Below, piece after piece: positions 1 through 64,000 of a stretch of DNA of 64,000 nt. Position 1 is the stretch's first letter. Every line of letters starts with the position of its first letter. The notes beneath the pieces were generated by a model. That model was given only the letters and a program-made list of their open reading frames with translations, was not told the origin of the DNA and ran no database searches. The stretch is from the IMG/VR virus record IMGVR_UViG_3300042946_000615, positions 7,663 to 71,662 of that record. One strand, written 5' to 3'. The stretch comes from a virus. Both the position numbers and the translations under genes were made by a program.

Positions 1-3000
1 TGGCTTTCCGTCAAAATCACAGCCAGAACCAACGCAAGATACTGAACTGATTGATATGATGCTTCCTTTATTAGTATATAGCGAAGTCAATGACGATGTT
101 GGTGTTGATGCGGTATCTGTAGTTTGTCCGCCAACAGGAGGAGTCGTTGTTGTGGTTGTATTGTCAGACAAATTAGTAAAAGACAAAGGAGAGGATGCTA
201 TGCTTCCGTCTCCAATAACTAAGTGATCAACATATAGCCAGCCACTAACCGTTAAGTTGGCAAAAACCTGAGACTGTTGTCCTGTTGTTAGATCTGTTCC
301 AGATGCTAATAATTTAGGTATGCTGCTATTGACCGCAACAGCAGACGATCCGGCCATAGAAGGAGCATCAATAGGTTCATAATATGCTGCTTTATGCCAC
401 TGATGAAGGTCGGGTAGCCAATATTTGGCAGTAGACAATTTTCTTAGAATGAAAGAATCATTACCAATAGCATTAACTCTATATGCTCCATTATTTATGG
501 TGGCATCTACACTAGTATCTAATACTGTTGCTGCGGCTCCATTATTGACCCAGTTTATAAAACGTATAGCAGATATGTAGCTTACAAATACAACTGGCTT
601 ATTGTCCATGTTTGGCTTGGTGCTATAAACATATCCCTGATCGCTAATTCTGAGTATGCCCCCAGATTTTTCACTTGACATTTTACTATTATATAAATTA
701 TAGTTATCGTTGTTTTTAGCGACAGCATTTAAAAATTTACAGTATTGACTATTAGTAATTTCATATTTGCTGATTCTATAAGAAGTATTAACCAATCCTA
801 ATCTTGGTATAACTTGTTTAATTGTGCTTGATCCTAATTTAATATTCAACCCATCGCCATCCGGAATGTTCGCTGTGTTTCCTACTAGCGAAAAAGATAA
901 TTGCAATCCACTAACATTATTTGTAACGGTAGATAGATCAGTAACTCCATATGAACTTGCTAATCTAAATCCAACACTCTCAAAACATCCTGACCTTGGC
1001 AATAATTCCATTCCCTTTAATCCGCTTACACTAGTAGTTAAATAAGAACCTCCGGCAGCATATTCTTCACTATCTGAAAACTCAATTTGATTTGGTTTTT
1101 CTATCCATTCTGCGGCATTTCCATTTTGATCATATGTGCCATAAAAGGACGGAGTTCCATTACTTCCAACGCTAGACAAAACTCCAGAGAATAAATTACG
1201 ATCTGTAGTATTATCATAATAATAATTTGCTGATGAATATCCATTAGATATACCAGATCCATTTCCACTAAGAACAACAATTGGGAAAATATCATTTCTG
1301 CGTGTAGCAAAACTATAATATTTGCCTGATGGAACAGATACTCTTCCTGTATTCGCCTTGATTAAAAGAGCTGGTTCTTCGTTAGTTCCATAAACCTCAA
1401 AATTAATATCTTTCTTACCAGTATTAAATACTGTGTCTTTTGATGGTCTTATGCTAAGAATATTAGACGATGAGTCATTAATGATCCCATCTGGAACACT
1501 GGTTTGAATAGTTAAATATCCACCCTTAGTTACTGAATAAACGTCAACAGAGGTAATATCTGCATTGGATAATGGCTCATCAATTAATAAACCATTAATA
1601 TTATCTCCAGACAAGTCAATCTCTGTAACATATCTATAATATGTTGATCCAGAAGATGACAGAGCTATCTGATCTCCTAATGTAAATTCAGTACTAGATA
1701 AGGGCGAAGAGAATGTTACTTGTCTTAAACAGATACTGGCTGTTCTATTGTCAAACTTATCCCAAACTATACTTTGTTCAGTTAGAAAATAATCATCTAG
1801 GCTATATATACCAGTTATACTACCGTTACTTGTTGTGCTTAATAACTTATTACCTGGAACGGATATTCTTAGTGAGCCACCATCGGTTAATGATACTGAC
1901 CCGGCTACTACTTTACCAGAAGGATTAACAGTTAATATACTGCTGGGAGATATATTAGGAATAGTTATATTATCTGTTCGTATATTTGCAATAATAGTGC
2001 CTGTTGATGATATCCCGACAGAATTCAACGTAATACTTGGAGCGGTTACCACTACAGCATTTGTATCAACGCTAATATTAGCATTGCTGTTTGATAACAC
2101 TGACGAACCGCCATTTGTTAAAACTAATTTTTGATTTGAATAACCCAGAGTTGTAGAATCAGTATTGCTGTTTAGGGTTTTAATCTCTGATCCACCAGAT
2201 ATTACAACAATATCCACAGCTCCCTTCTCTGATCCTGATGCTACGACCAATGCTCTAGCCTCTATTCTTCCATAATTTTTTTCAACACCGACAGAGTTTT
2301 TGGCTGCTAAATTAATTTGTGAAATTTTAGTATCATTAGGAATATCTGCTATGGGCTTATGAAACAGTGTTATATTTGCTGGATAGCATTGTGATCTATT
2401 TTCTAATCTGATGCCTTGTTGGCAGCCCGTATTTACTATGTGAAATAAAGTTAATGGTCTTGATCCTGTTGGTATATTTAATCCTATGCGACCATCATAT
2501 GCAAAAAAGAAATTTCTATCCTTCGTACCACTACCGTATACTAAAAAATCGCTACTATAATTAAGATTATTAACTATAAAAGGATATAATCCACTAGTTG
2601 GAATAATGGTATCTGCTAAGGACTCAGAGTTTCCTCCTATGAAAACTCTTTTTGAAGGAGCGTCCCAGTATATATCTGATGTATTGATTTGGTCACTAAG
2701 AATTGAAAAAGTATCAGGATCACCATTCGTTGATTGAGCTTGTATTTTTTCTGGAGGAGCACTATTTAGTACTACCCAATCCTGTCGAGTTGAGGCTAGT
2801 CTAACATAATTATTTGATGAGCTGAGTGTGCATGCTATGGATTGATTATCTTTTTTGATGCATAAGGAGCCGTCTCGACTTAGTAGTTTAAATTCAATAA
2901 TGAGATTATCAGCTTGTGATACTGGGGGCAAAGTGACATTAACATCTTGTGCTGAGTCAACAACATATAATGCGCTTACTGGATCTAGGCGACAATCTTT

Positions 3001-3348
3001 ATCAATAACAACTGTATTATTTAATCCCTTATCAAATGAACTCTGATTAGCAAAAATAAAAAACTCATTACCTGAGTTGGGGAAATCATTAAATTTATTA
3101 CCATTAGAAGATTTAATTATTTGTTTTCTTTTAACCAAAATAATACCATCAACAACTATTACCTCTCCAACTCCAGCTTCATATATTTGCTTACTATTAT
3201 TTCTAGCTATATACGGTATGTCATAACCAATATGATGATTTTCTAATAAGCTAAAATTATTAATTTCAGATAAAGGTTGTATATATCCGTCTTTATTAAG
3301 AAGAAATTTAAATCCTATATTATCAAAAACTCTAATTAAGTTACTCAT
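1..3348 (-). CDS. Large virion/tail protein with a circularly permuted FGE-sulfatase (C-type lectin fold) domain; 3' end lies beyond the window edge
   Basis: ATG at 3348 overlaps the TMP stop (ATGA). It is missing from the ORF track, consistent with no stop before position 1 (>1116 aa; spot-checked in frame). Begins MSNLIRVFDNIG; YEAGVG...R..I.KSSNGN is a fibre-type N-terminus. FGE motifs GTYDQNGNAAEW, VGFRLAS, KYEITNSQY, WHKAAYY. Confidence 0.8.
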   Translation of the reverse strand, partial: MSNLIRVFDNIGFKFLLNKDGYIQPLSEINNFSLLENHHIGYDIPYIARNNSKQIYEAGVGEVIVVDGIILVKRKQIIKSSNGNKFNDFPNSGNEFFIFANQSSFDKGLNNTVVIDKDCRLDPVSALYVVDSAQDVNVTLPPVSQADNLIIEFKLLSRDGSLCIKKDNQSIACTLSSSNNYVRLASTRQDWVVLNSAPPEKIQAQSTNGDPDTFSILSDQINTSDIYWDAPSKRVFIGGNSESLADTIIPTSGLYPFIVNNLNYSSDFLVYGSGTKDRNFFFAYDGRIGLNIPTGSRPLTLFHIVNTGCQQGIRLENRSQCYPANITLFHKPIADIPNDTKISQINLAAKNSVGVEKNYGRIEARALVVASGSEKGAVDIVVISGGSEIKTLNSNTDSTTLGYSNQKLVLTNGGSSVLSNSNANISVDTNAVVVTAPSITLNSVGISSTGTIIANIRTDNITIPNISPSSILTVNPSGKVVAGSVSLTDGGSLRISVPGNKLLSTTSNGSITGIYSLDDYFLTEQSIVWDKFDNRTASICLRQVTFSSPLSSTEFTLGDQIALSSSGSTYYRYVTEIDLSGDNINGLLIDEPLSNADITSVDVYSVTKGGYLTIQTSVPDGIINDSSSNILSIRPSKDTVFNTGKKDINFEVYGTNEEPALLIKANTGRVSVPSGKYYSFATRRNDIFPIVVLSGNGSGISNGYSSANYYYDNTTDRNLFSGVLSSVGSNGTPSFYGTYDQNGNAAEWIEKPNQIEFSDSEEYAAGGSYLTTSVSGLKGMELLPRSGCFESVGFRLASSYGVTDLSTVTNNVSGLQLSFSLVGNTANIPDGDGLNIKLGSSTIKQVIPRLGLVNTSYRISKYEITNSQYCKFLNAVAKNNDNYNLYNSKMSSEKSGGILRISDQGYVYSTKPNMDNKPVVFVSYISAIRFINWVNNGAAATVLDTSVDATINNGAYRVNAIGNDSFILRKLSTAKYWLPDLHQWHKAAYYEPIDAPSMAGSSAVAVNSSIPKLLASGTDLTTGQQSQVFANLTVSGWLYVDHLVIGDGSIASSPLSFTNLSDNTTTTTTPPVGGQTTDTASTPTSSLTSLYTNKGSIISISSVSCVGSGCDFDGKP

Positions 3349-6300
3349 TTAATTGATTTTCCCATTATGGAAGTTGTGTCAGGACCAAATATGCCGCTAT
3401 CTAATTGACCTGGACCCTTGTTTATTTTGTTAAATGCGTTGTTTAGCTGGTTATTTGTTTGTTGTTCCATTGATGGACCCAGTGTAGAAAGGACATTGTT
3501 GGCTGCTTCAGCACCGTTGAATCTGTGTTCGCTTGTAACGTTTCCGGTAAGTTTTATACTATCTGGTAAACTTACAGTACTAAGTTTATCAGCATATGAT
3601 CCCAAGTTTGTTGTGGAGCTCTTTAATCCGTCAACTAATGATTGTGATTGTGATCCGAAATTATCAATAAATCCGGTCATATTTTGATTTAATTGATTAA
3701 TTTGAGATATCTTATCTTCCAAAGAACTAGACATTGACTGTACTATCTTATTTAAAGCAGACTCTATGTCTCCAATGTTAGAACTATTATTAGATACACC
3801 AGGGGCTTGTTTGATAGCATTCGAAAGTTGTTGTCCTCCATCGGCATAATATTTGGGTGCAACAACTCCACCATTGGCCAAATAATTAACAATTCCACCT
3901 CTATTAAAGTGGCCACTATTAATAGCATTAAGGAGAGGCATATGCTTTTGGCTAGATTCTCTATTGACTACAAATTCTCCAGGAGTCAACATGGCTGGCA
4001 CATTATCTGTACCAGAAGCTGCTTGAGCTAATGCTCCATTATTAGCATAAATTAATCCCCCAGTATTATGATGACTTGCTTCATGTCTTTTGTTTGGATC
4101 ACTAGTTACTTTTTGTACAAGTTCTGCTTTATGAAAAGGTTCAATAGTGCTTTTAGCAATTGTATGACCCGTGTGCTCACCCAAATGAGTATATTTATTT
4201 CTTAGTGTTGGCATTCCAAGATCATAAACGCTTTTAATATTAGAAGGCCTATTGCTAGCCAAAGCGCCAGCATCATGAATAGCTACTGTTGATGTCATGG
4301 TTTCTCTAGCCACACTACCTCCTCCCAAAGGAACCTCAATAGTTGGAACCATATCAGGATCAAATATTTTGCTCGTAGGATTTTTTGAGACTTGAATTCC
4401 AAAGTCTTTTATTACAGCTTGTGATGCTAGTTTTGGATCCAGACCCTTACTCGTAAGTCTAGTAGTTTCAGCATTAATAATAGTGCTTGGCTCTAGAGTT
4501 CCCATAGCTGCTTGCTTTACCATATTAGGATCAGCAGATAGCGTGGGACTCTTCTCAACCATTTGTCGTACCGTACTAGCAGAGTCTTTTGCACTTCCAA
4601 GCGTTGCTGTAGCATTATCTAATGCTCCTGGTACCATATCAGCTGTCATTACCTGTGCTGCTTTAGAACCAACTTGTTGAGCATTAGGAAGTGCATATCT
4701 GCTAACAGCAGCTCCAACATCAGCTGATTTTTCTCCTGTTAATGCGTAACTACCTGGCCCGCTATTTCCTGGCCAAAAGAACTTGCCATTACTCTCCGTG
4801 GCTCTCCAAACATCTGGACCTAATACTTCTATTGGTTTGCCTGTGGCAGTGTCGATTGCTGCTTCCACCATAGGAGATACTCCAGCTTGTCCTCCTGATA
4901 GTGTTCGGCTTCCTGCTATACCTTCTCCGTGTCTCCACCATTCCGCAGTTTCTGCTGCTGCGCCAGGAGCAACAGGAGCTGGTCTAACTGAGCTTAAAAC
5001 AGAATTACCTTTTGAAGCAATCTGAGCTTCAGCATGCATTTTTCCTGCTGCTGTAGTAAAATTAGCGATATCCTCTGCGGTTTGTGTTCCGTGAGTAAAA
5101 GGGTCTCTACGGGCATAACTAAGAGTTTCTGCTCCTTGTATTCCCAAATCTGTAACCTTACCAGCTGTTTTGGCTGCCAAAGGAATAGGATCAGCAGCTA
5201 AATTAAATGCACCTTCTCCAACTATTGGAGCAAGACGTTGAACTGTTCCAGCAGCAGTTCCAAACTCATCTGTAACTTGCGCCACTTGACTATCCATAAT
5301 CTCATTAGCAGCAGCAGTGGCTTCTGCTCTTTGTTTTTCATAAACTCCTCCAGATAAATAATCTAGCCCTAGTCCTTGTCCAGCCATAGCTCCGCCAGCT
5401 GCTATATTTGCTGCGCCTAAATCTCCCGTTTGTTGACCGCTTTTAGATAATCCACCAAAAAATCCATCATCGCTAGCACCTAAACCTTGTCCAATATCTC
5501 CAACCATCATACCAGCACCACCAGCGGCTATTTGCATAGCTCCATAACCGGACTTACCAATACCTCCTAATACTTGCATTGGTGGAAGTTCTGCTACAGT
5601 ATGTAGAGCGTGTGGTATGTCTTGTTGAACTTGCTGTAAAGCTAATTGATTAGCGCTATTTGCTGCCATTTCATTAGCAAGATCTCCTTGTGCTCTTGCT
5701 ATCTCCATATCATTAATATTAGCATAATCATTATTTGATGATATACCCATCATATCATTTACATTATTTAGCATAGCTTGTCCAGCTGCGGCATCATAAG
5801 CGCTAATTTGTGGACTTTGTTGTGGCTCAAGTCTCATATCCTTAAATGGGTCATTAGCTGGATCTGCTTGTGTGATAGGACGAATATCTGGTGCTTTTTG
5901 TTCATCATCTGTTCTTCCGCCTGTAGCTAAATATTTTACTGGATTTTCTCGCTTATATTGAAGAATATAGTCCACTCCTTTGTCCATCCATGCTTTTTCA
6001 TCATCAGAAATAGGCATAGGCTTCGGTTTCAGGGGCAGATAACCGGGACCGTCGTAAATAGTAGAACTGGGACCGTCTGGGAAAAAAATGTCTTGCATTG
6101 CCTTTTTTTGTTGTATAGTATTTCTCTTAATTCCTTCAATAAACCATCTAGTTTGTGCAAGTTCATTTTCCTTAGCCGCCCATTCCTCAGGTGGTGGATT
6201 TCTAATGTCATATGGCTTGCCATATACTCGACTCTTATCAGGAGCTTTACGCTTGGTTTTTTTATTAGTTTTCGTCTTACCTCCTTTACTTAAATAATTT

Positions 6301-9300
6301 ATCTCACCTCCTTTACTTTTGTTAATAGCATGTAAAAGTCCCAAATTCTCCTTTGTTGATTTTGCATTAACAACAAACTCGCCAGGAGTTAGCATAGCAG
6401 GAACAGTATCAGTACCCTTTGGTGAAAAATCAATTAATTGTCCATTTTCAGCATATATCAATCCTCCACTAGCTCTTCTGGCTGGTTTTTTAGTCTTGGT
6501 TTTTTCTTTTTGAGGAGATGTTACAGCTTTTACTCCTGACGATATGAGCTGAGCACCTCCAGCAAGAACCGCTCCCTTTTTTATAAGATCTGTTGTTGAT
6601 GATTTGGTGTCTGGAGCAGATGGTAATGGGGTCGTGGGATCTTTATTTAATAAGCTATTATATTTACTTAACTCTTTTACATAGCTAGGATTATCTAATG
6701 GTTTCTGACCCAAAGATCTTGCAACAGCTGCTTCTTCTTGAACTCTCGCTAGCGCATTATTAACGGCTACATCTTGTGGTACTTGTGCTTTAGTACCTCG
6801 AATATCCATTCTGGCTTGTGTAAATTCGTCCATTGCTGAGATTCTTGGCCCGGCGCCTTCGGCTAATACTCTGAATTTTTTAGGTAGTTTTGATATAACT
6901 CCTTTTGTTAATAAGTTTTGATCGTCTAATATCCCTAATATTCTGGATACTGCATGACTTTGTTCATGTAAAGCAGCAAATGTGTCTGTTGGACTTCTTA
7001 GTACTGTTGTGCCAGTGACAGATCCTGGGGCGTCTGGTCTAAAGTAACCTCTACGATTTAATGCTGGATTAATACTAGTAGGTGTCGCCTCGGCTAATTG
7101 TTGAATTCTTTTTGCGACTACTGCTTCTCCCTTGGGAGTTAATCTTTGTGGACTGCTATAGCTTGTTGTTCCTGGCTTTAAGTCGAGCATTTCTGGCGCA
7201 AGAGCTTTGGCTGCTCTTGCGTTTAGTGTTGTGGCATCACCTCCTCCTGTTCCGAATTCTGTTCCTCTCATTGCTCCTTTCTCTATTGCTGAGCTAGCCT
7301 TTGCAATAACTGAATCTTTTCCTCTTTTAACTTCTTTGCCAATATTTTGCCATAGTCTCGCCTCTTCTGCGTCATTAAGCTTTTCAGTTATATTATATCT
7401 GGATTCGTCTAAAGCTTGTTTCATATCTTTATCTATTGCTGATTCTGCTTTAGTTTGTTCTGTTGTCATTTGTCTTTGCGATTTTTGTCCACCAAGAATA
7501 CCTTGTCCTCTACCACTGAGTTGTTCAGCAGTTCTGGCGCTATTTGCCATAGAAGCTATTCCTGCCGTTATCTGAATAAGATCAACAGCATCTTGTGGAG
7601 TGGATTCTCCCTTAATAACTCTTCCAGCAATATCAGGAACTTTTCTAAGAGATGCTCCAGCCGTTACTACTCCAACAGGAGTAAGCATACTAGCAGCAGC
7701 AACTCCAACAGCTGTTATATCTTCTGGTTCAGATGTTCTTAAATAGTTTGTTCCATCGGCAAATAAAACATTACCATTTTTATCAGAATACTGTATAGGA
7801 CCATGTTTCTGGATCATTTCTTCTAAATCTTGTTCTTTTTGGATTTTATTCAAGGTTTGAATAGAAGATGCTCCGGTTCCTCCTTGGGCAAAAATTACAG
7901 GCGGAACACCACCACTATCTCTCCATAAAGTATCTTTTGTCTTAGACTCTAAAGAAGCAAACATTTCTGCGTCCGTTAGTGGACCGGCCAACATAGGATC
8001 CACACCAAGTGCCACAGCATCTTCTTTAGTTAGTTTAGCTTGTGTTTTAGTATCTTGAGATCTATCTCTAGAAGCTTCGAATCTGTTTCTAGCTGATAAT
8101 CTAGCAACATTTTTTCCGTCTGCACTAATTTCCAGACCAGCTGTGTGTCTTTCAGATCCGTCAAGTTTAAAGCCTGTTACATAGTCCACTAGTCCTGCCA
8201 TAAAATTAGAAACCGCCTCGGCTCTTTCTTTAACTCTTTTTGTTCTGTCTGAGCCTATCATTTCTGGCGGCAATGTAGCATCGAATACTTCTGAACCAAA
8301 TAACTTGGGTTTATCGGCACCGTATTTTTTAAATAAGTCTCTAGCTTTTTTAGCTTCAAAATAATCTTCAGCATTTTTATAAGACTCACGAGCCCAGCGC
8401 TCTCCGTCTGGCTTATTAACACCTCTGCCAAGTCCTATTGGATTTAACCCAGCACTGGCCCTGCCAGTAGAACCAAACTCAACCTGAGCATGTCTTAATT
8501 GCTGTAGTCGTTTCTCTCTTTCGTTATCGCTTATGCCTTCTTCTTGAGAATGTTGTCTATATACGTCTATAATTTTTTTGCCTTCATCTATGGCAAATTG
8601 TACTTTTCTTGCAGACTCTTCTGCTGTTCCTGCCCTAGAAGAAGTTGCTTGCTGAGCAACAACCGTTGCTTGTGCTTCTTTATTAGCTGTTGACTGAGTT
8701 ACGGAAGGTGCCAAAGGCTGCTGTGTCTGAACAGGTTGTGATTTTGTTGTATTAACCGGTGACGTTCCGGAAGATGTATTAAGTGGTTTGCCATCTTTAT
8801 CCAGACCCATTACATTTAGTTTCACTTGAGCAATCTGTCTAACTATTGCTGCTTCTCCTCTAGGATCATTAGCCAAAGTCACATAATGCTGTGGTTCCAT
8901 TTTGCTGTAATCTATATCTAATAGTTGGTCGCTAATTGTTCCATCAATATGTGGATATCCAGCATTAGTGGGTTTTACAGGAGTAGTCGGTACGGTCATT
9001 CCTGATGGTGTTGTTTTATCCGCAAGTAAGTCTGGCCAAGATGGAGATTTAGCAATAACATTATTCACATAATCTTTGATTTGACTTGCGTATCTAGGAT
9101 TAGATGGTGATACAACTTGTGGATCTGTTAAAGATGATGATGTTGTGATTGTTTCTGAAGCTAGGGTGGGTTTTGGTAATTGGCCATTAATCGCTTCAGC
9201 CCTTGCTCTGCTTTTGTATGAGGGGTTTCTATAATCATATTCATTTTCGCCCTTATCATAATCGTGGCGACTAATATTTCCGTTTTTGTCTAAGCGGAAT

Positions 9301-12300
9301 GGCTCGGTATTATTGGCCATCCACTGCTTCATTATTGTTGGTCCAAGAGCCGTTGCGGCAAGAGTCCATCTATTTACATAGTCGTTAGCGTCTTGAATCG
9401 GACCCATAGAAGATGCGAATCGGTTCATTAATCCTGTTACACGAGCATTAGCATCTTCTATTGCTGCTTCTTGAGCAGCATTGGGGTCTGCTGCTGAATC
9501 TGCTTTTTTAGTTTTTGATTTACCTTTACGCTCTTCATATAATGATCTTAATTTTGTATATTCTGATTCTTCCTCAGGAGTTCTTCCTTTTGATCCCTTG
9601 AGCCATAGTTGTTTTCTTCTGTTGTCTTCTGTGCGAGATTGTGCTGCTGCAACTTGTGTAGAAGCTTTGGCTCCAACAGCAGTTGATTGTGGAGTAGAGG
9701 GTTCTTTTTCTTGTGCTGGATCTAGTCCTAGCCTTTCTCTTCTGTATTGGTCCTGTCTTTGATATATGTATCTATTATTTTCATTAAGTCTTGCTTGTCT
9801 TTCGGTAATTTTTTTAGCCTTACTTGCTTCAATTGGATTCTCTTTGGTCCATTTTTGCCTTAGTGACTGATATTCTTCTTCTTCGCCTTGTGTTCGTTTG
9901 GCTTTTCCTTTCATATTTAAATTCATCCTTCTTATAGACTCTTGCTTTCGTCTAATTTCAGGATTTAAAACTCTTTGCTCTTCTCTGAGATTTTGATATT
10001 CTATTTCTTCTTCTGGAGTTCTTTTGGCTTTTCCTTTAATATTTAAATTCAGTCTTCTAAAACTATTTTTTTGTTGTCTGATTTCTTCTGCTCTCAATGT
10101 ATCAGATTTTAATTGTGATGATAGTATTTCGTTATAATTTTTATATTCGCTTTCCTCTGAGAATGTTCTCTTATCTGCTTTGTTTTTAAGTTGATCGTAC
10201 CTCTTATTATGAAATGTTCCTGCTTTATTTAACAAACGAAGTAATTTAGCTCTATTCTGTACTTTGTTTCCATATTCTAAAAATTCATTTATATCTATCG
10301 CTTTATCTTTATTTAAATCAAAATCAGAAAAATAGTCCAAAAATTCATTTTCAGATAATATACTATTTTGATCTTTATCAAATCCTCTAAATAACGATGC
10401 TAATCCACCATCTTTAAAATATTTAACTTTGCCACCATTAGCATATCCATTATTAATAGCTTCTAATAGTGGTAAATTTTGGGCTGTAGATTTAGCATTG
10501 ATAACAAACTCTCCCGGACTAAGCATTGCTGGTATAGTATCAGTTCCCTTTGGTTTAAAGTCTATCATCTGTCCTTCAGCGGCATATATTAAGCCTCCAC
10601 GACTAGCCGTAATAGCAGCCTGATTCTGATACTGTTCGCCAAGATCAGTAGTCCCAAGATTAAGTTGAATTGTTTTTGCTCCAGAACTATCTCTTCCTTC
10701 TATTGTGTCATTTCTTGAAAAAGAGTCTGCTAATTGATTTTTTAGGTCAATTATTGCTACAGTAAGATTATCCATAGCGAACACATTAAGTTCCATGGCC
10801 TGAACTTCTCTTAACTTAGCTTGTTCCTCTGTTGCTGCTTTCTGTAAGCCAGCAGCTTCTAGTACCTGATTAGCCGCGGCTTGAGCCATTGGTTCAGACT
10901 CAGGGTTCATCTTTGTTTGGATGGCTTGCATAACAACAGGATTATTTGCAAAGCCACTCTCAATGGCCATTTGTTGCATCATTTTGCCTTCTTGCTGTCT
11001 AAACATATTGTCTAGATCAGCTTCGCTAAGTAATCCTTGTCCAGCAGTTGCTCGTTGATTTTGTATTTGACCCTTGATTATTGCCTTAAACCCAGGATCT
11101 TGCATCAAGCCTAGAGTTTCTTTTCTTTGATTAGCTAGAACAGTATTTCCTGCTCTATATGCTTCTCTCATGCTTCCTGTTTTAAATAGTGCTTCATTAA
11201 ATGCTTTTCTTGCATCTCTTTGATTCCATGGACTATTTAATCCACCAGATAAATTTCGCTGAAGTCTAATAAATGCTTGATTTAAATTGTCTGCTTCTTC
11301 TGGAGTATTTGTTAATAATTTCTCAACAAAAGACTGTCTATCTTTTTGTGTTTCAGCAACATTCTTAGCTTCTTGTAAAGCTCTCTCATACATATTAGTA
11401 CTATTAGCTAATTTATCTAAAGCATCATTATAGTTTTTGATCTTGTCGCTACTGTCTTGTATGTCTTGAGTAAATTGTATAACATCATTAAAGTCTTTAT
11501 TTAGTAATGCGTCATCTCTTTGTTTTACAAGTCCGGTGTTGGGATCATTTATACGATCTGATTCTTGTCTTATCGCTTGGGCAATAGCAACAGGATCGGT
11601 TATTCCTCCTGTCATTTGTGCAACTTCATTTAGAGTTTGACCCTTTGCTTCATTATAGCTTTCTCCAACATCTCTAAAGATTTCTCTAGTATCAATATTC
11701 GCTTTATACATGATTTTATCAGCTTTGCGACGAAGCTCGGTTGATTGTCTAATATAGTCTGAGCTTTGTTGTAAAGACTTTGCAAAATCATTAAGACCAT
11801 TTTGTCTAAACTCAAGCATTGCTTTTGCAGCGTCTGTTGCTTTGCGAGCTAGTCCCTCGCCAAGTGCGGATGAAGACGTTCTGATCTGATCCAAGAATAT
11901 TTCTAATGCTACTTTGCGATTATTAGCTAATCCCTCGTCGCTAATTTTTTCAGATGCATTTTTTACGTATGCTTCTAGCTGACTATTTAATTTTTCTTTG
12001 GTTTCATTATCTAGACCAGAAGAATTGATAATACCCTGTCCAACAGATAAAGCCTGGGCCGAAGCGTCCTCTTTAGTTAATGATGCTTCTGTACTAAGAC
12101 GATCAGCTATCGCTTTGGTCATAACATCTGGCAAAGATTTACTAAAATTAATCATACTTTCAATATTTTTGCCTTCTTTTCCTCCTATTAAATCGGCGGC
12201 TTTGCCAACAGCCAATGCAAAATCTTGTGGGGTATATGCCTGAGGATTTTCTAAAATATTAAGTTCTGGTATATTTATTTCTGGAGGGCCAGATTCACCA

Positions 12301-15300
12301 GTAAGTCCCTTTATACGAGATTGTGCGTACTTGGTTCTTTGTTGTGACTCATACTGAATTCTATTAATTGACTGATTAATACTATCAATCATGCGATCAA
12401 AACTAACAGCCAACTGTCTGCCTGCTCTGTCAGCGGCCTCCATAGCCTTAGCAAGGTCATTAGCCTTAATAATCGTATCTAATATAACATTTCCTTGTTC
12501 ATAATAATCTTTTGTAACTTTCTTAAGAACTTCATCTAATTCGCCCTCTGTTAGCTCTCTGCCTCCCACCGCACTTGATGCTGAGGCCATAGCGGCATTA
12601 AATGCAGCAACTCCCTTAACATCAGACATTAATAAGCCAGCTCTTTCATTTGTATATTTATCTCCTGATATTATGTCTTCTCTTGTTGCTCCCTGACTAA
12701 GTGCTGACATTATAGCTTGTTGAGCAATGGCTCCTGTTTCTTTATTCTTAGATGCCATTTCAGCATTTATTCTTGCCATTTCTTGAGCGCCCATAGTTTC
12801 TCTACTAGCGCCTAATCCTGTAAAGGTTGGCATAACAGAAGCTATCATATTGCCAAGAGTTTCATTGATATATTGAAGACCAGTTGCTTTGGATGGCGTC
12901 ATACCAGCAATAGGCGACTGTCTACCAAAATCTAATTTAGCTTCTCTGAGCTGAAATTGAGCATCGCTAACTGATATATTATTAACATCTTTTAATGCAT
13001 CTGAAAGATTATTTCTAAGATCAGTATTTCCAACATTTGTTTCATATTCTTTAGCTGATCTATTTAGTCTTTCCATTGCTGCATCTAATTGTACCGCTCT
13101 ATTCTCTGACTGCTGTTGTCTTCTTGCTTCTGCTTGAGATCCACTAATATCACTAAAATATTCTGCCAGACCATATAGCGTCGAACCTATTGCCACAATA
13201 GAAGCAGCTATAACTCCAGCTTTGCCAGGAACATTGGCTAATATTTCTGCCGCAGTAGCAAGTCCTGTACTGATAATGATTCCTGAGCTTTCAATAGCTG
13301 CTGATGTTTCAGCTGATTTGATTTTTGCATCATTGTTCTGTTGTCCATATAATAATCTTCCTATGTTTTTGCCCTGACCAGCAACAAGTCCTGTCGCTAT
13401 AGAAGCTCCTCCAAGAACCTGTGGAGCACTTAGTGATTTGATATATTTTAATATTGGACTATTATTAAAGTCCATCATATCAATAGCTCCTACTCCCTTC
13501 TGGCCAGTTCTGGAAGCTAAATCGTTTATTAATGAACGTCTAACAGAAATTTCTCGTCTTGTTTCTTTTTCCAGTTCTTTAATCATTCTTTGTTGCTGTT
13601 TTGATCCGACACTAGCAAATTGAGATGATCTTTTGAGTTCAGCCATTTTTTGAGCAGCGTACTCTTTGTCAAGTTCAGTTAGTGTTTTTCTGTCTCTTTT
13701 GGACTCGTTTATATATTCTTTGATATCTTTACCACTTATATCAAAATCAGAAAAAGATTTTTGGCTGACTCCAGACACCTTAGATGCTGCAATTTTATAA
13801 GCTTTATCTGTAAGCTTTGACAAATCAACATCTTTACCAGATGCTCTAAGTTTTTGAGTCGCTCCAGATATTATATACTGTGCTTCTTTCTCAATCATTT
13901 CTTGAGCAGCGGCTGATCCTTGATTAATATCTCCCATCATCATTTTTCCACCCATAAATTGGGCAGTAGCGCTTCCTCTTTGAGAAAAAGCTCCTTCTAG
14001 ATTTCTCTTAAGGTCAACATCTCTTTTTCCTTGCCTTCTAATTTGATATAGAGCCTCTTCTGCACGAATTATAGTATCAAATCCTGCACCAGCAGTTTTT
14101 AGCTTATCTAAATCACCAGATAAGGCTTTTTCTACTTCTTTATAACTAACTTCACTAGAATTTCTAAGCTTTTTAATAACGGTTGCTGATTGAGCAGCAC
14201 TAAATCCTAGTTTATTAATGCCCTCAATCAGATCCTCTAATACCTTTGGAACATCTTTATTAATTTGAGTAGAAGCTCTTCCAATTATATCTGGTCTTCT
14301 GTCAAAACGTTTAACTTGATTATTTTTTGGTTGTTCTGTAAACCATTGTCCAAATTTACGAATAAAAGAGTTAGGATCAGCAAACCCGCCGCCAGCAAGT
14401 TTTTGAAAAGTCCCAACAACTCCGCCCTTGTTATAACCCTGAACTTTATCAGCTTTATTTAATTTATGTAAATTGCTATATCCTATTTTTTGAGCAGCAT
14501 CCTTATTAACAACAAATTCTCCAGGAGTTAATAGTGCCGGTACAGTATCTTTGGGTGATCCGCCTTTGGCGAATTTTTCGGTAATCCATCCGGTATCATT
14601 TATATTTTTTTGTCTAGTAAAAATCTGTGCCAGTACTGGCTTTAGCGGATCTTTACCAACATATTTTAATCCCTGCTTTGGTTTTAGGTTATTAAAGAAA
14701 CTATTCTCAAACTCCTCATAAAAATCAGGATCAGAATGCATTAGAGATTTTACTAGTGAACTTAATACTTCTCCTGATCTAGCATCTCCAGAATTATTAT
14801 TTGCAAGTAGTTTTTCAGCATCTTTACCCTGATCCTTAAAGGATATTCCCATTTTTCTCATCATGGTATTATCTGTTGTGTCTAAATATTCATCATATTT
14901 TTTATCTAATGAAAAATCTTTTAGATTAGTACCTAGATCAACACCTTTAGATTTTGCAATAGCTTCTTTTACTCTATCGTAATTAGCATGAATAAAATTA
15001 ACAATATCAGCATTTTGGAATTCATAATCTAAATCCCAGTTTTTACCATCTAATAATTCTGTAAACTTTAAAGCCATTGGCCTACCATTAGGATCAGCCG
15101 CTGTTAAAAAGTTTGCACCTCCCTCTAGCTCCATTGCTCTTAACATAGCAGATGTTGGATCAGAATAAACATAAAATCCATGTCCCTGTCCGAATCCGTG
15201 AGACACATCGGACTTGGCCCCATACTTTTTAAAGCTTTCTAAAACACTATCATCTTTACCTGTTGTTGTACCATGCCAAATGTCTCTGATAACTCCACCA

Positions 15301-18300
15301 GCTTTATATTTTTTGGGTAATGTCTTATAGAACTCTGGGTTTAATCCACTGTCTTGAAACATATTACCAAGGATTGAATTTGCTCCTTTATTACCAACTG
15401 CTGATGCCGATATGAGTACTGGTACTACTTCTAAGCGACCTAAATCATACTGTGACTCTCCTATTGATCCAAGTATTCCGTTAGATAGATTAGAAAGATT
15501 TTTTTTTGTCTTTTTCTTAACTGATTCTATAGCTAATAAAGAAGTGTCTGGTCCATAGGGTGAATTAGATTTACCTGGTATCGGAAAGAAGTGCTCAGGT
15601 TTATAATCCTTTGGTCCGGCCCACTCAGCATTAGCTGGATCATTATACCATTTAATTATATCGTCTTTATATTTTTCTGCTGATACTTGTAATTTATCTA
15701 TAATCTCTGGATGATTATCATATAAATATCCTTGAATATCATGAAAAGTTTCGTGAGCAAGAACTCCTTTGTGTTTTCCTCCAGCTGTCTTAATAATATC
15801 TTCGCCGCCTTGAAATAGTAGATTCTCATCTATAAAAGTTTTTAATGCACGATACTCATCGTCTGGTATAGTTTTTTTATTTTTTTCTAACCTATGTCTC
15901 ATGGTTTTATAATGCAAACCACCCTGATAAAATGCTCCTGTTTGTTCTTCTGGTGGAACTTGTTCACTCTTGCCTAAAAGTATTGACATCATTGTGCTTC
16001 TACTTTTTTCAGCAAGAGTTCTTGGTGGTATAAATTCAATAGGTTCTGCTTGTCCTGATGGCATTTTAAGATAGCCGTCAGACGTTAACATTTCTTTTGG
16101 TAAAATACTTGCAAGTATTTGTTTATACTCTTCTTCAACTTTTCCACCTTTAGCAAACTTATAATGTATCGCTTCGTGCCCCTGACCCTTCAATCGCGTT
16201 ATTGTTTCTAAATTATCGTCAATCATCTTTTGATAACCGGTAATCTTCTTATTTTGAGGACCGTCTGATCCTCTTATTTTTGATACGGGAATAGGCAGCC
16301 CTAATCTTGACAAGGTATCAGCCAATATTCCTGCTTGATTCTGATTTCTGGCTGAAAGTATACTAATGTTATCAACAAGAGAAGGTTCCTGTTTGATTGC
16401 TTCGGATAAGTGTTGTCCTAGTGGGGTTAACTTTCCTTTTTTTAGCATCTGCTCAACTAGTGGAATATTATCTTTTTGAGATAAGTCTAATGAACCGTCT
16501 GGTTTTCTAATTTCTCCACCGGTAACTAGAGTATCATCAAAATCAAAAACCATTTCTTTAAATGGGCCGGTCGAGTTATTGTTTGGGAATATTTCTCCAT
16601 ACTTTTTAAGTAGTCCTCCGCCCGATAATTTCTGAACCATCTTATCGTTCTTTGGTTCTGGGATTCCATATTGTGCTCTAAAATATCTTTGAAATTCTTC
16701 AACAGCCTTGCCTCTACTACCACTGTCTATTGTTCTTTTAACCTCTGTGGGAATATCAGGATCGATACCAAATATTTTTGCTGCTTTAGGTCCGATGCCC
16801 ATTGGGAAGTCTATTGGACGAGTTCTTAAAGCGTCGTCTAATATTGTGGCATCTGCTGATCCAAAAATTTGTTCTAGTAAAGCGCCTTCAATATTGCCCT
16901 GACCTAATGTTTCTCTTTGTTTTTTACTTAATTTTTTTGGAGTAATTCCAAGAAGCTTAGATGCTCCACCGACAATTTCTTCTGTTTGACCACTAAGATA
17001 ATCAATGACATTTTGATACTGTGTTGGTAATCCTCTCTGAACTATTGATGCGTCTATTGATCTTTCTTGGCCAGATGGATCGATTCCAAGATTCCAAGTT
17101 TCTGGCCCTAGTAATCCAGTATATCCTAATGGATTTAATCCAACCAACCCTAACTGTTTGGAAGATAACACAGCATTAGTTGTATCTTCTAGGGCTGTAG
17201 CCCTTTGAATTCCTTGTGATTCATTAAATTTATCTATTAGGTAGTCTCTTGTTGCAGTATAGTAGGCGAGTTTATCTGCTTTTGTTTCTGGTCTAAAAGC
17301 AGAATTCCAATATTTTAGTTTTCCACCATCAGCAGTATCTCTTACTGTTTTTCCTGAGAATGGACCAAAACTAGCGTCTGTCGGCAATCTTGATGTTCCA
17401 AATCTTTTTAGAATCTCTGATCCTTGTGCTGGTAATATTCCGGAGGACTTTTTGACCTGGGTAGTCTTTTCTACATTTTTTAGTATTGCAGCTTCTAGTC
17501 CAGAAGGCATCGCTGTTGGAACTCCACCAAACTCACCACTCATCTGTTCTGAAAGTTGTGCTGCTATAGTCTCTCTTGTTATGTCTGATGGCTGTGCAGA
17601 TACGGAGGATTTTCTTGATGGATCTAGTCCATAAATTTCTGGATATTTAGCAGATAGTGCTCTGATAATGTTGAATGCTCTATAACCAAAGGCTCCTCTG
17701 GACGCTCTATCTCTTTGACTTCTGATGTCTTGAATTTGACCAGCTATTTCTGGAGCATTTTGCTTTAGCTTAGCATTGACATTACCATAGGGGCCACCAG
17801 GGGCAGATGCTAGTAATCCACTAATCTCCGCATTAGATTTTGCTTTGTCTTGATCAACAAATTTTTGTATTTCTTCAATCAGCATGGGAACCATCGTGCT
17901 ACGATTTCTTAACTGTGCTCTGTTACCCATGAGAATCGATGCTACTTCAGGATTAAGAAAACTAGTTAATGTTTTATCATCACCAGAAAATAACGCGTCT
18001 CTAACTTTAGTGGCACTGATATCTTCTATTCTTGGAATATCTTTAACATTCATTCCTGCTCTCTCATATTTACCAAGAACACCTTCTTCTTTTCCTGATG
18101 TTATAGCCATAGCTCCTTTTAATTTAGCAAATCTTCTTCTGTCTCCGCTTCCAGCAATTTCCATAAATTTTGACAAACCGCCAGCAGGCTGGTCTTGGGT
18201 ACTAATCTGCGCATTTCCAAAGTTTATTTTACTTAATAGAGCTCTAAAATCTGCTGGGAAAATACCATATCGTGCAGCGTGTTCTATTCCTTCTTTACCG

Positions 18301-21300
18301 GCGATCATAGGAAGATCCGGAGCAACGCTCACAACAATATCTTCTAAAGAAGAGTTTGGATTTTTAGCTAACATATTATCCAATAGAGTATCTAGTGCTC
18401 CACGATGACCCCTGGTAGGAGGAGCAAAGCCTCCTGTATAAAATCCACCAGCTTGAACTATTTCTGGCAATTCATTTTCTCTTTTACGTCTTAAGCCAAA
18501 ACTGTCTTTTTTTCTTCCTAGTACAGTTGCCCTTTTGCCTAACTCATCTCTTAATATAGTCTCTTCTAAACCAAAATCAGAATTAGCACCGACTGTAGTA
18601 CCTGGTTTACGACCGTATAATCCTTCTCCAGTAAGATCTCTACTACTTCTATTTGACCTTACTCTGTCTTGTTCATCTCTACTATTAGAGCTTAATATAT
18701 ATGCTCTATCAACATCTTTTAAATAAGAATCTAATTTAGTTTGACTAGCTGTTGAAGTTAGTACAAAAACCTCATTAACTTTTTCTATATCCTCAGGTGT
18801 TAATATTTGAGAGCGAGTTGTTTTTCTCAAAGTAGCATCATCATTAGCTCCCTTACCAGTTGCCACACTACTTTTTCCACTTCCAGCAGCCCCAGCAATA
18901 GCCATGAATTTTGATAGTGATTTATTTTTTCGTGCTTTAGCAGCCAACTCTCCGAGTCTTGTTGTGTAATCACTAACATCAGTGATTCCAAGCTTTTCCA
19001 TTGCTGGTCTAACCACTGTTGCATTAGCTGCGTCTCTTAGGACATCTGTATCAATTATACCAATATTCCTTAAAACTTGTCCACCGCGAGCAAATTTTTG
19101 AATTTTTCCGCCTCTAGCAAGTTCTAATTTGCCAGACTCATTCCATTTTCTTCCTGTTGTCAAAGAAGAATCCATAGTAAATCCGCTTGCTAAGTACCGA
19201 CCAAATCCACCACCAACCTTTATCTTACTCGTATCTTTAAAATCAGCTATCTGTGTTTGTAGTGCTTTTGTACCTTCTTCGGCAGCTTTAGATGCTGTCA
19301 TATCGTTTGAGACATAATAATCTGATGGAATGACGAATCCGCTTGGTCCTTGTTTTGGTTTTCTTTTATTTTTATTTTTTTGTATATCTAATAAATTTAC
19401 AGCTTTGGCTTCAGATACTCTACTGGTTTTATTACCAATTTCATAGGTATCAAAATCAGCAATTCTAAAACTAGCAGTAAAGGGTTTTCCTGTGGGGGTA
19501 ACTGTAGCAGTAAATGTATCTCCATCCGTGGCCTTTTGATCTCCGTCTATACTTGCTACTTCTGCTGCTCCTCCTTTAGCAAATTTTTTCCTTTTACCTG
19601 CTCTTCCGCCACTCCTAATACTTCCACCACCACCATACTTATTTATATTATGAAGATTATTTGATCCAATAGTTTCAACAGCTTTCTTTCTTATAACAAA
19701 TTCTCCTGGCATTAACATAGCAGGAACAGTATCTCTATTTCCTGATCCTGGAACAACGCCACCTCTGGCAAACTTACGAACAGGGCCGCCATCTGCAAAT
19801 GGTTCTGATCTACCAGATCCCTTTTTATTATCTGGTCCTCCTCTGAACCCCTTATTAAATCCACCAGCAAATTGAGTTAATGCTTTTGCTCCTTTAAAAG
19901 CAAGCATAACGCTTAATGCAGGAAGTAGAGTTTTGCTAGCATCTGCAACCTTTATTAAAGCTCCAGATAATGACAACGCTCCTTTAACCAGCGTTTGGAA
20001 TCCTTGACTTTGGCCTAGTTCTCTGAATAGTGCAAAAAATTGTTCTCTAACTTTGCTAATTTGATTAGCCAAAGAGAGTTGTGCTTTTACAGCATCTCTG
20101 GCTAGCGAACCTTGTCCTTGTTGGGCCACTGCCAAAGCCTCTTGAGCTACTGAAAATTGTTGGATTAACGGAATAACCTTACCGATTTGTCGGAATCCAC
20201 CAAGTTCTTCAACAATTCTAGAAAATTTTAAGTCTCTTGGATCAATAGAATTTAATCCTTCGCTTAATAACTGTACCGCTTTATAGGCTCCAACGAATTT
20301 ACCCTGAGCATCAGTTAAATTAACACCAAACTCCTTTAGAGCATTAATTGTATCTCCTCGCTGCACGCGAGTAAAAATAGTTCTTAATCCAGTAGCAATA
20401 GTTTCTGCACTTTCACGAGTAGTTGCTCTAACGCTAGTAAACACAGCAATAAATTCATTAAGAGCATCAGTTCCGGTACTAACTCCTTTACTGGCTGTTG
20501 CAAACACTCCACCGGTACGCTGAATGGCTGCTATAATATCACTAGCTTCAACAGCGAATTTAGCAGCAACGGTATTTACTGAGCCGAGTGCTGATTCTAA
20601 TTCACCAGCGCCTATGCCGAACTGTCTCATTAAAGCGATACTGCCTTCTACCGTTTCGTTCATACTGTCGAATGAAGGGGCTAAACTACTTAATGCTAAA
20701 GCTTTTAATGATCGTTCTGTGTCTTTTGCGCTCAATCCTGCCTGAGCTAAAGTTACAGCTACTGTTGTTAACTCTTTTGAACTAACGCCCAAAGAAGTGG
20801 ATAAATCAGTAATTCTTGATTGTAATTGTGTTAGTCCTTTTAGTGACTGACCAGTAACTTGTTGTAATCTAACTAATTCCTTATCATATTCTATAAAAGC
20901 CTGAACACCCTTACTAATACTATTAGTCAAACCATAAATAACACTGGTTACGGTAGCAAATGCAGTAAATCTTCTAACTGCTAATCCGGCCTGCTTACCG
21001 AAATCTTCCATCTCGTTAGTAACGCTAGAAAATGATGATTTTGCTTTGGTTGCATTGTTATTTAAAGTGGATACTGATTTACTAATATTATTAACTTGTT
21101 GTGGAATATTATTAAGCTTAACAGAATTAACCGATTGACCAAGCATCTTTATTGCAGAGGCGGCTGATGATGCGGACTTATTAGTTGCTGATAGTGTAGA
21201 ATTTAATTTTTGTAATGCTGATGTTAGTGCTGTTACGTTTTTTGTTGCTGTTGGATCTAACTTAAAATTAACAGTAGCATTAACATTGCCAAGATCTTTC

Positions 21301-21380
21301 TTTATCTGAGCAGCTATCTGTTTAACATTTGTCGGCCCAACCAAATTTAGTTGAGCTGTTAGATTAAATCCTTTAGACAT
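3345..21380 (-). CDS. Giant tail tape-measure protein (6011 aa) fused to multiple enzyme/effector domains
   Basis: Lies directly after the tail tube and chaperone genes. The N-terminal ~500 aa resemble the TP901-type TMP core (EYDKELVRLQQVTG, LAQAGLS, helical Ala/Gly-rich). Five DTVPAMLxPGEFV modules typical of TMPs; internal enzyme motifs are listed in the findings. Confidence 0.9.
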   Translation of the reverse strand: MSKGFNLTAQLNLVGPTNVKQIAAQIKKDLGNVNATVNFKLDPTATKNVTALTSALQKLNSTLSATNKSASSAASAIKMLGQSVNSVKLNNIPQQVNNISKSVSTLNNNATKAKSSFSSVTNEMEDFGKQAGLAVRRFTAFATVTSVIYGLTNSISKGVQAFIEYDKELVRLQQVTGQSLKGLTQLQSRITDLSTSLGVSSKELTTVAVTLAQAGLSAKDTERSLKALALSSLAPSFDSMNETVEGSIALMRQFGIGAGELESALGSVNTVAAKFAVEASDIIAAIQRTGGVFATASKGVSTGTDALNEFIAVFTSVRATTRESAETIATGLRTIFTRVQRGDTINALKEFGVNLTDAQGKFVGAYKAVQLLSEGLNSIDPRDLKFSRIVEELGGFRQIGKVIPLIQQFSVAQEALAVAQQGQGSLARDAVKAQLSLANQISKVREQFFALFRELGQSQGFQTLVKGALSLSGALIKVADASKTLLPALSVMLAFKGAKALTQFAGGFNKGFRGGPDNKKGSGRSEPFADGGPVRKFARGGVVPGSGNRDTVPAMLMPGEFVIRKKAVETIGSNNLHNINKYGGGGSIRSGGRAGKRKKFAKGGAAEVASIDGDQKATDGDTFTATVTPTGKPFTASFRIADFDTYEIGNKTSRVSEAKAVNLLDIQKNKNKRKPKQGPSGFVIPSDYYVSNDMTASKAAEEGTKALQTQIADFKDTSKIKVGGGFGRYLASGFTMDSSLTTGRKWNESGKLELARGGKIQKFARGGQVLRNIGIIDTDVLRDAANATVVRPAMEKLGITDVSDYTTRLGELAAKARKNKSLSKFMAIAGAAGSGKSSVATGKGANDDATLRKTTRSQILTPEDIEKVNEVFVLTSTASQTKLDSYLKDVDRAYILSSNSRDEQDRVRSNRSSRDLTGEGLYGRKPGTTVGANSDFGLEETILRDELGKRATVLGRKKDSFGLRRKRENELPEIVQAGGFYTGGFAPPTRGHRGALDTLLDNMLAKNPNSSLEDIVVSVAPDLPMIAGKEGIEHAARYGIFPADFRALLSKINFGNAQISTQDQPAGGLSKFMEIAGSGDRRRFAKLKGAMAITSGKEEGVLGKYERAGMNVKDIPRIEDISATKVRDALFSGDDKTLTSFLNPEVASILMGNRAQLRNRSTMVPMLIEEIQKFVDQDKAKSNAEISGLLASAPGGPYGNVNAKLKQNAPEIAGQIQDIRSQRDRASRGAFGYRAFNIIRALSAKYPEIYGLDPSRKSSVSAQPSDITRETIAAQLSEQMSGEFGGVPTAMPSGLEAAILKNVEKTTQVKKSSGILPAQGSEILKRFGTSRLPTDASFGPFSGKTVRDTADGGKLKYWNSAFRPETKADKLAYYTATRDYLIDKFNESQGIQRATALEDTTNAVLSSKQLGLVGLNPLGYTGLLGPETWNLGIDPSGQERSIDASIVQRGLPTQYQNVIDYLSGQTEEIVGGASKLLGITPKKLSKKQRETLGQGNIEGALLEQIFGSADATILDDALRTRPIDFPMGIGPKAAKIFGIDPDIPTEVKRTIDSGSRGKAVEEFQRYFRAQYGIPEPKNDKMVQKLSGGGLLKKYGEIFPNNNSTGPFKEMVFDFDDTLVTGGEIRKPDGSLDLSQKDNIPLVEQMLKKGKLTPLGQHLSEAIKQEPSLVDNISILSARNQNQAGILADTLSRLGLPIPVSKIRGSDGPQNKKITGYQKMIDDNLETITRLKGQGHEAIHYKFAKGGKVEEEYKQILASILPKEMLTSDGYLKMPSGQAEPIEFIPPRTLAEKSRSTMMSILLGKSEQVPPEEQTGAFYQGGLHYKTMRHRLEKNKKTIPDDEYRALKTFIDENLLFQGGEDIIKTAGGKHKGVLAHETFHDIQGYLYDNHPEIIDKLQVSAEKYKDDIIKWYNDPANAEWAGPKDYKPEHFFPIPGKSNSPYGPDTSLLAIESVKKKTKKNLSNLSNGILGSIGESQYDLGRLEVVPVLISASAVGNKGANSILGNMFQDSGLNPEFYKTLPKKYKAGGVIRDIWHGTTTGKDDSVLESFKKYGAKSDVSHGFGQGHGFYVYSDPTSAMLRAMELEGGANFLTAADPNGRPMALKFTELLDGKNWDLDYEFQNADIVNFIHANYDRVKEAIAKSKGVDLGTNLKDFSLDKKYDEYLDTTDNTMMRKMGISFKDQGKDAEKLLANNNSGDARSGEVLSSLVKSLMHSDPDFYEEFENSFFNNLKPKQGLKYVGKDPLKPVLAQIFTRQKNINDTGWITEKFAKGGSPKDTVPALLTPGEFVVNKDAAQKIGYSNLHKLNKADKVQGYNKGGVVGTFQKLAGGGFADPNSFIRKFGQWFTEQPKNNQVKRFDRRPDIIGRASTQINKDVPKVLEDLIEGINKLGFSAAQSATVIKKLRNSSEVSYKEVEKALSGDLDKLKTAGAGFDTIIRAEEALYQIRRQGKRDVDLKRNLEGAFSQRGSATAQFMGGKMMMGDINQGSAAAQEMIEKEAQYIISGATQKLRASGKDVDLSKLTDKAYKIAASKVSGVSQKSFSDFDISGKDIKEYINESKRDRKTLTELDKEYAAQKMAELKRSSQFASVGSKQQQRMIKELEKETRREISVRRSLINDLASRTGQKGVGAIDMMDFNNSPILKYIKSLSAPQVLGGASIATGLVAGQGKNIGRLLYGQQNNDAKIKSAETSAAIESSGIIISTGLATAAEILANVPGKAGVIAASIVAIGSTLYGLAEYFSDISGSQAEARRQQQSENRAVQLDAAMERLNRSAKEYETNVGNTDLRNNLSDALKDVNNISVSDAQFQLREAKLDFGRQSPIAGMTPSKATGLQYINETLGNMIASVMPTFTGLGASRETMGAQEMARINAEMASKNKETGAIAQQAIMSALSQGATREDIISGDKYTNERAGLLMSDVKGVAAFNAAMASASSAVGGRELTEGELDEVLKKVTKDYYEQGNVILDTIIKANDLAKAMEAADRAGRQLAVSFDRMIDSINQSINRIQYESQQRTKYAQSRIKGLTGESGPPEINIPELNILENPQAYTPQDFALAVGKAADLIGGKEGKNIESMINFSKSLPDVMTKAIADRLSTEASLTKEDASAQALSVGQGIINSSGLDNETKEKLNSQLEAYVKNASEKISDEGLANNRKVALEIFLDQIRTSSSALGEGLARKATDAAKAMLEFRQNGLNDFAKSLQQSSDYIRQSTELRRKADKIMYKANIDTREIFRDVGESYNEAKGQTLNEVAQMTGGITDPVAIAQAIRQESDRINDPNTGLVKQRDDALLNKDFNDVIQFTQDIQDSSDKIKNYNDALDKLANSTNMYERALQEAKNVAETQKDRQSFVEKLLTNTPEEADNLNQAFIRLQRNLSGGLNSPWNQRDARKAFNEALFKTGSMREAYRAGNTVLANQRKETLGLMQDPGFKAIIKGQIQNQRATAGQGLLSEADLDNMFRQQEGKMMQQMAIESGFANNPVVMQAIQTKMNPESEPMAQAAANQVLEAAGLQKAATEEQAKLREVQAMELNVFAMDNLTVAIIDLKNQLADSFSRNDTIEGRDSSGAKTIQLNLGTTDLGEQYQNQAAITASRGGLIYAAEGQMIDFKPKGTDTIPAMLSPGEFVINAKSTAQNLPLLEAINNGYANGGKVKYFKDGGLASLFRGFDKDQNSILSENEFLDYFSDFDLNKDKAIDINEFLEYGNKVQNRAKLLRLLNKAGTFHNKRYDQLKNKADKRTFSEESEYKNYNEILSSQLKSDTLRAEEIRQQKNSFRRLNLNIKGKAKRTPEEEIEYQNLREEQRVLNPEIRRKQESIRRMNLNMKGKAKRTQGEEEEYQSLRQKWTKENPIEASKAKKITERQARLNENNRYIYQRQDQYRRERLGLDPAQEKEPSTPQSTAVGAKASTQVAAAQSRTEDNRRKQLWLKGSKGRTPEEESEYTKLRSLYEERKGKSKTKKADSAADPNAAQEAAIEDANARVTGLMNRFASSMGPIQDANDYVNRWTLAATALGPTIMKQWMANNTEPFRLDKNGNISRHDYDKGENEYDYRNPSYKSRARAEAINGQLPKPTLASETITTSSSLTDPQVVSPSNPRYASQIKDYVNNVIAKSPSWPDLLADKTTPSGMTVPTTPVKPTNAGYPHIDGTISDQLLDIDYSKMEPQHYVTLANDPRGEAAIVRQIAQVKLNVMGLDKDGKPLNTSSGTSPVNTTKSQPVQTQQPLAPSVTQSTANKEAQATVVAQQATSSRAGTAEESARKVQFAIDEGKKIIDVYRQHSQEEGISDNEREKRLQQLRHAQVEFGSTGRASAGLNPIGLGRGVNKPDGERWARESYKNAEDYFEAKKARDLFKKYGADKPKLFGSEVFDATLPPEMIGSDRTKRVKERAEAVSNFMAGLVDYVTGFKLDGSERHTAGLEISADGKNVARLSARNRFEASRDRSQDTKTQAKLTKEDAVALGVDPMLAGPLTDAEMFASLESKTKDTLWRDSGGVPPVIFAQGGTGASSIQTLNKIQKEQDLEEMIQKHGPIQYSDKNGNVLFADGTNYLRTSEPEDITAVGVAAASMLTPVGVVTAGASLRKVPDIAGRVIKGESTPQDAVDLIQITAGIASMANSARTAEQLSGRGQGILGGQKSQRQMTTEQTKAESAIDKDMKQALDESRYNITEKLNDAEEARLWQNIGKEVKRGKDSVIAKASSAIEKGAMRGTEFGTGGGDATTLNARAAKALAPEMLDLKPGTTSYSSPQRLTPKGEAVVAKRIQQLAEATPTSINPALNRRGYFRPDAPGSVTGTTVLRSPTDTFAALHEQSHAVSRILGILDDQNLLTKGVISKLPKKFRVLAEGAGPRISAMDEFTQARMDIRGTKAQVPQDVAVNNALARVQEEAAVARSLGQKPLDNPSYVKELSKYNSLLNKDPTTPLPSAPDTKSSTTDLIKKGAVLAGGAQLISSGVKAVTSPQKEKTKTKKPARRASGGLIYAENGQLIDFSPKGTDTVPAMLTPGEFVVNAKSTKENLGLLHAINKSKGGEINYLSKGGKTKTNKKTKRKAPDKSRVYGKPYDIRNPPPEEWAAKENELAQTRWFIEGIKRNTIQQKKAMQDIFFPDGPSSTIYDGPGYLPLKPKPMPISDDEKAWMDKGVDYILQYKRENPVKYLATGGRTDDEQKAPDIRPITQADPANDPFKDMRLEPQQSPQISAYDAAAGQAMLNNVNDMMGISSNNDYANINDMEIARAQGDLANEMAANSANQLALQQVQQDIPHALHTVAELPPMQVLGGIGKSGYGAMQIAAGGAGMMVGDIGQGLGASDDGFFGGLSKSGQQTGDLGAANIAAGGAMAGQGLGLDYLSGGVYEKQRAEATAAANEIMDSQVAQVTDEFGTAAGTVQRLAPIVGEGAFNLAADPIPLAAKTAGKVTDLGIQGAETLSYARRDPFTHGTQTAEDIANFTTAAGKMHAEAQIASKGNSVLSSVRPAPVAPGAAAETAEWWRHGEGIAGSRTLSGGQAGVSPMVEAAIDTATGKPIEVLGPDVWRATESNGKFFWPGNSGPGSYALTGEKSADVGAAVSRYALPNAQQVGSKAAQVMTADMVPGALDNATATLGSAKDSASTVRQMVEKSPTLSADPNMVKQAAMGTLEPSTIINAETTRLTSKGLDPKLASQAVIKDFGIQVSKNPTSKIFDPDMVPTIEVPLGGGSVARETMTSTVAIHDAGALASNRPSNIKSVYDLGMPTLRNKYTHLGEHTGHTIAKSTIEPFHKAELVQKVTSDPNKRHEASHHNTGGLIYANNGALAQAASGTDNVPAMLTPGEFVVNRESSQKHMPLLNAINSGHFNRGGIVNYLANGGVVAPKYYADGGQQLSNAIKQAPGVSNNSSNIGDIESALNKIVQSMSSSLEDKISQINQLNQNMTGFIDNFGSQSQSLVDGLKSSTTNLGSYADKLSTVSLPDSIKLTGNVTSEHRFNGAEAANNVLSTLGPSMEQQTNNQLNNAFNKINKGPGQLDSGIFGPDTTSIMGKSIK

Positions 21381-21407
21381 AATTTATCCTGTATTACAAG
21401 GCTAATA

Positions 21408-21454
21408 TAAAAAATATTCCCAACAATAGGATCTCTCCTACGGCTGGGAATATT
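21408..21454 (-). terminator. Probable intrinsic terminator/attenuator upstream of the TMP gene
   Basis: Minus strand AATATTCCCAGCCGTAGGAGAGATCCTATTGTTGGGAATATTTTTT: long hairpin followed by a T-run. Confidence 0.55.
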
Positions 21455-21478
21455 GAGACACAAAAATTATTTATAATC

Positions 21479-22396
21479 TCAGGCTGTTGCTGGCTGTTCA
21501 ACTTTCGGTTCTGCCACTGGTGCTGGTGCTGGTACTTCAACAGCTGGCTGACTTTCTTTGGTTTCTGAACTAGCAGCTTTTGGTTCATCTTTTTTGTCTT
21601 CTTCTAAAATAATTGGGTTTCCACTATCATCTAAGAAGGGTTGAGGATCAACGAGATAATCACCGTCTGAATTTACCTTATTGCCATACTTATCTACGAA
21701 GTTACCTTCTTCGTCTATAAATCTACCGCTCTCGTCGATCAACCTACCTTCTGCATCAATTAATCTGCCTTTTTTATCAACTAAACGTAATTTTTCATCA
21801 ACAAATTTATATTTCTTTAAAAACTTGTTTTCTGGTAAATTACTCTCGTAGTCATTATCCAAACCATAAAGCATATTAGCCAAATTTTGTGCTCCTAATA
21901 ATCCAACAGAATCTGTTGACCTATTAAGGTAGTCTTCCATATTGTTGAAATATGGCTGTTTAGTATCATTATACACCACACAAACACCAACTAAATAATT
22001 AAATCTAGCATTATCAGCCTGTCCTTCAGCACTATGATTGTCTAAGGAGGTTCTAACACTGATCAAATCTCTTATTTCATCTCTAACGGTCTTCATTTGA
22101 ATAGCAAGGTCTTTAGCCTCATTTAAACTAAATCCACCCTTAGCTAGTCTCTTCTCTCCATCTAGCAATTCTTTTTGCAGAGTGGTGAACTTGGCCTGTT
22201 TCTCATCATTCCACAACCCTTGATCTTCAAGAAGATCGTCTAGCTTAGCCCTTACCACGCTCTTGCTTTTAATAGCATCGGTGAAAGCCTGATTATAAAC
22301 TTTTTGAGCTTCTCTTTGGTCGTTAAGCGATGGTGTCTTAACAAGAAATTCTTTTTCAACACCGTCGATAGTTGCCTTAAATGTTTTAGTCTTCAT
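21479..22396 (-). CDS. Putative tail assembly chaperone
   Basis: Immediately upstream of the TMP. GGAG RBS before MKTKTF at 22396. Helical, with short VD.xGR/xF repeats and a Pro/Ala/Glu tail; paralogous to 22699-23742. Confidence 0.6.
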   Translation of the reverse strand: MKTKTFKATIDGVEKEFLVKTPSLNDQREAQKVYNQAFTDAIKSKSVVRAKLDDLLEDQGLWNDEKQAKFTTLQKELLDGEKRLAKGGFSLNEAKDLAIQMKTVRDEIRDLISVRTSLDNHSAEGQADNARFNYLVGVCVVYNDTKQPYFNNMEDYLNRSTDSVGLLGAQNLANMLYGLDNDYESNLPENKFLKKYKFVDEKLRLVDKKGRLIDAEGRLIDESGRFIDEEGNFVDKYGNKVNSDGDYLVDPQPFLDDSGNPIILEEDKKDEPKAASSETKESQPAVEVPAPAPVAEPKVEQPATA

Positions 22397-22694
22397 AATT
22401 ATCTCCTTGGTTATTATCAAAATTTATCTTGTAATTATATTTGTTGCTCATATTGCATTTGCTTTTATTTAAGAATTCACCAATATCTTCAACAGCTCCT
22501 CTAGCTTGTTTGTTACCATTGTTTAATATGCTATTTCTTGCATATTCCCACATATCGGCAAATTCGTCTCCTCTCTTAGACTCCTCTTCCCATAAGTGTC
22601 CAAATATGTTTTCAAATCTTGCTAGAGCACCTATCATTGTGGTTTGAAATCTCTTGTATACCTTATCTATTAATTCATTCTCTTCTTTTGTCAT
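22386..22694 (-). CDS. Hypothetical protein (tail assembly region)
   Basis: 102-aa ORF packed tightly in the operon. Confidence 0.65.
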   Translation of the reverse strand: MTKEENELIDKVYKRFQTTMIGALARFENIFGHLWEEESKRGDEFADMWEYARNSILNNGNKQARGAVEDIGEFLNKSKCNMSNKYNYKINFDNNQGDNYED

Positions 22695-22698
22695 GGTA

Positions 22699-23742
22699 CT
22701 ACTTTCTATTTTTGGATGCTTGCATCATTTGATTCTGTAAATCAGATTGAATATCTGGTAAGTCAAAAACCTCTACTGATCCTTTTTGGTTTATTATATT
22801 ATTTCGAGTCTTAATTTTATTTAAATTTTCTTGAGTATTTAATCCCATGATTTCGCTAATTTCTTGTTGACTTTGTGGTGTAATAAATACTTCTTGTGCA
22901 TTCTTTAATTTGGGATTAAGTTTATCTATTTCTTCTTGTTTTTTCGCCTTTTTAACTTTTTCTCTTTGATGAATCATCCATCCATCAAGCATATCGTCAT
23001 CATCTATAATAGTGTCTGCTGGACATTCTGGATGCTCATAAACGCTATCATACATTCTTGTGATACTAACTAATGTTCTTTGATCATCTGTCCAATTAAT
23101 AACCGCATTTTCAAATATTTTATCTTTATTACAGCCCCAATAAGATCTCCACATATTACTTCGGGCTAATCTTTTATAGTTATCAATAGAAATGCTCTGT
23201 TTATTTACTTCACTAACAATATCATTAAAATATAAATATGATGTTTGATCATTAATATGCTGATTTGAAAATACTCTTTTGTTATTTTTAAATAAAGTAT
23301 TACATACTATAAATTCGTGTTTTATACTAGAAGCATATCCTTCTAATGTATTAACGAACATATCGTTTTTATGATTCATAATTCCATTAAGTTGATTTCG
23401 TAAACTATTCAAACTTTTCCTAATTTTTTTAACCTTCTCATTTAACGAACTGTTCAAGAATAACTCAATTTTAGTTTTATCAATTTTACTTTCAATGTCT
23501 TTAATAATAATTTGAGTGTCTATTGACCAAAGTGCTAAATTAATTAATAAATTATCTAAATCATATTCTCTAATCCATTCGTTAAATTTTTCATCATTGA
23601 TTATATTATTATAAATAACTTGGGATTCATATCTTAATTCTGCTGATGGGGCCCTAAGTTCGTATTGCTCATTCTTATAAAAGAAAATGATCTTTCCTGA
23701 GAGTATTCTATACAAGAGCAATTCCAGATCAGCATCATTCAT
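22699..23742 (-). CDS. Putative tail assembly chaperone (paralogue with C-terminal extension)
   Basis: Between tube and TMP. Shares the PS..Y..D..R..LD.LL...LW...EG.A pattern with 21479-22396. Confidence 0.6.
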   Translation of the reverse strand: MNDADLELLLYRILSGKIIFFYKNEQYELRAPSAELRYESQVIYNNIINDEKFNEWIREYDLDNLLINLALWSIDTQIIIKDIESKIDKTKIELFLNSSLNEKVKKIRKSLNSLRNQLNGIMNHKNDMFVNTLEGYASSIKHEFIVCNTLFKNNKRVFSNQHINDQTSYLYFNDIVSEVNKQSISIDNYKRLARSNMWRSYWGCNKDKIFENAVINWTDDQRTLVSITRMYDSVYEHPECPADTIIDDDDMLDGWMIHQREKVKKAKKQEEIDKLNPKLKNAQEVFITPQSQQEISEIMGLNTQENLNKIKTRNNIINQKGSVEVFDLPDIQSDLQNQMMQASKNRK

Positions 23743-23881
23743 CCTTTGTCCTGGCTTGTTGTTTTAGCTTGATAATTTCCGAATCTTTATCTTTTAATTG
23801 CTGCTTCATATGCTCCAGTAGTTTTTGCATACTGTGCATATCGACATACAATTTTCCTATTATTGCAAATAAATCTTCCAT
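23735..23881 (-). CDS. Small coiled-coil hypothetical protein (48 aa)
   Basis: MEDLFAIIGKLYVDMHSMQKLLEHMKQQLKDKDSEIIKLKQQARTKDE, with an AAGGA RBS; fills the gap between genes. Confidence 0.6.
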   Translation of the reverse strand: MEDLFAIIGKLYVDMHSMQKLLEHMKQQLKDKDSEIIKLKQQARTKDE

Positions 23882-23935
23882 ATTGTCCTTAGTCCAGTTC
23901 TAATATCCATTGTCTGCTTACAATACTAAAATATA

Positions 23936-25054
23936 TCAATCACCAACGATACCGCCGGTGTTTGTGGCATCGACATAACCGACATTTACGAAGCCGCTAT
24001 TATTAGAACCTGTAATTTTTAACTTATTATAAGTTTGATAACTATAGGTAACCGTAGCATTACCACCTCCAGTATCTCCACCGCTATAATTAACACTGGT
24101 TAGTTTATTCTTGTTTCCAAGATCAATAGTTAAAGAATCAGAACTTCCCGATCCGCAAATAACAATTTTAACTTCTTTATCTTGTAGATTTCTATAAGGC
24201 GTTGCGCAGTCAGCTACCGATGAGGAAAAGTCGTTAGCTTGGACTTGATCACCGCTAGCAGCAATAACTTCGAACTCACTGGTTACTTCAACAGGGAAGG
24301 TTACATATCTGTGATATGGAGCCATACGACCTAGTTCATAGATAGCTTCACGACCAAGGTCAGTGCTAATTGTGATATTCTGTAAATATGGTTTAGTTTG
24401 ACCATCTGCAACAGGAATACCTCCACCAACACCTGTTGGCACAAGACTATCAACTTTATTAAATTTATAACGTCTAGCAATAGCTGGAGCTGTCATGGTT
24501 CCTCCAACGTCACCAGCGGTTGTAGTATTGCTAAATGCTCCTGCAAAACCAGCACCAAAGTATCCACTATTCCATACTTTATTATTTCCTACAAGAGTAA
24601 TATCTTCTGTAGCATTACCTTCAACAGGAATGGTATAGCTAGCACTAGACAAATACATGCCGCTGCAATCAACATAAACCGGAGCAACTCCGGTAGCTGC
24701 TGATACTGTGTCTGGGTATATTCCTAAACGAAAATTAACTCTGTTATTGGCTAATTCAACCATTTCTTTATCATTGGCTCCGTTTATACCGGTTGCCCCA
24801 CCCATACACAAGGTCCATAAGCAAGGTGTTCCGTCTATAGCCTTATTGATTGTTACTTCAATCTCAGGAACATTTTCAACGTTTTCATATAGTTCAAGTT
24901 GACCAAGCTGGAAAACCTGCTCTAGTCCGAAATTTGTTGTGATGCCAACACTTTGAACACCACGAGGAAAGTACCAGCTGGAGTATATTCCGGCGTCACT
25001 TTGTGGCTTAAGAGCAACTGCTTGTGTAGCATAAAAAATTCTATTATTGGGCAT
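23936..25054 (-). CDS. Major tail tube protein
   Basis: 372 aa, beta-rich (GVQSVGITTNF..EQVFQLGQLE.YEN; R..IYELG...PY.RYV.FP.EV). Canonical position after neck/terminator genes and before chaperones and TMP. Confidence 0.75.
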   Translation of the reverse strand: MPNNRIFYATQAVALKPQSDAGIYSSWYFPRGVQSVGITTNFGLEQVFQLGQLELYENVENVPEIEVTINKAIDGTPCLWTLCMGGATGINGANDKEMVELANNRVNFRLGIYPDTVSAATGVAPVYVDCSGMYLSSASYTIPVEGNATEDITLVGNNKVWNSGYFGAGFAGAFSNTTTAGDVGGTMTAPAIARRYKFNKVDSLVPTGVGGGIPVADGQTKPYLQNITISTDLGREAIYELGRMAPYHRYVTFPVEVTSEFEVIAASGDQVQANDFSSSVADCATPYRNLQDKEVKIVICGSGSSDSLTIDLGNKNKLTSVNYSGGDTGGGNATVTYSYQTYNKLKITGSNNSGFVNVGYVDATNTGGIVGD

Positions 25055-25104
25055 TTTATGTCTCCGAAAATGGGTGTTTTGTTATTGATGAATTATACAC
25101 CAAA

Positions 25105-26040
25105 CTATGGGAAAATTTCTATCGACCATTTCATTATAGCGTTATACAAGCTATTGCTCAAAGAGTTAATTTCACCAACTGAACTATTACTTATAGTACA
25201 CCAGCTATGACGAAAATTGGTTGTTAAATCTGGATATTTATAACCACTAGGATTGATATTTCCGTATTTATTGAGAGAATAAACCTGATTTTGGGCTACT
25301 TTATTGCTGTCATATAAATATAAGACCTTGTCTTTTTGGGCCAATAAAATATCTAATAGAATATTTCGTTGAGAAGCCGTTTGAGCAAAAATATGTAAAA
25401 ATATTTCTTGTTTCCAAATGTTTTGTGTTGTTCCTAATTGGTATGGTTTAAGTTCTACTCTTGGAGATAGCTCTATCATAACACAGGGCATTTGAATTCT
25501 ATGTATTGAAGATATGCTAAAGTCTCCATTTGGCTTATAATTAGCCGGATTATAGGTATCTTTTTGAAGTTCTTTCCACCAAAAAGAATCACTTGCCTTG
25601 TACACTTGAACATAGCGATAAGAATAGCTGGCCGAAACTTTGCTTGTTGATGAAACAGCATTATCAAATAATACTTGTCCTAATGGATAATTTACAGAAT
25701 ATCCATAATTACCACTTCCACTAGGTCCGGACAAAAATGTTCCATTTAAATACAAACCAGAAAAGCGAATTGGTGACATTCCACTATAAGAGATGCCTGA
25801 TTCATATACCCAATCCTTTCTTTGTGATTCCCATAGTTTATTACCATTAACCGTTGGGTCTGGAGATTTTTGCAGACTATGGAATCCAACAACTCCTGTT
25901 ATACCACTTGTTGGTATGTTAACATTAACAAATCCACCAATATTTAAAAAAGACCAATCTAAAAAACCCTTTAGATTATCTTCTAGAATAGATATCTTAT
26001 CTTTAGTAGTTATTGAATTAACATTATGAAATTGTGTCAT
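25105..26040 (-). CDS. Putative tail terminator/completion protein
   Basis: Directly upstream of the tube gene; C-terminal P.V.IE...YQLG...I.LHIFA....RN.L.D pattern typical of terminators. Confidence 0.55.
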   Translation of the reverse strand: MTQFHNVNSITTKDKISILEDNLKGFLDWSFLNIGGFVNVNIPTSGITGVVGFHSLQKSPDPTVNGNKLWESQRKDWVYESGISYSGMSPIRFSGLYLNGTFLSGPSGSGNYGYSVNYPLGQVLFDNAVSSTSKVSASYSYRYVQVYKASDSFWWKELQKDTYNPANYKPNGDFSISSIHRIQMPCVMIELSPRVELKPYQLGTTQNIWKQEIFLHIFAQTASQRNILLDILLAQKDKVLYLYDSNKVAQNQVYSLNKYGNINPSGYKYPDLTTNFRHSWCTISNSSVGEINSLSNSLYNAIMKWSIEIFP

Positions 26041-26681
26041 AAATATTTTTCTATATTGTTTTGTATAATAGCATAAACATCTTGTTCTACACTATTTATT
26101 GCTCTTGTTGTCCAATTGTCTGATTCTGTTCCTGAAAACTCTGGTGGCACAGACCAACTTGACTCTGATGGAACCATTATGGCTAATCCTGATCGTGAGT
26201 ATGTTGATGATCCATATTGAACACTATAGTTTTTAACTATGGAATTTGATCCTTCTAATAATAACCATTTAAGCCATGGTAAAGAATATCCTTTTTCATC
26301 ACTAACTGACGCTATATCTGTATTTATGAGTCCATTAAAATCGTCTGATTTTATCATGGTTAATATGAATCCGCCAAAAATTCCTGATCTGGATCTTATC
26401 GCGGTTTTTTGTTTTTCAACATTTAAAGAATTAACAAGGCCCTCAATAACCGACTCTACTCTTGATGAGTCTGGTATACCAAATTCGGCTTTTAGTTTTC
26501 CTGTCATTAATGAGGTATATTCCGGTTGATCTCTAAGAGCTACTGATACTCTATTTTTAATCTCTAAAGAAATATTTGGAATAGCTTTATTAACAGCCGA
26601 ATCAATTTTATTTTTTATATCTTCTGTAATTGCTTTATAGATACTATCATTAGAATCCAATAAGTTTAATTTGAATTTCAT
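26037..26681 (-). CDS. Neck/tail completion protein (HK97 gp10-like position)
   Basis: Synteny in the head-tail joining block; PWL.WLL.G and NW.TRA motifs. Confidence 0.5.
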   Translation of the reverse strand: MKFKLNLLDSNDSIYKAITEDIKNKIDSAVNKAIPNISLEIKNRVSVALRDQPEYTSLMTGKLKAEFGIPDSSRVESVIEGLVNSLNVEKQKTAIRSRSGIFGGFILTMIKSDDFNGLINTDIASVSDEKGYSLPWLKWLLLEGSNSIVKNYSVQYGSSTYSRSGLAIMVPSESSWSVPPEFSGTESDNWTTRAINSVEQDVYAIIQNNIEKYL

Positions 26682-27214
26682 TTTCTTTTCCACATACTTA
26701 TTATATATTTGTGACTACCTAATCCAGCCGGTTCGGGGTCTGATGCCCTTTCATATATATAATTACCATATTTAGCAATTTCAGTATCAATAGTTATTTC
26801 TGTTGCGTTTCTTATTTTTGGTAGTAATTCGTTTTTACATATTATTTGAACCATATTATCTGGTATGTTCACTGACTTTGATGACCAATTCAACCAATAT
26901 TTACTATCAAATATGCAAGCTAAGTATAAGGTTTCAGCAGAAGATGCTGATATTGTTGTTCCCATACCAACACAAACAGGACAAACAGAACCGTTAGCAA
27001 AAGAATTTGGTCCGGTACCATTGTATTTATTTGATGATAGTCCTGATATTGTGTCGTAAACACAATTATTACAATATACTGTATTATTTGCTCCAGAATA
27101 TCTTAATAAACATGGAACAGTAAGTCCATTAATAGATAATAGTGAATCTATAGCATTGTTATATAAATTTTTAAATTCTTTACTAATAACATTATCAAAT
27201 ATATTATCATTCAT
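26678..27214 (-). CDS. Head-closure/neck protein with Cys4 motif
   Basis: CNNC...CPVC.G.G zinc-ribbon insert; located in the neck block. Confidence 0.5.
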   Translation of the reverse strand: MNDNIFDNVISKEFKNLYNNAIDSLLSINGLTVPCLLRYSGANNTVYCNNCVYDTISGLSSNKYNGTGPNSFANGSVCPVCVGMGTTISASSAETLYLACIFDSKYWLNWSSKSVNIPDNMVQIICKNELLPKIRNATEITIDTEIAKYGNYIYERASDPEPAGLGSHKYIISMWKRK

Positions 27215-27404
27215 TTATATTTACCGTATCAAGTTGAGAGTAATTAATAATTATATTTTGCTTAGCCGAACTAGAACCATAGGTTAGATAACTATCATTT
27301 ACAACAATAAAGTTCTTAACGGTGTCTACTAACGTTGCCTCTAAAGTTTTAAGGCTCATTTGAATATTAAAGTCTGATGAATTATCAACCTGTAAAATAA
27401 TCAC
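27207..27404 (-). CDS. Hypothetical protein
   Basis: 65-aa ORF; GTG start overlaps the upstream stop. Confidence 0.5.
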   Translation of the reverse strand: MIILQVDNSSDFNIQMSLKTLEATLVDTVKNFIVVNDSYLTYGSSSAKQNIIINYSQLDTVNINE

Positions 27405-27643
27405 GTTGTGACCTGATTTTTAGGTTCTCCCGCTAAGCCAGGACCGGCTGGAGCAAATGGGGCATCGGTGTCAACAATTGACTGTATGCATAATTGAGCC
27501 CATAATGTAGATTCTGCTGCTGAAGACCACGGAGTAGAATTAGGCCAGTCTGGTTGATATACTATTGGTTCATTTTGTCCACTAGCATAAATTTTAATAC
27601 TAAAATCATTTGGGTCCACGGTATAAGTTAAATTTAATGACAT
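27401..27643 (-). CDS. Small hypothetical protein, possibly a fibre assembly factor
   Basis: 80 aa, GGAG RBS, QPDWP..TPW motif; follows a fibre-like gene. Confidence 0.65.
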   Translation of the reverse strand: MSLNLTYTVDPNDFSIKIYASGQNEPIVYQPDWPNSTPWSSAAESTLWAQLCIQSIVDTDAPFAPAGPGLAGEPKNQVTT

Positions 27644-27664
27644 TTTAATTCTCCTATTTTGTAT

Positions 27665-29308
27665 TTATGTTAAACAAATCCAATTTGCGTTTGGCGATGA
27701 TCTTTGTGTCCATGTATTACCGTCTGGTGAAACTATTACAATTGATCCATTACTTACTGATATAAAATTATTATCTTCATATATTATATCTTGATACGAA
27801 GCAGCAGGGACGGGGATGGTTGTCCATGAGTTTAGGTCCGTGGAGGTTAATAAATATGATTCGGAGGATAGTGAAACTAAAACATATTTATTGTTATTAT
27901 AAGCTATTCCTGACCAGTTTGAGTATGTTGGTAGTGTTTTTTGAGTCCAATTAATACCATCAGAACTTACTAATAAGTAGTTTCTATTTTTTAGAACTAT
28001 TATAAATTGTCCGTTTATAAATGTCATATTGCTCATAGTATTGGCCGTTACTGGTAAAGTCCTTTGAGTCCAAGTTAGAGCATTGGCAGAAGTAGCATAT
28101 GTTAAAGATAATGACACGGCAACAAACAAACCATTTCCGTAGGCTATATCATCCCAATTTCCGTATGACGGCAATATAACCCTAGACCATGTTGATCCGG
28201 CATCTGATGATTTGGCTCCTCCGTTTGATCCGTGAGACAATGCTATAAAGTAATCATCTCCAAGGTTATTATAACTTTTAGCAAAATATATCTTATTCCA
28301 TAAAGTATCTGTAATATTAAAGCTTGTTAAATTAATTGATGACCATGAGCTTCCATTCAGTGATCTGGCAAAAGTGCTGTTATTATATGCGCAACCAACG
28401 TATGATTTTGAGGCTATGTTATTAGTATATCCCTTAGCAACAGATGACCATAAGGCGGATGACGGCAGATCGTTCGTGGTCCAAGAACTACCTCCATTAG
28501 ACGATATCATGGACTTGTTGTTATTCAAAGATAAAGACACAGCATCAAAATCAACACTAATTAATGATGTTGGAGTAGGAGTTGGTGTGGGGTATCCAAC
28601 AGGAGTAAATGTTGAGGCAGGCGGGGTGCAGTCGCTGTCGTAGGTGCTTCCTACAGAAGAGACATTATTTGGAGTATACTGCGTAATATCCCAAAAAATA
28701 TTTATTAATGAACTAGAAGTAAAATAAGGCTCTTCAGACGCATAGCTTAGTGTTGTGTATATTGCCCAAGACTCATAAAGATTATTATACTCTATAATAA
28801 TTTGATCATTTGGACCACTAACGTTTTTAGTATATCTTGTAATTCCATTATTATTGCTTAATACGTATTGACCATTATATACATCAGGATCAAACGAGCA
28901 AACATACACAGACTGTATCAATGGCGCCACTGATGGCGTGGGAGTTATTGTTCTTGTTAAAGTCGGAGTTACTGTTTGTGTTAATGTTGGTGTTATGGTC
29001 GGGGTTATTGATGGTGTTGGCGTGTTACTTGCTGTTAAACTAATAGTTGGAGTAACTGTTTTGGTAACTGTTGGCGTTCTTGTTGGAGTTCTTGTTGGAG
29101 TTCGTGTAACATTAGGCGCGTTATATGATTGAAATTTATAATATGCAACATCATCAAATTTATCGTCATACAAAGAAGAGATATCATTAAGATTTGGATC
29201 AACATCTTTAGAATTATCAAATCGTTTAAGATTTAATCCTCCAGCATTAACAATGGATGATCCGTTTCTTATTGGTTCGTCTTCTTTTGCCTTAAAAATA
29301 TCTGTCAT
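27665..29308 (-). CDS. Virion surface protein: Pro/Thr-rich linker plus beta-propeller (S.DG..WT repeats)
   Basis: TPT repeats, then multiple SSDG..WT and W..IAYGNG.FVAV blade repeats. Confidence 0.7.
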   Translation of the reverse strand: MTDIFKAKEDEPIRNGSSIVNAGGLNLKRFDNSKDVDPNLNDISSLYDDKFDDVAYYKFQSYNAPNVTRTPTRTPTRTPTVTKTVTPTISLTASNTPTPSITPTITPTLTQTVTPTLTRTITPTPSVAPLIQSVYVCSFDPDVYNGQYVLSNNNGITRYTKNVSGPNDQIIIEYNNLYESWAIYTTLSYASEEPYFTSSSLINIFWDITQYTPNNVSSVGSTYDSDCTPPASTFTPVGYPTPTPTPTSLISVDFDAVSLSLNNNKSMISSNGGSSWTTNDLPSSALWSSVAKGYTNNIASKSYVGCAYNNSTFARSLNGSSWSSINLTSFNITDTLWNKIYFAKSYNNLGDDYFIALSHGSNGGAKSSDAGSTWSRVILPSYGNWDDIAYGNGLFVAVSLSLTYATSANALTWTQRTLPVTANTMSNMTFINGQFIIVLKNRNYLLVSSDGINWTQKTLPTYSNWSGIAYNNNKYVLVSLSSESYLLTSTDLNSWTTIPVPAASYQDIIYEDNNFISVSNGSIVIVSPDGNTWTQRSSPNANWICLT

Positions 29309-29323
29309 AATAATTATTTTGTT

Positions 29324-30343
29324 TTAATTTGTTGGAATGTATGTGACAATTAATTTCCATCCGTCTATATATCCAGAACCAATAGGGTCTGTATCTCTGA
29401 TAATAAGATTCCAATTTCCAGTTATGCCTGATTGATTAAATAAATGGTTAAAACTAGAATTTAAACTTTCTGATGAATATTTAACAATATCAGTTTTATT
29501 ATAAATATTGCACATGTCTCCCTTAGATATATTATGTAAGAATGCTGAAGGGGCAGACTTGTTAGAGAACATGTAGCTAAAATTACTACTATAATTTGGA
29601 ATTTTTTGATTAGCAGATAATAGTATTTTATTTCCAGAAGGTGGGGCTAAAAAGAATTGTAAATCTTGAGGACTATTGTGATTTAAATTATTTATTACCA
29701 ACTCAACATTCTCTATTTTTCTTGTGTCAGAGGTAACAACATAACCACTAACAGTAGAATCATCAGTTAAAGATATTCCTGATCCATTATATATAACTGA
29801 ATAAATATCAAGATTTGTACAACTGGTGGCATAGCATAAGTCATCAGACACCGGAGTTGACGGAGTAGTATCTCCGCCAGAACCAGCGTTGTTGTTATTG
29901 TTGTTGTTGTTAGTATTGTTATTGTTATTAGCAGCTGGGTCCGTGCTGAGACTTACCTCTGGATATAAAGTCTGTCGTTGCTGTATTGTGATTGTACCAT
30001 AAGCTAATCTAACGCTTTTATTTAAATCAGCTGTAGAAACAACGTCTAGATCGTATTTTGCAGTATTGTACGCTATTCCACTAGTATAGTTGGACCCAAG
30101 TTTGAAAGAAATTAATCCTTTGTTATTTCCTTCTAGGGCCCAATTATTTACTTGCATGCTTGCGGGTGCTTTTGAAGAAAAAACAAGACCACTAGAAATG
30201 GGTTGGTTTTCCGGCACTATTTGCATTACAACAGCTTTATCCTGTGATAAATCTATAGAATTATTAGCAGCATCATTATATTGAAACTGCAAATTAAATT
30301 CTGATCCTTGTTCAATGATAAAATTATAATTTACTGCCGACAT
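29324..30343 (-). CDS. Virion protein: BppU-N-like domain, Asn-rich linker, proprotein-convertase P-domain-like C-terminus
   Basis: N-terminus YNFIIEQG...YDLDV resembles 47696-48094. C-terminus L.H....DL...L..PSG...GNW.L.I.D.....G.IDGW.L matches a P-domain. Confidence 0.65.
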   Translation of the reverse strand: MSAVNYNFIIEQGSEFNLQFQYNDAANNSIDLSQDKAVVMQIVPENQPISSGLVFSSKAPASMQVNNWALEGNNKGLISFKLGSNYTSGIAYNTAKYDLDVVSTADLNKSVRLAYGTITIQQRQTLYPEVSLSTDPAANNNNNTNNNNNNNNAGSGGDTTPSTPVSDDLCYATSCTNLDIYSVIYNGSGISLTDDSTVSGYVVTSDTRKIENVELVINNLNHNSPQDLQFFLAPPSGNKILLSANQKIPNYSSNFSYMFSNKSAPSAFLHNISKGDMCNIYNKTDIVKYSSESLNSSFNHLFNQSGITGNWNLIIRDTDPIGSGYIDGWKLIVTYIPTN

Positions 30344-30355
30344 AAAATTTCCTTG

Positions 30356-30865
30356 TTAAAATAAATCTCTTCCTCTATTATCAGAGAATAGGGATCGTGG
30401 ATCAAATTTATTACCAACAAACGGACCAAGAATTGCTCTAACAGCAGTAGCCTGACTAACATCCCAATGAGAAGTTAATTCGTCGTATGATGCGCATGGT
30501 CCTTTTTCTAGTATCTTTATAAATCCGTCCAAACTTCCCTTTACTGTTAATGTTGCTGATCCTAGTGATGCTCTTATTCCTTCTAAAGCGGCCTTTGTTC
30601 TTAGCGCACTCTGGTCAATAATACAAGCTGCCTTAAGAGATACTAAACTAATAAAAATTTCATCATTATGATTAGTTGGATCAGGACTTATATTTCCTTC
30701 AACAACATCCACATTATAAGAATAATCAAGAACAACGTCAAATTGAACATATTTAGCAGCAACTGCTATTATTTGTTTTATTCTTTCATCACTATATGAC
30801 GGTTGATCACTTAAATCATTAATGAGTGTTCTTACAATAATTGGTATTTCTATATCCCAAGACAT
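30356..30865 (-). CDS. Putative head-tail adaptor
   Basis: 169 aa, helical; VR.LI.D.....YSD pattern typical of adaptors; position. Confidence 0.55.
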   Translation of the reverse strand: MSWDIEIPIIVRTLINDLSDQPSYSDERIKQIIAVAAKYVQFDVVLDYSYNVDVVEGNISPDPTNHNDEIFISLVSLKAACIIDQSALRTKAALEGIRASLGSATLTVKGSLDGFIKILEKGPCASYDELTSHWDVSQATAVRAILGPFVGNKFDPRSLFSDNRGRDLF

Positions 30866-30928
30866 AATATGGCCTTTTTAAAAAATGAAATCTTAAGTAC
30901 TTATAGGCATTATCTATTTATACACTTT

Positions 30929-31276
30929 TTAAACTGATCCTGATGGATTTGGGAGCTGATCCTGAATAGTCACAGTACCATCTTCATTCATGGTAAATTG
31001 ACCAATAACAGATGCTCCAATGGCAATATCTGCTGGATTAACAGTGGATATTAATTGACCTAATTGATAATGTAATTCAAATAATTGTTTAGCATCATTT
31101 CCCAAAGCTGCTGATAGTTGTTCTGGAGTAGCATTAGGATTATTCCAGAACATTTTTGACCCTCTATTGAAAGTATTTACCATGTTAAGATATACGTTTT
31201 TAGCTTGCGTTTTTAATGCTTGTGCTATTTGTTCTGGTTGGGCGGGCAGTTGTTTAGGACTAAAATCTAGTGGCAT
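30929..31276 (-). CDS. Hypothetical protein
   Basis: 115-aa ORF with GGAG RBS. Confidence 0.65.
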   Translation of the reverse strand: MPLDFSPKQLPAQPEQIAQALKTQAKNVYLNMVNTFNRGSKMFWNNPNATPEQLSAALGNDAKQLFELHYQLGQLISTVNPADIAIGASVIGQFTMNEDGTVTIQDQLPNPSGSV

Positions 31277-31998
31277 AATAGTTCTCCTTGTTGAATAGTT
31301 AATTGACCATGTTCTTTTACGCTATTAAAGAGTATGATATCTTTTTCATAGTATTTTTCTATTTGTGACTTTTGTTCTTCTGATAGTATTGGTTTGGTTC
31401 TTTTTGCCTTGTTAGCTACTAAGGATTCATTCTCATTTATTCCTATAAACTTCAAACAGTCTCTTAAATTATCAGGAAAGTTAAAGACATAAGTTTCTCT
31501 TTGAATATATTTATGCTGATGAAAGAAATGCACATCGTCTCTTAAGTATCCAAATCGTTTAAAATCTCTTACTGGTAATCCTTGATCTATTCTATTTTGT
31601 CTAGTTTCTAGCTTTTTAGCATTTATTTTTTCTAAATTAGCTAGTTGGTTCGATACTTCAATATCTTCTCTTGTTCGGAGAAAAGCGCTATCATTTACTA
31701 AAGAATCTATTGCTTTATCTATATCTTCAAATTTAATTGCTATTTGCTGACAAGCAGTAATAAATCGATCAACTGGATTTCGTACCATTAATATTATAGG
31801 TTTATCTGGAGTTGTTGATCCGGGACACATCCAGTGCCATTGTTTTTGGCTTTCATCAATACCATTAGGAAATCTTGCATAAACTATTTTTTGATGTTCT
31901 TTTGGATAAAACTCTTTAATGATCAATCGAGCCATAGTTGATGAGCCAACTTTAGCATTAAGAGCAACGCTATAATTAGGAGTAGTATAATAATACAT
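31267..31998 (-). CDS. Sulfotransferase family 2 protein
   Basis: PAPS-binding motifs AKVGSSTM (5'-PSB) and VRNPVDRF (3'-PB), DVHF..Q, and C-terminal YY.KD..LF. Confidence 0.75.
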   Translation of the reverse strand: MYYYTTPNYSVALNAKVGSSTMARLIIKEFYPKEHQKIVYARFPNGIDESQKQWHWMCPGSTTPDKPIILMVRNPVDRFITACQQIAIKFEDIDKAIDSLVNDSAFLRTREDIEVSNQLANLEKINAKKLETRQNRIDQGLPVRDFKRFGYLRDDVHFFHQHKYIQRETYVFNFPDNLRDCLKFIGINENESLVANKAKRTKPILSEEQKSQIEKYYEKDIILFNSVKEHGQLTIQQGELLCH

Positions 31999-33839
31999 TA
32001 TGGATAAGTGGTTAGTTGTGAAACTGGCGGGGTAAAGTTTGAAGAATAAATTGCTGCCCCTCTAATTATTCTAAGATCATCAATGTATGCATTAGTTGTC
32101 TGACTCAATCCATAAGTGGCACCTATTTTTATTTTATAAGGCCCAGCTGGAGTTGGTTGAGTAGCAGAACTTACAAGAGTACCATTTATAAAAAGTTTTT
32201 TAACGCTATTTTTAGAAACACAAGCAACATGATACCATTGAGTAGCTCCAACTGTTCCGCCAGCAGTAGCATCAGTTTGACCATCATTAAATCGTATCTC
32301 ATTGCTAGTATATAAGTAAATATTTACTCCAACCGTTGAGCTTCCATTAGAAAGATTAATCACTCCTTCATAAGCAGCAGTTGCTGTTGGTCGATATATC
32401 CAAAACTCAATAGTATAATCAACTTGTGATAAATCTGGAATTACAAATGATGAATTACCAATATTTCCGCCATTAAACGATAATGATGCGCTTCCATATT
32501 GTTTAATTGATGTGGAAAAAGCTGGACTTCCTCCTAATCCTGATACTGATATATTTTGTGACGATGAGTCTGTGTAGTTACTATTTAAATTTAATAATAA
32601 TGTTGTATATGGTGCTATCGACCCATAAACCGTGTATCCTTTGGTTGTTGCTATGCTAGGATCATCAGAATCACCACCAGTATTGTCACTAACATCTATG
32701 GTTCCGTCTCCATTCAATAAGTCTGTATAAATTTGATTTAGTGATGATGAATCTAAAAGATTTGAACTAACATCTAAACGGTACTCAACTCCGGGAATTC
32801 CAGGGATATAAGTCCATCTACTATAATAGTAGGGGTAACCAACATAACCATATTGACTATATCCAGCAGTTGCTGGTCCAACAATAAATCTTGAATAAAA
32901 AGGTCGTACTGAAGTTAAATTATTATTTGAAACGTCAACATTGTAAAAATATCCGTCTAAAGATCCGTTTGATGTTGACGGATAAATTGTTATACTTTGA
33001 TTTCCTCCAATTGAAGCTTTGCTAAAATTAGTTCCACTAACATAAGTACTTTTTGTTCCGTCCCACCAGTTAACAGTATAATAGCCACTTGAGGTGGTTA
33101 TATTACCAGTTATATTTCCACTAGACTTTGTGCTAACCATAACTATATGATTATATAATTTTGGTGGTATAGTAGAATTTGACGATAATAAAACAGGTAT
33201 AGGACTAAAATAATCAACTTGATAAAGTGCTATTCCTTTTGTTATTCTAAATTCATCAATATAGCCTGAGAATTGCTCAGTTGAGCCTGTTGCAACATTA
33301 CCTATTGTAATCGATCCACTAATACTATTTGGAAAAGATACAGATTCTAATAAACTGCCATTTAGATATAATTTTAAGTTTCCATTAAATCTAACTAATG
33401 ATATATGCACCCATTCATTACGAGGACAAAGAATGCCATGGTAGCCCTGCAAGACATAATCTGATACACTAGTATCATATGTAAACATACCTCTACTATT
33501 ATCATGCAACCATAAGGTATGAGAACCAATTTTAAATATTCCTGGTTGGGCCGCCGTATTGCTCTCGGTATTGAACACCCAGAGTTCTACTGTAAAGTCT
33601 TCATTATAAGCAATATTAATAGTATTGGTGGTTATAACATAACCATACTCTGGAATATATGCGCTAGTATTTCCTACCTTACTTTGAGTGGTACTAATTA
33701 CTGCTCCATTATATGAGGTTAAAGTCATTGCTTGAGAACTACTATCAGTAAAAGTAGTACTATTATTACTTCCATCAAAGTGTAAAAGTAAACTTGCTGG
33801 ATAGGTTCGTTGTGTTGATGCTAATAGCGCATTATTCAT
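31998..33839 (-). CDS. Virion protein with two LamG/concanavalin-A-like domains
   Basis: Two copies of LLL.F/L.G..F/Y.DSS...F/YT.E.W...W.H....L..NG...YID..RI..G.A.Y; central LRR-like segment. Confidence 0.75.
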   Translation of the reverse strand: MNNALLASTQRTYPASLLLHFDGSNNSTTFTDSSSQAMTLTSYNGAVISTTQSKVGNTSAYIPEYGYVITTNTINIAYNEDFTVELWVFNTESNTAAQPGIFKIGSHTLWLHDNSRGMFTYDTSVSDYVLQGYHGILCPRNEWVHISLVRFNGNLKLYLNGSLLESVSFPNSISGSITIGNVATGSTEQFSGYIDEFRITKGIALYQVDYFSPIPVLLSSNSTIPPKLYNHIVMVSTKSSGNITGNITTSSGYYTVNWWDGTKSTYVSGTNFSKASIGGNQSITIYPSTSNGSLDGYFYNVDVSNNNLTSVRPFYSRFIVGPATAGYSQYGYVGYPYYYSRWTYIPGIPGVEYRLDVSSNLLDSSSLNQIYTDLLNGDGTIDVSDNTGGDSDDPSIATTKGYTVYGSIAPYTTLLLNLNSNYTDSSSQNISVSGLGGSPAFSTSIKQYGSASLSFNGGNIGNSSFVIPDLSQVDYTIEFWIYRPTATAAYEGVINLSNGSSTVGVNIYLYTSNEIRFNDGQTDATAGGTVGATQWYHVACVSKNSVKKLFINGTLVSSATQPTPAGPYKIKIGATYGLSQTTNAYIDDLRIIRGAAIYSSNFTPPVSQLTTYP

Positions 33840-33840
33840 A

Positions 33841-36201
33841 TCAGTTGCTCTTACTGCCTATATAGTGACCTTCTACAATTCCACTTCCTATCCCTCTTAA
33901 TAGTACGATATGTCTGCCGCTTGGTAATGGAGAATCTGGTTGTCGGTACCAATCGTTAACTATGGTCCAAGTAACGCTAGTATTTCCGCTGGAAAAAATA
34001 TTGAGCGTAGTTTCTCTTGATACAGAGTTACTTGATGGCCAACCAGTTCCTGTTGTGAAAGTTGTTGCAACTCCGTTAAGTGTTAAAGTCTGGATTTGAC
34101 GATCTTGACCACAATTAATAGCATTAGTTCCACTTATGGTTCCAAGATTAAATACTGAAGTATCATATAGACCAACACCAGATCCGTTCAATTGTAAACT
34201 ATTAGTAAAATTACCACTATTAGCGGTTATTAATCCACTAACTTGTAATTCGCTAGATGGAATAGCGGTTCCAATACCTATTCTATCATTATTTCTGTCA
34301 GTACACAAAAGAGTGCTTGAGCCATAACCATATAATGTCAATCCGTTTTCTGCGTCTAATAAGAAACTAGTATTGGTGCTAGAGTCAAGAAAATAAATAG
34401 AGCCTAAACCGGCGGCAACATTAGTGACGGACTGATTAATATATAGAGTATCTGTTGATAAACTGCCGCCGATTGATGGACCAGCATTAACGAACATGCA
34501 GTTAATTGTACCGGCTATGTTTGGGTCTACGTTTAAAGAGCCATCTATAGAGAACGTGTCATATTGGGCATCAATATCTACAAAAGTTTGATCTGATCTA
34601 GCTATTATTAATCTTCCATTAGTCAAAAATGATGCTGATGGAGTTCCGCTAAGATTTGATAGTCCTATTCCTCCTATTGTAAGTGTTGGTCTATTATTTA
34701 CCCCTGTGATAGATATCAAGTTTAAAACATTTTTATTATTCCCACTCAAATATAAATTACTATTAGCATTAATTCCTATATTAGACCCATCACTAGTTAA
34801 TATTCTATTATTTCCACTATTGGCTATATTTGGTAATAGTCCACTAACACCACTATTAAAATTAGTAATGCTACTACTAGGAATTCCAGTGACTCCTATA
34901 GTTATACTCCCTGAACCATTAATTATACCAATACCACTAACAGTAGTTAAAGTATTAGCAACTAAACTTATTCCGCTACCAATTAGTAATTGTCCATTAC
35001 TATATGTTGAAGTATTTGTTCCTCCTTTAGAAACAGATAGTACTCCAGTAATTTGAGAGGTATTTATATTCGTCAATAGCGCTAATGTTCCGCTGGTATT
35101 TGGCAGATTTAATACTATATTATTTCCATCTGCTGTTGTGGTGCGTAATGTGGTATTAGCAGAAGCAAGGGTGGTTGCTGGAGTCACATCAAATATTAAT
35201 CTACTAGCACTAACACCACCTCCATTATCAAAATAATGTACCACACCTATACCACTATTACCAGCAAACAACAGTTGTTCATCGTAGCCTGGACTATTAG
35301 CTCCTTTGCCTATTAATAGTTCTCTAGTATCTATATAATTAGTACCACCATCATTATAGGAAGTAGAAACACTATTTATACCTAAACCATTACTGGTTTT
35401 ACCAAATAAAACAACAGCATCCGCCGACGAGCCCAGTTCTATTGGGGTATTTATACCATTGCCAACTACCTTTAAACCATCAGCAAATGTTTTAACTCCG
35501 CTAATAGTTTGAGTTCCAATAGTTCTAACAATATTACTACTATCAAAATTACCACTATGCCAAACTCCAGTACCATTAACTTGTAAAGATTGAGTAAAAT
35601 TCCCGCTATTAGCTGTTACTAGTCCGCTAACTTGTAACTTACTGGTTGGAGAACCAACTCCTATTCCAACATTACCACCACTAGTCATAATAAAATCATT
35701 TTGTCCAAAACGACCAGCAACTACTCGGTCATCACTAAAAACTTCAAATACTGGTAATCCAGCATCATTATTAACACTCATTAAACTTCCGCTAAGATTG
35801 TCTGTCACGGAAAATAGTGTTCCTTTGGTTCCGGCCACGTTTAGTATGGTCGCCCCACTAGTTGAACTATAAACATCCAATGGAATACTAGTAAAACTAT
35901 TTTGATTAATATTAACCTTGCTAGCTAGTATCTGGGTAAAAGACCCAGAAGTTCCTATGTTGAGAGTTTTGGATGGAAGTGGTCTGATTTCACCGTTTTG
36001 TTCAAAAATTATATCAACATCATTAATACCATTACCAATATAAACGTCTCTACTAGCATCTCCAATGATTAAATTACCACTAGTAGTAGATAGTGCTAAA
36101 TCATTAGCTGCTGTTAATTCAATCTTTGCTAATGATGACGCCCCAAGATCTTGATAAAAGTCTATTTTACCACTAGCAGGAGTTATAATAATGTCGCTCA
36201 T
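33841..36201 (-). CDS. Fibre protein
   Basis: Gly/Ser/Asn-rich; GNVGIG...P...LQVSG repeats; V.KGGT..T.Y.NGQLLIG module. Confidence 0.7.
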   Translation of the reverse strand: MSDIIITPASGKIDFYQDLGASSLAKIELTAANDLALSTTSGNLIIGDASRDVYIGNGINDVDIIFEQNGEIRPLPSKTLNIGTSGSFTQILASKVNINQNSFTSIPLDVYSSTSGATILNVAGTKGTLFSVTDNLSGSLMSVNNDAGLPVFEVFSDDRVVAGRFGQNDFIMTSGGNVGIGVGSPTSKLQVSGLVTANSGNFTQSLQVNGTGVWHSGNFDSSNIVRTIGTQTISGVKTFADGLKVVGNGINTPIELGSSADAVVLFGKTSNGLGINSVSTSYNDGGTNYIDTRELLIGKGANSPGYDEQLLFAGNSGIGVVHYFDNGGGVSASRLIFDVTPATTLASANTTLRTTTADGNNIVLNLPNTSGTLALLTNINTSQITGVLSVSKGGTNTSTYSNGQLLIGSGISLVANTLTTVSGIGIINGSGSITIGVTGIPSSSITNFNSGVSGLLPNIANSGNNRILTSDGSNIGINANSNLYLSGNNKNVLNLISITGVNNRPTLTIGGIGLSNLSGTPSASFLTNGRLIIARSDQTFVDIDAQYDTFSIDGSLNVDPNIAGTINCMFVNAGPSIGGSLSTDTLYINQSVTNVAAGLGSIYFLDSSTNTSFLLDAENGLTLYGYGSSTLLCTDRNNDRIGIGTAIPSSELQVSGLITANSGNFTNSLQLNGSGVGLYDTSVFNLGTISGTNAINCGQDRQIQTLTLNGVATTFTTGTGWPSSNSVSRETTLNIFSSGNTSVTWTIVNDWYRQPDSPLPSGRHIVLLRGIGSGIVEGHYIGSKSN

Positions 36202-36202
36202 A

Positions 36203-38737
36203 TTATCCGCCTAATATAGTTTTAAATTGTGTGAGTGATGATTTTACCCTAACTGGTACTCTAGTATTTAGATAATTAATAACAGGATCAGCTTCTGAAA
36301 AACCGTTTGAGTTTTCTATACTAATGTCCAAATCTTTTTCCCACCATCCTAACCTACTGTTATTAGCAGAATTAAGACATCCTATTCCTACGCTCAAATA
36401 ATAGTCAAAAGGAAGTTTTGGAAGTGTAAGAGTTCTATTTTCCCAAACATTAGAACTGCTTGTAAATTGTACACTAATATCTCGGAAGCCAACTCCGGCT
36501 GTAACGTTAGCACTATCAAATGTTATTATACTTTCGCTATTATTATGATAAAGCCCATTGTTATAACCATCAGAATAATGTCTAGCATATATATAAGGAT
36601 AATTAGTATTGCCACTTGCTGTTTTCACAGAACCTCTGATAAACACCCTACTATTAGCAGGAACATATATGTCATTATTAAAACCCATCCATCCGCTTTC
36701 ATCTCTATCTGGATATATTCTCCATGCTGTCTCATTAAGGTCATAAATTCTCAATGCTCTTCTATTCCAACTAATATTTTTACCATATTTAAAATTATAG
36801 CCATTACAAATAAACTGCTGAGTAAACGCTGACTTAGCGTCCAGGCGGCCTTGAGCACCGTCTGTTAAATTAACGTTATCAATATATAATCCAAGACCAT
36901 TATAATTTGTCACATCCCAAGAGTTTCCAAGATAACAATTATTCATAACTGTCATATTGGTTCGTTCACCATAAGGCCAGGAAACAAAATAATCTATATA
37001 ACAATTATCTATATAATTATTACCATTTTGATAGACCATAACAAATGGGCGACTCAGCATAAATAACATATAGTTTTGTCTAAATTTTGCTGATGTTTCG
37101 TACCATTGATTGATAGAAAATCCAGCGTTGGGATTTCTAGTAGCAAAATTATATGCTACTTCTGTGGTAGTACCATACATTCCTTCTAAATATATTTGAT
37201 CACCATATCTTGCTGCTATATTATTAAAAAATCCATGATCATTGCCATATCGAGCAAAAGCCCAACTATTAGTATTATAACTAACACAATTCCTAATATT
37301 TAAAAAATGATGATCCCACCAAAAACCACAATTGCGATTATTACGTTCTGTCGGATTTATAACAATGCCATCAAAGTAACTGGTATAACTTGTTCCTATT
37401 CCACTTGCTGTAGTATTTTGATAGCTAAAACTACCTCTTAGTCCTATCGCTCCATAATCAGCGCTATTAGTATTTGCTCCAACATTAATTAAACAATTAG
37501 TAATTCTCATTCTTCTAGTATGATTATTAGATAAGTTATTAGAATAGATAAAACTTCGTTGGTCAGCACCATGCAGAGTACCTTCTGGAGCTTTTATCTT
37601 TGTGTCTCTATTCAGATTAACTACAATTCCACCAACTCCAGCTTTTACGTTTCTTTGCAATGTGGTAGTTGCAGGAGATGTAAATCCACCAGTCAGAGTT
37701 ATAACTTTTGTTGTTGTATTAATAGCTGAAATAGTATAATCCATAATATTATCCCAGCTAGTAGCATTACTATACTGTGGATCATTAACAGGAACCATGA
37801 TCAAATCGCCAACACTAAAACCATTAGTATTATTAACAGTAATAGTATTAGTTCCTTGATTACTATTAGCAGTAACAATAGCAGCTATTCTAAGAACAAT
37901 ATCTCCTGATATATGACTTTTTTCTAACCCTGTTCTATATATAGTTTCTCCTATTATGCTTCCTGAAGGAGTACCAGACAATGTTAATAAATTAGTAGCA
38001 TAATTAATATCCGTTATAGTCAGAATATTTCTATTAGCTCCAGTACCAAAAATAATCTTATAGCCAACTCTCATTACACTAGCATCAGAGACTGTTACAG
38101 TAGCTCCAGTTGTTGCAGATATAATTGTTGATGGACTAACAAAATGTCGAAAATAAATAGTATTACCACTTACATCATGTATCCACATCCCCTCATCGCT
38201 TTTTAAGAACTGATAAGCCTTATTAGTATAATCATTTCTATAAACTGTTATCCAATCACCGGCTGCAAAATTACTAGCATCAACAACACTAAGAGAAGTA
38301 TCATTATTATTAGCGTTACTCGCCAGGGTAGTTTTAGGGTTAGGATTAGTTCCTTCTATTTCACAAGTGACATATTGGTGGGCCTGTATTTGTAGTCGGT
38401 GTTGTTCAGCATTACTTCCCTTAAATTCTAACAAGCTGCCAGGATCCATTCTAAAAAATCCAGCACTATTTGTGTTTTCGGTAAACCATGTGGTATAAGA
38501 AGCGGTATTGTCAACATAAAGGATCCCATTCATCCTTAGTTTGCCGGTACTTGTTATTACTAATTTACCTCTAACAAAACTATCATCAAATCCATTTGTT
38601 ACTCTGCGATCATCATTAATAGTAACAACATGGCCATAATTAACAATGAAAATATCAGCATCAACAGGCACAGGATTTCCGCCCCATGTTGCTGTGCTAT
38701 TAAAATTACCGCTTTGAGTACTAGTTCGTGTTGCCAT
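36203..38737 (-). CDS. Spike-like protein with predicted beta-helix
   Basis: N-terminal SGNF....TW.G..VP (G8-like); repeated V....F.VGD modules; Asn-ladder beta-helix-like middle. Confidence 0.6.
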   Translation of the reverse strand: MATRTSTQSGNFNSTATWGGNPVPVDADIFIVNYGHVVTINDDRRVTNGFDDSFVRGKLVITSTGKLRMNGILYVDNTASYTTWFTENTNSAGFFRMDPGSLLEFKGSNAEQHRLQIQAHQYVTCEIEGTNPNPKTTLASNANNNDTSLSVVDASNFAAGDWITVYRNDYTNKAYQFLKSDEGMWIHDVSGNTIYFRHFVSPSTIISATTGATVTVSDASVMRVGYKIIFGTGANRNILTITDINYATNLLTLSGTPSGSIIGETIYRTGLEKSHISGDIVLRIAAIVTANSNQGTNTITVNNTNGFSVGDLIMVPVNDPQYSNATSWDNIMDYTISAINTTTKVITLTGGFTSPATTTLQRNVKAGVGGIVVNLNRDTKIKAPEGTLHGADQRSFIYSNNLSNNHTRRMRITNCLINVGANTNSADYGAIGLRGSFSYQNTTASGIGTSYTSYFDGIVINPTERNNRNCGFWWDHHFLNIRNCVSYNTNSWAFARYGNDHGFFNNIAARYGDQIYLEGMYGTTTEVAYNFATRNPNAGFSINQWYETSAKFRQNYMLFMLSRPFVMVYQNGNNYIDNCYIDYFVSWPYGERTNMTVMNNCYLGNSWDVTNYNGLGLYIDNVNLTDGAQGRLDAKSAFTQQFICNGYNFKYGKNISWNRRALRIYDLNETAWRIYPDRDESGWMGFNNDIYVPANSRVFIRGSVKTASGNTNYPYIYARHYSDGYNNGLYHNNSESIITFDSANVTAGVGFRDISVQFTSSSNVWENRTLTLPKLPFDYYLSVGIGCLNSANNSRLGWWEKDLDISIENSNGFSEADPVINYLNTRVPVRVKSSLTQFKTILGG

Positions 38738-38945
38738 TAATATGATCTAATATTGGTGAAGTATTTGTATTAGGAAACATTTTGTTCTCAAATGAAGTTG
38801 TATTGAAAGCTATCTCAAAAGTTGTGGCACTTTCTGTCTCTACTAAAGTAGTCTGGTTGAGTTGCACAACATCGCTATCTGGATATCGGTCATTATTTAC
38901 TGTTATATTTCCAGTAGTTTTATCTATATTAACATAAATTATCAT
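38721..38945 (-). CDS. Hypothetical protein
   Basis: 74 aa, GAGG RBS, preceded by the late-promoter motif. Confidence 0.6.
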   Translation of the reverse strand: MIIYVNIDKTTGNITVNNDRYPDSDVVQLNQTTLVETESATTFEIAFNTTSFENKMFPNTNTSPILDHINGNTN

Positions 38946-38968
38946 AAATTACCTCAATCTGATATACA

Positions 38969-40063
38969 CTATAAGTACTTCTTTCTCATCACATCATAAT
39001 TAGCCTTAATTTCATTAGCACTTAAAATTCGATTATATATTTTAGTACTATATAAATGACCAAAAACAGAATGGTTTCCACAATGATTAGTATTTCCCGC
39101 CAGATTAAAAACTAAAGTTGGATGAGAATAGCTCTGAGTACCACTGTTAGAAGCCACAAGAACCCCATTCACATACATTAGTAATGTTTGAGTACCTCCA
39201 ACAATAATTTGCTGAAAAGTATAGTTATATAAAGTATTGATTATATTATTATCATAAAACACACTAAGACTAGATGATCCAGCAATATTAAAGAATAGTC
39301 TTGAGGTAGTTGCTGTGACGGTATCGAACTGTGTTCTGAGTCCTGTGTAAAGTGGTCCGTTTGGTCCGTTAAAGCCTCCTTGCTTACTAAATAAACTATA
39401 TCCAGCTGCTGCTCCACAACTACTATTAACTCCGTAATAACTACTAGCTTTATACCACATATCAATAGTCATTAAGTCAGTAAAAGGAACACTATTCACA
39501 ACATTTTCATAAGCATTGCTATTAGCCCCAGTATATAATAATGCTTTATTGTCTGAGGATACTCCAGCTCCCACATTAAAATGTCTATTATTACCACTAA
39601 GATCATACCATAAATTAGAATTTGGGGTTAATACTTCTTTAATACTTAAATAATCAATATCAAAATCTGCTCCAACATTATCAGAAGATATGCTAAAATT
39701 ACCAGTAGTATTACAAGTAAATGTTCTTGAATATGTTCCAACGGGTAGACTCATTCCACCACTAAGACTAGGAGTTGTACTTGGTCCAAAACTAGCACTC
39801 GTTGTAAGTCTTCTTGCGCTAATAGTCCAAACCATTTTATATCTTTTTCCAGCAACAGCCGGAGCTATATTAGAAAAATTAATATAATTTCCCCCGATAC
39901 TGCTAATTGTTTTAACTTGACCGTCTCCAGGTGTTAACACACTGGCCTCAGTTACTAGTTCTGGCCCGTAAGAAATTGTGCCAGGATAACTTTTCTCTGT
40001 TGTAGAATCTAAATATAATATTAGTCCATCTGTTACTATTTTTGGTCCGTGTATTCTGGTCAT
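38969..40063 (-). CDS. LamG/ConA-like lectin-domain virion protein
   Basis: PKIVTDGL.LYLD....SYPG N-terminus; WYDLSGN; KIYNR.LS..EI..NY C-terminus. Confidence 0.75.
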   Translation of the reverse strand: MTRIHGPKIVTDGLILYLDSTTEKSYPGTISYGPELVTEASVLTPGDGQVKTISSIGGNYINFSNIAPAVAGKRYKMVWTISARRLTTSASFGPSTTPSLSGGMSLPVGTYSRTFTCNTTGNFSISSDNVGADFDIDYLSIKEVLTPNSNLWYDLSGNNRHFNVGAGVSSDNKALLYTGANSNAYENVVNSVPFTDLMTIDMWYKASSYYGVNSSCGAAAGYSLFSKQGGFNGPNGPLYTGLRTQFDTVTATTSRLFFNIAGSSSLSVFYDNNIINTLYNYTFQQIIVGGTQTLLMYVNGVLVASNSGTQSYSHPTLVFNLAGNTNHCGNHSVFGHLYSTKIYNRILSANEIKANYDVMRKKYL

Positions 40064-40770
40064 AATCCAAACCTATTTTTAAGAGCGTTATAATTATTTA
40101 ATACTTCACTAGCTGAAAGAACTTTATTATATACTCTTACTATAGCAATATCTCCATTATAATAATATCCTCTGCTACCAGCATATCCTCCATAAACTCC
40201 TATACTCATACCTCCATTGTTTGTAGCAATAGTTCCTGTTTGAGAGTCACTATTTTTTAATATTCCATTAACATATAATTTTCTACTTCCTGTTATGAAA
40301 GTACCAACAACTTGAAACCAACTAGATGTATTGATTCCAGCGGCAGCAGTAGTTGTTGTAATTAATTCATTAAATGTACCAAAATTTTGTCTCCAATATA
40401 TAGTATTTGATTCTTGAAATAAACTATATTGACTATTAACAGTTCCTTTTTCAAACCAAAAACCGCTTTGTGTTGTTGCATTTGTTCTTATCCAAACTTC
40501 AACTGATGGTGTTTGAGTATCGAGTAGTGTGCTATTTGGTACTCTTATAAGTCTGTTATTTGTAGTTCCATTAAAACTAAAATATTTATTACTAACAGAA
40601 CTATTAAGAACCGGCTGAAAAAGACCGGCTGTTCCAAGTTCTCCTATTATATTACTAGTACTTATATCATAGCAAGAACTTCCACTACCAGGATAACATT
40701 TAATATTTGCAAAATCCATGCAAAATACTAATCCATCAGTAACTATTTTAGGAGAATAATCTATACTCAT
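40060..40770 (-). CDS. LamG/ConA-like lectin-domain virion protein
   Basis: PKIVTDGL...D....YPG, W..VVGT, LYVNG, VRVYN..LS..EV..NYNA; paralogue of the neighbouring gene. Confidence 0.78.
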   Translation of the reverse strand: MSIDYSPKIVTDGLVFCMDFANIKCYPGSGSSCYDISTSNIIGELGTAGLFQPVLNSSVSNKYFSFNGTTNNRLIRVPNSTLLDTQTPSVEVWIRTNATTQSGFWFEKGTVNSQYSLFQESNTIYWRQNFGTFNELITTTTAAAGINTSSWFQVVGTFITGSRKLYVNGILKNSDSQTGTIATNNGGMSIGVYGGYAGSRGYYYNGDIAIVRVYNKVLSASEVLNNYNALKNRFGL

Positions 40771-43691
40771 TAATTCTCCTTTTCAACAACTAGATGATCA
40801 ACATCCTTGCGTACTCCAGTTAATGTCCAGCAGAATTGTAGTTCTCCTAAACTTTTGGCTCGATCAACCTTTACAATAAATCGGTCATTCTGTAAATCAA
40901 TCTTATCAATATAAATAGTTTTACCATGTTTAATATTAGTAATTTGAATATTTAAAGTATCGTCATCGTGGATAAGATCTTTTAAATAAGATGGTAGAGA
41001 TACTGTGCCAACGCCTTTAATCACCGTTCCTCGTCCTGTTAATCTTACTCCGTGATACGGACTTTCTAGTGAACCATATTCTAAAGAATGATCTTTTTTA
41101 GAAGGATGATCAATTCGGAAACTCTTGGTACTAGCAGCAAAACTACCGTTAACTTGAAGCTTATATGTTGGAGTTGTTGTGCCTATGCCAACATTACCAT
41201 TATTAATAACTCTAACCGCTTCTGTAGCACCATTATTTCCAACTACTAATTTAATATGATCTGTCGTACCAACATTAGTGGTTGATTTAAGAGTTAAAGA
41301 AGATCCTACTAATGTGCCTCCAGCTATACCAGCTGTTGGTCGTAGCTCGTTTTGTAAGGTCAAAGCATTAATGTCCCAAACACCAACTTGTGTTGATCCA
41401 GAAACTGCTTGATAGGTACCTCCTCCGCCAATATGAAAGTAGTGTTGACCAGTAACATAGTCTGTTATAAATGGGGCACTAATTAGTAATCTATTTTGTC
41501 TATAAAATCCATCACTAGTAAATCCAGTGCCACCCAAACTAATTTCTGCACCATAGCTTCCATTATATAAAGATAATAATGACCTTGCTGATGTTCCAGC
41601 AGAATTATTAAGTATCTGTATACCATTATTAGAATTTGATGCTGGATTAACATTTAATGCGTATGATGGAGTAGCTGTTCCTATTCCAACATTTCCATTA
41701 TTAATTATAGCAATTCTTGATATTGGGGTGGTTGAACCAGTAGGAGCAACCTCCAAAGATAAATAACCTCCACCAGAAGTATTTGCCGCAGTATTTGGTG
41801 CATTTCCACCAAGTATACGAGCCATAATGCCTCTATTTGTAGCATTACCTCTATCTCTACTATCAAAATCTATACTAGCAGTGCCTCCCTGATGTCCTCC
41901 TGGCCTACTGACTAATAAGTTTATTAATGGATAATTGGGATTAGTACTAGTATCTTCTGGACTAGTAATTCTCATACCAGAATGATGGATACCAAATGCA
42001 TATCCTGCGGTAGAATTAATATTAGAGCTTGATCCAATAGTGGTATTAATGGTAAGAGAACTTTCGGGAGAAGTTGTTCTTATACCAACATTTCCAGCAC
42101 TAGTTATTCTTAATCTTTCAGAAGCGTCAGTATCAGCAGATTGAGATGAATTAGTATAAAATCTTATTGTTCCGTCTGAAGAATAATAATAACTAGAGAG
42201 TGCTCCAACGCTATTATGTTTTGGCATTGACCCGCTCAAATAAACATTGTATCCTCCAGCAAAACCACCACCACCATCCATTGTTGCAACTCTAGCGAAT
42301 GCCAAATTATTCAGTCTAAATTCAGTATCTGAAGTAATATATGAAGTAGATCTTATTACTCCACTAACATGTAGCTTATGTGAAGGAGAGCTTATGCCTA
42401 TTCCAACATTTCCGTTAGAAGATATTCTCATGTACTCAGACAATGAGGTTGTTCCACCACCAGCCCAAAATGTTAGAGCATGATTATTGCTAGTGTCTGT
42501 TCTATTACTAACTATCCTTGCCCCAGTATATTCTGTACTGGAACTTTTTGTAACAAAATCAATGCCAACACCAGCACCAACTCCAACTCCATTAGATCCT
42601 GTTAATAATAGTTTTAATGGCCTAACACCACTAGCAAATCCAGCAGTATTATTAGTATATTCTATTGTTGTATTTAAATCATTTGTATCAGTTATATGAA
42701 CTTTACTTTGTGGAGTAACTGTTCCAATACCAACATTAGTACCATTATCAAAAATTAAACTATTACCAATTGTTGAGCTACTAGTAAACTTACTTATATA
42801 GTTAGTCGTTCCTCCACTGCTAGATATTACTCCAGTGCCATTAACACTTAAAGAAGTAAAGTTTCCGCTACTACTAGGAACCCAGTAATCCGTAGATGAA
42901 TTATATTGTAAGAATTGACCATTAGTCGCACCGCTAACATTAACATCGTGGTTATCATTCAAATGACCATAACTAGTTGGTCTTACAAAAATTTTGCCAT
43001 TACTAGCAGCATCCAAAATTATAGCAGTAGAAATAGAGTGTTTTGGTTCAACGTTGGTTAACTTACCAGATACAGTAGGGTGAACATATAATATGTCACC
43101 GTCTGCCCAAGTTTCATTTCCAACAGCTATATTGCTTGCTACATTTCCGCGAGTGTCAATTTCTGTTACATGTCCAAACTGTATAGCATAACCATTATTA
43201 TTATTATTTATATTTTCTAAAATGAGTCCAATGAAACGGACTTCACGAACACTACCATTTGCAACATATAGGGACGGTGTAATAATTCCATTGCTGTGAA
43301 CACCAGTAGCATAAACAGCTTGGCCTTTATAAAGCACAGACCCAGTTTGATTTCTTACTCTATAAAAATTATGTTGGCCAATATGAATATCAGTATTATC
43401 TGTAAGAGCTACATTAACAGTACCTTCGGTGTCATTCCATCCAATTTGACCTCTTAATAAATCGGGTTCAACATTGGTATTAAATTGGATAGTCTGAAAT
43501 GTACCACTAGCTGGGGTAATATATGTTCCACTTATACTACTAACACCAAGATTAATAATAGCATTACTACTATTTTTAGTATATAATTTACCATCTCCTA
43601 TATTTATTCCTAATTCACCTTGGCTTAGTCCAGTAGCTAGCGGAACAGCACCAGGAGTGCTACTCCTTTTATGTTGTATAATATTTGGCAT
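40770..43691 (-). CDS. Long fibre protein with C-terminal chaperone-like domain
   Basis: Repeated GNVGIG...P...L.V and E..RI modules; C-terminal KSFRIDHP......L.YGSLE.P; N-terminal KRS..PG..P...L..GEL.IN..DGKLY. Confidence 0.78.
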   Translation of the reverse strand: MPNIIQHKRSSTPGAVPLATGLSQGELGINIGDGKLYTKNSSNAIINLGVSSISGTYITPASGTFQTIQFNTNVEPDLLRGQIGWNDTEGTVNVALTDNTDIHIGQHNFYRVRNQTGSVLYKGQAVYATGVHSNGIITPSLYVANGSVREVRFIGLILENINNNNNGYAIQFGHVTEIDTRGNVASNIAVGNETWADGDILYVHPTVSGKLTNVEPKHSISTAIILDAASNGKIFVRPTSYGHLNDNHDVNVSGATNGQFLQYNSSTDYWVPSSSGNFTSLSVNGTGVISSSGGTTNYISKFTSSSTIGNSLIFDNGTNVGIGTVTPQSKVHITDTNDLNTTIEYTNNTAGFASGVRPLKLLLTGSNGVGVGAGVGIDFVTKSSSTEYTGARIVSNRTDTSNNHALTFWAGGGTTSLSEYMRISSNGNVGIGISSPSHKLHVSGVIRSTSYITSDTEFRLNNLAFARVATMDGGGGFAGGYNVYLSGSMPKHNSVGALSSYYYSSDGTIRFYTNSSQSADTDASERLRITSAGNVGIRTTSPESSLTINTTIGSSSNINSTAGYAFGIHHSGMRITSPEDTSTNPNYPLINLLVSRPGGHQGGTASIDFDSRDRGNATNRGIMARILGGNAPNTAANTSGGGYLSLEVAPTGSTTPISRIAIINNGNVGIGTATPSYALNVNPASNSNNGIQILNNSAGTSARSLLSLYNGSYGAEISLGGTGFTSDGFYRQNRLLISAPFITDYVTGQHYFHIGGGGTYQAVSGSTQVGVWDINALTLQNELRPTAGIAGGTLVGSSLTLKSTTNVGTTDHIKLVVGNNGATEAVRVINNGNVGIGTTTPTYKLQVNGSFAASTKSFRIDHPSKKDHSLEYGSLESPYHGVRLTGRGTVIKGVGTVSLPSYLKDLIHDDDTLNIQITNIKHGKTIYIDKIDLQNDRFIVKVDRAKSLGELQFCWTLTGVRKDVDHLVVEKEN

Positions 43692-43709
43692 TTAATTTTC
43701 TTTAACTAT

Positions 43710-46538
43710 TTAGAACGTTCCGCCATCTAGTGAGCAATCAACAATAGCAGCACATACTGTTCCTGCGGTTAAGTATGTTGCCGTGGTTACTGCTGTAACG
43801 TGTCCCATTCCATCAACAGTAAAACTAGCAATACCATTACTTCCTTGGGCACCAGTCAATGTTGAAGTATCATTATGGCCAATCGTTATGCTGCCACCTC
43901 CATTAGTAATATCTATTGCTGTTCCTTGTGTCAATGTGGCTTTAGTTAATGTGTTACCAGTAGTATTGCCTATTAATAATTGACCATTAGTATAAGAAGT
44001 TTGGCCGGTTCCTCCTTTGTCAACAGCAATCGTGGTTGCATTCCATGTTCCAGTAACCACTGTGCCGAGAGTTGTAAGATTAGCACTACCAGCCCAAGTA
44101 CTAAGAGCAGTATTCTCTACATTACTTAATCCTACCTTAGATTTGGCTAAACTAGTTATCCATGATGGATCAGCATATGAACCATATGTATAAATACCGC
44201 TTGTAACAGTTCCGGCATTTCCTGTAACAGAAATGTTCCAAGTACCAGTAGCATTAGATCCACTTATCGAAGGGGCGCCAATACTATTATAAGAAATTGT
44301 TCTGGCCGCACTACCATTGAATGTGAAACTAGAACTATCTCCGGCTCCACCATTATTAACGGTAATAGAATTTGTGGTATTTCTAGTATCACTCAGTCTG
44401 CTATCATTACCTTGACAAAAAGTATTAGCTGTTGATCCAAAGCTTCCTGTTGTTAATGCTCCAGCAGTTGTTGTTATAATTGGCAAGTTTGCTGTTGAGC
44501 CGATAGCACCAGCATTTGTTATATTTCCATGAACGTGACCAGCTGTAGCAAAACTACTAGAACTTAAAGAACTATCTTTAACAATCTTACCCGTAGTTCC
44601 ATCAAACATAGCAAAGTTGCCGCTAGTGGCGCTAGTTGGGCCGGTTACTAAAATGCTAGCATCAACAATGTTTGTTTGTAAAATATTCCAATTACTACCA
44701 ACAGAAGCATGAGTGCCAGCAGCAGTGCCGTCTGTTCCACAAATTATCGTATCATTAACTTCTACTACCGGGCCAGAAGCTCCACCAATTCTACCAGCAA
44801 CACTAATTTTATATACCCAACCTCTATCAGCTGCTGGATAATTAGGATTAGTTGAACAGTCTATTGTTCCCTTGAAAATCATAGCATCATTGGTGGCAAT
44901 GCCACTACCAATCATATTATCAACATAAGTTTTAACAGCATCTGCTCTTGGTAATGCCCCAGTTCCACCAGTTAATGTTGTTTCAACGCTATATCCGATG
45001 TTAAGAGCATCTCCGGTTGTGCCATTCCATGTTGGTACATACCCACCAGATGTTGATGCTAGTTTTTTAATTTGTGCATCGTTGGTAACATTGTTCAAAC
45101 TAAGATCAGTTTTAACTTGAGATGTTGATCGTGAAACTAGAGATCTGTCAGCAGAATTAGAATCTGGGGGAGAGCCTCCACCATCAAGCCCAACAAAATA
45201 ATAAGTTGTATCATTTACATTTGGAGCTTTAACATAAAATTTATCATTGACTGTACTGAATATATTATAATTATTTGATGAGTCAAGAAAACTTTTTGCA
45301 CCGTTTATGCTTTGAGTTCCCGTTGTTCTTACTACAGTACTATCAACAGATATACTATCTGCACTAACATTTATTCCATCTCCCTGACCAATATTAAATG
45401 TTCTATCAGCACTAAGATCCCCTCCTCCAACTAATCCACTTCCAGCAATCATATTTCTTTTATCTAAAGCTAAAGTACCGCTAGTGTCTGGCAATCTTAC
45501 TGTAATATTTTGAACGGGGGCATTACTTTTTAATGTGGTAACATATCCATTACCATTTTCGCTATCAATATCAAGCCTCAAAGCATCACCATCAAATCCT
45601 GGGTTAAGATTACCAGCATCAATTTGAAAATTAATTTGAGGATGTGTAAATCTAACACCACTTGTGCCTGCTAAAAAATTACCAACATTATTGCCGACTG
45701 TTAGACCGTCTCCAAATGTTTTAGCTCCACCAATACTTTGGGTTCCTGTTGTTCTTACAACAGTACTATCAACAGCTATAGCATCTGCACTTACGCTAAT
45801 ACCATCACCTTGACCAATATTAAATGTTCTATTAGCAGCTAATGTTCCTCCACCAGCTAATCCACTACCAGCAGTGAAAGTAATACCAGAAAGTGCTAGA
45901 TTCTCAACATTTCCTAGTCCAATATCGCTCTTTAATTCGCTTGGTGTTCTAGTATAAATGGTTTGAGCTGAAGAGTTTGGATTAGAAATAAATACTGGAA
46001 TATTTGTTGCTGATGAGCTAGTACCAGTAGCTCTTACTTCAAGGTGTGTATTAACCTGAAAAGTAAATGCAGTAGCCGGTGCTGATCCTGTAAGTAGCTT
46101 GAATTTATTAACACTACCATCCCACATGAAAGATATCTTCGGTGAAGAGCTACCTTCCATGAAAGAGAGTGCCGGAGCATAGTCTGTATCTGACTTAATT
46201 CCAACTGCGGAGGAACCACCAGATGTATAAAATATTTTAGTTCCTTCTATTGTCTGATTTCCTGTTGTGTAAACAGCATTTGTAGTATAGGCGGAGTTTC
46301 CATTGATACTTATTGGCCAAGTTCCACTAGCATTAGATCCTCCTCTTAGTGAATATGCTCCACTACCAGCTATAGCAGGCACTGCTGTTGATATTCCACC
46401 TACTCCGCTTCCATAAGCATAATATAGAATATTATCATTTTCATTAAAGGCTAATTCTCCATTATATAACGATGCTGCTGATGGTGATCCAGCTGATCCG
46501 CTTGATGGTCTTCTTTTAATTCTGATAGTATTAGCCAT
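43710..46538 (-). CDS. Long fibre protein
   Basis: IRIKRR...GELAFNE N-terminus; duplicated AGSGL.GGG.L...RTFNIGQGDGI module; K..VGL.NV.N repeats. Confidence 0.75.
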   Translation of the reverse strand: MANTIRIKRRPSSGSAGSPSAASLYNGELAFNENDNILYYAYGSGVGGISTAVPAIAGSGAYSLRGGSNASGTWPISINGNSAYTTNAVYTTGNQTIEGTKIFYTSGGSSAVGIKSDTDYAPALSFMEGSSSPKISFMWDGSVNKFKLLTGSAPATAFTFQVNTHLEVRATGTSSSATNIPVFISNPNSSAQTIYTRTPSELKSDIGLGNVENLALSGITFTAGSGLAGGGTLAANRTFNIGQGDGISVSADAIAVDSTVVRTTGTQSIGGAKTFGDGLTVGNNVGNFLAGTSGVRFTHPQINFQIDAGNLNPGFDGDALRLDIDSENGNGYVTTLKSNAPVQNITVRLPDTSGTLALDKRNMIAGSGLVGGGDLSADRTFNIGQGDGINVSADSISVDSTVVRTTGTQSINGAKSFLDSSNNYNIFSTVNDKFYVKAPNVNDTTYYFVGLDGGGSPPDSNSADRSLVSRSTSQVKTDLSLNNVTNDAQIKKLASTSGGYVPTWNGTTGDALNIGYSVETTLTGGTGALPRADAVKTYVDNMIGSGIATNDAMIFKGTIDCSTNPNYPAADRGWVYKISVAGRIGGASGPVVEVNDTIICGTDGTAAGTHASVGSNWNILQTNIVDASILVTGPTSATSGNFAMFDGTTGKIVKDSSLSSSSFATAGHVHGNITNAGAIGSTANLPIITTTAGALTTGSFGSTANTFCQGNDSRLSDTRNTTNSITVNNGGAGDSSSFTFNGSAARTISYNSIGAPSISGSNATGTWNISVTGNAGTVTSGIYTYGSYADPSWITSLAKSKVGLSNVENTALSTWAGSANLTTLGTVVTGTWNATTIAVDKGGTGQTSYTNGQLLIGNTTGNTLTKATLTQGTAIDITNGGGSITIGHNDTSTLTGAQGSNGIASFTVDGMGHVTAVTTATYLTAGTVCAAIVDCSLDGGTF

Positions 46539-46554
46539 TATTAAGATTCCTTAA

Positions 46555-46572
46555 AGAGAGAGAGAGAGAGAG
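46555..46572. repeat. (AG)9 dinucleotide repeat
   Basis: Direct read; lies between the late-promoter motif and the RBS of the 46538 gene. Confidence 0.9.
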
Positions 46573-46591
46573 ATTAAAAATATATACACCC

Positions 46592-47290
46592 CTAAACAGT
46601 TCCACCATCAATATCGTTTGAATTACTCCAAGCAGATAAAGAACTATTATATTTTAATAAATTAGAATTAATAGGATTAGTAATACTAACACCATTTAAC
46701 TGATCAAATTTTGGATTAATAATTGATCTTATTAAGATTGTACCACTCATATTACTATACAGCACTAAGCCAACTAAAATTATATTATATCGTGGTTTAA
46801 TTGTTGTTAGCTTACCATAATCATATGGACTAACATATAAAATATCTCCATTAGACCAACTTTCGTTACCTGTAGATATGTTGCTAAGGCTGCCTGTTGT
46901 ATCTACATTCGAAAGCATTCCAAAAACAATCGTAAAACCGACAGAGCCGTTGGGTATATATGATGATGATAAGCCTAAAAAGTTTTGTTCACTAGACATG
47001 TTGTTCGCACTATATAGCTCAACCGTTGGCAGGCCACCAGACACATCATATCCGGTAATATAAACTGCTTGACCTTTATTTATAGCATAACCGGAATTAT
47101 TTTTAATTTGAATAGTGTTTTCGAATGATGCAACATAATTCAATTTTAGCCAATTGTCGCTACCATTGCCAATTTTTAATCTGTTTGTGTCAGTTTCAAA
47201 ACCAAACTCTCCATTAGAAAGAACTGGATTTTGAGATGTCCACTCAGACATTACTCCTCTACGAATTTGTATTAATGTTCCTCTTGGCAT
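46592..47290 (-). CDS. Short fibre protein with Mtd/hyaluronidase-type N-terminus
   Basis: IQIRRG...W...NPVL..GE.GFETDT..LKIG.G...W..L.Y; second domain shared with 40770-43691 (KGQAVY.TG, GNE.W..GDILYV). Confidence 0.72.
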   Translation of the reverse strand: MPRGTLIQIRRGVMSEWTSQNPVLSNGEFGFETDTNRLKIGNGSDNWLKLNYVASFENTIQIKNNSGYAINKGQAVYITGYDVSGGLPTVELYSANNMSSEQNFLGLSSSYIPNGSVGFTIVFGMLSNVDTTGSLSNISTGNESWSNGDILYVSPYDYGKLTTIKPRYNIILVGLVLYSNMSGTILIRSIINPKFDQLNGVSITNPINSNLLKYNSSLSAWSNSNDIDGGTV

Positions 47291-47695
47291 TTATGGTGTT
47301 CCTCCATCTATAGAGATGGTAGTTAAAATATCATATAGTCCGCTAATTCTGGATACTGGCAAATTTCCAATCGTAGAAGATATTGGATATCCATAAGGCA
47401 AATCACTAGCTAATATTTTTTCAGTATTAACTATCTCAATAGTATTATTGTTTTGATACTCAATAGTAATATTATCAGTATCTAATATGCTTGTTTCTAT
47501 GTCAATAGTATTATTGTTTTGATACTCAATAGTAATATTATCAGTAACAGTATCTAATATTCTTGTTTCTATGTCAATAGTATTATTGTTTTGATACTCA
47601 ATAGTAATATTATTAGTAACAGTATCTAATATGCTTGTTTCTATCTCAATAGTATTAGCTACTGGCTCTAAAATTTCCAGTATAAAATCACTCAT
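47291..47695 (-). CDS. Small virion protein with tandem repeats
   Basis: Three ETSILDT(VT)xNITIEYQNNNTI units; ends in IDGGTP. Confidence 0.65.
   Translation of the reverse strand: MSDFILEILEPVANTIEIETSILDTVTNNITIEYQNNNTIDIETRILDTVTDNITIEYQNNNTIDIETSILDTDNITIEYQNNNTIEIVNTEKILASDLPYGYPISSTIGNLPVSRISGLYDILTTISIDGGTP
47437..47655. repeat. Coding tandem repeat, ~3 x 66-72 bp
   Basis: caatagtattattgttttgatactcaatagtaatatta recurs nearly identically. Confidence 0.85.
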
Positions 47696-48094
47696 TTAGC
47701 ACACTAGTTCGTTTAAAGATTGACTAAATCGTTTAACAAAAGATATTGTTCCAAATAATGGTCTTATAGTATATTTTCCTCCACTAGTATATAAATCATC
47801 TGGGCTTTGTAATTCTAAATCATATTTAGCCATACTAAAAGTATAAGTATTAGTGACTGATGCGGGAATCATAAGAGTTAATTTGCCATTAACTCCATCT
47901 ATAGTAAATTTATATAAACTATAATCGGTATTTTTAGAGCTAAAAGTTTGAAAAGCATTAGTATTGGTTTTCCAGACTAATCGGGCACACCAATTAGTTA
48001 AATTTATAGGATTTCCATTAGAATCTTTATAAACTAGACTAATTTTAAATGATGTACCTTGCTCTATAGCAAAATCATATTTACTTGCTGCCAT
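47696..48094 (-). CDS. BppU-N-like virion protein (possible fibre anchor)
   Basis: YDFAIEQGTSF...YKDS.G.PINLT...YDLEL....G.I pattern. Confidence 0.65.
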   Translation of the reverse strand: MAASKYDFAIEQGTSFKISLVYKDSNGNPINLTNWCARLVWKTNTNAFQTFSSKNTDYSLYKFTIDGVNGKLTLMIPASVTNTYTFSMAKYDLELQSPDDLYTSGGKYTIRPLFGTISFVKRFSQSLNELVC

Positions 48095-48141
48095 AGTATT
48101 CACCTATTAGTGTTATTAAGATAAATAGTTATACACCCAAT

Positions 48142-48170
48142 AAAAAAGGCTGGCACTAGGCCAGCCCTTT
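48142..48170 (-). terminator. Intrinsic terminator after the major capsid gene
   Basis: Minus strand GGCTGGC-CTAGT-GCCAGCC followed by TTTTTT. Confidence 0.8.
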
Positions 48171-48202
48171 TCATTGTGATTGCGCTGTAGATGACTATCG
48201 GA

Positions 48203-49222
48203 TCATAGTGAACCAATTAGAACTCTACGGTTATCTAGAACGGCAAAACCTAGTTCTGCCCAACCGTAGAAACCAGCTCTCTTCTGACGATGTAGTGTCT
48301 CGTCTTCGAAGATCTGAACTTCTTGGCGAATTGGCATTATGAAACTGTCTCTCTTGCGAAGATCAAGACCAACTACGATCTCAGTCTTGCCTGCTGGCAT
48401 TGAGGCGCCTAGGCCACCAGAAGCAGAACTGTAGAATAGTTGGTACTGTTGACCAACACCTAGTTCGTCTAGGTCGTGTAGATTAACACCGAATACTCTA
48501 TTGATGGCTCCGTCGTTAGCTGTATAGATCTCTCTACGAGTTACTTCGTCGATTTGATCAACACCCCAATTACGAATGTCTTCCATAGCTTCTGGACTAA
48601 CATAAAGATCTGTTAAAAGACCTCTGTTAGCTGAAGTACTATTACCACCACCGTTACGACGCATAACAGTTTTCATTAAACTGACTAAGCGCTTTGTGAA
48701 CTGACTAGCGTTGGCATCACTATCGTATACAACGATATTACGATCAACACCAGCAGCAAGTAGTGTGTGCCAACCATCATCATTCATCTTCTTAACGAAG
48801 GAAGCTTCGAGAACTTCCATAGCACGACCAACAACGTCCCAACGGGCGTCACGAGCATACTTTAGAAGATAATCGATACTAGCACCAACGTCATAGGTTG
48901 GGACCATGACGTAATCGCCTTCAACATGGCGCTCTGGAATGTAGCCATGATTTGGGATTGTATAGGCAACGAAGTCTTTTTCTGTGCCTGGAGCTAAGAA
49001 ATCGAGTGGGAATTCTGGAGTAGCACTTTGAGCTAATTGAATTGGCTCGAAGATACCATCAAGAACATCGCCACTAAGAATACCCTTACGAAGAGGAAGC
49101 TCAAGAGCTTTTGCAAACTCTGCATTAGCAGCAAGAGCAGTCTCTCTATTAGCCGAACCAGAACGCATTAGAAGGTCTGTTAATTCTGGTGTTGGCTGAA
49201 ATCTTTCGGTTTTAGCTGACAT
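48203..49222 (-). CDS. Major capsid protein (HK97 fold)
   Basis: 339 aa after scaffold and decoration genes. Strong GGAG RBS, high-expression codon usage, downstream terminator; C-terminal G.YGW.E.GFAVLD.R. Confidence 0.85.
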   Translation of the reverse strand: MSAKTERFQPTPELTDLLMRSGSANRETALAANAEFAKALELPLRKGILSGDVLDGIFEPIQLAQSATPEFPLDFLAPGTEKDFVAYTIPNHGYIPERHVEGDYVMVPTYDVGASIDYLLKYARDARWDVVGRAMEVLEASFVKKMNDDGWHTLLAAGVDRNIVVYDSDANASQFTKRLVSLMKTVMRRNGGGNSTSANRGLLTDLYVSPEAMEDIRNWGVDQIDEVTRREIYTANDGAINRVFGVNLHDLDELGVGQQYQLFYSSASGGLGASMPAGKTEIVVGLDLRKRDSFIMPIRQEVQIFEDETLHRQKRAGFYGWAELGFAVLDNRRVLIGSL

Positions 49223-49252
49223 GTGTTTTTCTCCCTTTATTTAAAAAATGAA

Positions 49253-49711
49253 TTATAGGTTAACTGATACTTTGGCATAACCGTCGGCGTCTTTGGCACT
49301 GAGGAACTGGCCAATCTTAACGGCGTTAGTTGAGCTTGTTCCAATTAGGCCGCTGACACCAACATAAGCATCAGCACCAGCAGATGGTGTTGTGCCTGCA
49401 ACTAGTTGATTTGTGGTTACTTGACCTACTCTAAGTAGGGTCACCTTGCCACCAACTTGTGTTTCGTCTTTGTGCCAATTGATGTGTTGTCTTGTTAGAT
49501 CAAGATTAACAACATCATTTAATAGAACACCTACTGGCTTGGCGCCAGAAGCTACAGCAGCATAAGCTACTACGGCATTGCCATCATCCATTGAGACGCC
49601 GACGCCGCTTGTGGCTGTTACAACACTAGCAACACCGCCTCTTTCGGCTGTTGTGCTCATGAAGAATGAAACGTCAGTTAAAAGTTCGATACGATCTGGT
49701 TTTAGAGCCAT
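49253..49711 (-). CDS. Capsid decoration/cement protein
   Basis: 152 aa directly before the MCP; P.G.LL.DV and IGQFLS.KD.DGYAKV.VNL beta-tulip-like pattern. Confidence 0.7.
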   Translation of the reverse strand: MALKPDRIELLTDVSFFMSTTAERGGVASVVTATSGVGVSMDDGNAVVAYAAVASGAKPVGVLLNDVVNLDLTRQHINWHKDETQVGGKVTLLRVGQVTTNQLVAGTTPSAGADAYVGVSGLIGTSSTNAVKIGQFLSAKDADGYAKVSVNL

Positions 49712-49737
49712 TGTAATTTCTCCGTATTAGTTGGTTA

Positions 49738-51285
49738 TTACTTGTTAGTTTTCTTGCCTAGTTTACTTGATACAAATTCGACCAATGCTGCTCTAGTTGA
49801 CTCTAGTGCAGATTCTACATCGTTACTGCCAACACCTAGATTAACGTTTGCTTCAACCTCGGCTGTTTCTAGTACCGATGGGTCTGCTTCAATTGAAGTT
49901 TCTTCTGATGCTCTTTTGCGCATCATCATGGCTTCTTCTTCTTTGTCTTTCTTTTTGAATTTTTCTAACCAAGGTGGCAATTTGCCAGCAAAAAGAGAAG
50001 TCATAGCTTCAAAAGCTTCGTCATCCAAACTTTCGAATTTGTCAACTGTTGCTTCAGCTGATTCGTTATCAATACCAGCCTCAATTAAAGTAGCCATTCT
50101 CTTCATCTTCTTTTCTTTCTTCATCATGGCTTCTTCTTTAGCAACATATTCTGCGATAGTGGTAAGAGCAGCCTGTAATTCACTCTTAGCCTTTTTCATA
50201 TCTTCTTCTTTTTTCATTTGCTCTTCGTTCTTTTTGGCTGCTTCTGATTTGATTTGATCAATTTCAGCTAGTAGTGCCTCGTTAGCAACAGTTAGCTCTT
50301 CGATTTTTGATGTTAATTCTGCGGCATTAACTTCAGCAACTGGAGCAACTTCAGTTTGCTCTGTTACTGTTTCTGCCACTACTTCTGCTACTGTTGGAAC
50401 TTCTTTGGTTTCCATCTCTGTCTCTGTATTAGCTGAACTCATAATTAAAGTCTCCGATTGTATATTGGATTGAAAATTTAATACACCTGAATTGACAATT
50501 TCTTCATTTTTTTCTTCAATATTATCATTACTAGCAACTGCATTTACTGGAACTATTATGTTTTTAGAAAAAATAACGCTATCTTCGTTGGCCGGTCTGT
50601 TCACAAAACCCTTACCGGTAAAGGTGATATTTCTTAAAACTCTACCAATTTTATAGTTCTCGTGTTCTCCGACTCCTCCATATGATCTTAAAAATTTTGT
50701 TAAATATGCAGTATCTTCATTTCGTCCAAGAACATGATATTGACCAGTGCCATTATCTAATAAGCCATAATCAAACCCCTTAAAGAAGCACTCCATACTA
50801 ACATATTTAGTTCCGTCTTCTATTTCTGATATTAATTTCATGGATCTTTCGCGTAAATTTTCGTCGCTAAAACCCTTGTATATAACTGATCCTGTTAAAA
50901 TGTGATATTTTTCAGGAAGATTCTCTATTGGGGTATTTTCGTCAATTAAAATTCCATCTTCTGTTATGGGCCAATTAGAAACAATATGACCGATAATAGA
51001 GTGCTCATCATGCTCAAGATTAGTAGGTTTATGTTCTGGGGTATTTTTAGCATTCCATACTTCTACCTTGTCAAAAATGTCATCATTTTTATTCCAAGAT
51101 GACGAAACTAAAATAGATTGAACATAATATAGGTCTTCATCATCAAATGACGCTATGCTTTTAAAGTATTTTGAATCTTTTTTGGAGCCACCATATGGCT
51201 CAACAACACAAGCATATGATATAGAAGCAGAGGCTTTAAGAGACTCTTCTAATCCATCAAGTTTTTCTTGCTCATATATTTTCAT
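49738..51285 (-). CDS. Prohead protease / scaffold fusion
   Basis: N-terminal N.NDD.F...P.N.EH...IIGH...VSMEC...F.G.G.V..PA protease-like domain; C-terminal acidic coiled coil; between portal and capsid genes. Confidence 0.75.
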   Translation of the reverse strand: MKIYEQEKLDGLEESLKASASISYACVVEPYGGSKKDSKYFKSIASFDDEDLYYVQSILVSSSWNKNDDIFDKVEVWNAKNTPEHKPTNLEHDEHSIIGHIVSNWPITEDGILIDENTPIENLPEKYHILTGSVIYKGFSDENLRERSMKLISEIEDGTKYVSMECFFKGFDYGLLDNGTGQYHVLGRNEDTAYLTKFLRSYGGVGEHENYKIGRVLRNITFTGKGFVNRPANEDSVIFSKNIIVPVNAVASNDNIEEKNEEIVNSGVLNFQSNIQSETLIMSSANTETEMETKEVPTVAEVVAETVTEQTEVAPVAEVNAAELTSKIEELTVANEALLAEIDQIKSEAAKKNEEQMKKEEDMKKAKSELQAALTTIAEYVAKEEAMMKKEKKMKRMATLIEAGIDNESAEATVDKFESLDDEAFEAMTSLFAGKLPPWLEKFKKKDKEEEAMMMRKRASEETSIEADPSVLETAEVEANVNLGVGSNDVESALESTRAALVEFVSSKLGKKTNK

Positions 51286-51307
51286 ATTATTTAACCTTTT
51301 ATTTTGG

Positions 51308-53494
51308 TTAGTTATCTATTTCGTTATACACCATAGAATAAAAAGAGGCTTTAGCTTGCTTAGTTTCATCAACAGAAAGTTCTCTGCCTAAATCTGACTG
51401 TAGAGCTTTTAGCCATAAATAATAGTTATTAAGATAAGGACTGGTTGTTGATGCTATAAGATTTATAGTATTATCTTCACTTAGCGCTGAAAATGGACTA
51501 ATTGATAATAGCACATTTGTTTTTATGCTTTCTAGTTTTTCAGATTCTATATTACTTAAGCTTCTTAGATTTTTCTTATTAAAAAACTCTAACACTATAG
51601 GATTAATTATTTCACTAATTTTATCCTGTGCTCCTGATGCCCACATGGATAATTTGGCGCCAGTCTGAGGAGAAAACTTTTTAGTCTTTCTTTTTTCTGT
51701 ATCTTTGGACAACTTCGGGCGACCTTCTCCGGACTGCTTAGGCAATGAAGAAGTTTTTGGAGAACCATTACCTCCAACTGGCACTCCTGGAGTTTTCATT
51801 TCTAATGCGGGTTTTTCCCCACCCTTTTTCTTGTCTAGTTCTAAACCAACCTGACTTGGGGCAACTACTCCTGTTTGTAATGCTATTTTCTTTAATGAAT
51901 TCTCAAACTGAGGATCAAACCACGGACCAGATTTAGCAACCATTCTATTACTATCTCTTTCTCGACTCTCTCTATTAAGTCTTGTTTTCTCCATATCAGG
52001 ATCAAATCCAAATTTAGTTTGTAATAACTCATCACTAATAAGATTACGATCAGCCAACTGAACCAATAAAGCTTTTTCACTATCTTCGTTGCTTAAATCC
52101 ATTTTATCAAATTCTAATTTAGCAGGGTACTTGAAACCCATTGCTTTCTGAACAAGAGCAATTTCTTCTTCCCAAAATTCTATTAATCTGTCTCGACCAT
52201 ATTGAAGTCTTTGAGTAAGGGTCTTTAAGCTAATGAAATTATTTGTTGTTCCTGCTGCACCAAATGTTCCTGTTAATGTAGGAGGAATACCTAATCCTGC
52301 ATATATTGCATTAAGGTGGGGAATATATTTGCCTTCTCCCAAGAAATTATGAACATTGGTATTGCTTTCCATTAATTCTATATCTGGCCCCCAAATCAAA
52401 TCCATGGTTCCTCCGCCAACATTATTACCAAGGATCTGGGCAAGTTTGGATGTGGCTGCTTTGGTTGGAGCAATTTTATGCTCTAAGCTACCTAATTTAA
52501 AAATTCTAATATTACTAATAGCACCGTCAAGAGCTGCCATGTCAGCTAATTTAAGCTTCTCAACAACTGTAATATCGTCCATGATAGCATAGATCATAGG
52601 ATATGCCCATGCTTGCCAATCGTCTTTTTTATAATGAAATACTAGTGTCTTATCGTAATCAAGAGGATATGGTTTCTTGTTTTTAGCAGCTTCTATGATT
52701 TGTGCAGGTAGGTTCTCGATAACTCTCTTTTCGTTTTCTGTTTTGGGATTATTAATAACCTTGCGTAATGAGGCTGGTAAAATTAATTCGTATGTTTTAT
52801 TGTTTAAGAATGATGATAATGCACCAGCAGATACCTCAACGCAAACAGGATCTATAAAAGTATATTTCCATGGGATTTCTCTTTTTTCAACACTAATTTC
52901 TGGAAGTTCATTCAGCTGCATGTCTGCTGTTCCAAGGGCTTTATATAATTTATCAGCAACTTTTATGCTTATCTTTGCTGTTCGTCTGTCTATAACTATG
53001 TTGCCGCTTTTATATAGATTATTAAGAAATCTTTCGCTACGATCTTTGCCATTTATCTTCTTAAACCATCTTCTATAAAATCTTTCTATTCTTTTATTTC
53101 TATGAACTAAACGGATACCCTGACTAGCAAAATCGCCCATAAGATCTATTACGTTTTTTACTAATCCCACCCTTTGATAAATTCGCTCTGCTCTTTGTAA
53201 GATCATTTTGATCTCATTAGGAGGAGCCTCTTGTGGTCTAAATGTATAGTAATCGTCTTTTGTTAATCCTGGGCGACTTCCAGTAAGACCATCTAAACTA
53301 GAAAAATCAAGACTATATCTTCTTCCTCCTGCGGTTGCCTTTTCTACCAGAGTAAATTCGTCTAGTGATGCCCCAGCAGTTTTTAAAGCTTCTTGTTTAC
53401 TTAATAAATCATCACCCCATGTTACATAAGCTTCTGGTGGTGCAGTGTTAGATGTGCCTAAAACTTCCTCTTTTGTTCTTTTTTTATTGGCCAT
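51308..53494 (-). CDS. Portal protein
   Basis: 728 aa between TerL and protease; LV.NVID.M.DF, I.AGLGIP..L and LIS...L....G.D.D.E portal-like features. Confidence 0.8.
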   Translation of the reverse strand: MANKKRTKEEVLGTSNTAPPEAYVTWGDDLLSKQEALKTAGASLDEFTLVEKATAGGRRYSLDFSSLDGLTGSRPGLTKDDYYTFRPQEAPPNEIKMILQRAERIYQRVGLVKNVIDLMGDFASQGIRLVHRNKRIERFYRRWFKKINGKDRSERFLNNLYKSGNIVIDRRTAKISIKVADKLYKALGTADMQLNELPEISVEKREIPWKYTFIDPVCVEVSAGALSSFLNNKTYELILPASLRKVINNPKTENEKRVIENLPAQIIEAAKNKKPYPLDYDKTLVFHYKKDDWQAWAYPMIYAIMDDITVVEKLKLADMAALDGAISNIRIFKLGSLEHKIAPTKAATSKLAQILGNNVGGGTMDLIWGPDIELMESNTNVHNFLGEGKYIPHLNAIYAGLGIPPTLTGTFGAAGTTNNFISLKTLTQRLQYGRDRLIEFWEEEIALVQKAMGFKYPAKLEFDKMDLSNEDSEKALLVQLADRNLISDELLQTKFGFDPDMEKTRLNRESRERDSNRMVAKSGPWFDPQFENSLKKIALQTGVVAPSQVGLELDKKKGGEKPALEMKTPGVPVGGNGSPKTSSLPKQSGEGRPKLSKDTEKRKTKKFSPQTGAKLSMWASGAQDKISEIINPIVLEFFNKKNLRSLSNIESEKLESIKTNVLLSISPFSALSEDNTINLIASTTSPYLNNYYLWLKALQSDLGRELSVDETKQAKASFYSMVYNEIDN

Positions 53495-53551
53495 AATTGT
53501 TAATTCTAATGTAATGAGATTGTAAAGTGATTACTGATTTAATAATACACT

Positions 53552-55576
53552 TTATCTATAAATTCCTGTATATACGTCATCATTTGCTCCGTTAACAAAC
53601 CATTCTGGTCCTCTGTACATATTGCCATTGTTTTTAACCGAGTCTTTAGCGTTGGCTCCTATTATATCATAATCAATAGGTTTTAGGCTTTTATTAAGTT
53701 GTCTTGCTAACATATTGGCAATAATTAAAGAACTATAGCGGTCCTTTCGTAATCTTCCTTTTCTTCCTTGTCCTAGTTTAGTTTCTGGTGTGTCCCAGCG
53801 ATCTCTAGCGTTCGGTCCTTGACTAGTTTGTGTCATGACTATGGTGGTAAGCTCATTTTTTAATTCTTCAATTTCTAATATGCATTCGCTAACACTATCG
53901 TATAATGGATTTAAATCTGTTTCCAATATGCTTTTGCCTTCTCTTTCTATAGCTAGTCCTAGAGTTAAGTTGTCAAACGCAGGAAATAATAAAGCCTTAT
54001 CTTCTAAATCTTTTCGCAACCCGTGATTGGCTTGACTTGTCCATTCAGCTTTTGCAAACTGTATTAATTCTAAAACATGCAATCCTGGTTGATCATCCGT
54101 GTCTTTACTTTTATCTTCAATTGTTGGCCAAATTAATATTTCTCCTTCCTCCAGCTTATTTGGATCGTGCAGCGATTCTTCAATAGCCACACCACCTCCT
54201 TGAGCGTCCATCCCTATTTTAATGGGCTTAAACGTTTTCATCAAATTTCTAATTTTACGAGCACAGAAACCATAGAAATCATGTTCCGTTATGAGTCCGG
54301 TTTTTTGGCGCTCTTTAAAATTAGCTCTATTAGTAGTCCAGCAATACACGATCTTGGAATGCGTCGGATTAACTTCCAATACAACTATACTAAAATTATC
54401 TTGCTCACTAGCAGGATCGATACCATATACATATTCTTTATTAGGGTCTCCTTTTGTTATGGCGTCGAACATTACTGGTTTTCCATCTATGATTATTTGG
54501 GTGTTGGACACCACGCAACTTTCTATTAAACTTCGTCTAAAAAATCCCTCACTATCTTTTACGAAACATGCAGCATATTCCATATTGTATATACCGCTAT
54601 GTATTGTAGCTTTAGCTCTACTAACTTGTTTATCATCCATGAATCCTTTTGGAATAAGCTCATAAGGAATTCGAATAATACTATAATCTTTCCAGTTAAA
54701 GCTATCAGGAACTTCTCCTTTGAATATGTCTTCAAGTTTTCTTTTGTCCCCTTTGCTTTCTATGATAGCCTTATATCTTTTCCAATAACTAGCAAAGTGT
54801 TTAAAGTCATAGTCTGCTGTGCCACTAATTATAGCTTGATTTCCCATTTTAGTATTTAGCACTTCTAGCTCTTCATTCCATATTCCTGCTTCTATCATTG
54901 CGTTCTTTTTAGCTTCTTCTTTAACATTTTGAATAGGACTAGCAGATACCGCAGCGAATCCGGAAACTACTGTTTCGTATATATCTGGTGATATGGATGC
55001 AAATTCGTCAGCAATAATAATATGTGCTCTCAAACCTCTAATCTTGCTTCCGTCGCCCATAGGGATAGCAATCGTCCAACTGTCACCTAGTCTTATAGTG
55101 CATCTGTCTACGTCTCTTCGCGGACCATCGTCGTTACCATTAAAGATACTTCTTAATATCGGACTACTACGCCAAATGGTTTCCATATATTCGAAAATAA
55201 TTTTACTTTGACGAAACGCGGCGCCTACTACAACTATTTTTGTTCCTGGACAAAATGTACATTTGATAATACAATACAAAGCCATTAAGAACGATTTACC
55301 CCAGCCACGACTAGCGATATACATTGGAAATGGTCTTATCCAAAATTCTTGTAATATTAAAATTTGCATAGGATGCAATTCAATATTGAATAAAAGCTTC
55401 ACCATACTACCAATATACTTTGGATCTTTTAAAACTTTCATCAGATGAAGATCAGGCAGTTCAATATCTCTTTCTGATCTATTGATCATCACATTTTTAT
55501 TGATTTTAAGTTGACTTACGTCGCCCAGACCTAGCCAAGCGTCATCAAAAGATATCTTATTTAACGATTCAGCCAT
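53552..55576 (-). CDS. terL: Terminase large subunit
   Basis: Walker A ASRGWGKS, Walker B IIIADEF, IRG.RA, MEY.A.F, RNase H-like YGIDPA...D, KDRYSS. Confidence 0.92.
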   Translation of the reverse strand: MAESLNKISFDDAWLGLGDVSQLKINKNVMINRSERDIELPDLHLMKVLKDPKYIGSMVKLLFNIELHPMQILILQEFWIRPFPMYIASRGWGKSFLMALYCIIKCTFCPGTKIVVVGAAFRQSKIIFEYMETIWRSSPILRSIFNGNDDGPRRDVDRCTIRLGDSWTIAIPMGDGSKIRGLRAHIIIADEFASISPDIYETVVSGFAAVSASPIQNVKEEAKKNAMIEAGIWNEELEVLNTKMGNQAIISGTADYDFKHFASYWKRYKAIIESKGDKRKLEDIFKGEVPDSFNWKDYSIIRIPYELIPKGFMDDKQVSRAKATIHSGIYNMEYAACFVKDSEGFFRRSLIESCVVSNTQIIIDGKPVMFDAITKGDPNKEYVYGIDPASEQDNFSIVVLEVNPTHSKIVYCWTTNRANFKERQKTGLITEHDFYGFCARKIRNLMKTFKPIKIGMDAQGGGVAIEESLHDPNKLEEGEILIWPTIEDKSKDTDDQPGLHVLELIQFAKAEWTSQANHGLRKDLEDKALLFPAFDNLTLGLAIEREGKSILETDLNPLYDSVSECILEIEELKNELTTIVMTQTSQGPNARDRWDTPETKLGQGRKGRLRKDRYSSLIIANMLARQLNKSLKPIDYDIIGANAKDSVKNNGNMYRGPEWFVNGANDDVYTGIYR

Positions 55577-56057
55577 CTGATTTTTTAACCATTTCTATAT
55601 AATGTATTTTCTTAAAGATAAATTCAGCTATCTTTTCAGCATTAGACGCGCTACCGCAAAATATAACTTTAATATTATGATTTAGTTGTAGCTCTAAAAT
55701 ATTCTTAATAAGAAAGGAAGGAGTAATCTTAACTTTATCCCACATTCTTTTAGGAACAGTACTTCCTTCTGGATATATTAATAGATCTTCGAGATTAAAT
55801 TCTAATAATAAAAATGAATATTTAAATTGGCTCAATCGCATCACAACATCTTTGAATCGACTCTCGACAATGTTAGTTGCAAATTCGCTAGAGCTTTTCT
55901 TTCTCTCAATAGTTAATATGTGCTCTAAGCCCTCAATACTATAGTCCCCGGTATCTAACTTTTTATGAGCCTTGGTATAGTCGTTAAAATTCCACGGCTG
56001 TTGTTCTCTGGTATCTATTATTATGGTAAAGTTATTATAGGTATTATTATTTGTCAT
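55569..56057 (-). CDS. ERCC4/XPF-family nuclease
   Basis: IIDTREQ.P, L.TGDYSI, IERK motifs. Confidence 0.85.
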   Translation of the reverse strand: MTNNNTYNNFTIIIDTREQQPWNFNDYTKAHKKLDTGDYSIEGLEHILTIERKKSSSEFATNIVESRFKDVVMRLSQFKYSFLLLEFNLEDLLIYPEGSTVPKRMWDKVKITPSFLIKNILELQLNHNIKVIFCGSASNAEKIAEFIFKKIHYIEMVKKSDG

Positions 56058-56358
56058 TTTTTGGCTTCTGCTTTATTATGTTATAAAAAACGGCCTCATA
56101 ATAAGTTTCTACACCAGTAATCATTTTATGATGATCTTTACAAAGAGTGATTCCGTTATCTACTTCAAATCGTAGTCCCGGACAATCAGCCCAACGACGA
56201 ACATGATGAGCATTTAATTTTTTCTTGCTAGAACATCCTGGCCACTGACAAGTATGATTGTCTCTTGCATAAATTTTGTTTCTCCATTTTTTATATTCTG
56301 GATCATTAAAGTTCCTAAGCACGAGAGTATAGTTCAATATCAGAACTAACCATATCAT
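56047..56358 (-). CDS. HNH endonuclease (packaging-associated)
   Basis: WR..IYARD..TCQ..GC....LNAHH...DNGITLC..HH; the real start is probably GTG at 56322. Confidence 0.85.
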   Translation of the reverse strand: MIWLVLILNYTLVLRNFNDPEYKKWRNKIYARDNHTCQWPGCSSKKKLNAHHVRRWADCPGLRFEVDNGITLCKDHHKMITGVETYYEAVFYNIIKQKPKNDK

Positions 56359-57313
56359 GAACTAGTTGTTGAAATGTAATTTTAGGAATCCATTTTAGAA
56401 CTTTTTTAGCTTTGCTACAATCTCCTTTAAGATATTCAACTTCGGCCGGTCTATAAAGAGACGGATCAATTGTCACATAATCTCTATAATCTTTATTAAC
56501 AAAAGAGAATGACTCTTGTAAAAATTTTTCAACAGTTTGAGCTTGTCCGGTACTTATAACAAAATCATCAGCTTTATCTCGAACTAGCATTAATCTCATA
56601 GCCTCAACATAATCTTTGGCGTGTCCCCAATCTCTTACCGCATTAATATTTCCAAGTTTGAGTTTTTCGTTATGTTCTAGTTTGTTATTAACTAGTCGCC
56701 CTATATATTTGGTTATTTTTCGCGTAACAAAGTTTTCGCCGCGACGAGGACTTTCATGATTAAATAGTATTCCGCTACAAGCATGTAATTTATAAGCCTC
56801 TCGATATATTTGAACCATTCGGTGGCTAGCAAGTTTAGCTACAGCATATGGACTTTGAGGCAACAAAACTGTCTCTTCGTTTTGATATTTATTACCATCA
56901 GAGTCAACTGAATAATTTCGCCCAAACATTTCGCTGGTGCTTGCTTGATAAAATCGAGTGGTTGAACTAAATTTTCTAATATTTTCTAGTATGTTAATTA
57001 CGCCAATAGCATCAATTTCGAATGTGGTGGTTGGCTGTTTAAAGCTAGTTGCCACATGACTCTGAGCGGCCAGATTATAAAATTCCTTGGGGCGATGCTT
57101 GGTTATTATATCTGTGCAATCACTAGGATCAGTAAGATCAAATTCTTCCAATATTAATCGTGGATGATTAACTATGCTTTTAATACGTTCAAAATTGATT
57201 GAACTACTTCGTCGGTATAGTCCAACAACTCCGTATCCTTTTTGTAAAAGATTTTCCGCCAGATAACTTCCGTCTTGGCCCGTTATGCCCGTGATAATTG
57301 CTGTTTTACTCAT
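56315..57313 (-). CDS. gmd: GDP-mannose 4,6-dehydratase
   Basis: ITGITGQDGSYLAE, NLAAQSHV..SF, FYQASTSE, SPYAVAK, GILFNHESPRRGENFVTRKIT, RDWGHAKDYV, RPAEV. Confidence 0.95.
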   Translation of the reverse strand: MSKTAIITGITGQDGSYLAENLLQKGYGVVGLYRRSSSINFERIKSIVNHPRLILEEFDLTDPSDCTDIITKHRPKEFYNLAAQSHVATSFKQPTTTFEIDAIGVINILENIRKFSSTTRFYQASTSEMFGRNYSVDSDGNKYQNEETVLLPQSPYAVAKLASHRMVQIYREAYKLHACSGILFNHESPRRGENFVTRKITKYIGRLVNNKLEHNEKLKLGNINAVRDWGHAKDYVEAMRLMLVRDKADDFVISTGQAQTVEKFLQESFSFVNKDYRDYVTIDPSLYRPAEVEYLKGDCSKAKKVLKWIPKITFQQLVHDMVSSDIELYSRA

Positions 57314-58130
57314 TGTTATTAACACTCTCTGAGTTTAAAAATGGTTTGTCTACTGTGCCGTCCTGATAATTATGATAATCATAAAGTTTCTGCTTAACCT
57401 TACTGGTAGCCATGCTAAGAATTTCCATTTCTCGTCCTTCTTTTTCTCTTATTTCTTCGTCTTCTAGCATTCGTATTAATCCTGTCCAACTGCTTTTGCC
57501 GTCTTCTATTCTTTTGATTCGTTGTTCTCTTGTGGCTTTAAGGTCTTTACTAATTTTTTGTTGTTCATTGAGCAGTTTGGTATATTCATTGGTATAATTT
57601 GCTATACTGTTTCGGGCAAAGCTGAGTTGAGTTTCTAAATTGGCTAATTTCGGTATGTCTCTTTCAACTTCTGGCTTGCTATAAATTTCGTCCACCATTC
57701 GCTGAAGTTTTTCAGTTTCAGCAATATGACGTTTTCGTTCTTTCATGCTTCGATTAATAAGAATATCTATAGTGATAAACTGTTTGATCTGCAGTTCTTC
57801 AGCGGGCAACACGTCTTCTCGAAACTGCTTTACCAGATTAATCCATGTGCTTTCAAAGTATTCTAATTCTCCGGTGTCACTATCAAATTGTCGTGTGATT
57901 TCTGGCCAAAACGTTTTACTATGAAGTTTTTGACTAAGTATCTGATTATCATTACTGCTGTTAATAACTGATAATTGATTTTCGTTAACATATCGCTGTA
58001 TTGGGCCGACAGTTCGATTTAAATGATTTGCTATTTCTTGTAAAGAGGATGAAGTATAATTATCTCGAATGTATTTTTCTTCATCAAGACTTAATTGTCC
58101 TCGTTTTTTGGGTACATCTCTGCTTTCCAA
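57306..58130 (-). CDS. HTH plus coiled-coil protein, candidate terminase small subunit
   Basis: N-terminal EIANHLNRT...IQRY HTH and long coiled coil; upstream of TerL. Function inferred from position. Confidence 0.45.
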   Translation of the reverse strand: MESRDVPKKRGQLSLDEEKYIRDNYTSSSLQEIANHLNRTVGPIQRYVNENQLSVINSSNDNQILSQKLHSKTFWPEITRQFDSDTGELEYFESTWINLVKQFREDVLPAEELQIKQFITIDILINRSMKERKRHIAETEKLQRMVDEIYSKPEVERDIPKLANLETQLSFARNSIANYTNEYTKLLNEQQKISKDLKATREQRIKRIEDGKSSWTGLIRMLEDEEIREKEGREMEILSMATSKVKQKLYDYHNYQDGTVDKPFLNSESVNNNE

Positions 58131-58753
58131 TTTTTGCTCTCCATTATTTTAACAATGTGGTTTTTTAGTTTTTTGAGTTCTATCTTGTTAACTTTTGATC
58201 CGTGTTTCAGTTTGAGATAAGTTTCTCTAAATTCTAATTGAATATGATCGTCTAAAAATTTAATTAGCTCTTTATTTTCTAATAAGTTTTCAGTATGTGA
58301 TGATGGTGCAAGATGAGATGATTGGTCGATATATCCTGGTTGAATAATGTTCTTTTTGGCCTCATTTCTTTTTGCCCACGAGGCGTATAGTTCACAGTCA
58401 TCTTTATTGGAAAATTTTTCACATTGATTAATGCTAACTTTGCAACCTTTGTCGAAAAAAGGACAAGAATGACAGGGTTTATCGGGCCTTTGATAGTTGT
58501 TTCTTTTATAATTAAATAGTCTATTACGAACGTGGGTCCAAAGGAAGTTTTCTAAGGGTCTTTTTTTGTCATAATTTTTAAGACCTTCCAATGCAAAAAT
58601 AGCAGCTTGTTGCTTCATATCGTCTATACTATGATATGCGAATCTGAATTTATTGGCTAATCTTTTACTAATATTGTCTAATACTAATAAAAACTCTTCT
58701 GTACTAACGCCATTGGGTAATTCAGGTGGTAGTTTGGTCTTTTTTTTGCTCAT
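58091..58753 (-). CDS. Phage sigma70-family factor with Cys-rich insertion (probable late sigma)
   Basis: Region 2-like DDMKQQAAIFALEGLKNYDKKRPLENFLWTHVRNRLFNYKR, then CHSC...C....C......C. Confidence 0.75.
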   Translation of the reverse strand: MSKKKTKLPPELPNGVSTEEFLLVLDNISKRLANKFRFAYHSIDDMKQQAAIFALEGLKNYDKKRPLENFLWTHVRNRLFNYKRNNYQRPDKPCHSCPFFDKGCKVSINQCEKFSNKDDCELYASWAKRNEAKKNIIQPGYIDQSSHLAPSSHTENLLENKELIKFLDDHIQLEFRETYLKLKHGSKVNKIELKKLKNHIVKIMESKNWKAEMYPKNEDN

Positions 58754-58886
58754 TTATTAGTTCTGCTATGCTCTTTCCGTTGTCTAATAATAGGTCATTA
58801 ATAATATCGTCATTAATAGAGCCAGAGGCTTTAACGAATAATACGCTATCAGCAACAATGTCCGGGTCAAAATGGGAGTCTTTCAT
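58722..58886 (-). CDS. Small hypothetical protein
   Basis: MKDSHFDP..., AAGGA RBS; first gene of the late operon. Confidence 0.5.
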   Translation of the reverse strand: MKDSHFDPDIVADSVLFVKASGSINDDIINDLLLDNGKSIAELINEQKKDQTTT

Positions 58887-58973
58887 ATTTTTTCCTTGCT
58901 CTAAACTGATCAAACCTTATTATAGTATGTTTTGGGGCGAGATTGTCAACAAATTAAAAGATAGGAGCGATTT

Positions 58974-59210
58974 ATGGCTAATTATAAGAAGTGGACCAAT
59001 GCTGAGCTAGACTATATTAATAATAATCATACTCTGTTATGTGACGAAGGATTGGCAGCCTCATTAAGTAAAATGACTGGCGAAACTATTAGCACAGCAA
59101 TGGTACGACGCCAGCGAAGAAAGCTAGCTTTGAAGAAGAGCAGGGGCCGTCCAAAGAAGATTAAGGAAATTAATAGCTCAAGGGATACTGAAGCTACTGC
59201 TATAAGTTGA
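58974..59210 (+). CDS. Small DNA-binding protein (HTH-like plus AT-hook)
   Basis: KKWT.AE..YI...; MVRRQRRKL.L; KKSRGRPKK AT-hook; GGAG RBS; divergent from the late operon. Confidence 0.7.
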   Translation: MANYKKWTNAELDYINNNHTLLCDEGLAASLSKMTGETISTAMVRRQRRKLALKKSRGRPKKIKEINSSRDTEATAIS

Positions 59211-59348
59211 AATTTAGCAGATAAATAATTAAGAGGGCGGGACAGCGGTCACGATTAATAATTTTAGTCGTGGCCGTTGTTGTTTTATGGGGATTGGCCG
59301 TTATAATAGAGTGATGCAAGGTCAAAATACTTTCTAGGAGACTAGGTC

Positions 59349-59645
59349 ATGAAAATGTTTATTTTATTAGTTTGTGGTTTATTTTGTGGTGTTGGAAATG
59401 ATAGCAATGCTTGTGAATGGACCAGGGCAAGAAATGTTCAGCCAGTTTATGTTCCTGTTCAGCAAGTTCAACCAGCCATATCGTGGTCTTATGTTCAACA
59501 AACATTTGTTAATTATGTTCCAACAGTAGTTTATCAGCCAGTAGTAAATACTCAGGTAATTGCTATTCCGTCAGTGGTTTATCCTATTTATGCTCCTGTT
59601 CCTGTTGTTCCTTATTTCTATGGATATAGTGTTTATAGATACTAG
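59349..59645 (+). CDS. Secreted/membrane Val-Pro-Tyr-rich protein
   Basis: Signal-peptide-like N-terminus, low-complexity VPV/Y body, GGAG RBS. Confidence 0.65.
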   Translation: MKMFILLVCGLFCGVGNDSNACEWTRARNVQPVYVPVQQVQPAISWSYVQQTFVNYVPTVVYQPVVNTQVIAIPSVVYPIYAPVPVVPYFYGYSVYRY

Positions 59646-59926
59646 GGGGAATTCGGCTAATATAAGTGGTGCAGAATAAGATTTAATTAATGGGGGAACT
59701 GGCCAATTGTAATATGTCCGGCCAATTATTTTTTAGAACAGGTGTCTATGGAAACATTATTGATACTTGTATCAGTATAAAAATTATTTGTGAAAGATTA
59801 TTATGGGAAAAATGGCTAATAAACTGGCCAATTACGTATGGTGGTCCTTATTGTTTTTAGACCACCCGCAAGGTATGGCGATTTTCTAAGCCCCTTAATA
59901 TAAAATGAAAAAACCCCCTCTTGCCC

Positions 59927-60004
59927 TAAAGTGTTGTGGCGTAAGACTTTACGACGAGTGATGGACGCAAAAGTTGTCATAAACTCTTATGGGGTAACGA
60001 CTTA
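59927..60004. repeat. Paired 9-7-9 dyad element 1
   Basis: TAAAGTGTT-GTGGCGT-AAGACTTTA and, 53 bp later, TAAACTCTT-ATGGGGT-AACGACTTA. Confidence 0.85.
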
Positions 60005-60047
60005 GAAAAAACGTAAAAGCATTTGCATAAATCGAAAGTTTTTCCGC

Positions 60048-60083
60048 TTGAAACCTAAAGATTGGCCTGTATAATACCGATAT
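60048..60083 (+). promoter_or_regulatory. Early promoter (sigma70, with overlapping sigma28-like boxes)
   Basis: TTGAAA-16-TATAAT; TAAAGATT-12-ACCGATAT. Confidence 0.75.
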
Positions 60084-60107
60084 AAGAGAAAGAAAGAGAG
60101 AAAGAAA

Positions 60108-60329
60108 ATGGAAAAAGCAACTCATATCAACGATTTTATTGGTAGCCTTCCTAGGATTGTGGAAAAGAAGGTGTGGAAGGTTACGGATAAGGATGGAACG
60201 GTTGTTCAGTATGTTGGCGCTACCGATAACCGTGAGAGCACAGCACAAGCGTACATCAAAGAGAAGTATCCCCAAAGAGATTTGATTCTGACCTTCTCAC
60301 ACTTCAAAGGTTTGATTACCCTTCGCTAG
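60108..60329 (+). CDS. Early hypothetical protein
   Basis: 73 aa after a promoter and purine-rich leader. Confidence 0.7.
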   Translation: MEKATHINDFIGSLPRIVEKKVWKVTDKDGTVVQYVGATDNRESTAQAYIKEKYPQRDLILTFSHFKGLITLR

Positions 60330-60335
60330 AGGGGA

Positions 60336-60363
60336 TTGACAAGCAAAAAAGTTTCTGTAGAAT
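60336..60363 (+). promoter_or_regulatory. sigma70 early promoter
   Basis: TTGACA-16-TAGAAT with TG extension. Confidence 0.7.
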
Positions 60364-60390
60364 AACTTCATCATCACCAAGGAAAACAAA

Positions 60391-60579
60391 ATGAACGATC
60401 TCAAGAGTCTTTTTCTTGCTATGGCCGCTGGTAAGTATGCTGGATTCCGAGATACTAAGGGTAAGGGATATATCGGAATCATCAACGGTATCATGCGTGA
60501 GGATGGTAGTGGTCGTAACTGGATCATTACTGTGACTGAGGGAATCAAAACGAGCAAGGTTTTTATCCACGCAACGTAA
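60391..60579 (+). CDS. Early hypothetical protein
   Basis: 62 aa, AAGGA RBS, REDGSGRNW motif. Confidence 0.7.
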   Translation: MNDLKSLFLAMAAGKYAGFRDTKGKGYIGIINGIMREDGSGRNWIITVTEGIKTSKVFIHAT

Positions 60580-60654
60580 GCCCAATAATCACAAGACTTT
60601 ACGTCGAGTGGGGGCATAGAGGGATGATCTAAACTCTTGTCGCATAACGACTTA
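60577..60654. repeat. Paired 9-7-9 dyad element 2
   Basis: TAAGCCCAA-TAATCAC-AAGACTTTA; +53 TAAACTCTT-GTCGCAT-AACGACTTA. Confidence 0.8.
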
Positions 60655-60687
60655 CGAACCTTGCGATCTTTTAAGGAAACTTTTTGC

Positions 60688-60715
60688 TTGATCTCTAAGA
60701 AATACCCTGTATAAT
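60688..60715 (+). promoter_or_regulatory. sigma70 early promoter
   Basis: TTGATC-16-TATAAT with TG extension. Confidence 0.7.
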
Positions 60716-60742
60716 GATGATATAAGAGAAAAGGAGAAAAAG

Positions 60743-60958
60743 ATGGATACGACTAAGATCAACAACGCTCTGAAAATGATTTGGGGTAGCGAAACGTACA
60801 ACGTGGTGCTACTGTATACGGCAGACGGTAAACTGTTTGCAGAATGTGAAGCAACGAATGACCGACGACGAATCACGGAAAGCAACTACGAAGAAATGCT
60901 GAACGATATGTTCTATAACTTCTGTATGGAAAAGGCCTCTTGGATGGGCGTCTCATGA
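60743..60958 (+). CDS. Early hypothetical protein
   Basis: 71 aa, AAGGAG RBS. Confidence 0.72.
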   Translation: MDTTKINNALKMIWGSETYNVVLLYTADGKLFAECEATNDRRRITESNYEEMLNDMFYNFCMEKASWMGVS

Positions 60959-60973
60959 CCCCCACTAGAGGGG

Positions 60974-61002
60974 TTGACAAGATAAAAAACTTTCTGTAAA
61001 AT
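60974..61002 (+). promoter_or_regulatory. sigma70 early promoter
   Basis: TTGACA-17-TAAAAT; flanks resemble those at 60336. Confidence 0.72.
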
Positions 61003-61034
61003 ACGTTCATCACCAAGAGAAGAGGAAAAAGAAA

Positions 61035-61367
61035 ATGGCTACCAAGTTCAAGATTATCGAAGATGCCAAGCGTCAGGTTCGCATGTGCTTTGTTGGTATG
61101 GCTACTCGGCATCAGCCGTCGCTTGCCGATGGATTGTATGGCCCGATTCACAGTGAAAAGATTCACAAGTTCAATCGCAAGGCTCTCCGCAAGGGTAGTA
61201 AGGCTAAGGCGGAAAAGGTTGACTCTCGCTACAATGGGGGAGAGGATACCATGATCGTGGCGGTTGGCAAGCCCGGTTCGGCTGAGCGTAAGGCGGCACT
61301 GGCAGACCAGTATGCTGCGATTATGGCATCGGGCGAGGAACTTTCCCCCTTCGGTTGGAGGGGTTGA
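61035..61367 (+). CDS. Early basic hypothetical protein
   Basis: 110 aa, GAGG RBS, Lys/Arg-rich. Confidence 0.7.
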   Translation: MATKFKIIEDAKRQVRMCFVGMATRHQPSLADGLYGPIHSEKIHKFNRKALRKGSKAKAEKVDSRYNGGEDTMIVAVGKPGSAERKAALADQYAAIMASGEELSPFGWRG

Positions 61368-61369
61368 CC

Positions 61370-61447
61370 TAAAGCCTTACCGCATAAGACTTTGCGACGA
61401 GGCCCGCCGCCCGCGTTTTTCGTAAACTCTTACGCCACAACACCTTG
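61370..61447. repeat. Paired 9-7-9 dyad element 3
   Basis: TAAAGCCTT-ACCGCAT-AAGACTTTG; +53 TAAACTCTT-ACGCCAC-AACACCTTG. Confidence 0.85.
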
Positions 61448-61490
61448 TGAATCTTACGGCATTGTAAGGAAAAATATTCACGACTACCCC

Positions 61491-61518
61491 TTGCATTGGC
61501 CGATAATATCTGTATAAT
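61491..61518 (+). promoter_or_regulatory. Early promoter (sigma70 with internal GCCGATAA)
   Basis: TTGCAT-16-TATAAT; GCCGATAA at 61499-61506. Confidence 0.7.
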
Positions 61519-61524
61519 CGTGGC

Positions 61525-61731
61525 ATGATGATCACCACCACCAACGAGGACGCCAAAATGCTCCACGACCTTGACGAACCAAACAGCCAACTGAGTTACC
61601 TTGCCGAGCAGGGTATCATCGAGCCGATGGTCGAGCCGATTGACGATCCTAGTTTGGAAGTGAACTACTGGGATTGGGCAGAAGTGATCGGTATTGTTGA
61701 CAATCTGGTTCCGGAGGAGTATGCTGTATGA
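61525..61731 (+). CDS. Early acidic hypothetical protein (possibly leaderless)
   Basis: 68 aa; ATG 6 nt after the -10 box, no RBS. Confidence 0.6.
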   Translation: MMITTTNEDAKMLHDLDEPNSQLSYLAEQGIIEPMVEPIDDPSLEVNYWDWAEVIGIVDNLVPEEYAV

Positions 61732-61795
61732 GTGCCTTACTGATCGTGGTTTCATACATTGGATTGTGTTTTTGTGTTCTTTGTAAGGATTAGTT

Positions 61796-62080
61796 ATGAG
61801 TCACCCTGACCCTTGTTTCGATCCCGATAACTCTTATGAGGATGATGATATGAACTACCATGATGACGATGTGAACTACGATGATCACAATGATTTTTGG
61901 GGTTTGCCAGAAAATGAGCTGGATGAAATCCGAGATCAAATGGATGATGATGAGGGTTATGATGACGATTACGATGACCATTACGATGACAGCATGGATG
62001 GCGATCACGACTCCGCGATGGAATCTGCCGGATGGGGAACAGATGAGGATTACGGCTATTTTGGCGGAGAAGACTACTAG
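61796..62080 (+). CDS. Extremely acidic early protein
   Basis: 94 aa, Asp-rich, ends in MDGDHDSAMESAGWGTDEDYG. Confidence 0.72.
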   Translation: MSHPDPCFDPDNSYEDDDMNYHDDDVNYDDHNDFWGLPENELDEIRDQMDDDEGYDDDYDDHYDDSMDGDHDSAMESAGWGTDEDYGYFGGEDY

Positions 62081-62083
62081 CCC

Positions 62084-62161
62084 TAAAGCCTTGCCGCATA
62101 ACACTTTGCGGCGAGGCGGGCCGCACGATCTTGACGTAAACTCTTTAGGCTCAACGACTTA
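62084..62161. repeat. Paired 9-7-9 dyad element 4
   Basis: TAAAGCCTT-GCCGCAT-AACACTTTG; +53 TAAACTCTT-TAGGCTC-AACGACTTA. Confidence 0.85.
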
Positions 62162-62190
62162 GAGCAACCGTAGAATCTTTTATTTTCTTG

Positions 62191-62227
62191 TTGACAGCCT
62201 AAAGAACGGGCTGTATAATGTCGATAT
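62191..62227 (+). promoter_or_regulatory. Early promoter (consensus sigma70 plus sigma28-like)
   Basis: TTGACA-17-TATAAT; TAAAGAAC-12-GTCGATAT. Confidence 0.85.
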
Positions 62228-62254
62228 AAGAACATCACCCCAAAGGAAAAGAAC

Positions 62255-62566
62255 ATGACTCACGCCGAAGCAGTTTCTATGGTTCGTGGCAAGCGGAATA
62301 AGGATAGCCGCAAGGTAGGAAACAACACCTACGCTGAAATCCTGCCGTGTGGATCGGTTGGTATTCTGCTCCACAGTACCTATGTGGTAAAGATTCATTC
62401 TGACAATACCTATACCCTCCAGACTGGGGGTTGGCAAACCAGTACCACCAAGGATAGAATCAACCAGTACAGCCCCGTTCGTGTGTACCAGCACAAGTAC
62501 GAATGGTTCGTGAAACTGAATGGTAAGGAATATCCGTTTATGGAAGGAATGGTGGTGGGAGGATGA
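62255..62566 (+). CDS. Early hypothetical phage protein
   Basis: 103 aa, AAGGA RBS; LH.T...L.TGGWQT.TTK.RIN motif. Confidence 0.75.
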   Translation: MTHAEAVSMVRGKRNKDSRKVGNNTYAEILPCGSVGILLHSTYVVKIHSDNTYTLQTGGWQTSTTKDRINQYSPVRVYQHKYEWFVKLNGKEYPFMEGMVVGG

Positions 62567-62910
62567 TTTTATATCTTGCCGGTTTATATGGTGTTATTCT
62601 GCTAAATGCTTTTCTGTGTTGGATGATTGAAAAAAACAACTAAACGAAAGGGCTACGGATGGCCGATATATATCTAGACTGGAATAGTTTCGGTGTGGGA
62701 CTTGTTATTGGCCTTGGTTGTGCTTGGTTTGTTTGTGATCTTGTTTTTCCATTAAGGAAGTAAGATGACTATTAAGGATAAGATTGTCCTGTCTGTGGCG
62801 TTTGTTTGTGGTTGTATCGCAACTTTTCTTATGGGGTAAAAAATGTTTTCTGGAATCCCTATGATTGTTGAAGTTTTAAAGAAAATGAACGACTCTAAGG
62901 CCAAGTGATC

Positions 62911-62988
62911 TAAAGCCTTGATGCGTAAGAGTTTACGCCAAGGCCCAGCGGCCGCATTTGACGCAAACTATTGAGACACAACAACTTA
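62911..62988. repeat. Paired 9-7-9 dyad element 5
   Basis: TAAAGCCTT-GATGCGT-AAGAGTTTA; +53 CAAACTATT-GAGACAC-AACAACTTA. Confidence 0.8.
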
Positions 62989-63008
62989 CGATTTTCAAAA
63001 AAATATGC

Positions 63009-63045
63009 TTGACTTCTAAAGTTTAGGCTGGTAGAATACCGATAT
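63009..63045 (+). promoter_or_regulatory. Early promoter (sigma70 plus sigma28-like)
   Basis: TTGACT-17-TAGAAT; TAAAGTTT-13-ACCGATAT. Confidence 0.75.
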
Positions 63046-63076
63046 AAGAAGAAAGAGAAAGAGAAGGAGAAAAGAG

Positions 63077-63238
63077 ATGAGCCACTCTGATTCGCTGTGC
63101 GATTACGAAGATTCTGACGATGGCTATGATGCTGTGAAAGATAACTACCTGACTAATGGTGGTTATGGGTACAATGATCGTACTCGTCGTGAAGATGCTG
63201 AATGGGCTGAGGAATGTCGCCGTAACAACTGGAAATAA
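63077..63238 (+). CDS. Early acidic hypothetical protein (53 aa)
   Basis: AAGGAG RBS; MSHSDSLCDYEDSDDGYDAVKD...NNWK; below the ORF-track size cutoff. Confidence 0.65.
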   Translation: MSHSDSLCDYEDSDDGYDAVKDNYLTNGGYGYNDRTRREDAEWAEECRRNNWK

Positions 63239-63239
63239 C

Positions 63240-63482
63240 ATGATTACACTTCAGGAAATGAGACTCGCTGCTGCTGATGCTCTTGGAACCATGTCTCATG
63301 CTGTTATCGACAATGGTAACGAGTTTCTTATTGTTACCCTCGACAACTGTAGCATGGGAGAATGTGGTACGTTTTTTGCTGATGATGTTCGCAAGATATC
63401 TATCAGGAAGGACAGTAGCCGTGGTGCTGCTGGTAACCGTATTGAGGATTGGGCTGCTGATATCTTGAATCCGTATGCTTGA
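63240..63482 (+). CDS. Early hypothetical protein
   Basis: MITLQEMR...; starts 1 nt after the previous stop (the track ORF extends further upstream). Confidence 0.65.
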   Translation: MITLQEMRLAAADALGTMSHAVIDNGNEFLIVTLDNCSMGECGTFFADDVRKISIRKDSSRGAAGNRIEDWAADILNPYA

Positions 63483-63507
63483 CAATGTTTGATTAGTATG
63501 ATAGAAT
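63479..63507 (+). promoter_or_regulatory. sigma70 early promoter
   Basis: TTGACA-17-TAGAAT. Confidence 0.7.
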
Positions 63508-63523
63508 ACAACCAAAGGAGAAA

Positions 63524-63763
63524 GTGAAAATGACGAAGTGTGTTGTGACGGTTACTGATACGTTTGGTGGTGAGGCTAACTATGGTTGGGTGAAACGGTA
63601 TGAGTTTCAGCCGCGTAATGCTGAGTCTCAACGTAGTGTTATTCGACAGGCCAAGTCTCTGGCGAATATGACTGCGGTAAAGGCTGATACTTACGACTAT
63701 GGTGATGGATATACCGTGAAGCCGCGAGGATACAACCAGATTATCTTTGTGGATTTTGAATGA
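63524..63763 (+). CDS. Early hypothetical phage protein
   Basis: 79 aa, AAGGAG RBS, TDTFGGEANY.WV.R motif. Confidence 0.75.
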   Translation: MKMTKCVVTVTDTFGGEANYGWVKRYEFQPRNAESQRSVIRQAKSLANMTAVKADTYDYGDGYTVKPRGYNQIIFVDFE

Positions 63764-63767
63764 GCCA

Positions 63768-63845
63768 TAAACCCTTGCTGCATAAGACTTTGCAGCATGG
63801 GTGGCCGCCCGCGTTTTTCTCAAAGTGTTGTGGCGTAAGGACTTA
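63768..63845. repeat. Paired 9-7-9 dyad element 6
   Basis: TAAACCCTT-GCTGCAT-AAGACTTTG; +53 CAAAGTGTT-GTGGCGT-AAGGACTTA. Confidence 0.85.
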
Positions 63846-63861
63846 CGGCAAAAAGATTTCT

Positions 63862-63902
63862 TCAAGGTTACCACTTGACAATGCCGATAATAGATGTATA
63901 CT
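63862..63902 (+). promoter_or_regulatory. Early promoter (sigma70 with internal GCCGATAA)
   Basis: TTGACA-16-TATACT; TCAAGGTT-13-GCCGATAA. Confidence 0.75.
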
Positions 63903-64000
63903 GGGGCTATCTGGTTTGGTTGGTCTTCACTACACGAAAGGGATTTTTATGAACGATGTTCTTCTTTTTGGTTCGATTGCTACGGTTGTTGTTTGCTGCC

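Follow-up and report, generated by a model that had tools for sequence, protein, structure and literature searches.

A Recurrent Aromatic Gly-Gly Joint Bounds Exchangeable Cassettes in a Giant Phage Tape Measure Protein and May Mark Sites of Maturation Cleavage

Introduction

What does a short Gly-Gly motif do when it recurs along a single giant phage protein? The question is raised by a viral stretch of 64,000 nucleotides, hereafter the window (IMG/VR record IMGVR_UViG_3300042946_000615, positions 7,663 to 71,662). A first-pass annotation of the window had placed about 20 [F/Y/L]xxGG motifs at domain boundaries of a tape measure protein (TMP) and read them as a candidate cleavage code of the adenovirus and ASFV kind, or as junctions for swapping cargo.

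Results

The TMP gene (P0001; 3345..21380) is one open reading frame of 6011 aa on the minus strand, as are all its parts given below; residue i begins at window base 21380-3(i-1). The product is a TP901-type TMP, matching PF10145 (E 1.7e-21), TIGR01760 (E 1.1e-27), and PHROG TMP families. It was compared with 120 giant relatives, every one of them metagenomic; the host clade of these giant TMPs consists of uncultured, large siphophages. The TP901-type N-terminal domain (residues 148-478; 19947..20939; TIGR01760) is kept in 120/120 relatives, and its nearest cultured relatives are SPbeta-like TMPs at 22-26% identity. Also conserved are a mostly helical ruler core (residues 2333-3590; 10611..14384), whose residues 3001-3590 are found in 119/120 relatives, and the C-terminal tail-tip end (residues 5850-6011; 3348..3833), present in 83/120 at a coverage of at least 60%.

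The observation is borne out, the regex [FYL]..GG giving 26 matches in the TMP, and all 17 instances named beforehand lie where they had been placed. In order along the protein, they are FADGG (19799), KFARGG (19772), KFAKGG (19583), LARGG (19121), KFARGG (19094), KLSGGG (16628), KFAKGG (16157), KYKAGG (15308), KFAKGG (14573), GYNKGG (14435), KLAGGG (14399), GYANGG (10445), YFKDGG (10418), YLSKGG (6293), YLATGG (5930), HFNRGG (3908), YLANGG (3881), and YYADGG (3848). Chance levels were set by 2000 residue shuffles of the TMP, which gave 6.33±2.47 matches, with 0/2000 reaching 26. The excess is also seen with narrower patterns: 18 occurrences of [FY]..GG vs 2.61 expected, and 9 of [FY]A.GG vs 0.28. 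Across the family, F (3.8x) and Y (4.3x) are enriched at the first position and L is not (1.13x); Val stands two residues past the GG in 42% of cases (8.4x enriched). The family consensus of what we call the joint is [KRG]-[FY]-[ASN]-x-G-G-x-[VI], often in tandem with a spacing of 9 residues (477 cases family-wide).

The motif is restricted to the TMP: 33 other open reading frames (13,132 aa) contain 7 copies vs 7.4 expected. This bears on the viral precedent first offered. Adenovirus and ASFV polyproteins are cut after Gly-Gly, the adenovirus consensus having M/I/L at P4, and by analogy a general virion protease, such as the prohead protease, might recognize the joints. What the systems share is the GG itself and the GG cleavage known from those viruses, nothing else. 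The hydrophobic residue of the joint falls at P5, P4 being Ala (34%), Ser (13%), or Asn (12%) rather than Met, Ile, or Leu; the motif shows no excess outside the TMP; and the reading frame proposed as the prohead protease (49738-51285) has no PHROG or Pfam match at E<=1e-3. The analogy therefore fails, and we consider a code of this type very improbable.

The clustering of motifs at junctions could be assessed independently of domain naming, by means of the ends of BLASTP HSPs between the TMP and the 120 giant relatives. Of 2908 internal endpoints, a count inflated by paralogous module-to-module matches, 44.2% fall no more than 10 aa from one of the 26 motif sites; random sets of 26 sites capture 8.5% (maximum 34.1%), and 0/2000 reach the observed value. 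With HSPs shorter than 120 aa left out, in 40 other family members, 27.7% of 41,037 endpoints lay at motifs vs 5.1% expected. Eighteen of the 26 sites sit on homology breakpoints, each carrying at least 24 endpoints, and the coverage steps among the 120 relatives coincide with motifs. The remaining eight, at residues 984, 1622, 1821, 1859, 4501, 4713, 5155, and 5345, are internal, with 0-1 endpoints, where chance would give about six. The clustering at junctions is confirmed.

A repeated module of ~70 aa with a DTVPAML-PGEFV core, present in five copies, accounts for 13 of the 18 junction motifs. M1 (residues 528-604; 19569..19799) reads FADGG, KFARGG, the DTVPAMLMPGEFV core, KYGGGG, KFAKGG; a PHROG match spans 530-612 and breakpoints lie at 529 and 609. 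M2 (residues 2270-2332; 14385..14573), with KFAKGG, DTVPALLTPGEFV, GYNKGG, and KLAGGG, occurs in about 100/120 relatives and is modeled with pLDDT <50. M3 (residues 3591-3659; 10404..10610) begins with SRGGLIYA and continues with DTIPAMLSPGEFV, GYANGG, and YFKDGG; past residue 3659, coverage is 50 relatives instead of 119. M4 (residues 4966-5034; 6279..6485) consists of ASGGLIYA, DTVPAMLTPGEFV, SKGG, and YLSKGG; coverage is 42 relatives before residue 4965, 119 beyond it, and 21 past 5040. In M5 (residues 5766-5849; 3834..4085), NTGGLIYA and DNVPAMLTPGEFV are followed by HFNRGG, YLANGG, and YYADGG, and the step at 5767 takes coverage from 21 back up to 119. The module copies are the best-kept anchors between variable regions (about 100-119/120 relatives). 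The module is present in 14,810 representative proteins, with up to 14 copies in one protein, and it also occurs in TMPs of cultured phages that have a single module (130 records). Ordinary single-module TMPs carry the motif 2-4 times per module, and the complete shorter TMPs (13/13) finish with a module and the conserved C-terminal tail-tip region. An AF2 model of the module (mean pLDDT 62.6, pTM 0.28) gave no self-contained fold, and a sequence search returned no PDB relative.

The other five joints are free-standing between cassettes, without a module core. They comprise the double joint LARGG-KIQK-FARGG (residues 754-767; 19080..19121; coverage 33 to 71 at residue 761), KLSGGG (residues 1584-1589; 16614..16631; coverage 68 to 48 at breakpoint 1590), KFAKGG (residues 1741-1746; 16143..16160; coverage 34 to 18 at breakpoint 1746), and KYKAGG (residues 2024-2029; 15294..15311; breakpoint 2027; orthologous GG in 25/25). 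Over the orthologous joints compared, the GG is kept in 25/25 and 25/25, 60/60 and 56/60, 116/117 and 116/117, and, at the double joint, 47/47 and 44/47 cases. The 17 joints compared differ in their synonymous codons (GGC GGC, GGT GGA, or GGA GGA; GCA, GCC, or GCT), and any one joint covers at most 18 nt. Since codons vary over so short a span while the GG is near-invariant, these alignments show that selection acts on the joint peptide; the codon comparison lends no support to a DNA-level recombination signal.

These data weigh on the possibility that the joints are a by-product of recombination, in which unequal or illegitimate exchange between modules shuffles the intervening segments, module fragments are left at their ends, and a joint is only a tolerated linker. 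The location of 13/18 junction motifs inside the five modules, the status of the modules as the most conserved anchors, at up to 14 per protein, and the permuted order of cassettes among relatives are all in accord with it. It sits poorly with the five joints that lack a module core and yet keep an almost invariant GG, and with codon differences indicating that the joints are old and held by peptide selection. Moreover, homologous exchange needs longer stretches than 18 nt. We regard this explanation as unlikely.

The window TMP has about eleven cassettes in addition to its five modules and five free joints. The domain names given by the first-pass annotation were only partly verified. Cassette c1 (residues 605-757; 19110..19568; 32/120 relatives) is SNase-like by motif only (DGDTF...FR...FDTYE; alignment A7), with a Pfam match in 0/7 members; a precomputed annotation puts PF00565 somewhere on relative P0094. 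Cassette c2 (residues 768-1250; 17631..19079; 71/120) has Walker-A-like and HxGH-like motifs, read by eye, and Pfam HIGH_NTase1_ass matches at only E 0.024. Cassette c3 (residues 1260-1584; 16629..17603; 49/120) has the motif at its downstream end in 40/49 relatives. Cassette c4 (residues 1590-1741; 16158..16613; 47/120) is HAD-like (DFDxT, ..SAR, IDD), with D34, F35, D36, T38, D142, and D143 invariant in alignment A9 (18 sequences) and no Pfam match. Cassette c5 (residues 1747-2024; 15309..16142; 18/120) contains HETFH, an HExxH motif at residue 1876; a feature search pointed to peptidase families at 0.89-0.90, as leads only. Cassette c6 (residues 2030-2269; 14574..15293; 30/120), whose relatives have [YF]AxGG flanks, is a candidate ADP-ribosyltransferase: for the AF2 domain (pLDDT 60-88), which hints at an ADP-ribosyltransferase-like fold, the best Foldseek matches, at E 0.03-0.1, are A subunits of ART toxins, and no match reaches E<=1e-3. 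Farther downstream, a variable region (residues 3660-4965; 6486..10403; 3-28/120) has an EF-hand-like start (EF-hand_7, E 0.006), ~45-aa repeats, and a second HExxH at 4805, and another (residues 5035-5765; 4086..6278; 2-4/120), which holds YLATGG at 5151, is almost private to this phage.

Combinations of c1-c6 are partly independent, and cassette order is permuted from relative to relative. The motif accompanies the ends of c1 in 27/32 relatives upstream and 19/32 downstream, those of c6 in 25/30 and 18/30, and the upstream end of c2 in 62/71. It is absent where c2 meets c3, near residue 1255, and for the HAD-like cassette it lies within 25 aa in only 11/47 relatives upstream and 4/47 downstream. 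As a description, "junctions for swapping cargo" is supported, since the motifs bound units exchanged between relatives; the part of that proposal that is not supported is a recombination signal in the DNA, as joint codons vary.

Discussion

The origin of the joint is best understood from phage lambda. Residues 731-784 of lambda gpH match the module profile (hhalign 94.3%, E 1e-7) with the pattern FATGG...GEFVF...YATGG, and M5 occupies the equivalent position. In both proteins the parts follow the same order: a hydrophobic Gly-rich stretch, [F]ATGG, a GEFV core with a helix, and, after [Y]ATGG, a C-terminus that binds the tip. Judged by this profile match, the motif is the conserved end-piece of an old TMP module homologous to lambda gpH 731-784. 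The two differ in that gpH has a single module and no cargo.

Tail proteins offer, in our opinion, better precedents for cleavage than adenovirus or ASFV. Lambda gpH is processed in the Gly-rich region near the module, to gpH* and gpHC; gpH* is ~78 kDa, which corresponds to about residue 710 (PMC12617516). A product ending at residue 710 would have a calculated mass of 77.7 kDa, and one ending at residue 733 a mass of 79.8 kDa; a link between the lambda cut and the motif would be consistent with these values. T5 pb2 is cut after R1127 in tail morphogenesis, which splits the enzymatic domain from the membrane-inserting part (PMC10038345). Its site, FVPR|AEGG, adjoins A-x-G-G but lacks [FY] at position -3 from the GG, and the module profile does not match pb2 significantly (probability 0.8%). 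In TP901-1 Tal, a Gly-rich junction motif, NGGGNSGGGD, is processed and the catalytic domains are removed (PMC11409707). Like the joints, the motif of TP901-1/Tuc2009 Tal lies in a siphophage tail protein, where its catalytic domains meet the structural part; unlike them, it is a single site without an aromatic residue in a protein other than the TMP. By analogy with these three proteins, a cleavage code is plausible.

The joints may thus be cutting sites, although we infer the cut itself, the enzyme, and the bond alike. That they are maturation sites, with cleavage at or next to them, is the leading, if tentative, reading, which we hold with somewhat less than even confidence. Besides the tail-protein precedents, these features count for it: the polyprotein-like layout, in which a short motif flanks exchangeable units and recurs at the same cassette ends; the peptide-level constraint, seen in near-invariant GG and differing codons; and flexibility, as joints and modules have low AF2 confidence (pLDDT <50 to 56) beside a folded cassette, the first strand of the c6 model starting one residue past the GG. 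Polyvalent phage proteins, for which processing by embedded zincins has been proposed (PMC5512222), are a further precedent, HExxH being carried by 63/121 family members. Several observations count against it. If every copy were cut, the module would fall apart into peptides of 9-50 aa, and for lambda a single cut is known. The 9-residue periodicity and the conserved Val after the GG resemble a structural repeat, the motif is missing from some cassette boundaries, and the T5 site is not [FY]xxGG in a protein that does not match the module profile. No protease was identified for the joints: HExxH is missing from 58/121 family members, the supposed prohead protease has no family match, and neither Prok-JAB nor NLPC_P60 occurs in the 71.6-kb record, whose completeness is only 48%.

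Some of the same observations would be explained if the TMP stays whole and the motif is structural: a tight turn, a hinge, or a linear motif docking on a partner such as a tail assembly chaperone, the tube lumen, or another TMP chain. The aromatic-A-x-G-G-x-V peptide would then let unrelated cassettes thread and pack in the tail lumen. The near-invariant GG between conserved hydrophobic positions ([FY] at -3 and V or I at +2), the tandem spacing, the confinement to the TMP, and the place of the motif in a module that includes cultured single-module TMPs all fit this possibility, as does a module that is not a self-contained fold, as expected of a segment folding on a partner. In the c6 model, the first strand begins one residue past the GG and includes the following Val. 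No partner has been identified, however, and the module has no structure or PDB relative by sequence. The region is likewise unresolved in lambda (PMC12617516). Spacing is irregular and set by cassette size, whereas a tube contact would be periodic, and lambda gpH and T5 pb2 do get cut near the region (PMC12617516; PMC10038345). We regard an uncut structural or docking motif as only a little less likely than maturation cleavage.

Polyvalent proteins of phages and conjugative elements are comparable cargo carriers: many unrelated effector-type domains (ART, nucleases, zincin peptidases) on one polypeptide are delivered with DNA, and processing by embedded zincins has been proposed (Iyer et al. 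2017, PMC5512222). Tape measure proteins have 0 mentions in that paper, and the window TMP has no Pfam match to the MPTase family. The present system differs in that the carrier is the TMP itself and a recurrent joint bounds its cassettes. Enzymatic segments are reportedly embedded in the TMPs of mycobacteriophage TM4 and SPbeta (YomI), as one or two small motifs vs the dozen exchangeable cassettes with joints here. In polymorphic toxins, an exchangeable C-terminal cassette is set off by a short conserved junction peptide, such as the VENN that precedes CdiA toxin domains; that is one junction before one terminal toxin, with another motif and in another secretion context.

Taken at the level of the clade, the comparisons suggest that the TMP came to carry many cassettes, of which several are enzyme-like, and that these were gained, lost, and re-ordered independently. 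If the joints are maturation sites, the tail would be assembled first and the TMP then cut at or beside them. The cut would yield ruler segments, a tip-bound C-terminal piece, and cargo as separate polypeptides, and these polypeptides may exit the tail before the DNA.

A giant tape measure gene and its surroundings

The minus strand of the window holds, at 3345–21380, a single ORF for a tape measure protein (TMP) of 6011 aa, to which all residue numbers refer. Profile matches above curated cut-offs assign its N-terminus to the TP901 family of TMP domains (PF10145, E 1.7e-21, 77.5 bits against a cut-off of 33.2; TIGR01760, E 1.1e-27, 97 bits against 28.8), and several PHROG TMP families match the same end. 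Similarity to relatives in cultured phages, SPbeta-like and others, is distant and confined to the N-terminus (22–26% identity), and no cultured phage matched 22 kb of the window at the nucleotide level in a megablast search. The source record is a viral sequence of 71.6 kb, estimated to be 48% complete.

Directly upstream of the TMP gene lie two ORFs of 102 and 313 aa (21479–22694, minus), which overlap by 35 nt in different frames; their layout is that of a putative G/GT-type tail chaperone frameshift pair, and no PHROG family matches either ORF at E ≤ 1e-3. Just downstream, a large ORF of 1116+ aa runs off the window (1–3348, minus). It contains an FGE-sulfatase-like domain (PF03781, E 8.4e-12), which is unusual at a tail-tip position. 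No tail family in PHROG or Pfam matched this ORF or the upstream pair. In the region that separates head from tail genes, 31998–33839 and 43710–46538 (minus) encode large proteins with a lectin-like Laminin_G_3 domain (E 3e-32) and an N-terminal lower-baseplate motif, BppL_N (E 1e-17); these proteins are probably receptor-binding or baseplate parts. At 58700–64000, GC content rises from about 0.35 to 0.44, GC skew becomes positive and the long minus-strand ORFs end, which marks a boundary between modules of the phage genome.

A repeated module related to the C-terminus of lambda gpH

Five segments of the TMP (M1–M5; residues 528–604, 2270–2332, 3591–3659, 4966–5034 and 5766–5849) align as one module of about 70 aa. 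Its elements follow a fixed order: xGG(LIYAxxG...), then DT[VI]PA[ML]L.PGEFV, then a short helix and two successive [FY]xxGG motifs. Such motifs at cassette boundaries are termed joints here. Thirteen of the 18 junction motifs fall inside the five modules, while the remaining five, at residues 754, 763, 1585, 1742 and 2025, are free-standing.

The module has a wide distribution. It is matched by PHROG TMP families close to their C-termini; tblastn places it in the TMPs of 130 cultured-phage records, nearly always once per record (132 places), among them Dinoroseobacter phage R5C, Brevundimonas phage MaInes and phages of Gordonia and Mycobacterium smegmatis; and a profile search at E ≤ 1e-3 retrieved 14,810 representative proteins, individual proteins carrying as many as 14 copies. 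It corresponds to no curated domain family in Pfam, where the five copies gave no match at E ≤ 10, or in NCBIfam; the Pfam family Tape_meas_lam_C covers gpH residues 627–701, upstream of the module. No solved structure is similar to the module by sequence, and Pfam, NCBIfam and PDB sequence searches with all TMP segments returned nothing for cassettes or module.

Residues 731–784 of lambda gpH align over 53 columns with the module profile A8, built from 106 sequences (hhalign 94.3%, E 1e-7). In this alignment, FATGG (733–737) and YATGG (778–782) of gpH occupy the joint positions. Thus, as far as sequence can tell, the window protein contains a C-terminal TMP module of the lambda gpH type, including both flanking [FY]xTGG motifs. 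T5 pb2 was rejected as a module homologue (hhalign 0.8%).

Predicted structures place the joints that they cover outside folded regions. In the AF2 model of residues 2022–2345 (15 sequences), the ADP-ribosyltransferase (ART)-like cassette c6 (residues 2030–2269) is folded at pLDDT 60–88, its first strand starting one residue past GG, and the upstream joint, the downstream joint and M2 are all below pLDDT 50. The model of M3 (106 sequences) has a mean pLDDT of 62.6 and a pTM of 0.28; only the part from PGEFV through the helix reaches about 82–84, and both flanking joints are coil at 51–56. The module is accordingly predicted to form no autonomous globular domain. A three-copy complex prediction from alignment A8 scored 0.02 against a mark of 0.42, which speaks neither for nor against oligomerisation. 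The co-extensive alignments A6 and A8 served as folding inputs; the multi-cassette MAFFT alignments A3 and A4, consisting of scattered, misaligned fragments, were dropped.

Excess and consensus of the joint motif

All 17 motif instances listed in the first-pass annotation are present where it placed them, and the motif is in pronounced excess: the TMP contains 26 matches to [FYL]..GG, compared with 6.33±2.47 in 2000 residue shuffles, none of which reached 26. The excess grows as the pattern is narrowed, to 18 against 2.6 for [FY]..GG and 9 against 0.28 for [FY]A.GG. Counts in related proteins indicate that the excess is a family trait, with a mean of 20.2 motifs in 121 giant TMPs (5.6 expected) and a total of 204 (36.5 expected) in 27 module-bearing proteins dissimilar to the N-terminus of this TMP.

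The consensus derived from 241 proteins is [G/K/Y/R]-[F/Y]-[A/S/N]-x-G-G-x-V; in the same set, the position three residues ahead of GG shows about 4-fold enrichment of F and Y and no enrichment of L (1.13x). Tandem copies prefer a 9-residue spacing (477 cases). Three features look structural: this periodicity, the conservation of Val after GG, and the presence of several motif copies per module. For these reasons, the possibility that the joint is an uncut hinge or docking motif is, in our opinion, a close second to the reading that we tentatively rank first, namely that joints are maturation cleavage sites.

Joints coincide with boundaries of cassette exchange

At least 604 proteins of 3300–7900 aa match residues 1–620 at 53–98% identity in a word-index search. 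Scanning IMG/VR with a 126-aa conserved stretch identified 325 viral contigs of the clade; a single 660-aa query of the same database returned no viral contig. BLASTP against 120 relatives reveals the window protein as a mosaic: residues 1–600, 3001–3650, ~4950–5050 and ~5750–6011 are found in about 100–120 of the relatives, and the stretches between them in 2–71. Coverage steps and endpoint peaks fall at motifs (529, 609, 761, 1590, 1746, 2027, 2265, 2329, 3659, 5040 and 5844), and additional endpoint peaks at 3588, 4965 and 5767 are the xGGLIYA starts of three modules.

The suggestion that the motifs cluster at junctions is borne out quantitatively. Within 10 aa of the 26 motif sites lie 44.2% of 2908 internal HSP endpoints, compared with 8.5% at random sites (0/2000). 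Eighteen sites, each with at least 24 endpoints, are on breakpoints; the other eight have 0–1, and about eight motifs would be expected by chance. When 40 other family members serve as queries, 34.8% of 113,309 endpoints are near motifs (5.2% expected). Restriction to HSPs of 120 aa or longer, a filter that removes paralogous module-to-module matches, leaves 27.7% of 41,037 (5.1% expected).

Cassettes c1–c6 are present in 32, 71, 49, 47, 18 and 30 of the 120 relatives, with only partial co-occurrence. Both counts and alignments show that cassette ends again bear the motif in relatives; the c2/c3 boundary is without one. The HAD-like cassette c4 mostly lacks flanking motifs in relatives (present upstream in 11/47, downstream in 4/47). 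In all 13 loci inspected (L024, L061, L075 and others), it is followed, with no intervening joints, by a GQGNIEG...IDFPxGLG domain. The window has the opposite order: the GQGNIEG...IDFPxGLG domain precedes the HAD-like cassette (16158–16613, minus), joints separate the two, and the HAD-like copy is without about 9 residues around a Lys conserved in relatives. Gene fission at joints was not seen: in 67 of 80 loci an ORF extends as far as the end of the locus, and the 13 shorter genes that are complete finish with the module and C-terminus.

Another reading is that the joints are purely a by-product of recombination. Synonymous codons differ among 17 window joints, GG is nearly invariant at orthologous joints in relatives (e.g., 25/25, 60/60, 116/117 and 119/119 for the first G), and the third motif position varies freely; therefore, it is the peptide that is conserved rather than a DNA signal. 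The "recombination-friendly junctions" of the first-pass annotation thus find support as markers of exchange boundaries and none as a DNA signal. We rank the by-product reading third and regard it as improbable.

Candidate identities of the cassettes

The domain names in the first-pass annotation are echoed in motif and fold traces; no cassette reaches a curated cut-off as HAD, ART, SNase, HExxH or EF-hand domain. In c4 (residues 1590–1741), the four motif positions of the HAD type are invariant in an alignment of 18 sequences (A9). Cassette c1 (605–757) has an SNase-like DGDTF...FDTYE pattern and no Pfam match in any of seven members. The best Foldseek matches of c6 are ADP-ribosyltransferase toxin A subunits at E 0.03–0.1, with none at E ≤ 1e-3. 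An EF-hand match in the TMP has E 0.006, and EF-hand families are precomputed on some relatives; after the EF-hand-like stretch, a repeat of about 45 aa (..NLNxKGKAKRTxEEExEYxxLR..) occurs three times (residues ~3720–3960; window ~9500–10220, minus).

The most widespread cassette is c2 (residues 768–1250; 17631–19079, minus), whose Walker-A-like GAAGSGKS and HxGH-like GGFAPPTRGH motifs suggest a kinase or nucleotidyltransferase; its only Pfam hit is HIGH_NTase1_ass at E 0.024. HExxH occurs at residue 1876 in c5 (1747–2024), for which Atlas leads are weak (0.89–0.90), and in a second domain at 4805; neither domain has a Pfam match. The other two of the four HExxH strings, HEAIHYKFAKGG and HEASHHNTGGLIYA (residues 1735 and 5766; window 16161–16175 and 4068–4082, minus), directly precede a joint. 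The string at 1735 recurs in relatives. Both may be coincidental and are not necessarily peptidase sites.

Protease candidates and precedents for cleavage

No protease family was matched in a search of the window ORFs. The ORF at 49738–51285 (minus), named earlier as the prohead protease, has no PHROG or Pfam match at E ≤ 1e-3. Most structural ORFs of this phage are likewise unrecognised. An embedded zincin was rejected as the universal processing enzyme because 58 of 121 family members are without HExxH. A JAB or NlpC/P60 protein, like lambda gpK, could act as a GG-specific protease; neither was found in the 71.6-kb record, itself 48% complete.

The first-pass annotation had likened the joints to the Gly-Gly processing codes of adenovirus and ASFV, whose xGG-X consensus has M, I or L at P4. 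The joints do not fit: P4 is A (34%), S (13%) or N (12%), and the aromatic residue is at P5. Moreover, a code of this type would place sites in several virion proteins cut by one viral protease; the window's remaining 33 minus-strand ORFs, 13,132 aa in total, contain 7 motifs against 7.4 expected, i.e., the chance level. Because of the P4 misfit, the TMP-specific motif and the lack of a protease match, we rank a code of this type last and consider it highly implausible.

Closer precedents for maturation cleavage exist among siphophage tail proteins. According to a 2025 structural paper on lambda (PMC12617516), only the TMPs of lambda and T5 have been shown to be cut, and the location and mechanism of the gpH cut are still unknown. 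In T5, pb2 is cleaved behind R1127, at a point that separates a hydrophobic stretch from a peptidase motif (PMC10038345); the sequence there is FVPR↓AEGG. A Gly-rich junction motif is processed in Tal of TP901-1 (PMC11409707). The joints share with lambda gpH, T5 pb2 and TP901-1 Tal a Gly-rich motif at a junction between structural and enzymatic or terminal parts. In lambda, the module starts about 20 residues past the estimated end of gpH*, the processed form. The calculated mass of gpH is 77.7 kDa up to residue 710 and 79.8 kDa up to residue 733; a cut at the joint would agree with these values, which show nothing beyond that. For polyvalent phage proteins, zincin autoprocessing has been proposed, in a paper that makes no mention of tape measures (PMC5512222).

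Implications

A broader proposal, which we regard as doubtful, is that the [FY]-A-x-G-G joint is a maturation signal of siphophage TMPs from lambda gpH to the giants, and that the 6011-aa TMP is a tail-lumen polyprotein. Cuts at about a dozen joints would then yield segments of the ruler, a C-terminal piece bound to the tip and as many as about 10 separate effector enzymes. The released effectors would reach the cell before the DNA, and cassette exchange at joints would make the injected toolkit specific to each phage.

TMP cleavage, Gly-rich processing sites, enzymes embedded in TMPs and polyvalent proteins are each already known. The combination is new: throughout a very large family of giant TMPs, all uncultured, exchangeable cassettes are bracketed by a recurrent, lambda-related joint. 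The open-access and bioRxiv literature yielded no description of TMP-borne polyvalent cassettes or of the joint.

A motif common to lambda and thousands of TMPs provides a concrete, mutable and testable candidate site for the gpH cut. In the uncultured clade, which comprises no fewer than 604 giant proteins and 325 viral contigs, the tape measure is a modular carrier whose enzyme-like cassettes share a joint. Delivery of these cassettes into the host, if it occurs, would represent a tail-lumen route for injected effectors. The joints would also offer natural splice points at which cargo could be engineered into phage tails.

Follow-up and report, generated by a model that had tools for sequence, protein, structure and literature searches.

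A rigid 90-bp module with four dyad-arranged sites precedes phased promoters in gene cassettes of uncultured large phages and may bind a regulator

Close to its end, the 64-kb stretch of viral DNA analysed here (the window) carries a series of genes headed by paired dyad boxes (Table 1). Exact matches to the pattern YAA-N4-TT-N7-AA-N4-TTR number 12 in the window, compared to 1.88 ± 1.39 expected from 100 dinucleotide shuffles, none of which (0/100) reached 12. Eleven of these matches, all on the + strand, are boxes listed in an initial annotation of this DNA, and the twelfth, at 45955, is unrelated to the paired boxes. The annotation had described twelve boxes of this consensus. All of its coordinates were confirmed, but box 60577 is off consensus because its first arm lacks TT; despite the degenerate arm, this box aligns in register with the others. 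As also described, the two boxes are offset by 53 bp in all six pairs, and the same offset was found in 150 of 150 distinct unit copies from relatives, which MAFFT aligned in 90 columns with no gap. The core GTGGCGT is present twice, at 59936 and 63830, and once as its reverse complement, at 61432.

Pairs 2–6 stand at or after a stop codon, which lies 0–5 nt before the first box or inside it. For pair 2, the TAA of the first box is the stop codon of the ORF at 60391-60579, and columns 1–3 of unit 3 are the TGA stop of the ORF at 61035-61367. No long ORF was found directly upstream of pair 1 (59927/59980). A promoter follows every pair, with 43, 33, 43, 29, 20, and 29 bp between the end of the second box and the start of the -35 element (pairs 1–6, respectively). 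As stated in the annotation, the genes form promoter-gene cassettes with paired sites at their heads. The boxes are real but not free-standing, being embedded in six copies of a longer repeat of ~180 bp, a cassette head in which the unit is followed by a visibly AT-rich spacer, a promoter with -35 and -10 elements, and a conserved start region. Since the window ends where the contig ends, the array of units is cut off.

Table 1. Positions of units, promoters, and the candidate binder gene in the window.
Feature	Position	Strand	Details
Conserved 78-aa protein, candidate unit binder	58974..59210	+	heads the block
Unit 1	59922..60011	+	boxes 59927-59951, 59980-60004; nhmmer profile E 1.7e-19; pattern match
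Promoter after unit 1, sigma70-type	60048..60075	+	11/12; last site to -10, 65 bp
Unit 2	60572..60661	+	boxes 60577-60601 (degenerate first arm), 60630-60654; profile E 3.1e-18
Promoter after unit 2	60688..60715	+	10/12; last site to -10, 55 bp
Unit 3	61365..61454	+	boxes 61370-61394, 61423-61447; profile E 1.8e-21
Promoter after unit 3	61491..61518	+	TTGCAT, 16-nt spacer, TATAAT, by eye; gap to -10, 65 bp
Unit 4	62079..62168	+	boxes 62084-62108, 62137-62161; profile E 1.3e-22
Promoter after unit 4	62191..62219	+	12/12; last site to -10, 52 bp
Unit 5	62906..62995	+	boxes 62911-62935, 62964-62988; profile E 5.8e-21
Promoter after unit 5	63009..63037	+	10/12, with TG; last site to -10, 43 bp
Unit 6	63763..63852	+	boxes 63768-63792, 63821-63845; profile E 2.5e-21
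Promoter after unit 6	63875..63902	+	11/12; last site to -10, 51 bp

Each unit is an indel-free, dyad-symmetric module of 90 bp. It contains four 9–10-bp YAA-N4-TTR sites, arranged as two 9-7-9 dyads 53 bp apart with a GC-rich centre between them, and the spacing between sites is fixed at 15/38/15 bp. Among 176 copies, the four sites keep their AA and TT dinucleotides with little or no variation, and the 7-bp cores are the least conserved columns (0.03–0.26 bits at the most variable core columns). In a profile search, the unit matches its own reverse strand (E about 1e-8). A copy of unit 5 in relative G002 is identical over the 76 pattern-matched bases.

A profile made from the six units and run on 128 fetched viral loci had matches in 58 of them, at 298 places that represent 196 distinct copies; the distinct copies are spread over about 46 related viral contigs. 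The carriers are a group of uncultured phages of 160–230 kb, with cassettes repeated 15–19 times per block. This lineage is not related to cultured phages (none has a terminase more than ~25% identical), and the phage carries a tape measure gene. The two complete relatives (159 and 175 kb) have 15–19 unit copies each, in one block of small same-strand genes. All of their pattern matches (15 and 17) fall in one stretch of ~13–17 kb, where the profile finds 16 and 19, and units are absent from the remaining sequence of at least 140 kb. A backwards-read control pattern had no matches in these two genomes. In 96 of 180 units, the upstream ORF has a stop codon that starts between columns -4 and 6 of the unit. 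The units are followed by a promoter, leader, and ATG. About 10% of units (21/220, a redundant count) are inverted relative to the genes. Judging from promoter type and gene content, the cassette genes are probably early genes.

Promoters scoring at least 10/12 were found downstream in 152 of 185 unit-plus-flank sequences, and the promoter type seen after unit 3 is also found in relatives. The gap between unit and -10 element is 41–44 bp (38 copies), 51–56 bp (79), 62–65 bp (9), or 83–84 bp (9), with no copies at 45–50, 57–61, or 66–82 bp. For 42 spacer families, Rayleigh R was 0.74 at a period of 10.5 bp, a value reached by 0 of 5000 uniform nulls; the families are crudely defined and possibly related to one another, and the 51–56 peak is 6 bp wide. 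In 14 inverted units the promoter lies at the mirror distance (42–44 or 54 bp), a placement that simple inversion of a symmetric element in situ would also produce. Steps of ~10.5 bp in the distance between unit and -10 element point to a protein bound to double-stranded DNA, and fit one option of the initial annotation, phased sites for a DNA-binding regulator.

The best candidate for the binder is the 78-aa protein encoded at the head of the block. Its model has three helices in an HTH-like fold (pLDDT 81.6), and its core and an RGRP (AT-hook-like) motif are invariant among homologues. The AT-hook match is below the Pfam cut-off (E 0.035), and a fold comparison gave only non-significant matches to HTH domains (best E 0.94). 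Homologues were found in five of five further unit-bearing records; of 22 regions searched, 13 have one, in each case 520–810 bp before the first unit. The co-occurrence of this protein with units may merely reflect the shared ancestry of the phages.

Gene order differs among relatives: cassettes have been inserted, replaced, and once swapped between units. A map of 72 cassette clusters in 22 regions shows a common backbone order interrupted by insertions and replacements, and in one region the order 04-05 is reversed to 05-04. The block behaves like a hyperplastic region. Homology also switches within units. Between unit 4 of the window and its counterpart in relative L022, identity goes from ~38/60 to 57/60, with the switch in the unit centre, and 46 distinct one-sided homology pairs have change-points spread from column -8 to 86. 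The initial annotation had offered an integron-like mechanism, in which the boxes would be core-type sites at which a tyrosine recombinase (phage-borne or host XerC/D-like) excises and integrates cassettes. Variable cassette content, units at every boundary, homology junctions inside some units, and one core present in both orientations in the window agree with this proposal, as does the 9-7-9 arrangement of inverted arms, which lambda Int-family core sites share. However, change-points do not cluster at the 7-bp cores, where breaks had been anticipated; by our reading, 7 of 46 are near cores compared to about 7 expected, and the rest are at edges or in the centre. The cores are the most variable columns, and just 2 of the window's 12 match exactly; strand exchange requires an identical overlap, which most partner sites would therefore lack. 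Nor was a tyrosine or serine recombinase found in the records searched: PF00589 (which had a match in 14/14 genomes of a search control) and PF00239 have no matches in the window's record, the two 100%-complete relatives, or one further fragment, and PF01797 has one sub-threshold match (14.5 bits) in these four records. A folded, attC-like form is without covariation, and a helically phased promoter distance is needless for a pure recombination site. We therefore consider a dedicated tyrosine-recombinase system very unlikely. The units could also be selfish palindromic repeats of the REP, BIME, REPIN, or MITE kind with no role for the phage, as their many copies, position after stop codons, minority of inverted copies, and two inverted modules around a spacer might suggest. 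This is extremely unlikely, given that units are confined to one block of the complete relatives, are almost always followed by a promoter at a phased distance, have a rigid length and four invariant dinucleotide pairs, show no hairpin covariation between their halves, and are accompanied by no convincing Y1 transposase.

The dyad symmetry reflects conserved sequence and not base pairing, because neither the long pairing of box 1 with box 2 (68.6% paired, 70.6% shuffled; reached by 500/500 shuffles) nor pairing of the 9-7-9 arms (70.6% compared to 71.8% shuffled) has covariation. A local stem-loop over box 1 (columns 10–20 with 29–39) was 67.9% paired compared to 63.6% shuffled, with 0/500 shuffles reaching this value, in a pair-count control that related sequences can exceed without any structure. 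Covariation in this stem-loop was 0.204 compared to 0.161 for shuffled sequences, and pair 16-33 occurs as three Watson-Crick types. The stem-loop has a mean MFE of -10.3 kcal/mol for the + strand and -9.0 for the - strand, compared to -4.5 for shuffled sequence, with a + strand bias (104 vs 68 units, p 4e-6). In unit 4 the local stem-loop has 11 pairs (about 62088-62117), and the RNA fold of this unit is -33.6 kcal/mol (z -3.95). A further possibility is that the unit acts only in RNA, as a processing site, 3' stabiliser, or terminator between early messages, much as RNase III sites stand between T7 early genes. A start at or beside the stop codon, and a left half that folds with covariation support and a + strand bias, would suit such a role or a mainly RNA-level one, and promoter-early stem-loop (PeSL) structures are described as terminating transcription (PMC2839356). 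Yet the stem-loop has no U-run, unlike an intrinsic terminator (a GC-rich hairpin followed directly by a U-run); just one of the six window units is terminator-like, with a weak match in the centre of unit 6 (63798-63811), and the sole Rfam match is a chance-level snoRNA (E 0.33). Folding of the GC-rich centre is no stronger than that of shuffled sequence (-3.98 vs -3.77 kcal/mol), the long hairpin is without covariation, folding of the whole unit has no strand bias, about one unit in ten is inverted relative to the genes, conservation is of sequence and not of pairing, and a role in RNA leaves the promoter phasing unexplained. An RNA-only function is thus unlikely. It is also unlikely that a host architectural protein of the IHF, HU, or Fis type, and not a phage protein, occupies the four sites, bending the DNA and boosting early promoters. 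By eye, YAA-N4-TTR includes the IHF consensus core. With the -10 element at its usual -12 to -7, the proximal site is centred at about -60.5, -70.5 to -72.5, -81.5, or -101.5, where upstream activators are known to bind. No HU/IHF gene was found in the phage records, so the protein would have to be supplied by the host. However, the base before AA is mostly T, whereas IHF prefers C, and sites 15–16 bp apart would overlap an IHF-type footprint. The inner-site pair was matched 24 times across 185,579 prokaryote species, each represented by a single genome, and none of the matches passed the unit profile.

Our data are best explained if the unit combines a phased regulator-binding array with a 3' stem-loop and additionally provides homology for modular shuffling, in the manner of PeSL cassettes, and we regard this as probable. 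The data establish the unit's anatomy, its conservation, its phasing, and the mosaic arrangement of cassettes, while protein binding, the direction of any regulation, and the binder's identity are inferences. The module begins at the stop codon of a small gene, and the sigma70-type promoter belonging to the following gene lies whole turns of the helix further downstream. The four sites of the module would bind a sequence-specific protein on double-stranded DNA, sites 1 and 3 facing one side of the helix and sites 2 and 4 the other, and the bound protein would set or time the activity of the neighbouring early promoter. This protein may be the HTH-like 78-aa product encoded just before the first module or, alternatively, a host architectural protein. 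At the 3' end of the upstream message, the left half of the unit would form a stem-loop, possibly serving as an insulator or stabiliser. Being repeated, the module would serve as a homology patch at which general recombination inserts, deletes, and replaces cassettes, rather than as a site for a dedicated recombinase. More speculatively, and in our view doubtfully, one small phage protein (the HTH-like, possibly AT-hook, product) could read the module placed in phase before each of ~17 early promoters and switch the whole host-takeover set at once, with the same module as the designated seam for cassette exchange between co-infecting phages, perhaps via excised circles. If true, this combination of one-protein switch and exchange seam would be a recombinase-free phage counterpart of the integron cassette array.

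Several known systems resemble the units in part. In upstream activator arrays, such as the Fis sites at rrnB P1, IHF at lambda pL, and class I CRP positions, several protein sites precede a consensus sigma70 promoter at distances differing by whole turns, as the putative sites do here, but none of these matches the units in site sequence, 15/38/15-bp geometry, or symmetric four-site layout. The stoperators of cluster A mycobacteriophages likewise place one short site many times in the intergenic gaps of one phage genome; they are single 13-bp asymmetric sites, found genome-wide, that are read by one phage regulator and block elongation, whereas the units hold four sites in a fixed, promoter-tied module within one block. 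T7 RNase III sites and REP/BIME elements are structured repeats right after coding regions, and BIMEs consist of two inverted palindromic units around a centre. In the units, by comparison, the long hairpin is unsupported, and the repeats are promoter-linked, phased, and limited to one block. Lambda Int-family core-type sites have two ~9-bp inverted arms around a 7-bp spacer, and these and integron attC sites share with the units the arm layout and the position at gene-cassette boundaries. The units differ in having no recombinase gene in the records searched, variable spacers, junctions off the spacers, and no folded-strand covariation, and each unit cassette, unlike an integron cassette, has its own promoter.

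The closest parallel is with the PeSL cassettes of T4-type phages, as described in two reports (Arbiol et al. 2010, PMC2839356; Comeau et al. 2014, PMC4122927). According to these descriptions, the PeSL stem-loop terminates or attenuates transcription, and neighbouring cassettes recombine into mini-circles. Both kinds of cassette have a strong sigma70-type promoter preceded by AT-rich sequence, include a stem-loop, and are densely repeated among small ORFan genes, and in both, relatives differ by repeat-bounded insertions, deletions, and replacements with crossovers at varied internal points (PMC2839356, PMC4122927). The units likewise start next to stop codons. PeSL elements, in these descriptions, belong to the hyperplastic regions of T4-like myoviruses and have the stem-loop, with its G-run/C-run, in or beside the promoter (PMC2839356, PMC4122927). 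The unit phages are not T4-like myoviruses but a different lineage with a tape measure gene, and unlike PeSL cassettes theirs carry an extra rigid 90-bp four-site dyad module, 20–60 bp or more upstream of the -35 element and helically phased with the promoter.

The paired boxes reported in the initial annotation were confirmed, and alignment of the six regions revealed that they are parts of a longer repeat: a unit of ~90 bp, which is followed by an AT-rich spacer, then by a promoter with consensus -35 and -10 elements and by a start region that is conserved. The box consensus has 12 matches in the window (1.88 expected), of which 11 are boxes of the initial annotation; the remaining annotated box, at 60577, departs from the consensus in its first arm. 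The 53-bp offset between paired boxes checks out in the window, stop codons lie 0–5 nt upstream of box pairs 2–6, the gap from each pair to the downstream -35 is 20–43 bp, and the shared 7-bp core and its reverse complement are both present.

Two motif scans of a viral collection gathered 128 loci, and a search profile was built from the six window units. The profile matches just these six in the window and, among the gathered loci, 298 non-overlapping places in 58 (~46 contigs by our tally). There are 196 distinct 90-mers of the unit, 176 of which score at least 35 bits. The 150 best distinct copies align over 90 columns with no gaps, so the 53-bp offset found within the window, and indeed the entire unit geometry, is fixed across relatives. 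Each unit carries four YAA-N4-TTR elements (columns 6–15, 21–30, 59–68 and 74–83), whose AA and TT dinucleotides hardly vary or do not vary at all; the 7-bp cores between elements are the columns conserved least. As read from the consensus, one 9-mer recurs as all four elements with its orientation alternating, in agreement with the annotation of each box as a 9-7-9 dyad. The unit as a whole also reads as a dyad, centred on a conserved CG at columns 44–45; consistent with this symmetry, the profile also hits the reverse strand of the unit, at E ~1e-8. In distant units (loci L111, L054, L122 and L061), the AA-N4-TT frame is kept while the inner four bases are changed, and tandem GTAGCAAAA-type motifs follow in place of the σ70 promoter.

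Two relatives (175,133 and 158,798 bp) are rated 100% complete; in these, the strict four-site pattern occurs at 15 and 17 places, all inside ~13.5 and ~17.4 kb, respectively; a backwards-read control pattern had no matches in these genomes. The unit profile finds 16 and 19 units. This clustering places the units in a single block of small genes on one strand, and the window holds just its first six units. About one in ten units points against the direction of the genes (21 of 220, a redundant count over 22 regions). On most unit-bearing contigs, and on the window's record too, no more than a few kb separate the array from a contig end. Assemblies of these phages often stop in the array region, likely because they are broken by the repeats or by cassette heterogeneity. 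It should also be noted that a relative, G002, has two tRNA genes in or near its array.

Features of the window and of one relative (G002, locus L012)
Feature	Position	Strand	Remarks
Large genes	1-58753	-	~35% GC
6011-aa ORF	3345-21380	-	Phage minor-tail (tape measure) domain at residues 190-382; nothing further recognisable
Portal gene	51308-53494	-	
Terminase gene	53552-55576	-	
ERCC4-type nuclease gene	55569-56057	-	Beside terminase
Sigma-like gene	58091-58753	-	Weak sigma-70 region-2 match; adjoins early block
78-aa protein gene	58974-59210	+	First plus-strand gene; candidate binder of units
Units 1-6	59922-63852	+	
Shorter cassette head	60326-60376		75% alike with 60965-61015
Shorter cassette head	60965-61015		
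Kyano_Gp96 protein gene	62255-62566	+	PF23790, small protein of T4-like cyanophages, E 3e-10; PHROG 554
Shorter cassette head	63479-63507		
tRNA-Gly-TCC gene (G002)	L012 5852-5924	early-gene strand	~3 kb past far end of array
tRNA-Lys-TTT gene (G002)	L012 10042-10115	early-gene strand	Between last units of array

The window covers bases 7663–71662 of a parent record that is 71,662 bp long and judged ~48% complete, and its right end is the contig end. Small plus-strand genes begin at 58974, and GC content is 44% from ~59900 on (59900–64000, the early block) compared to ~35% elsewhere in the record. The weak match of the sigma-like gene and its position next to the early block suggest that the phage encodes a sigma factor that would serve its later genes. 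If the 6011-aa ORF is a true tape measure, an extraordinarily long tail would be expected. Among ten early proteins searched against Pfam and PHROGs, only the Kyano_Gp96 protein matched a family; the sole other match was a sub-threshold AT-hook. A search for T7-type RNA polymerase returned nothing, and its control likewise matched nowhere, which makes the result uninformative. In the GenBank phage collection searched, the group is without a cultured member: neither megablast nor blastn gave a match there, and the closest cultured-phage match of the terminase is 23–26% identical. The inner-site pair matched 24 times in 185,579 prokaryote genomes (one per species), approximately the number estimated for chance, and all of these matches fail against the unit profile (best E 0.062). 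That collection therefore offers neither a prophage nor a hint of the host, and it shows no host counterpart of the unit.

Among 185 distinct units with flanks, 152 have a downstream promoter with a score of 10 or more out of 12, and most of the others have a promoter with a weaker -35, like unit 3. The -10 lies 41–44, 51–56, 62–65 or 83–84 bp past the last site in 135 of the 152 copies, with no copy at 45–50, 57–61 or 66–82 bp; in the window this distance is 65, 55, 65, 52, 43 and 51 bp for units 1–6. When copies are grouped into 42 crude spacer families, the Rayleigh statistic is highest for a period of 10.5 bp (R 0.74; reached by none of 5000 uniform nulls), with the caveats that the families may be related and the main peak is broad. 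Fourteen inverted units have a promoter at the mirror distance, which an in-place inversion would keep anyway. Phasing at ~10.5 bp points to a putative protein that would sit on duplex DNA and act on the promoter, and it fits the earlier suggestion of phased sites for a DNA-wrapping regulator.

Two further kinds of element were observed. Matches to a σ54-type promoter consensus (TGGCAY-N5-TTGCW) number 21 in 261 kb of early blocks, many of them orthologous copies, compared to an estimated ~0.5 expected. They mostly lie 5–13 nt past the unit end, on either strand, and occur in relatives (e.g., the G002 region in L135/L136, L022, L035 and L006), with none in the window. The other kind is a shorter cassette head, which consists of a CCCC...GGGG stem at a gene end that leads directly into a TTGACA promoter.

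The 78-aa protein is a reasonable candidate for the unit binder, nothing more. Homologues were present in all five further unit-bearing records (47–57% identity) and in 13 of 22 regions searched, in all 13 cases 520–810 bp before the first unit. Both its core and its RGRP motif are invariant. The predicted structure is a three-helix bundle (pLDDT 81.6); HTH domains top the fold-search list, none significantly, and the AT-hook match is below the Pfam cut-off. The phage group is widespread: the family of this protein alone comprises 365 clusters in public data, on contigs up to 232 kb and none with a functional name. No HU/IHF gene was found in the phage records searched.

Whether the units act as RNA or as DNA was also examined. 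Single-sequence folds of units give a long box 1–box 2 hairpin or local hairpins on both strands. In the 150-copy alignment, the long hairpin was rejected on covariation (68.6% compared to 70.6% for shuffles, reached by 500 of 500), as was pairing of the 9-7-9 arms (70.6% compared to 71.8%). Since neither exceeds shuffles, the complementarity of arms and boxes reflects conserved sequence, not maintained pairing. An intrinsic terminator in the GC-rich centre was likewise rejected: this region folds no better than shuffled sequence, and only unit 6 is weakly terminator-like. A local stem-loop over box 1 (columns 10–20 with 29–39) did exceed shuffles (67.9% compared to 63.6%; reached by 0 of 500), and slid controls gave 39–50%. 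Its pair 16–33 occurs as three Watson-Crick types (89 observed, 48 expected), and its MFE averages -10.3 kcal/mol for the plus strand and -9.0 for the minus strand, compared to -4.5 when shuffled. An Rfam scan of 58500–64000 gave nothing real.

The initial annotation also raised an integron-like system that shuffles cassettes. Cassette order does differ among relatives. Clustering the stretches between units in 22 regions gave 72 cassette types on a backbone order common to genomes, with individual cassettes inserted, missing or replaced: the window reads 29-00-06-24-07, one relative 09-13-00-20-21-12-07 and another 09-30-11-00-06-31-03. One region has the swapped order 05-04, where others have 04-05. 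A junction can be seen at window unit 4: compared to L022, the upstream gene is unrelated and the left half diverged, 57 of 60 positions are identical from the unit centre on, and a second junction lies immediately past the -10. One-sided likeness was found in 83 of 17,652 unit pairs (46 distinct pairs), with change-points from columns -8 to 86: ~21 fall at the left edge and 5 at the right, and ~20 lie within the unit. Units are linked with the downstream promoter in 19 pairs and with the upstream gene in 5. Just seven change-points are near 7-bp cores, approximately the number expected by chance. Searches with Pfam profiles found no tyrosine or serine recombinase in the record or in the complete relatives; Y1 transposase gave one sub-threshold match only. 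Therefore, our data do not support the integron-like reading.

The unit is a new, more elaborate variant of the repeated promoter cassette: one rigid element recurs upstream of each of ~17 promoters, and it is at these copies that ORFan genes, in varying sets, are swapped. Most likely it is a phased, putative regulator-binding array with a 3' stem-loop that doubles as a recombination seam. The early block would then be a natural example of regulation and genome plasticity in one repeated module. If the unit is a regulator array, the operator of a one-switch early regulon is thereby defined, and a protein candidate is at hand.

We found no literature on the unit motif or the phage group; the papers retrieved concern a halovirus repeat and the promoter-early stem-loop cassettes (PeSLs) of T4-type phages. 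One of the 9-mers occurs in 345 papers, and the 10 listed among them have no bearing on the unit. Two PeSL reports (PMC2839356, PMC4122927) describe general recombination at repeated regulatory cassettes. Cassette exchange in the present group fits that description, and its mosaic would accordingly be read as general recombination at repeated regulatory cassettes, not site-specific exchange. If the unit also promotes exchange, the PeSL idea reaches beyond T4-like phages. In form, classical PeSLs resemble the shorter CCCC...GGGG heads more than they resemble the main units.
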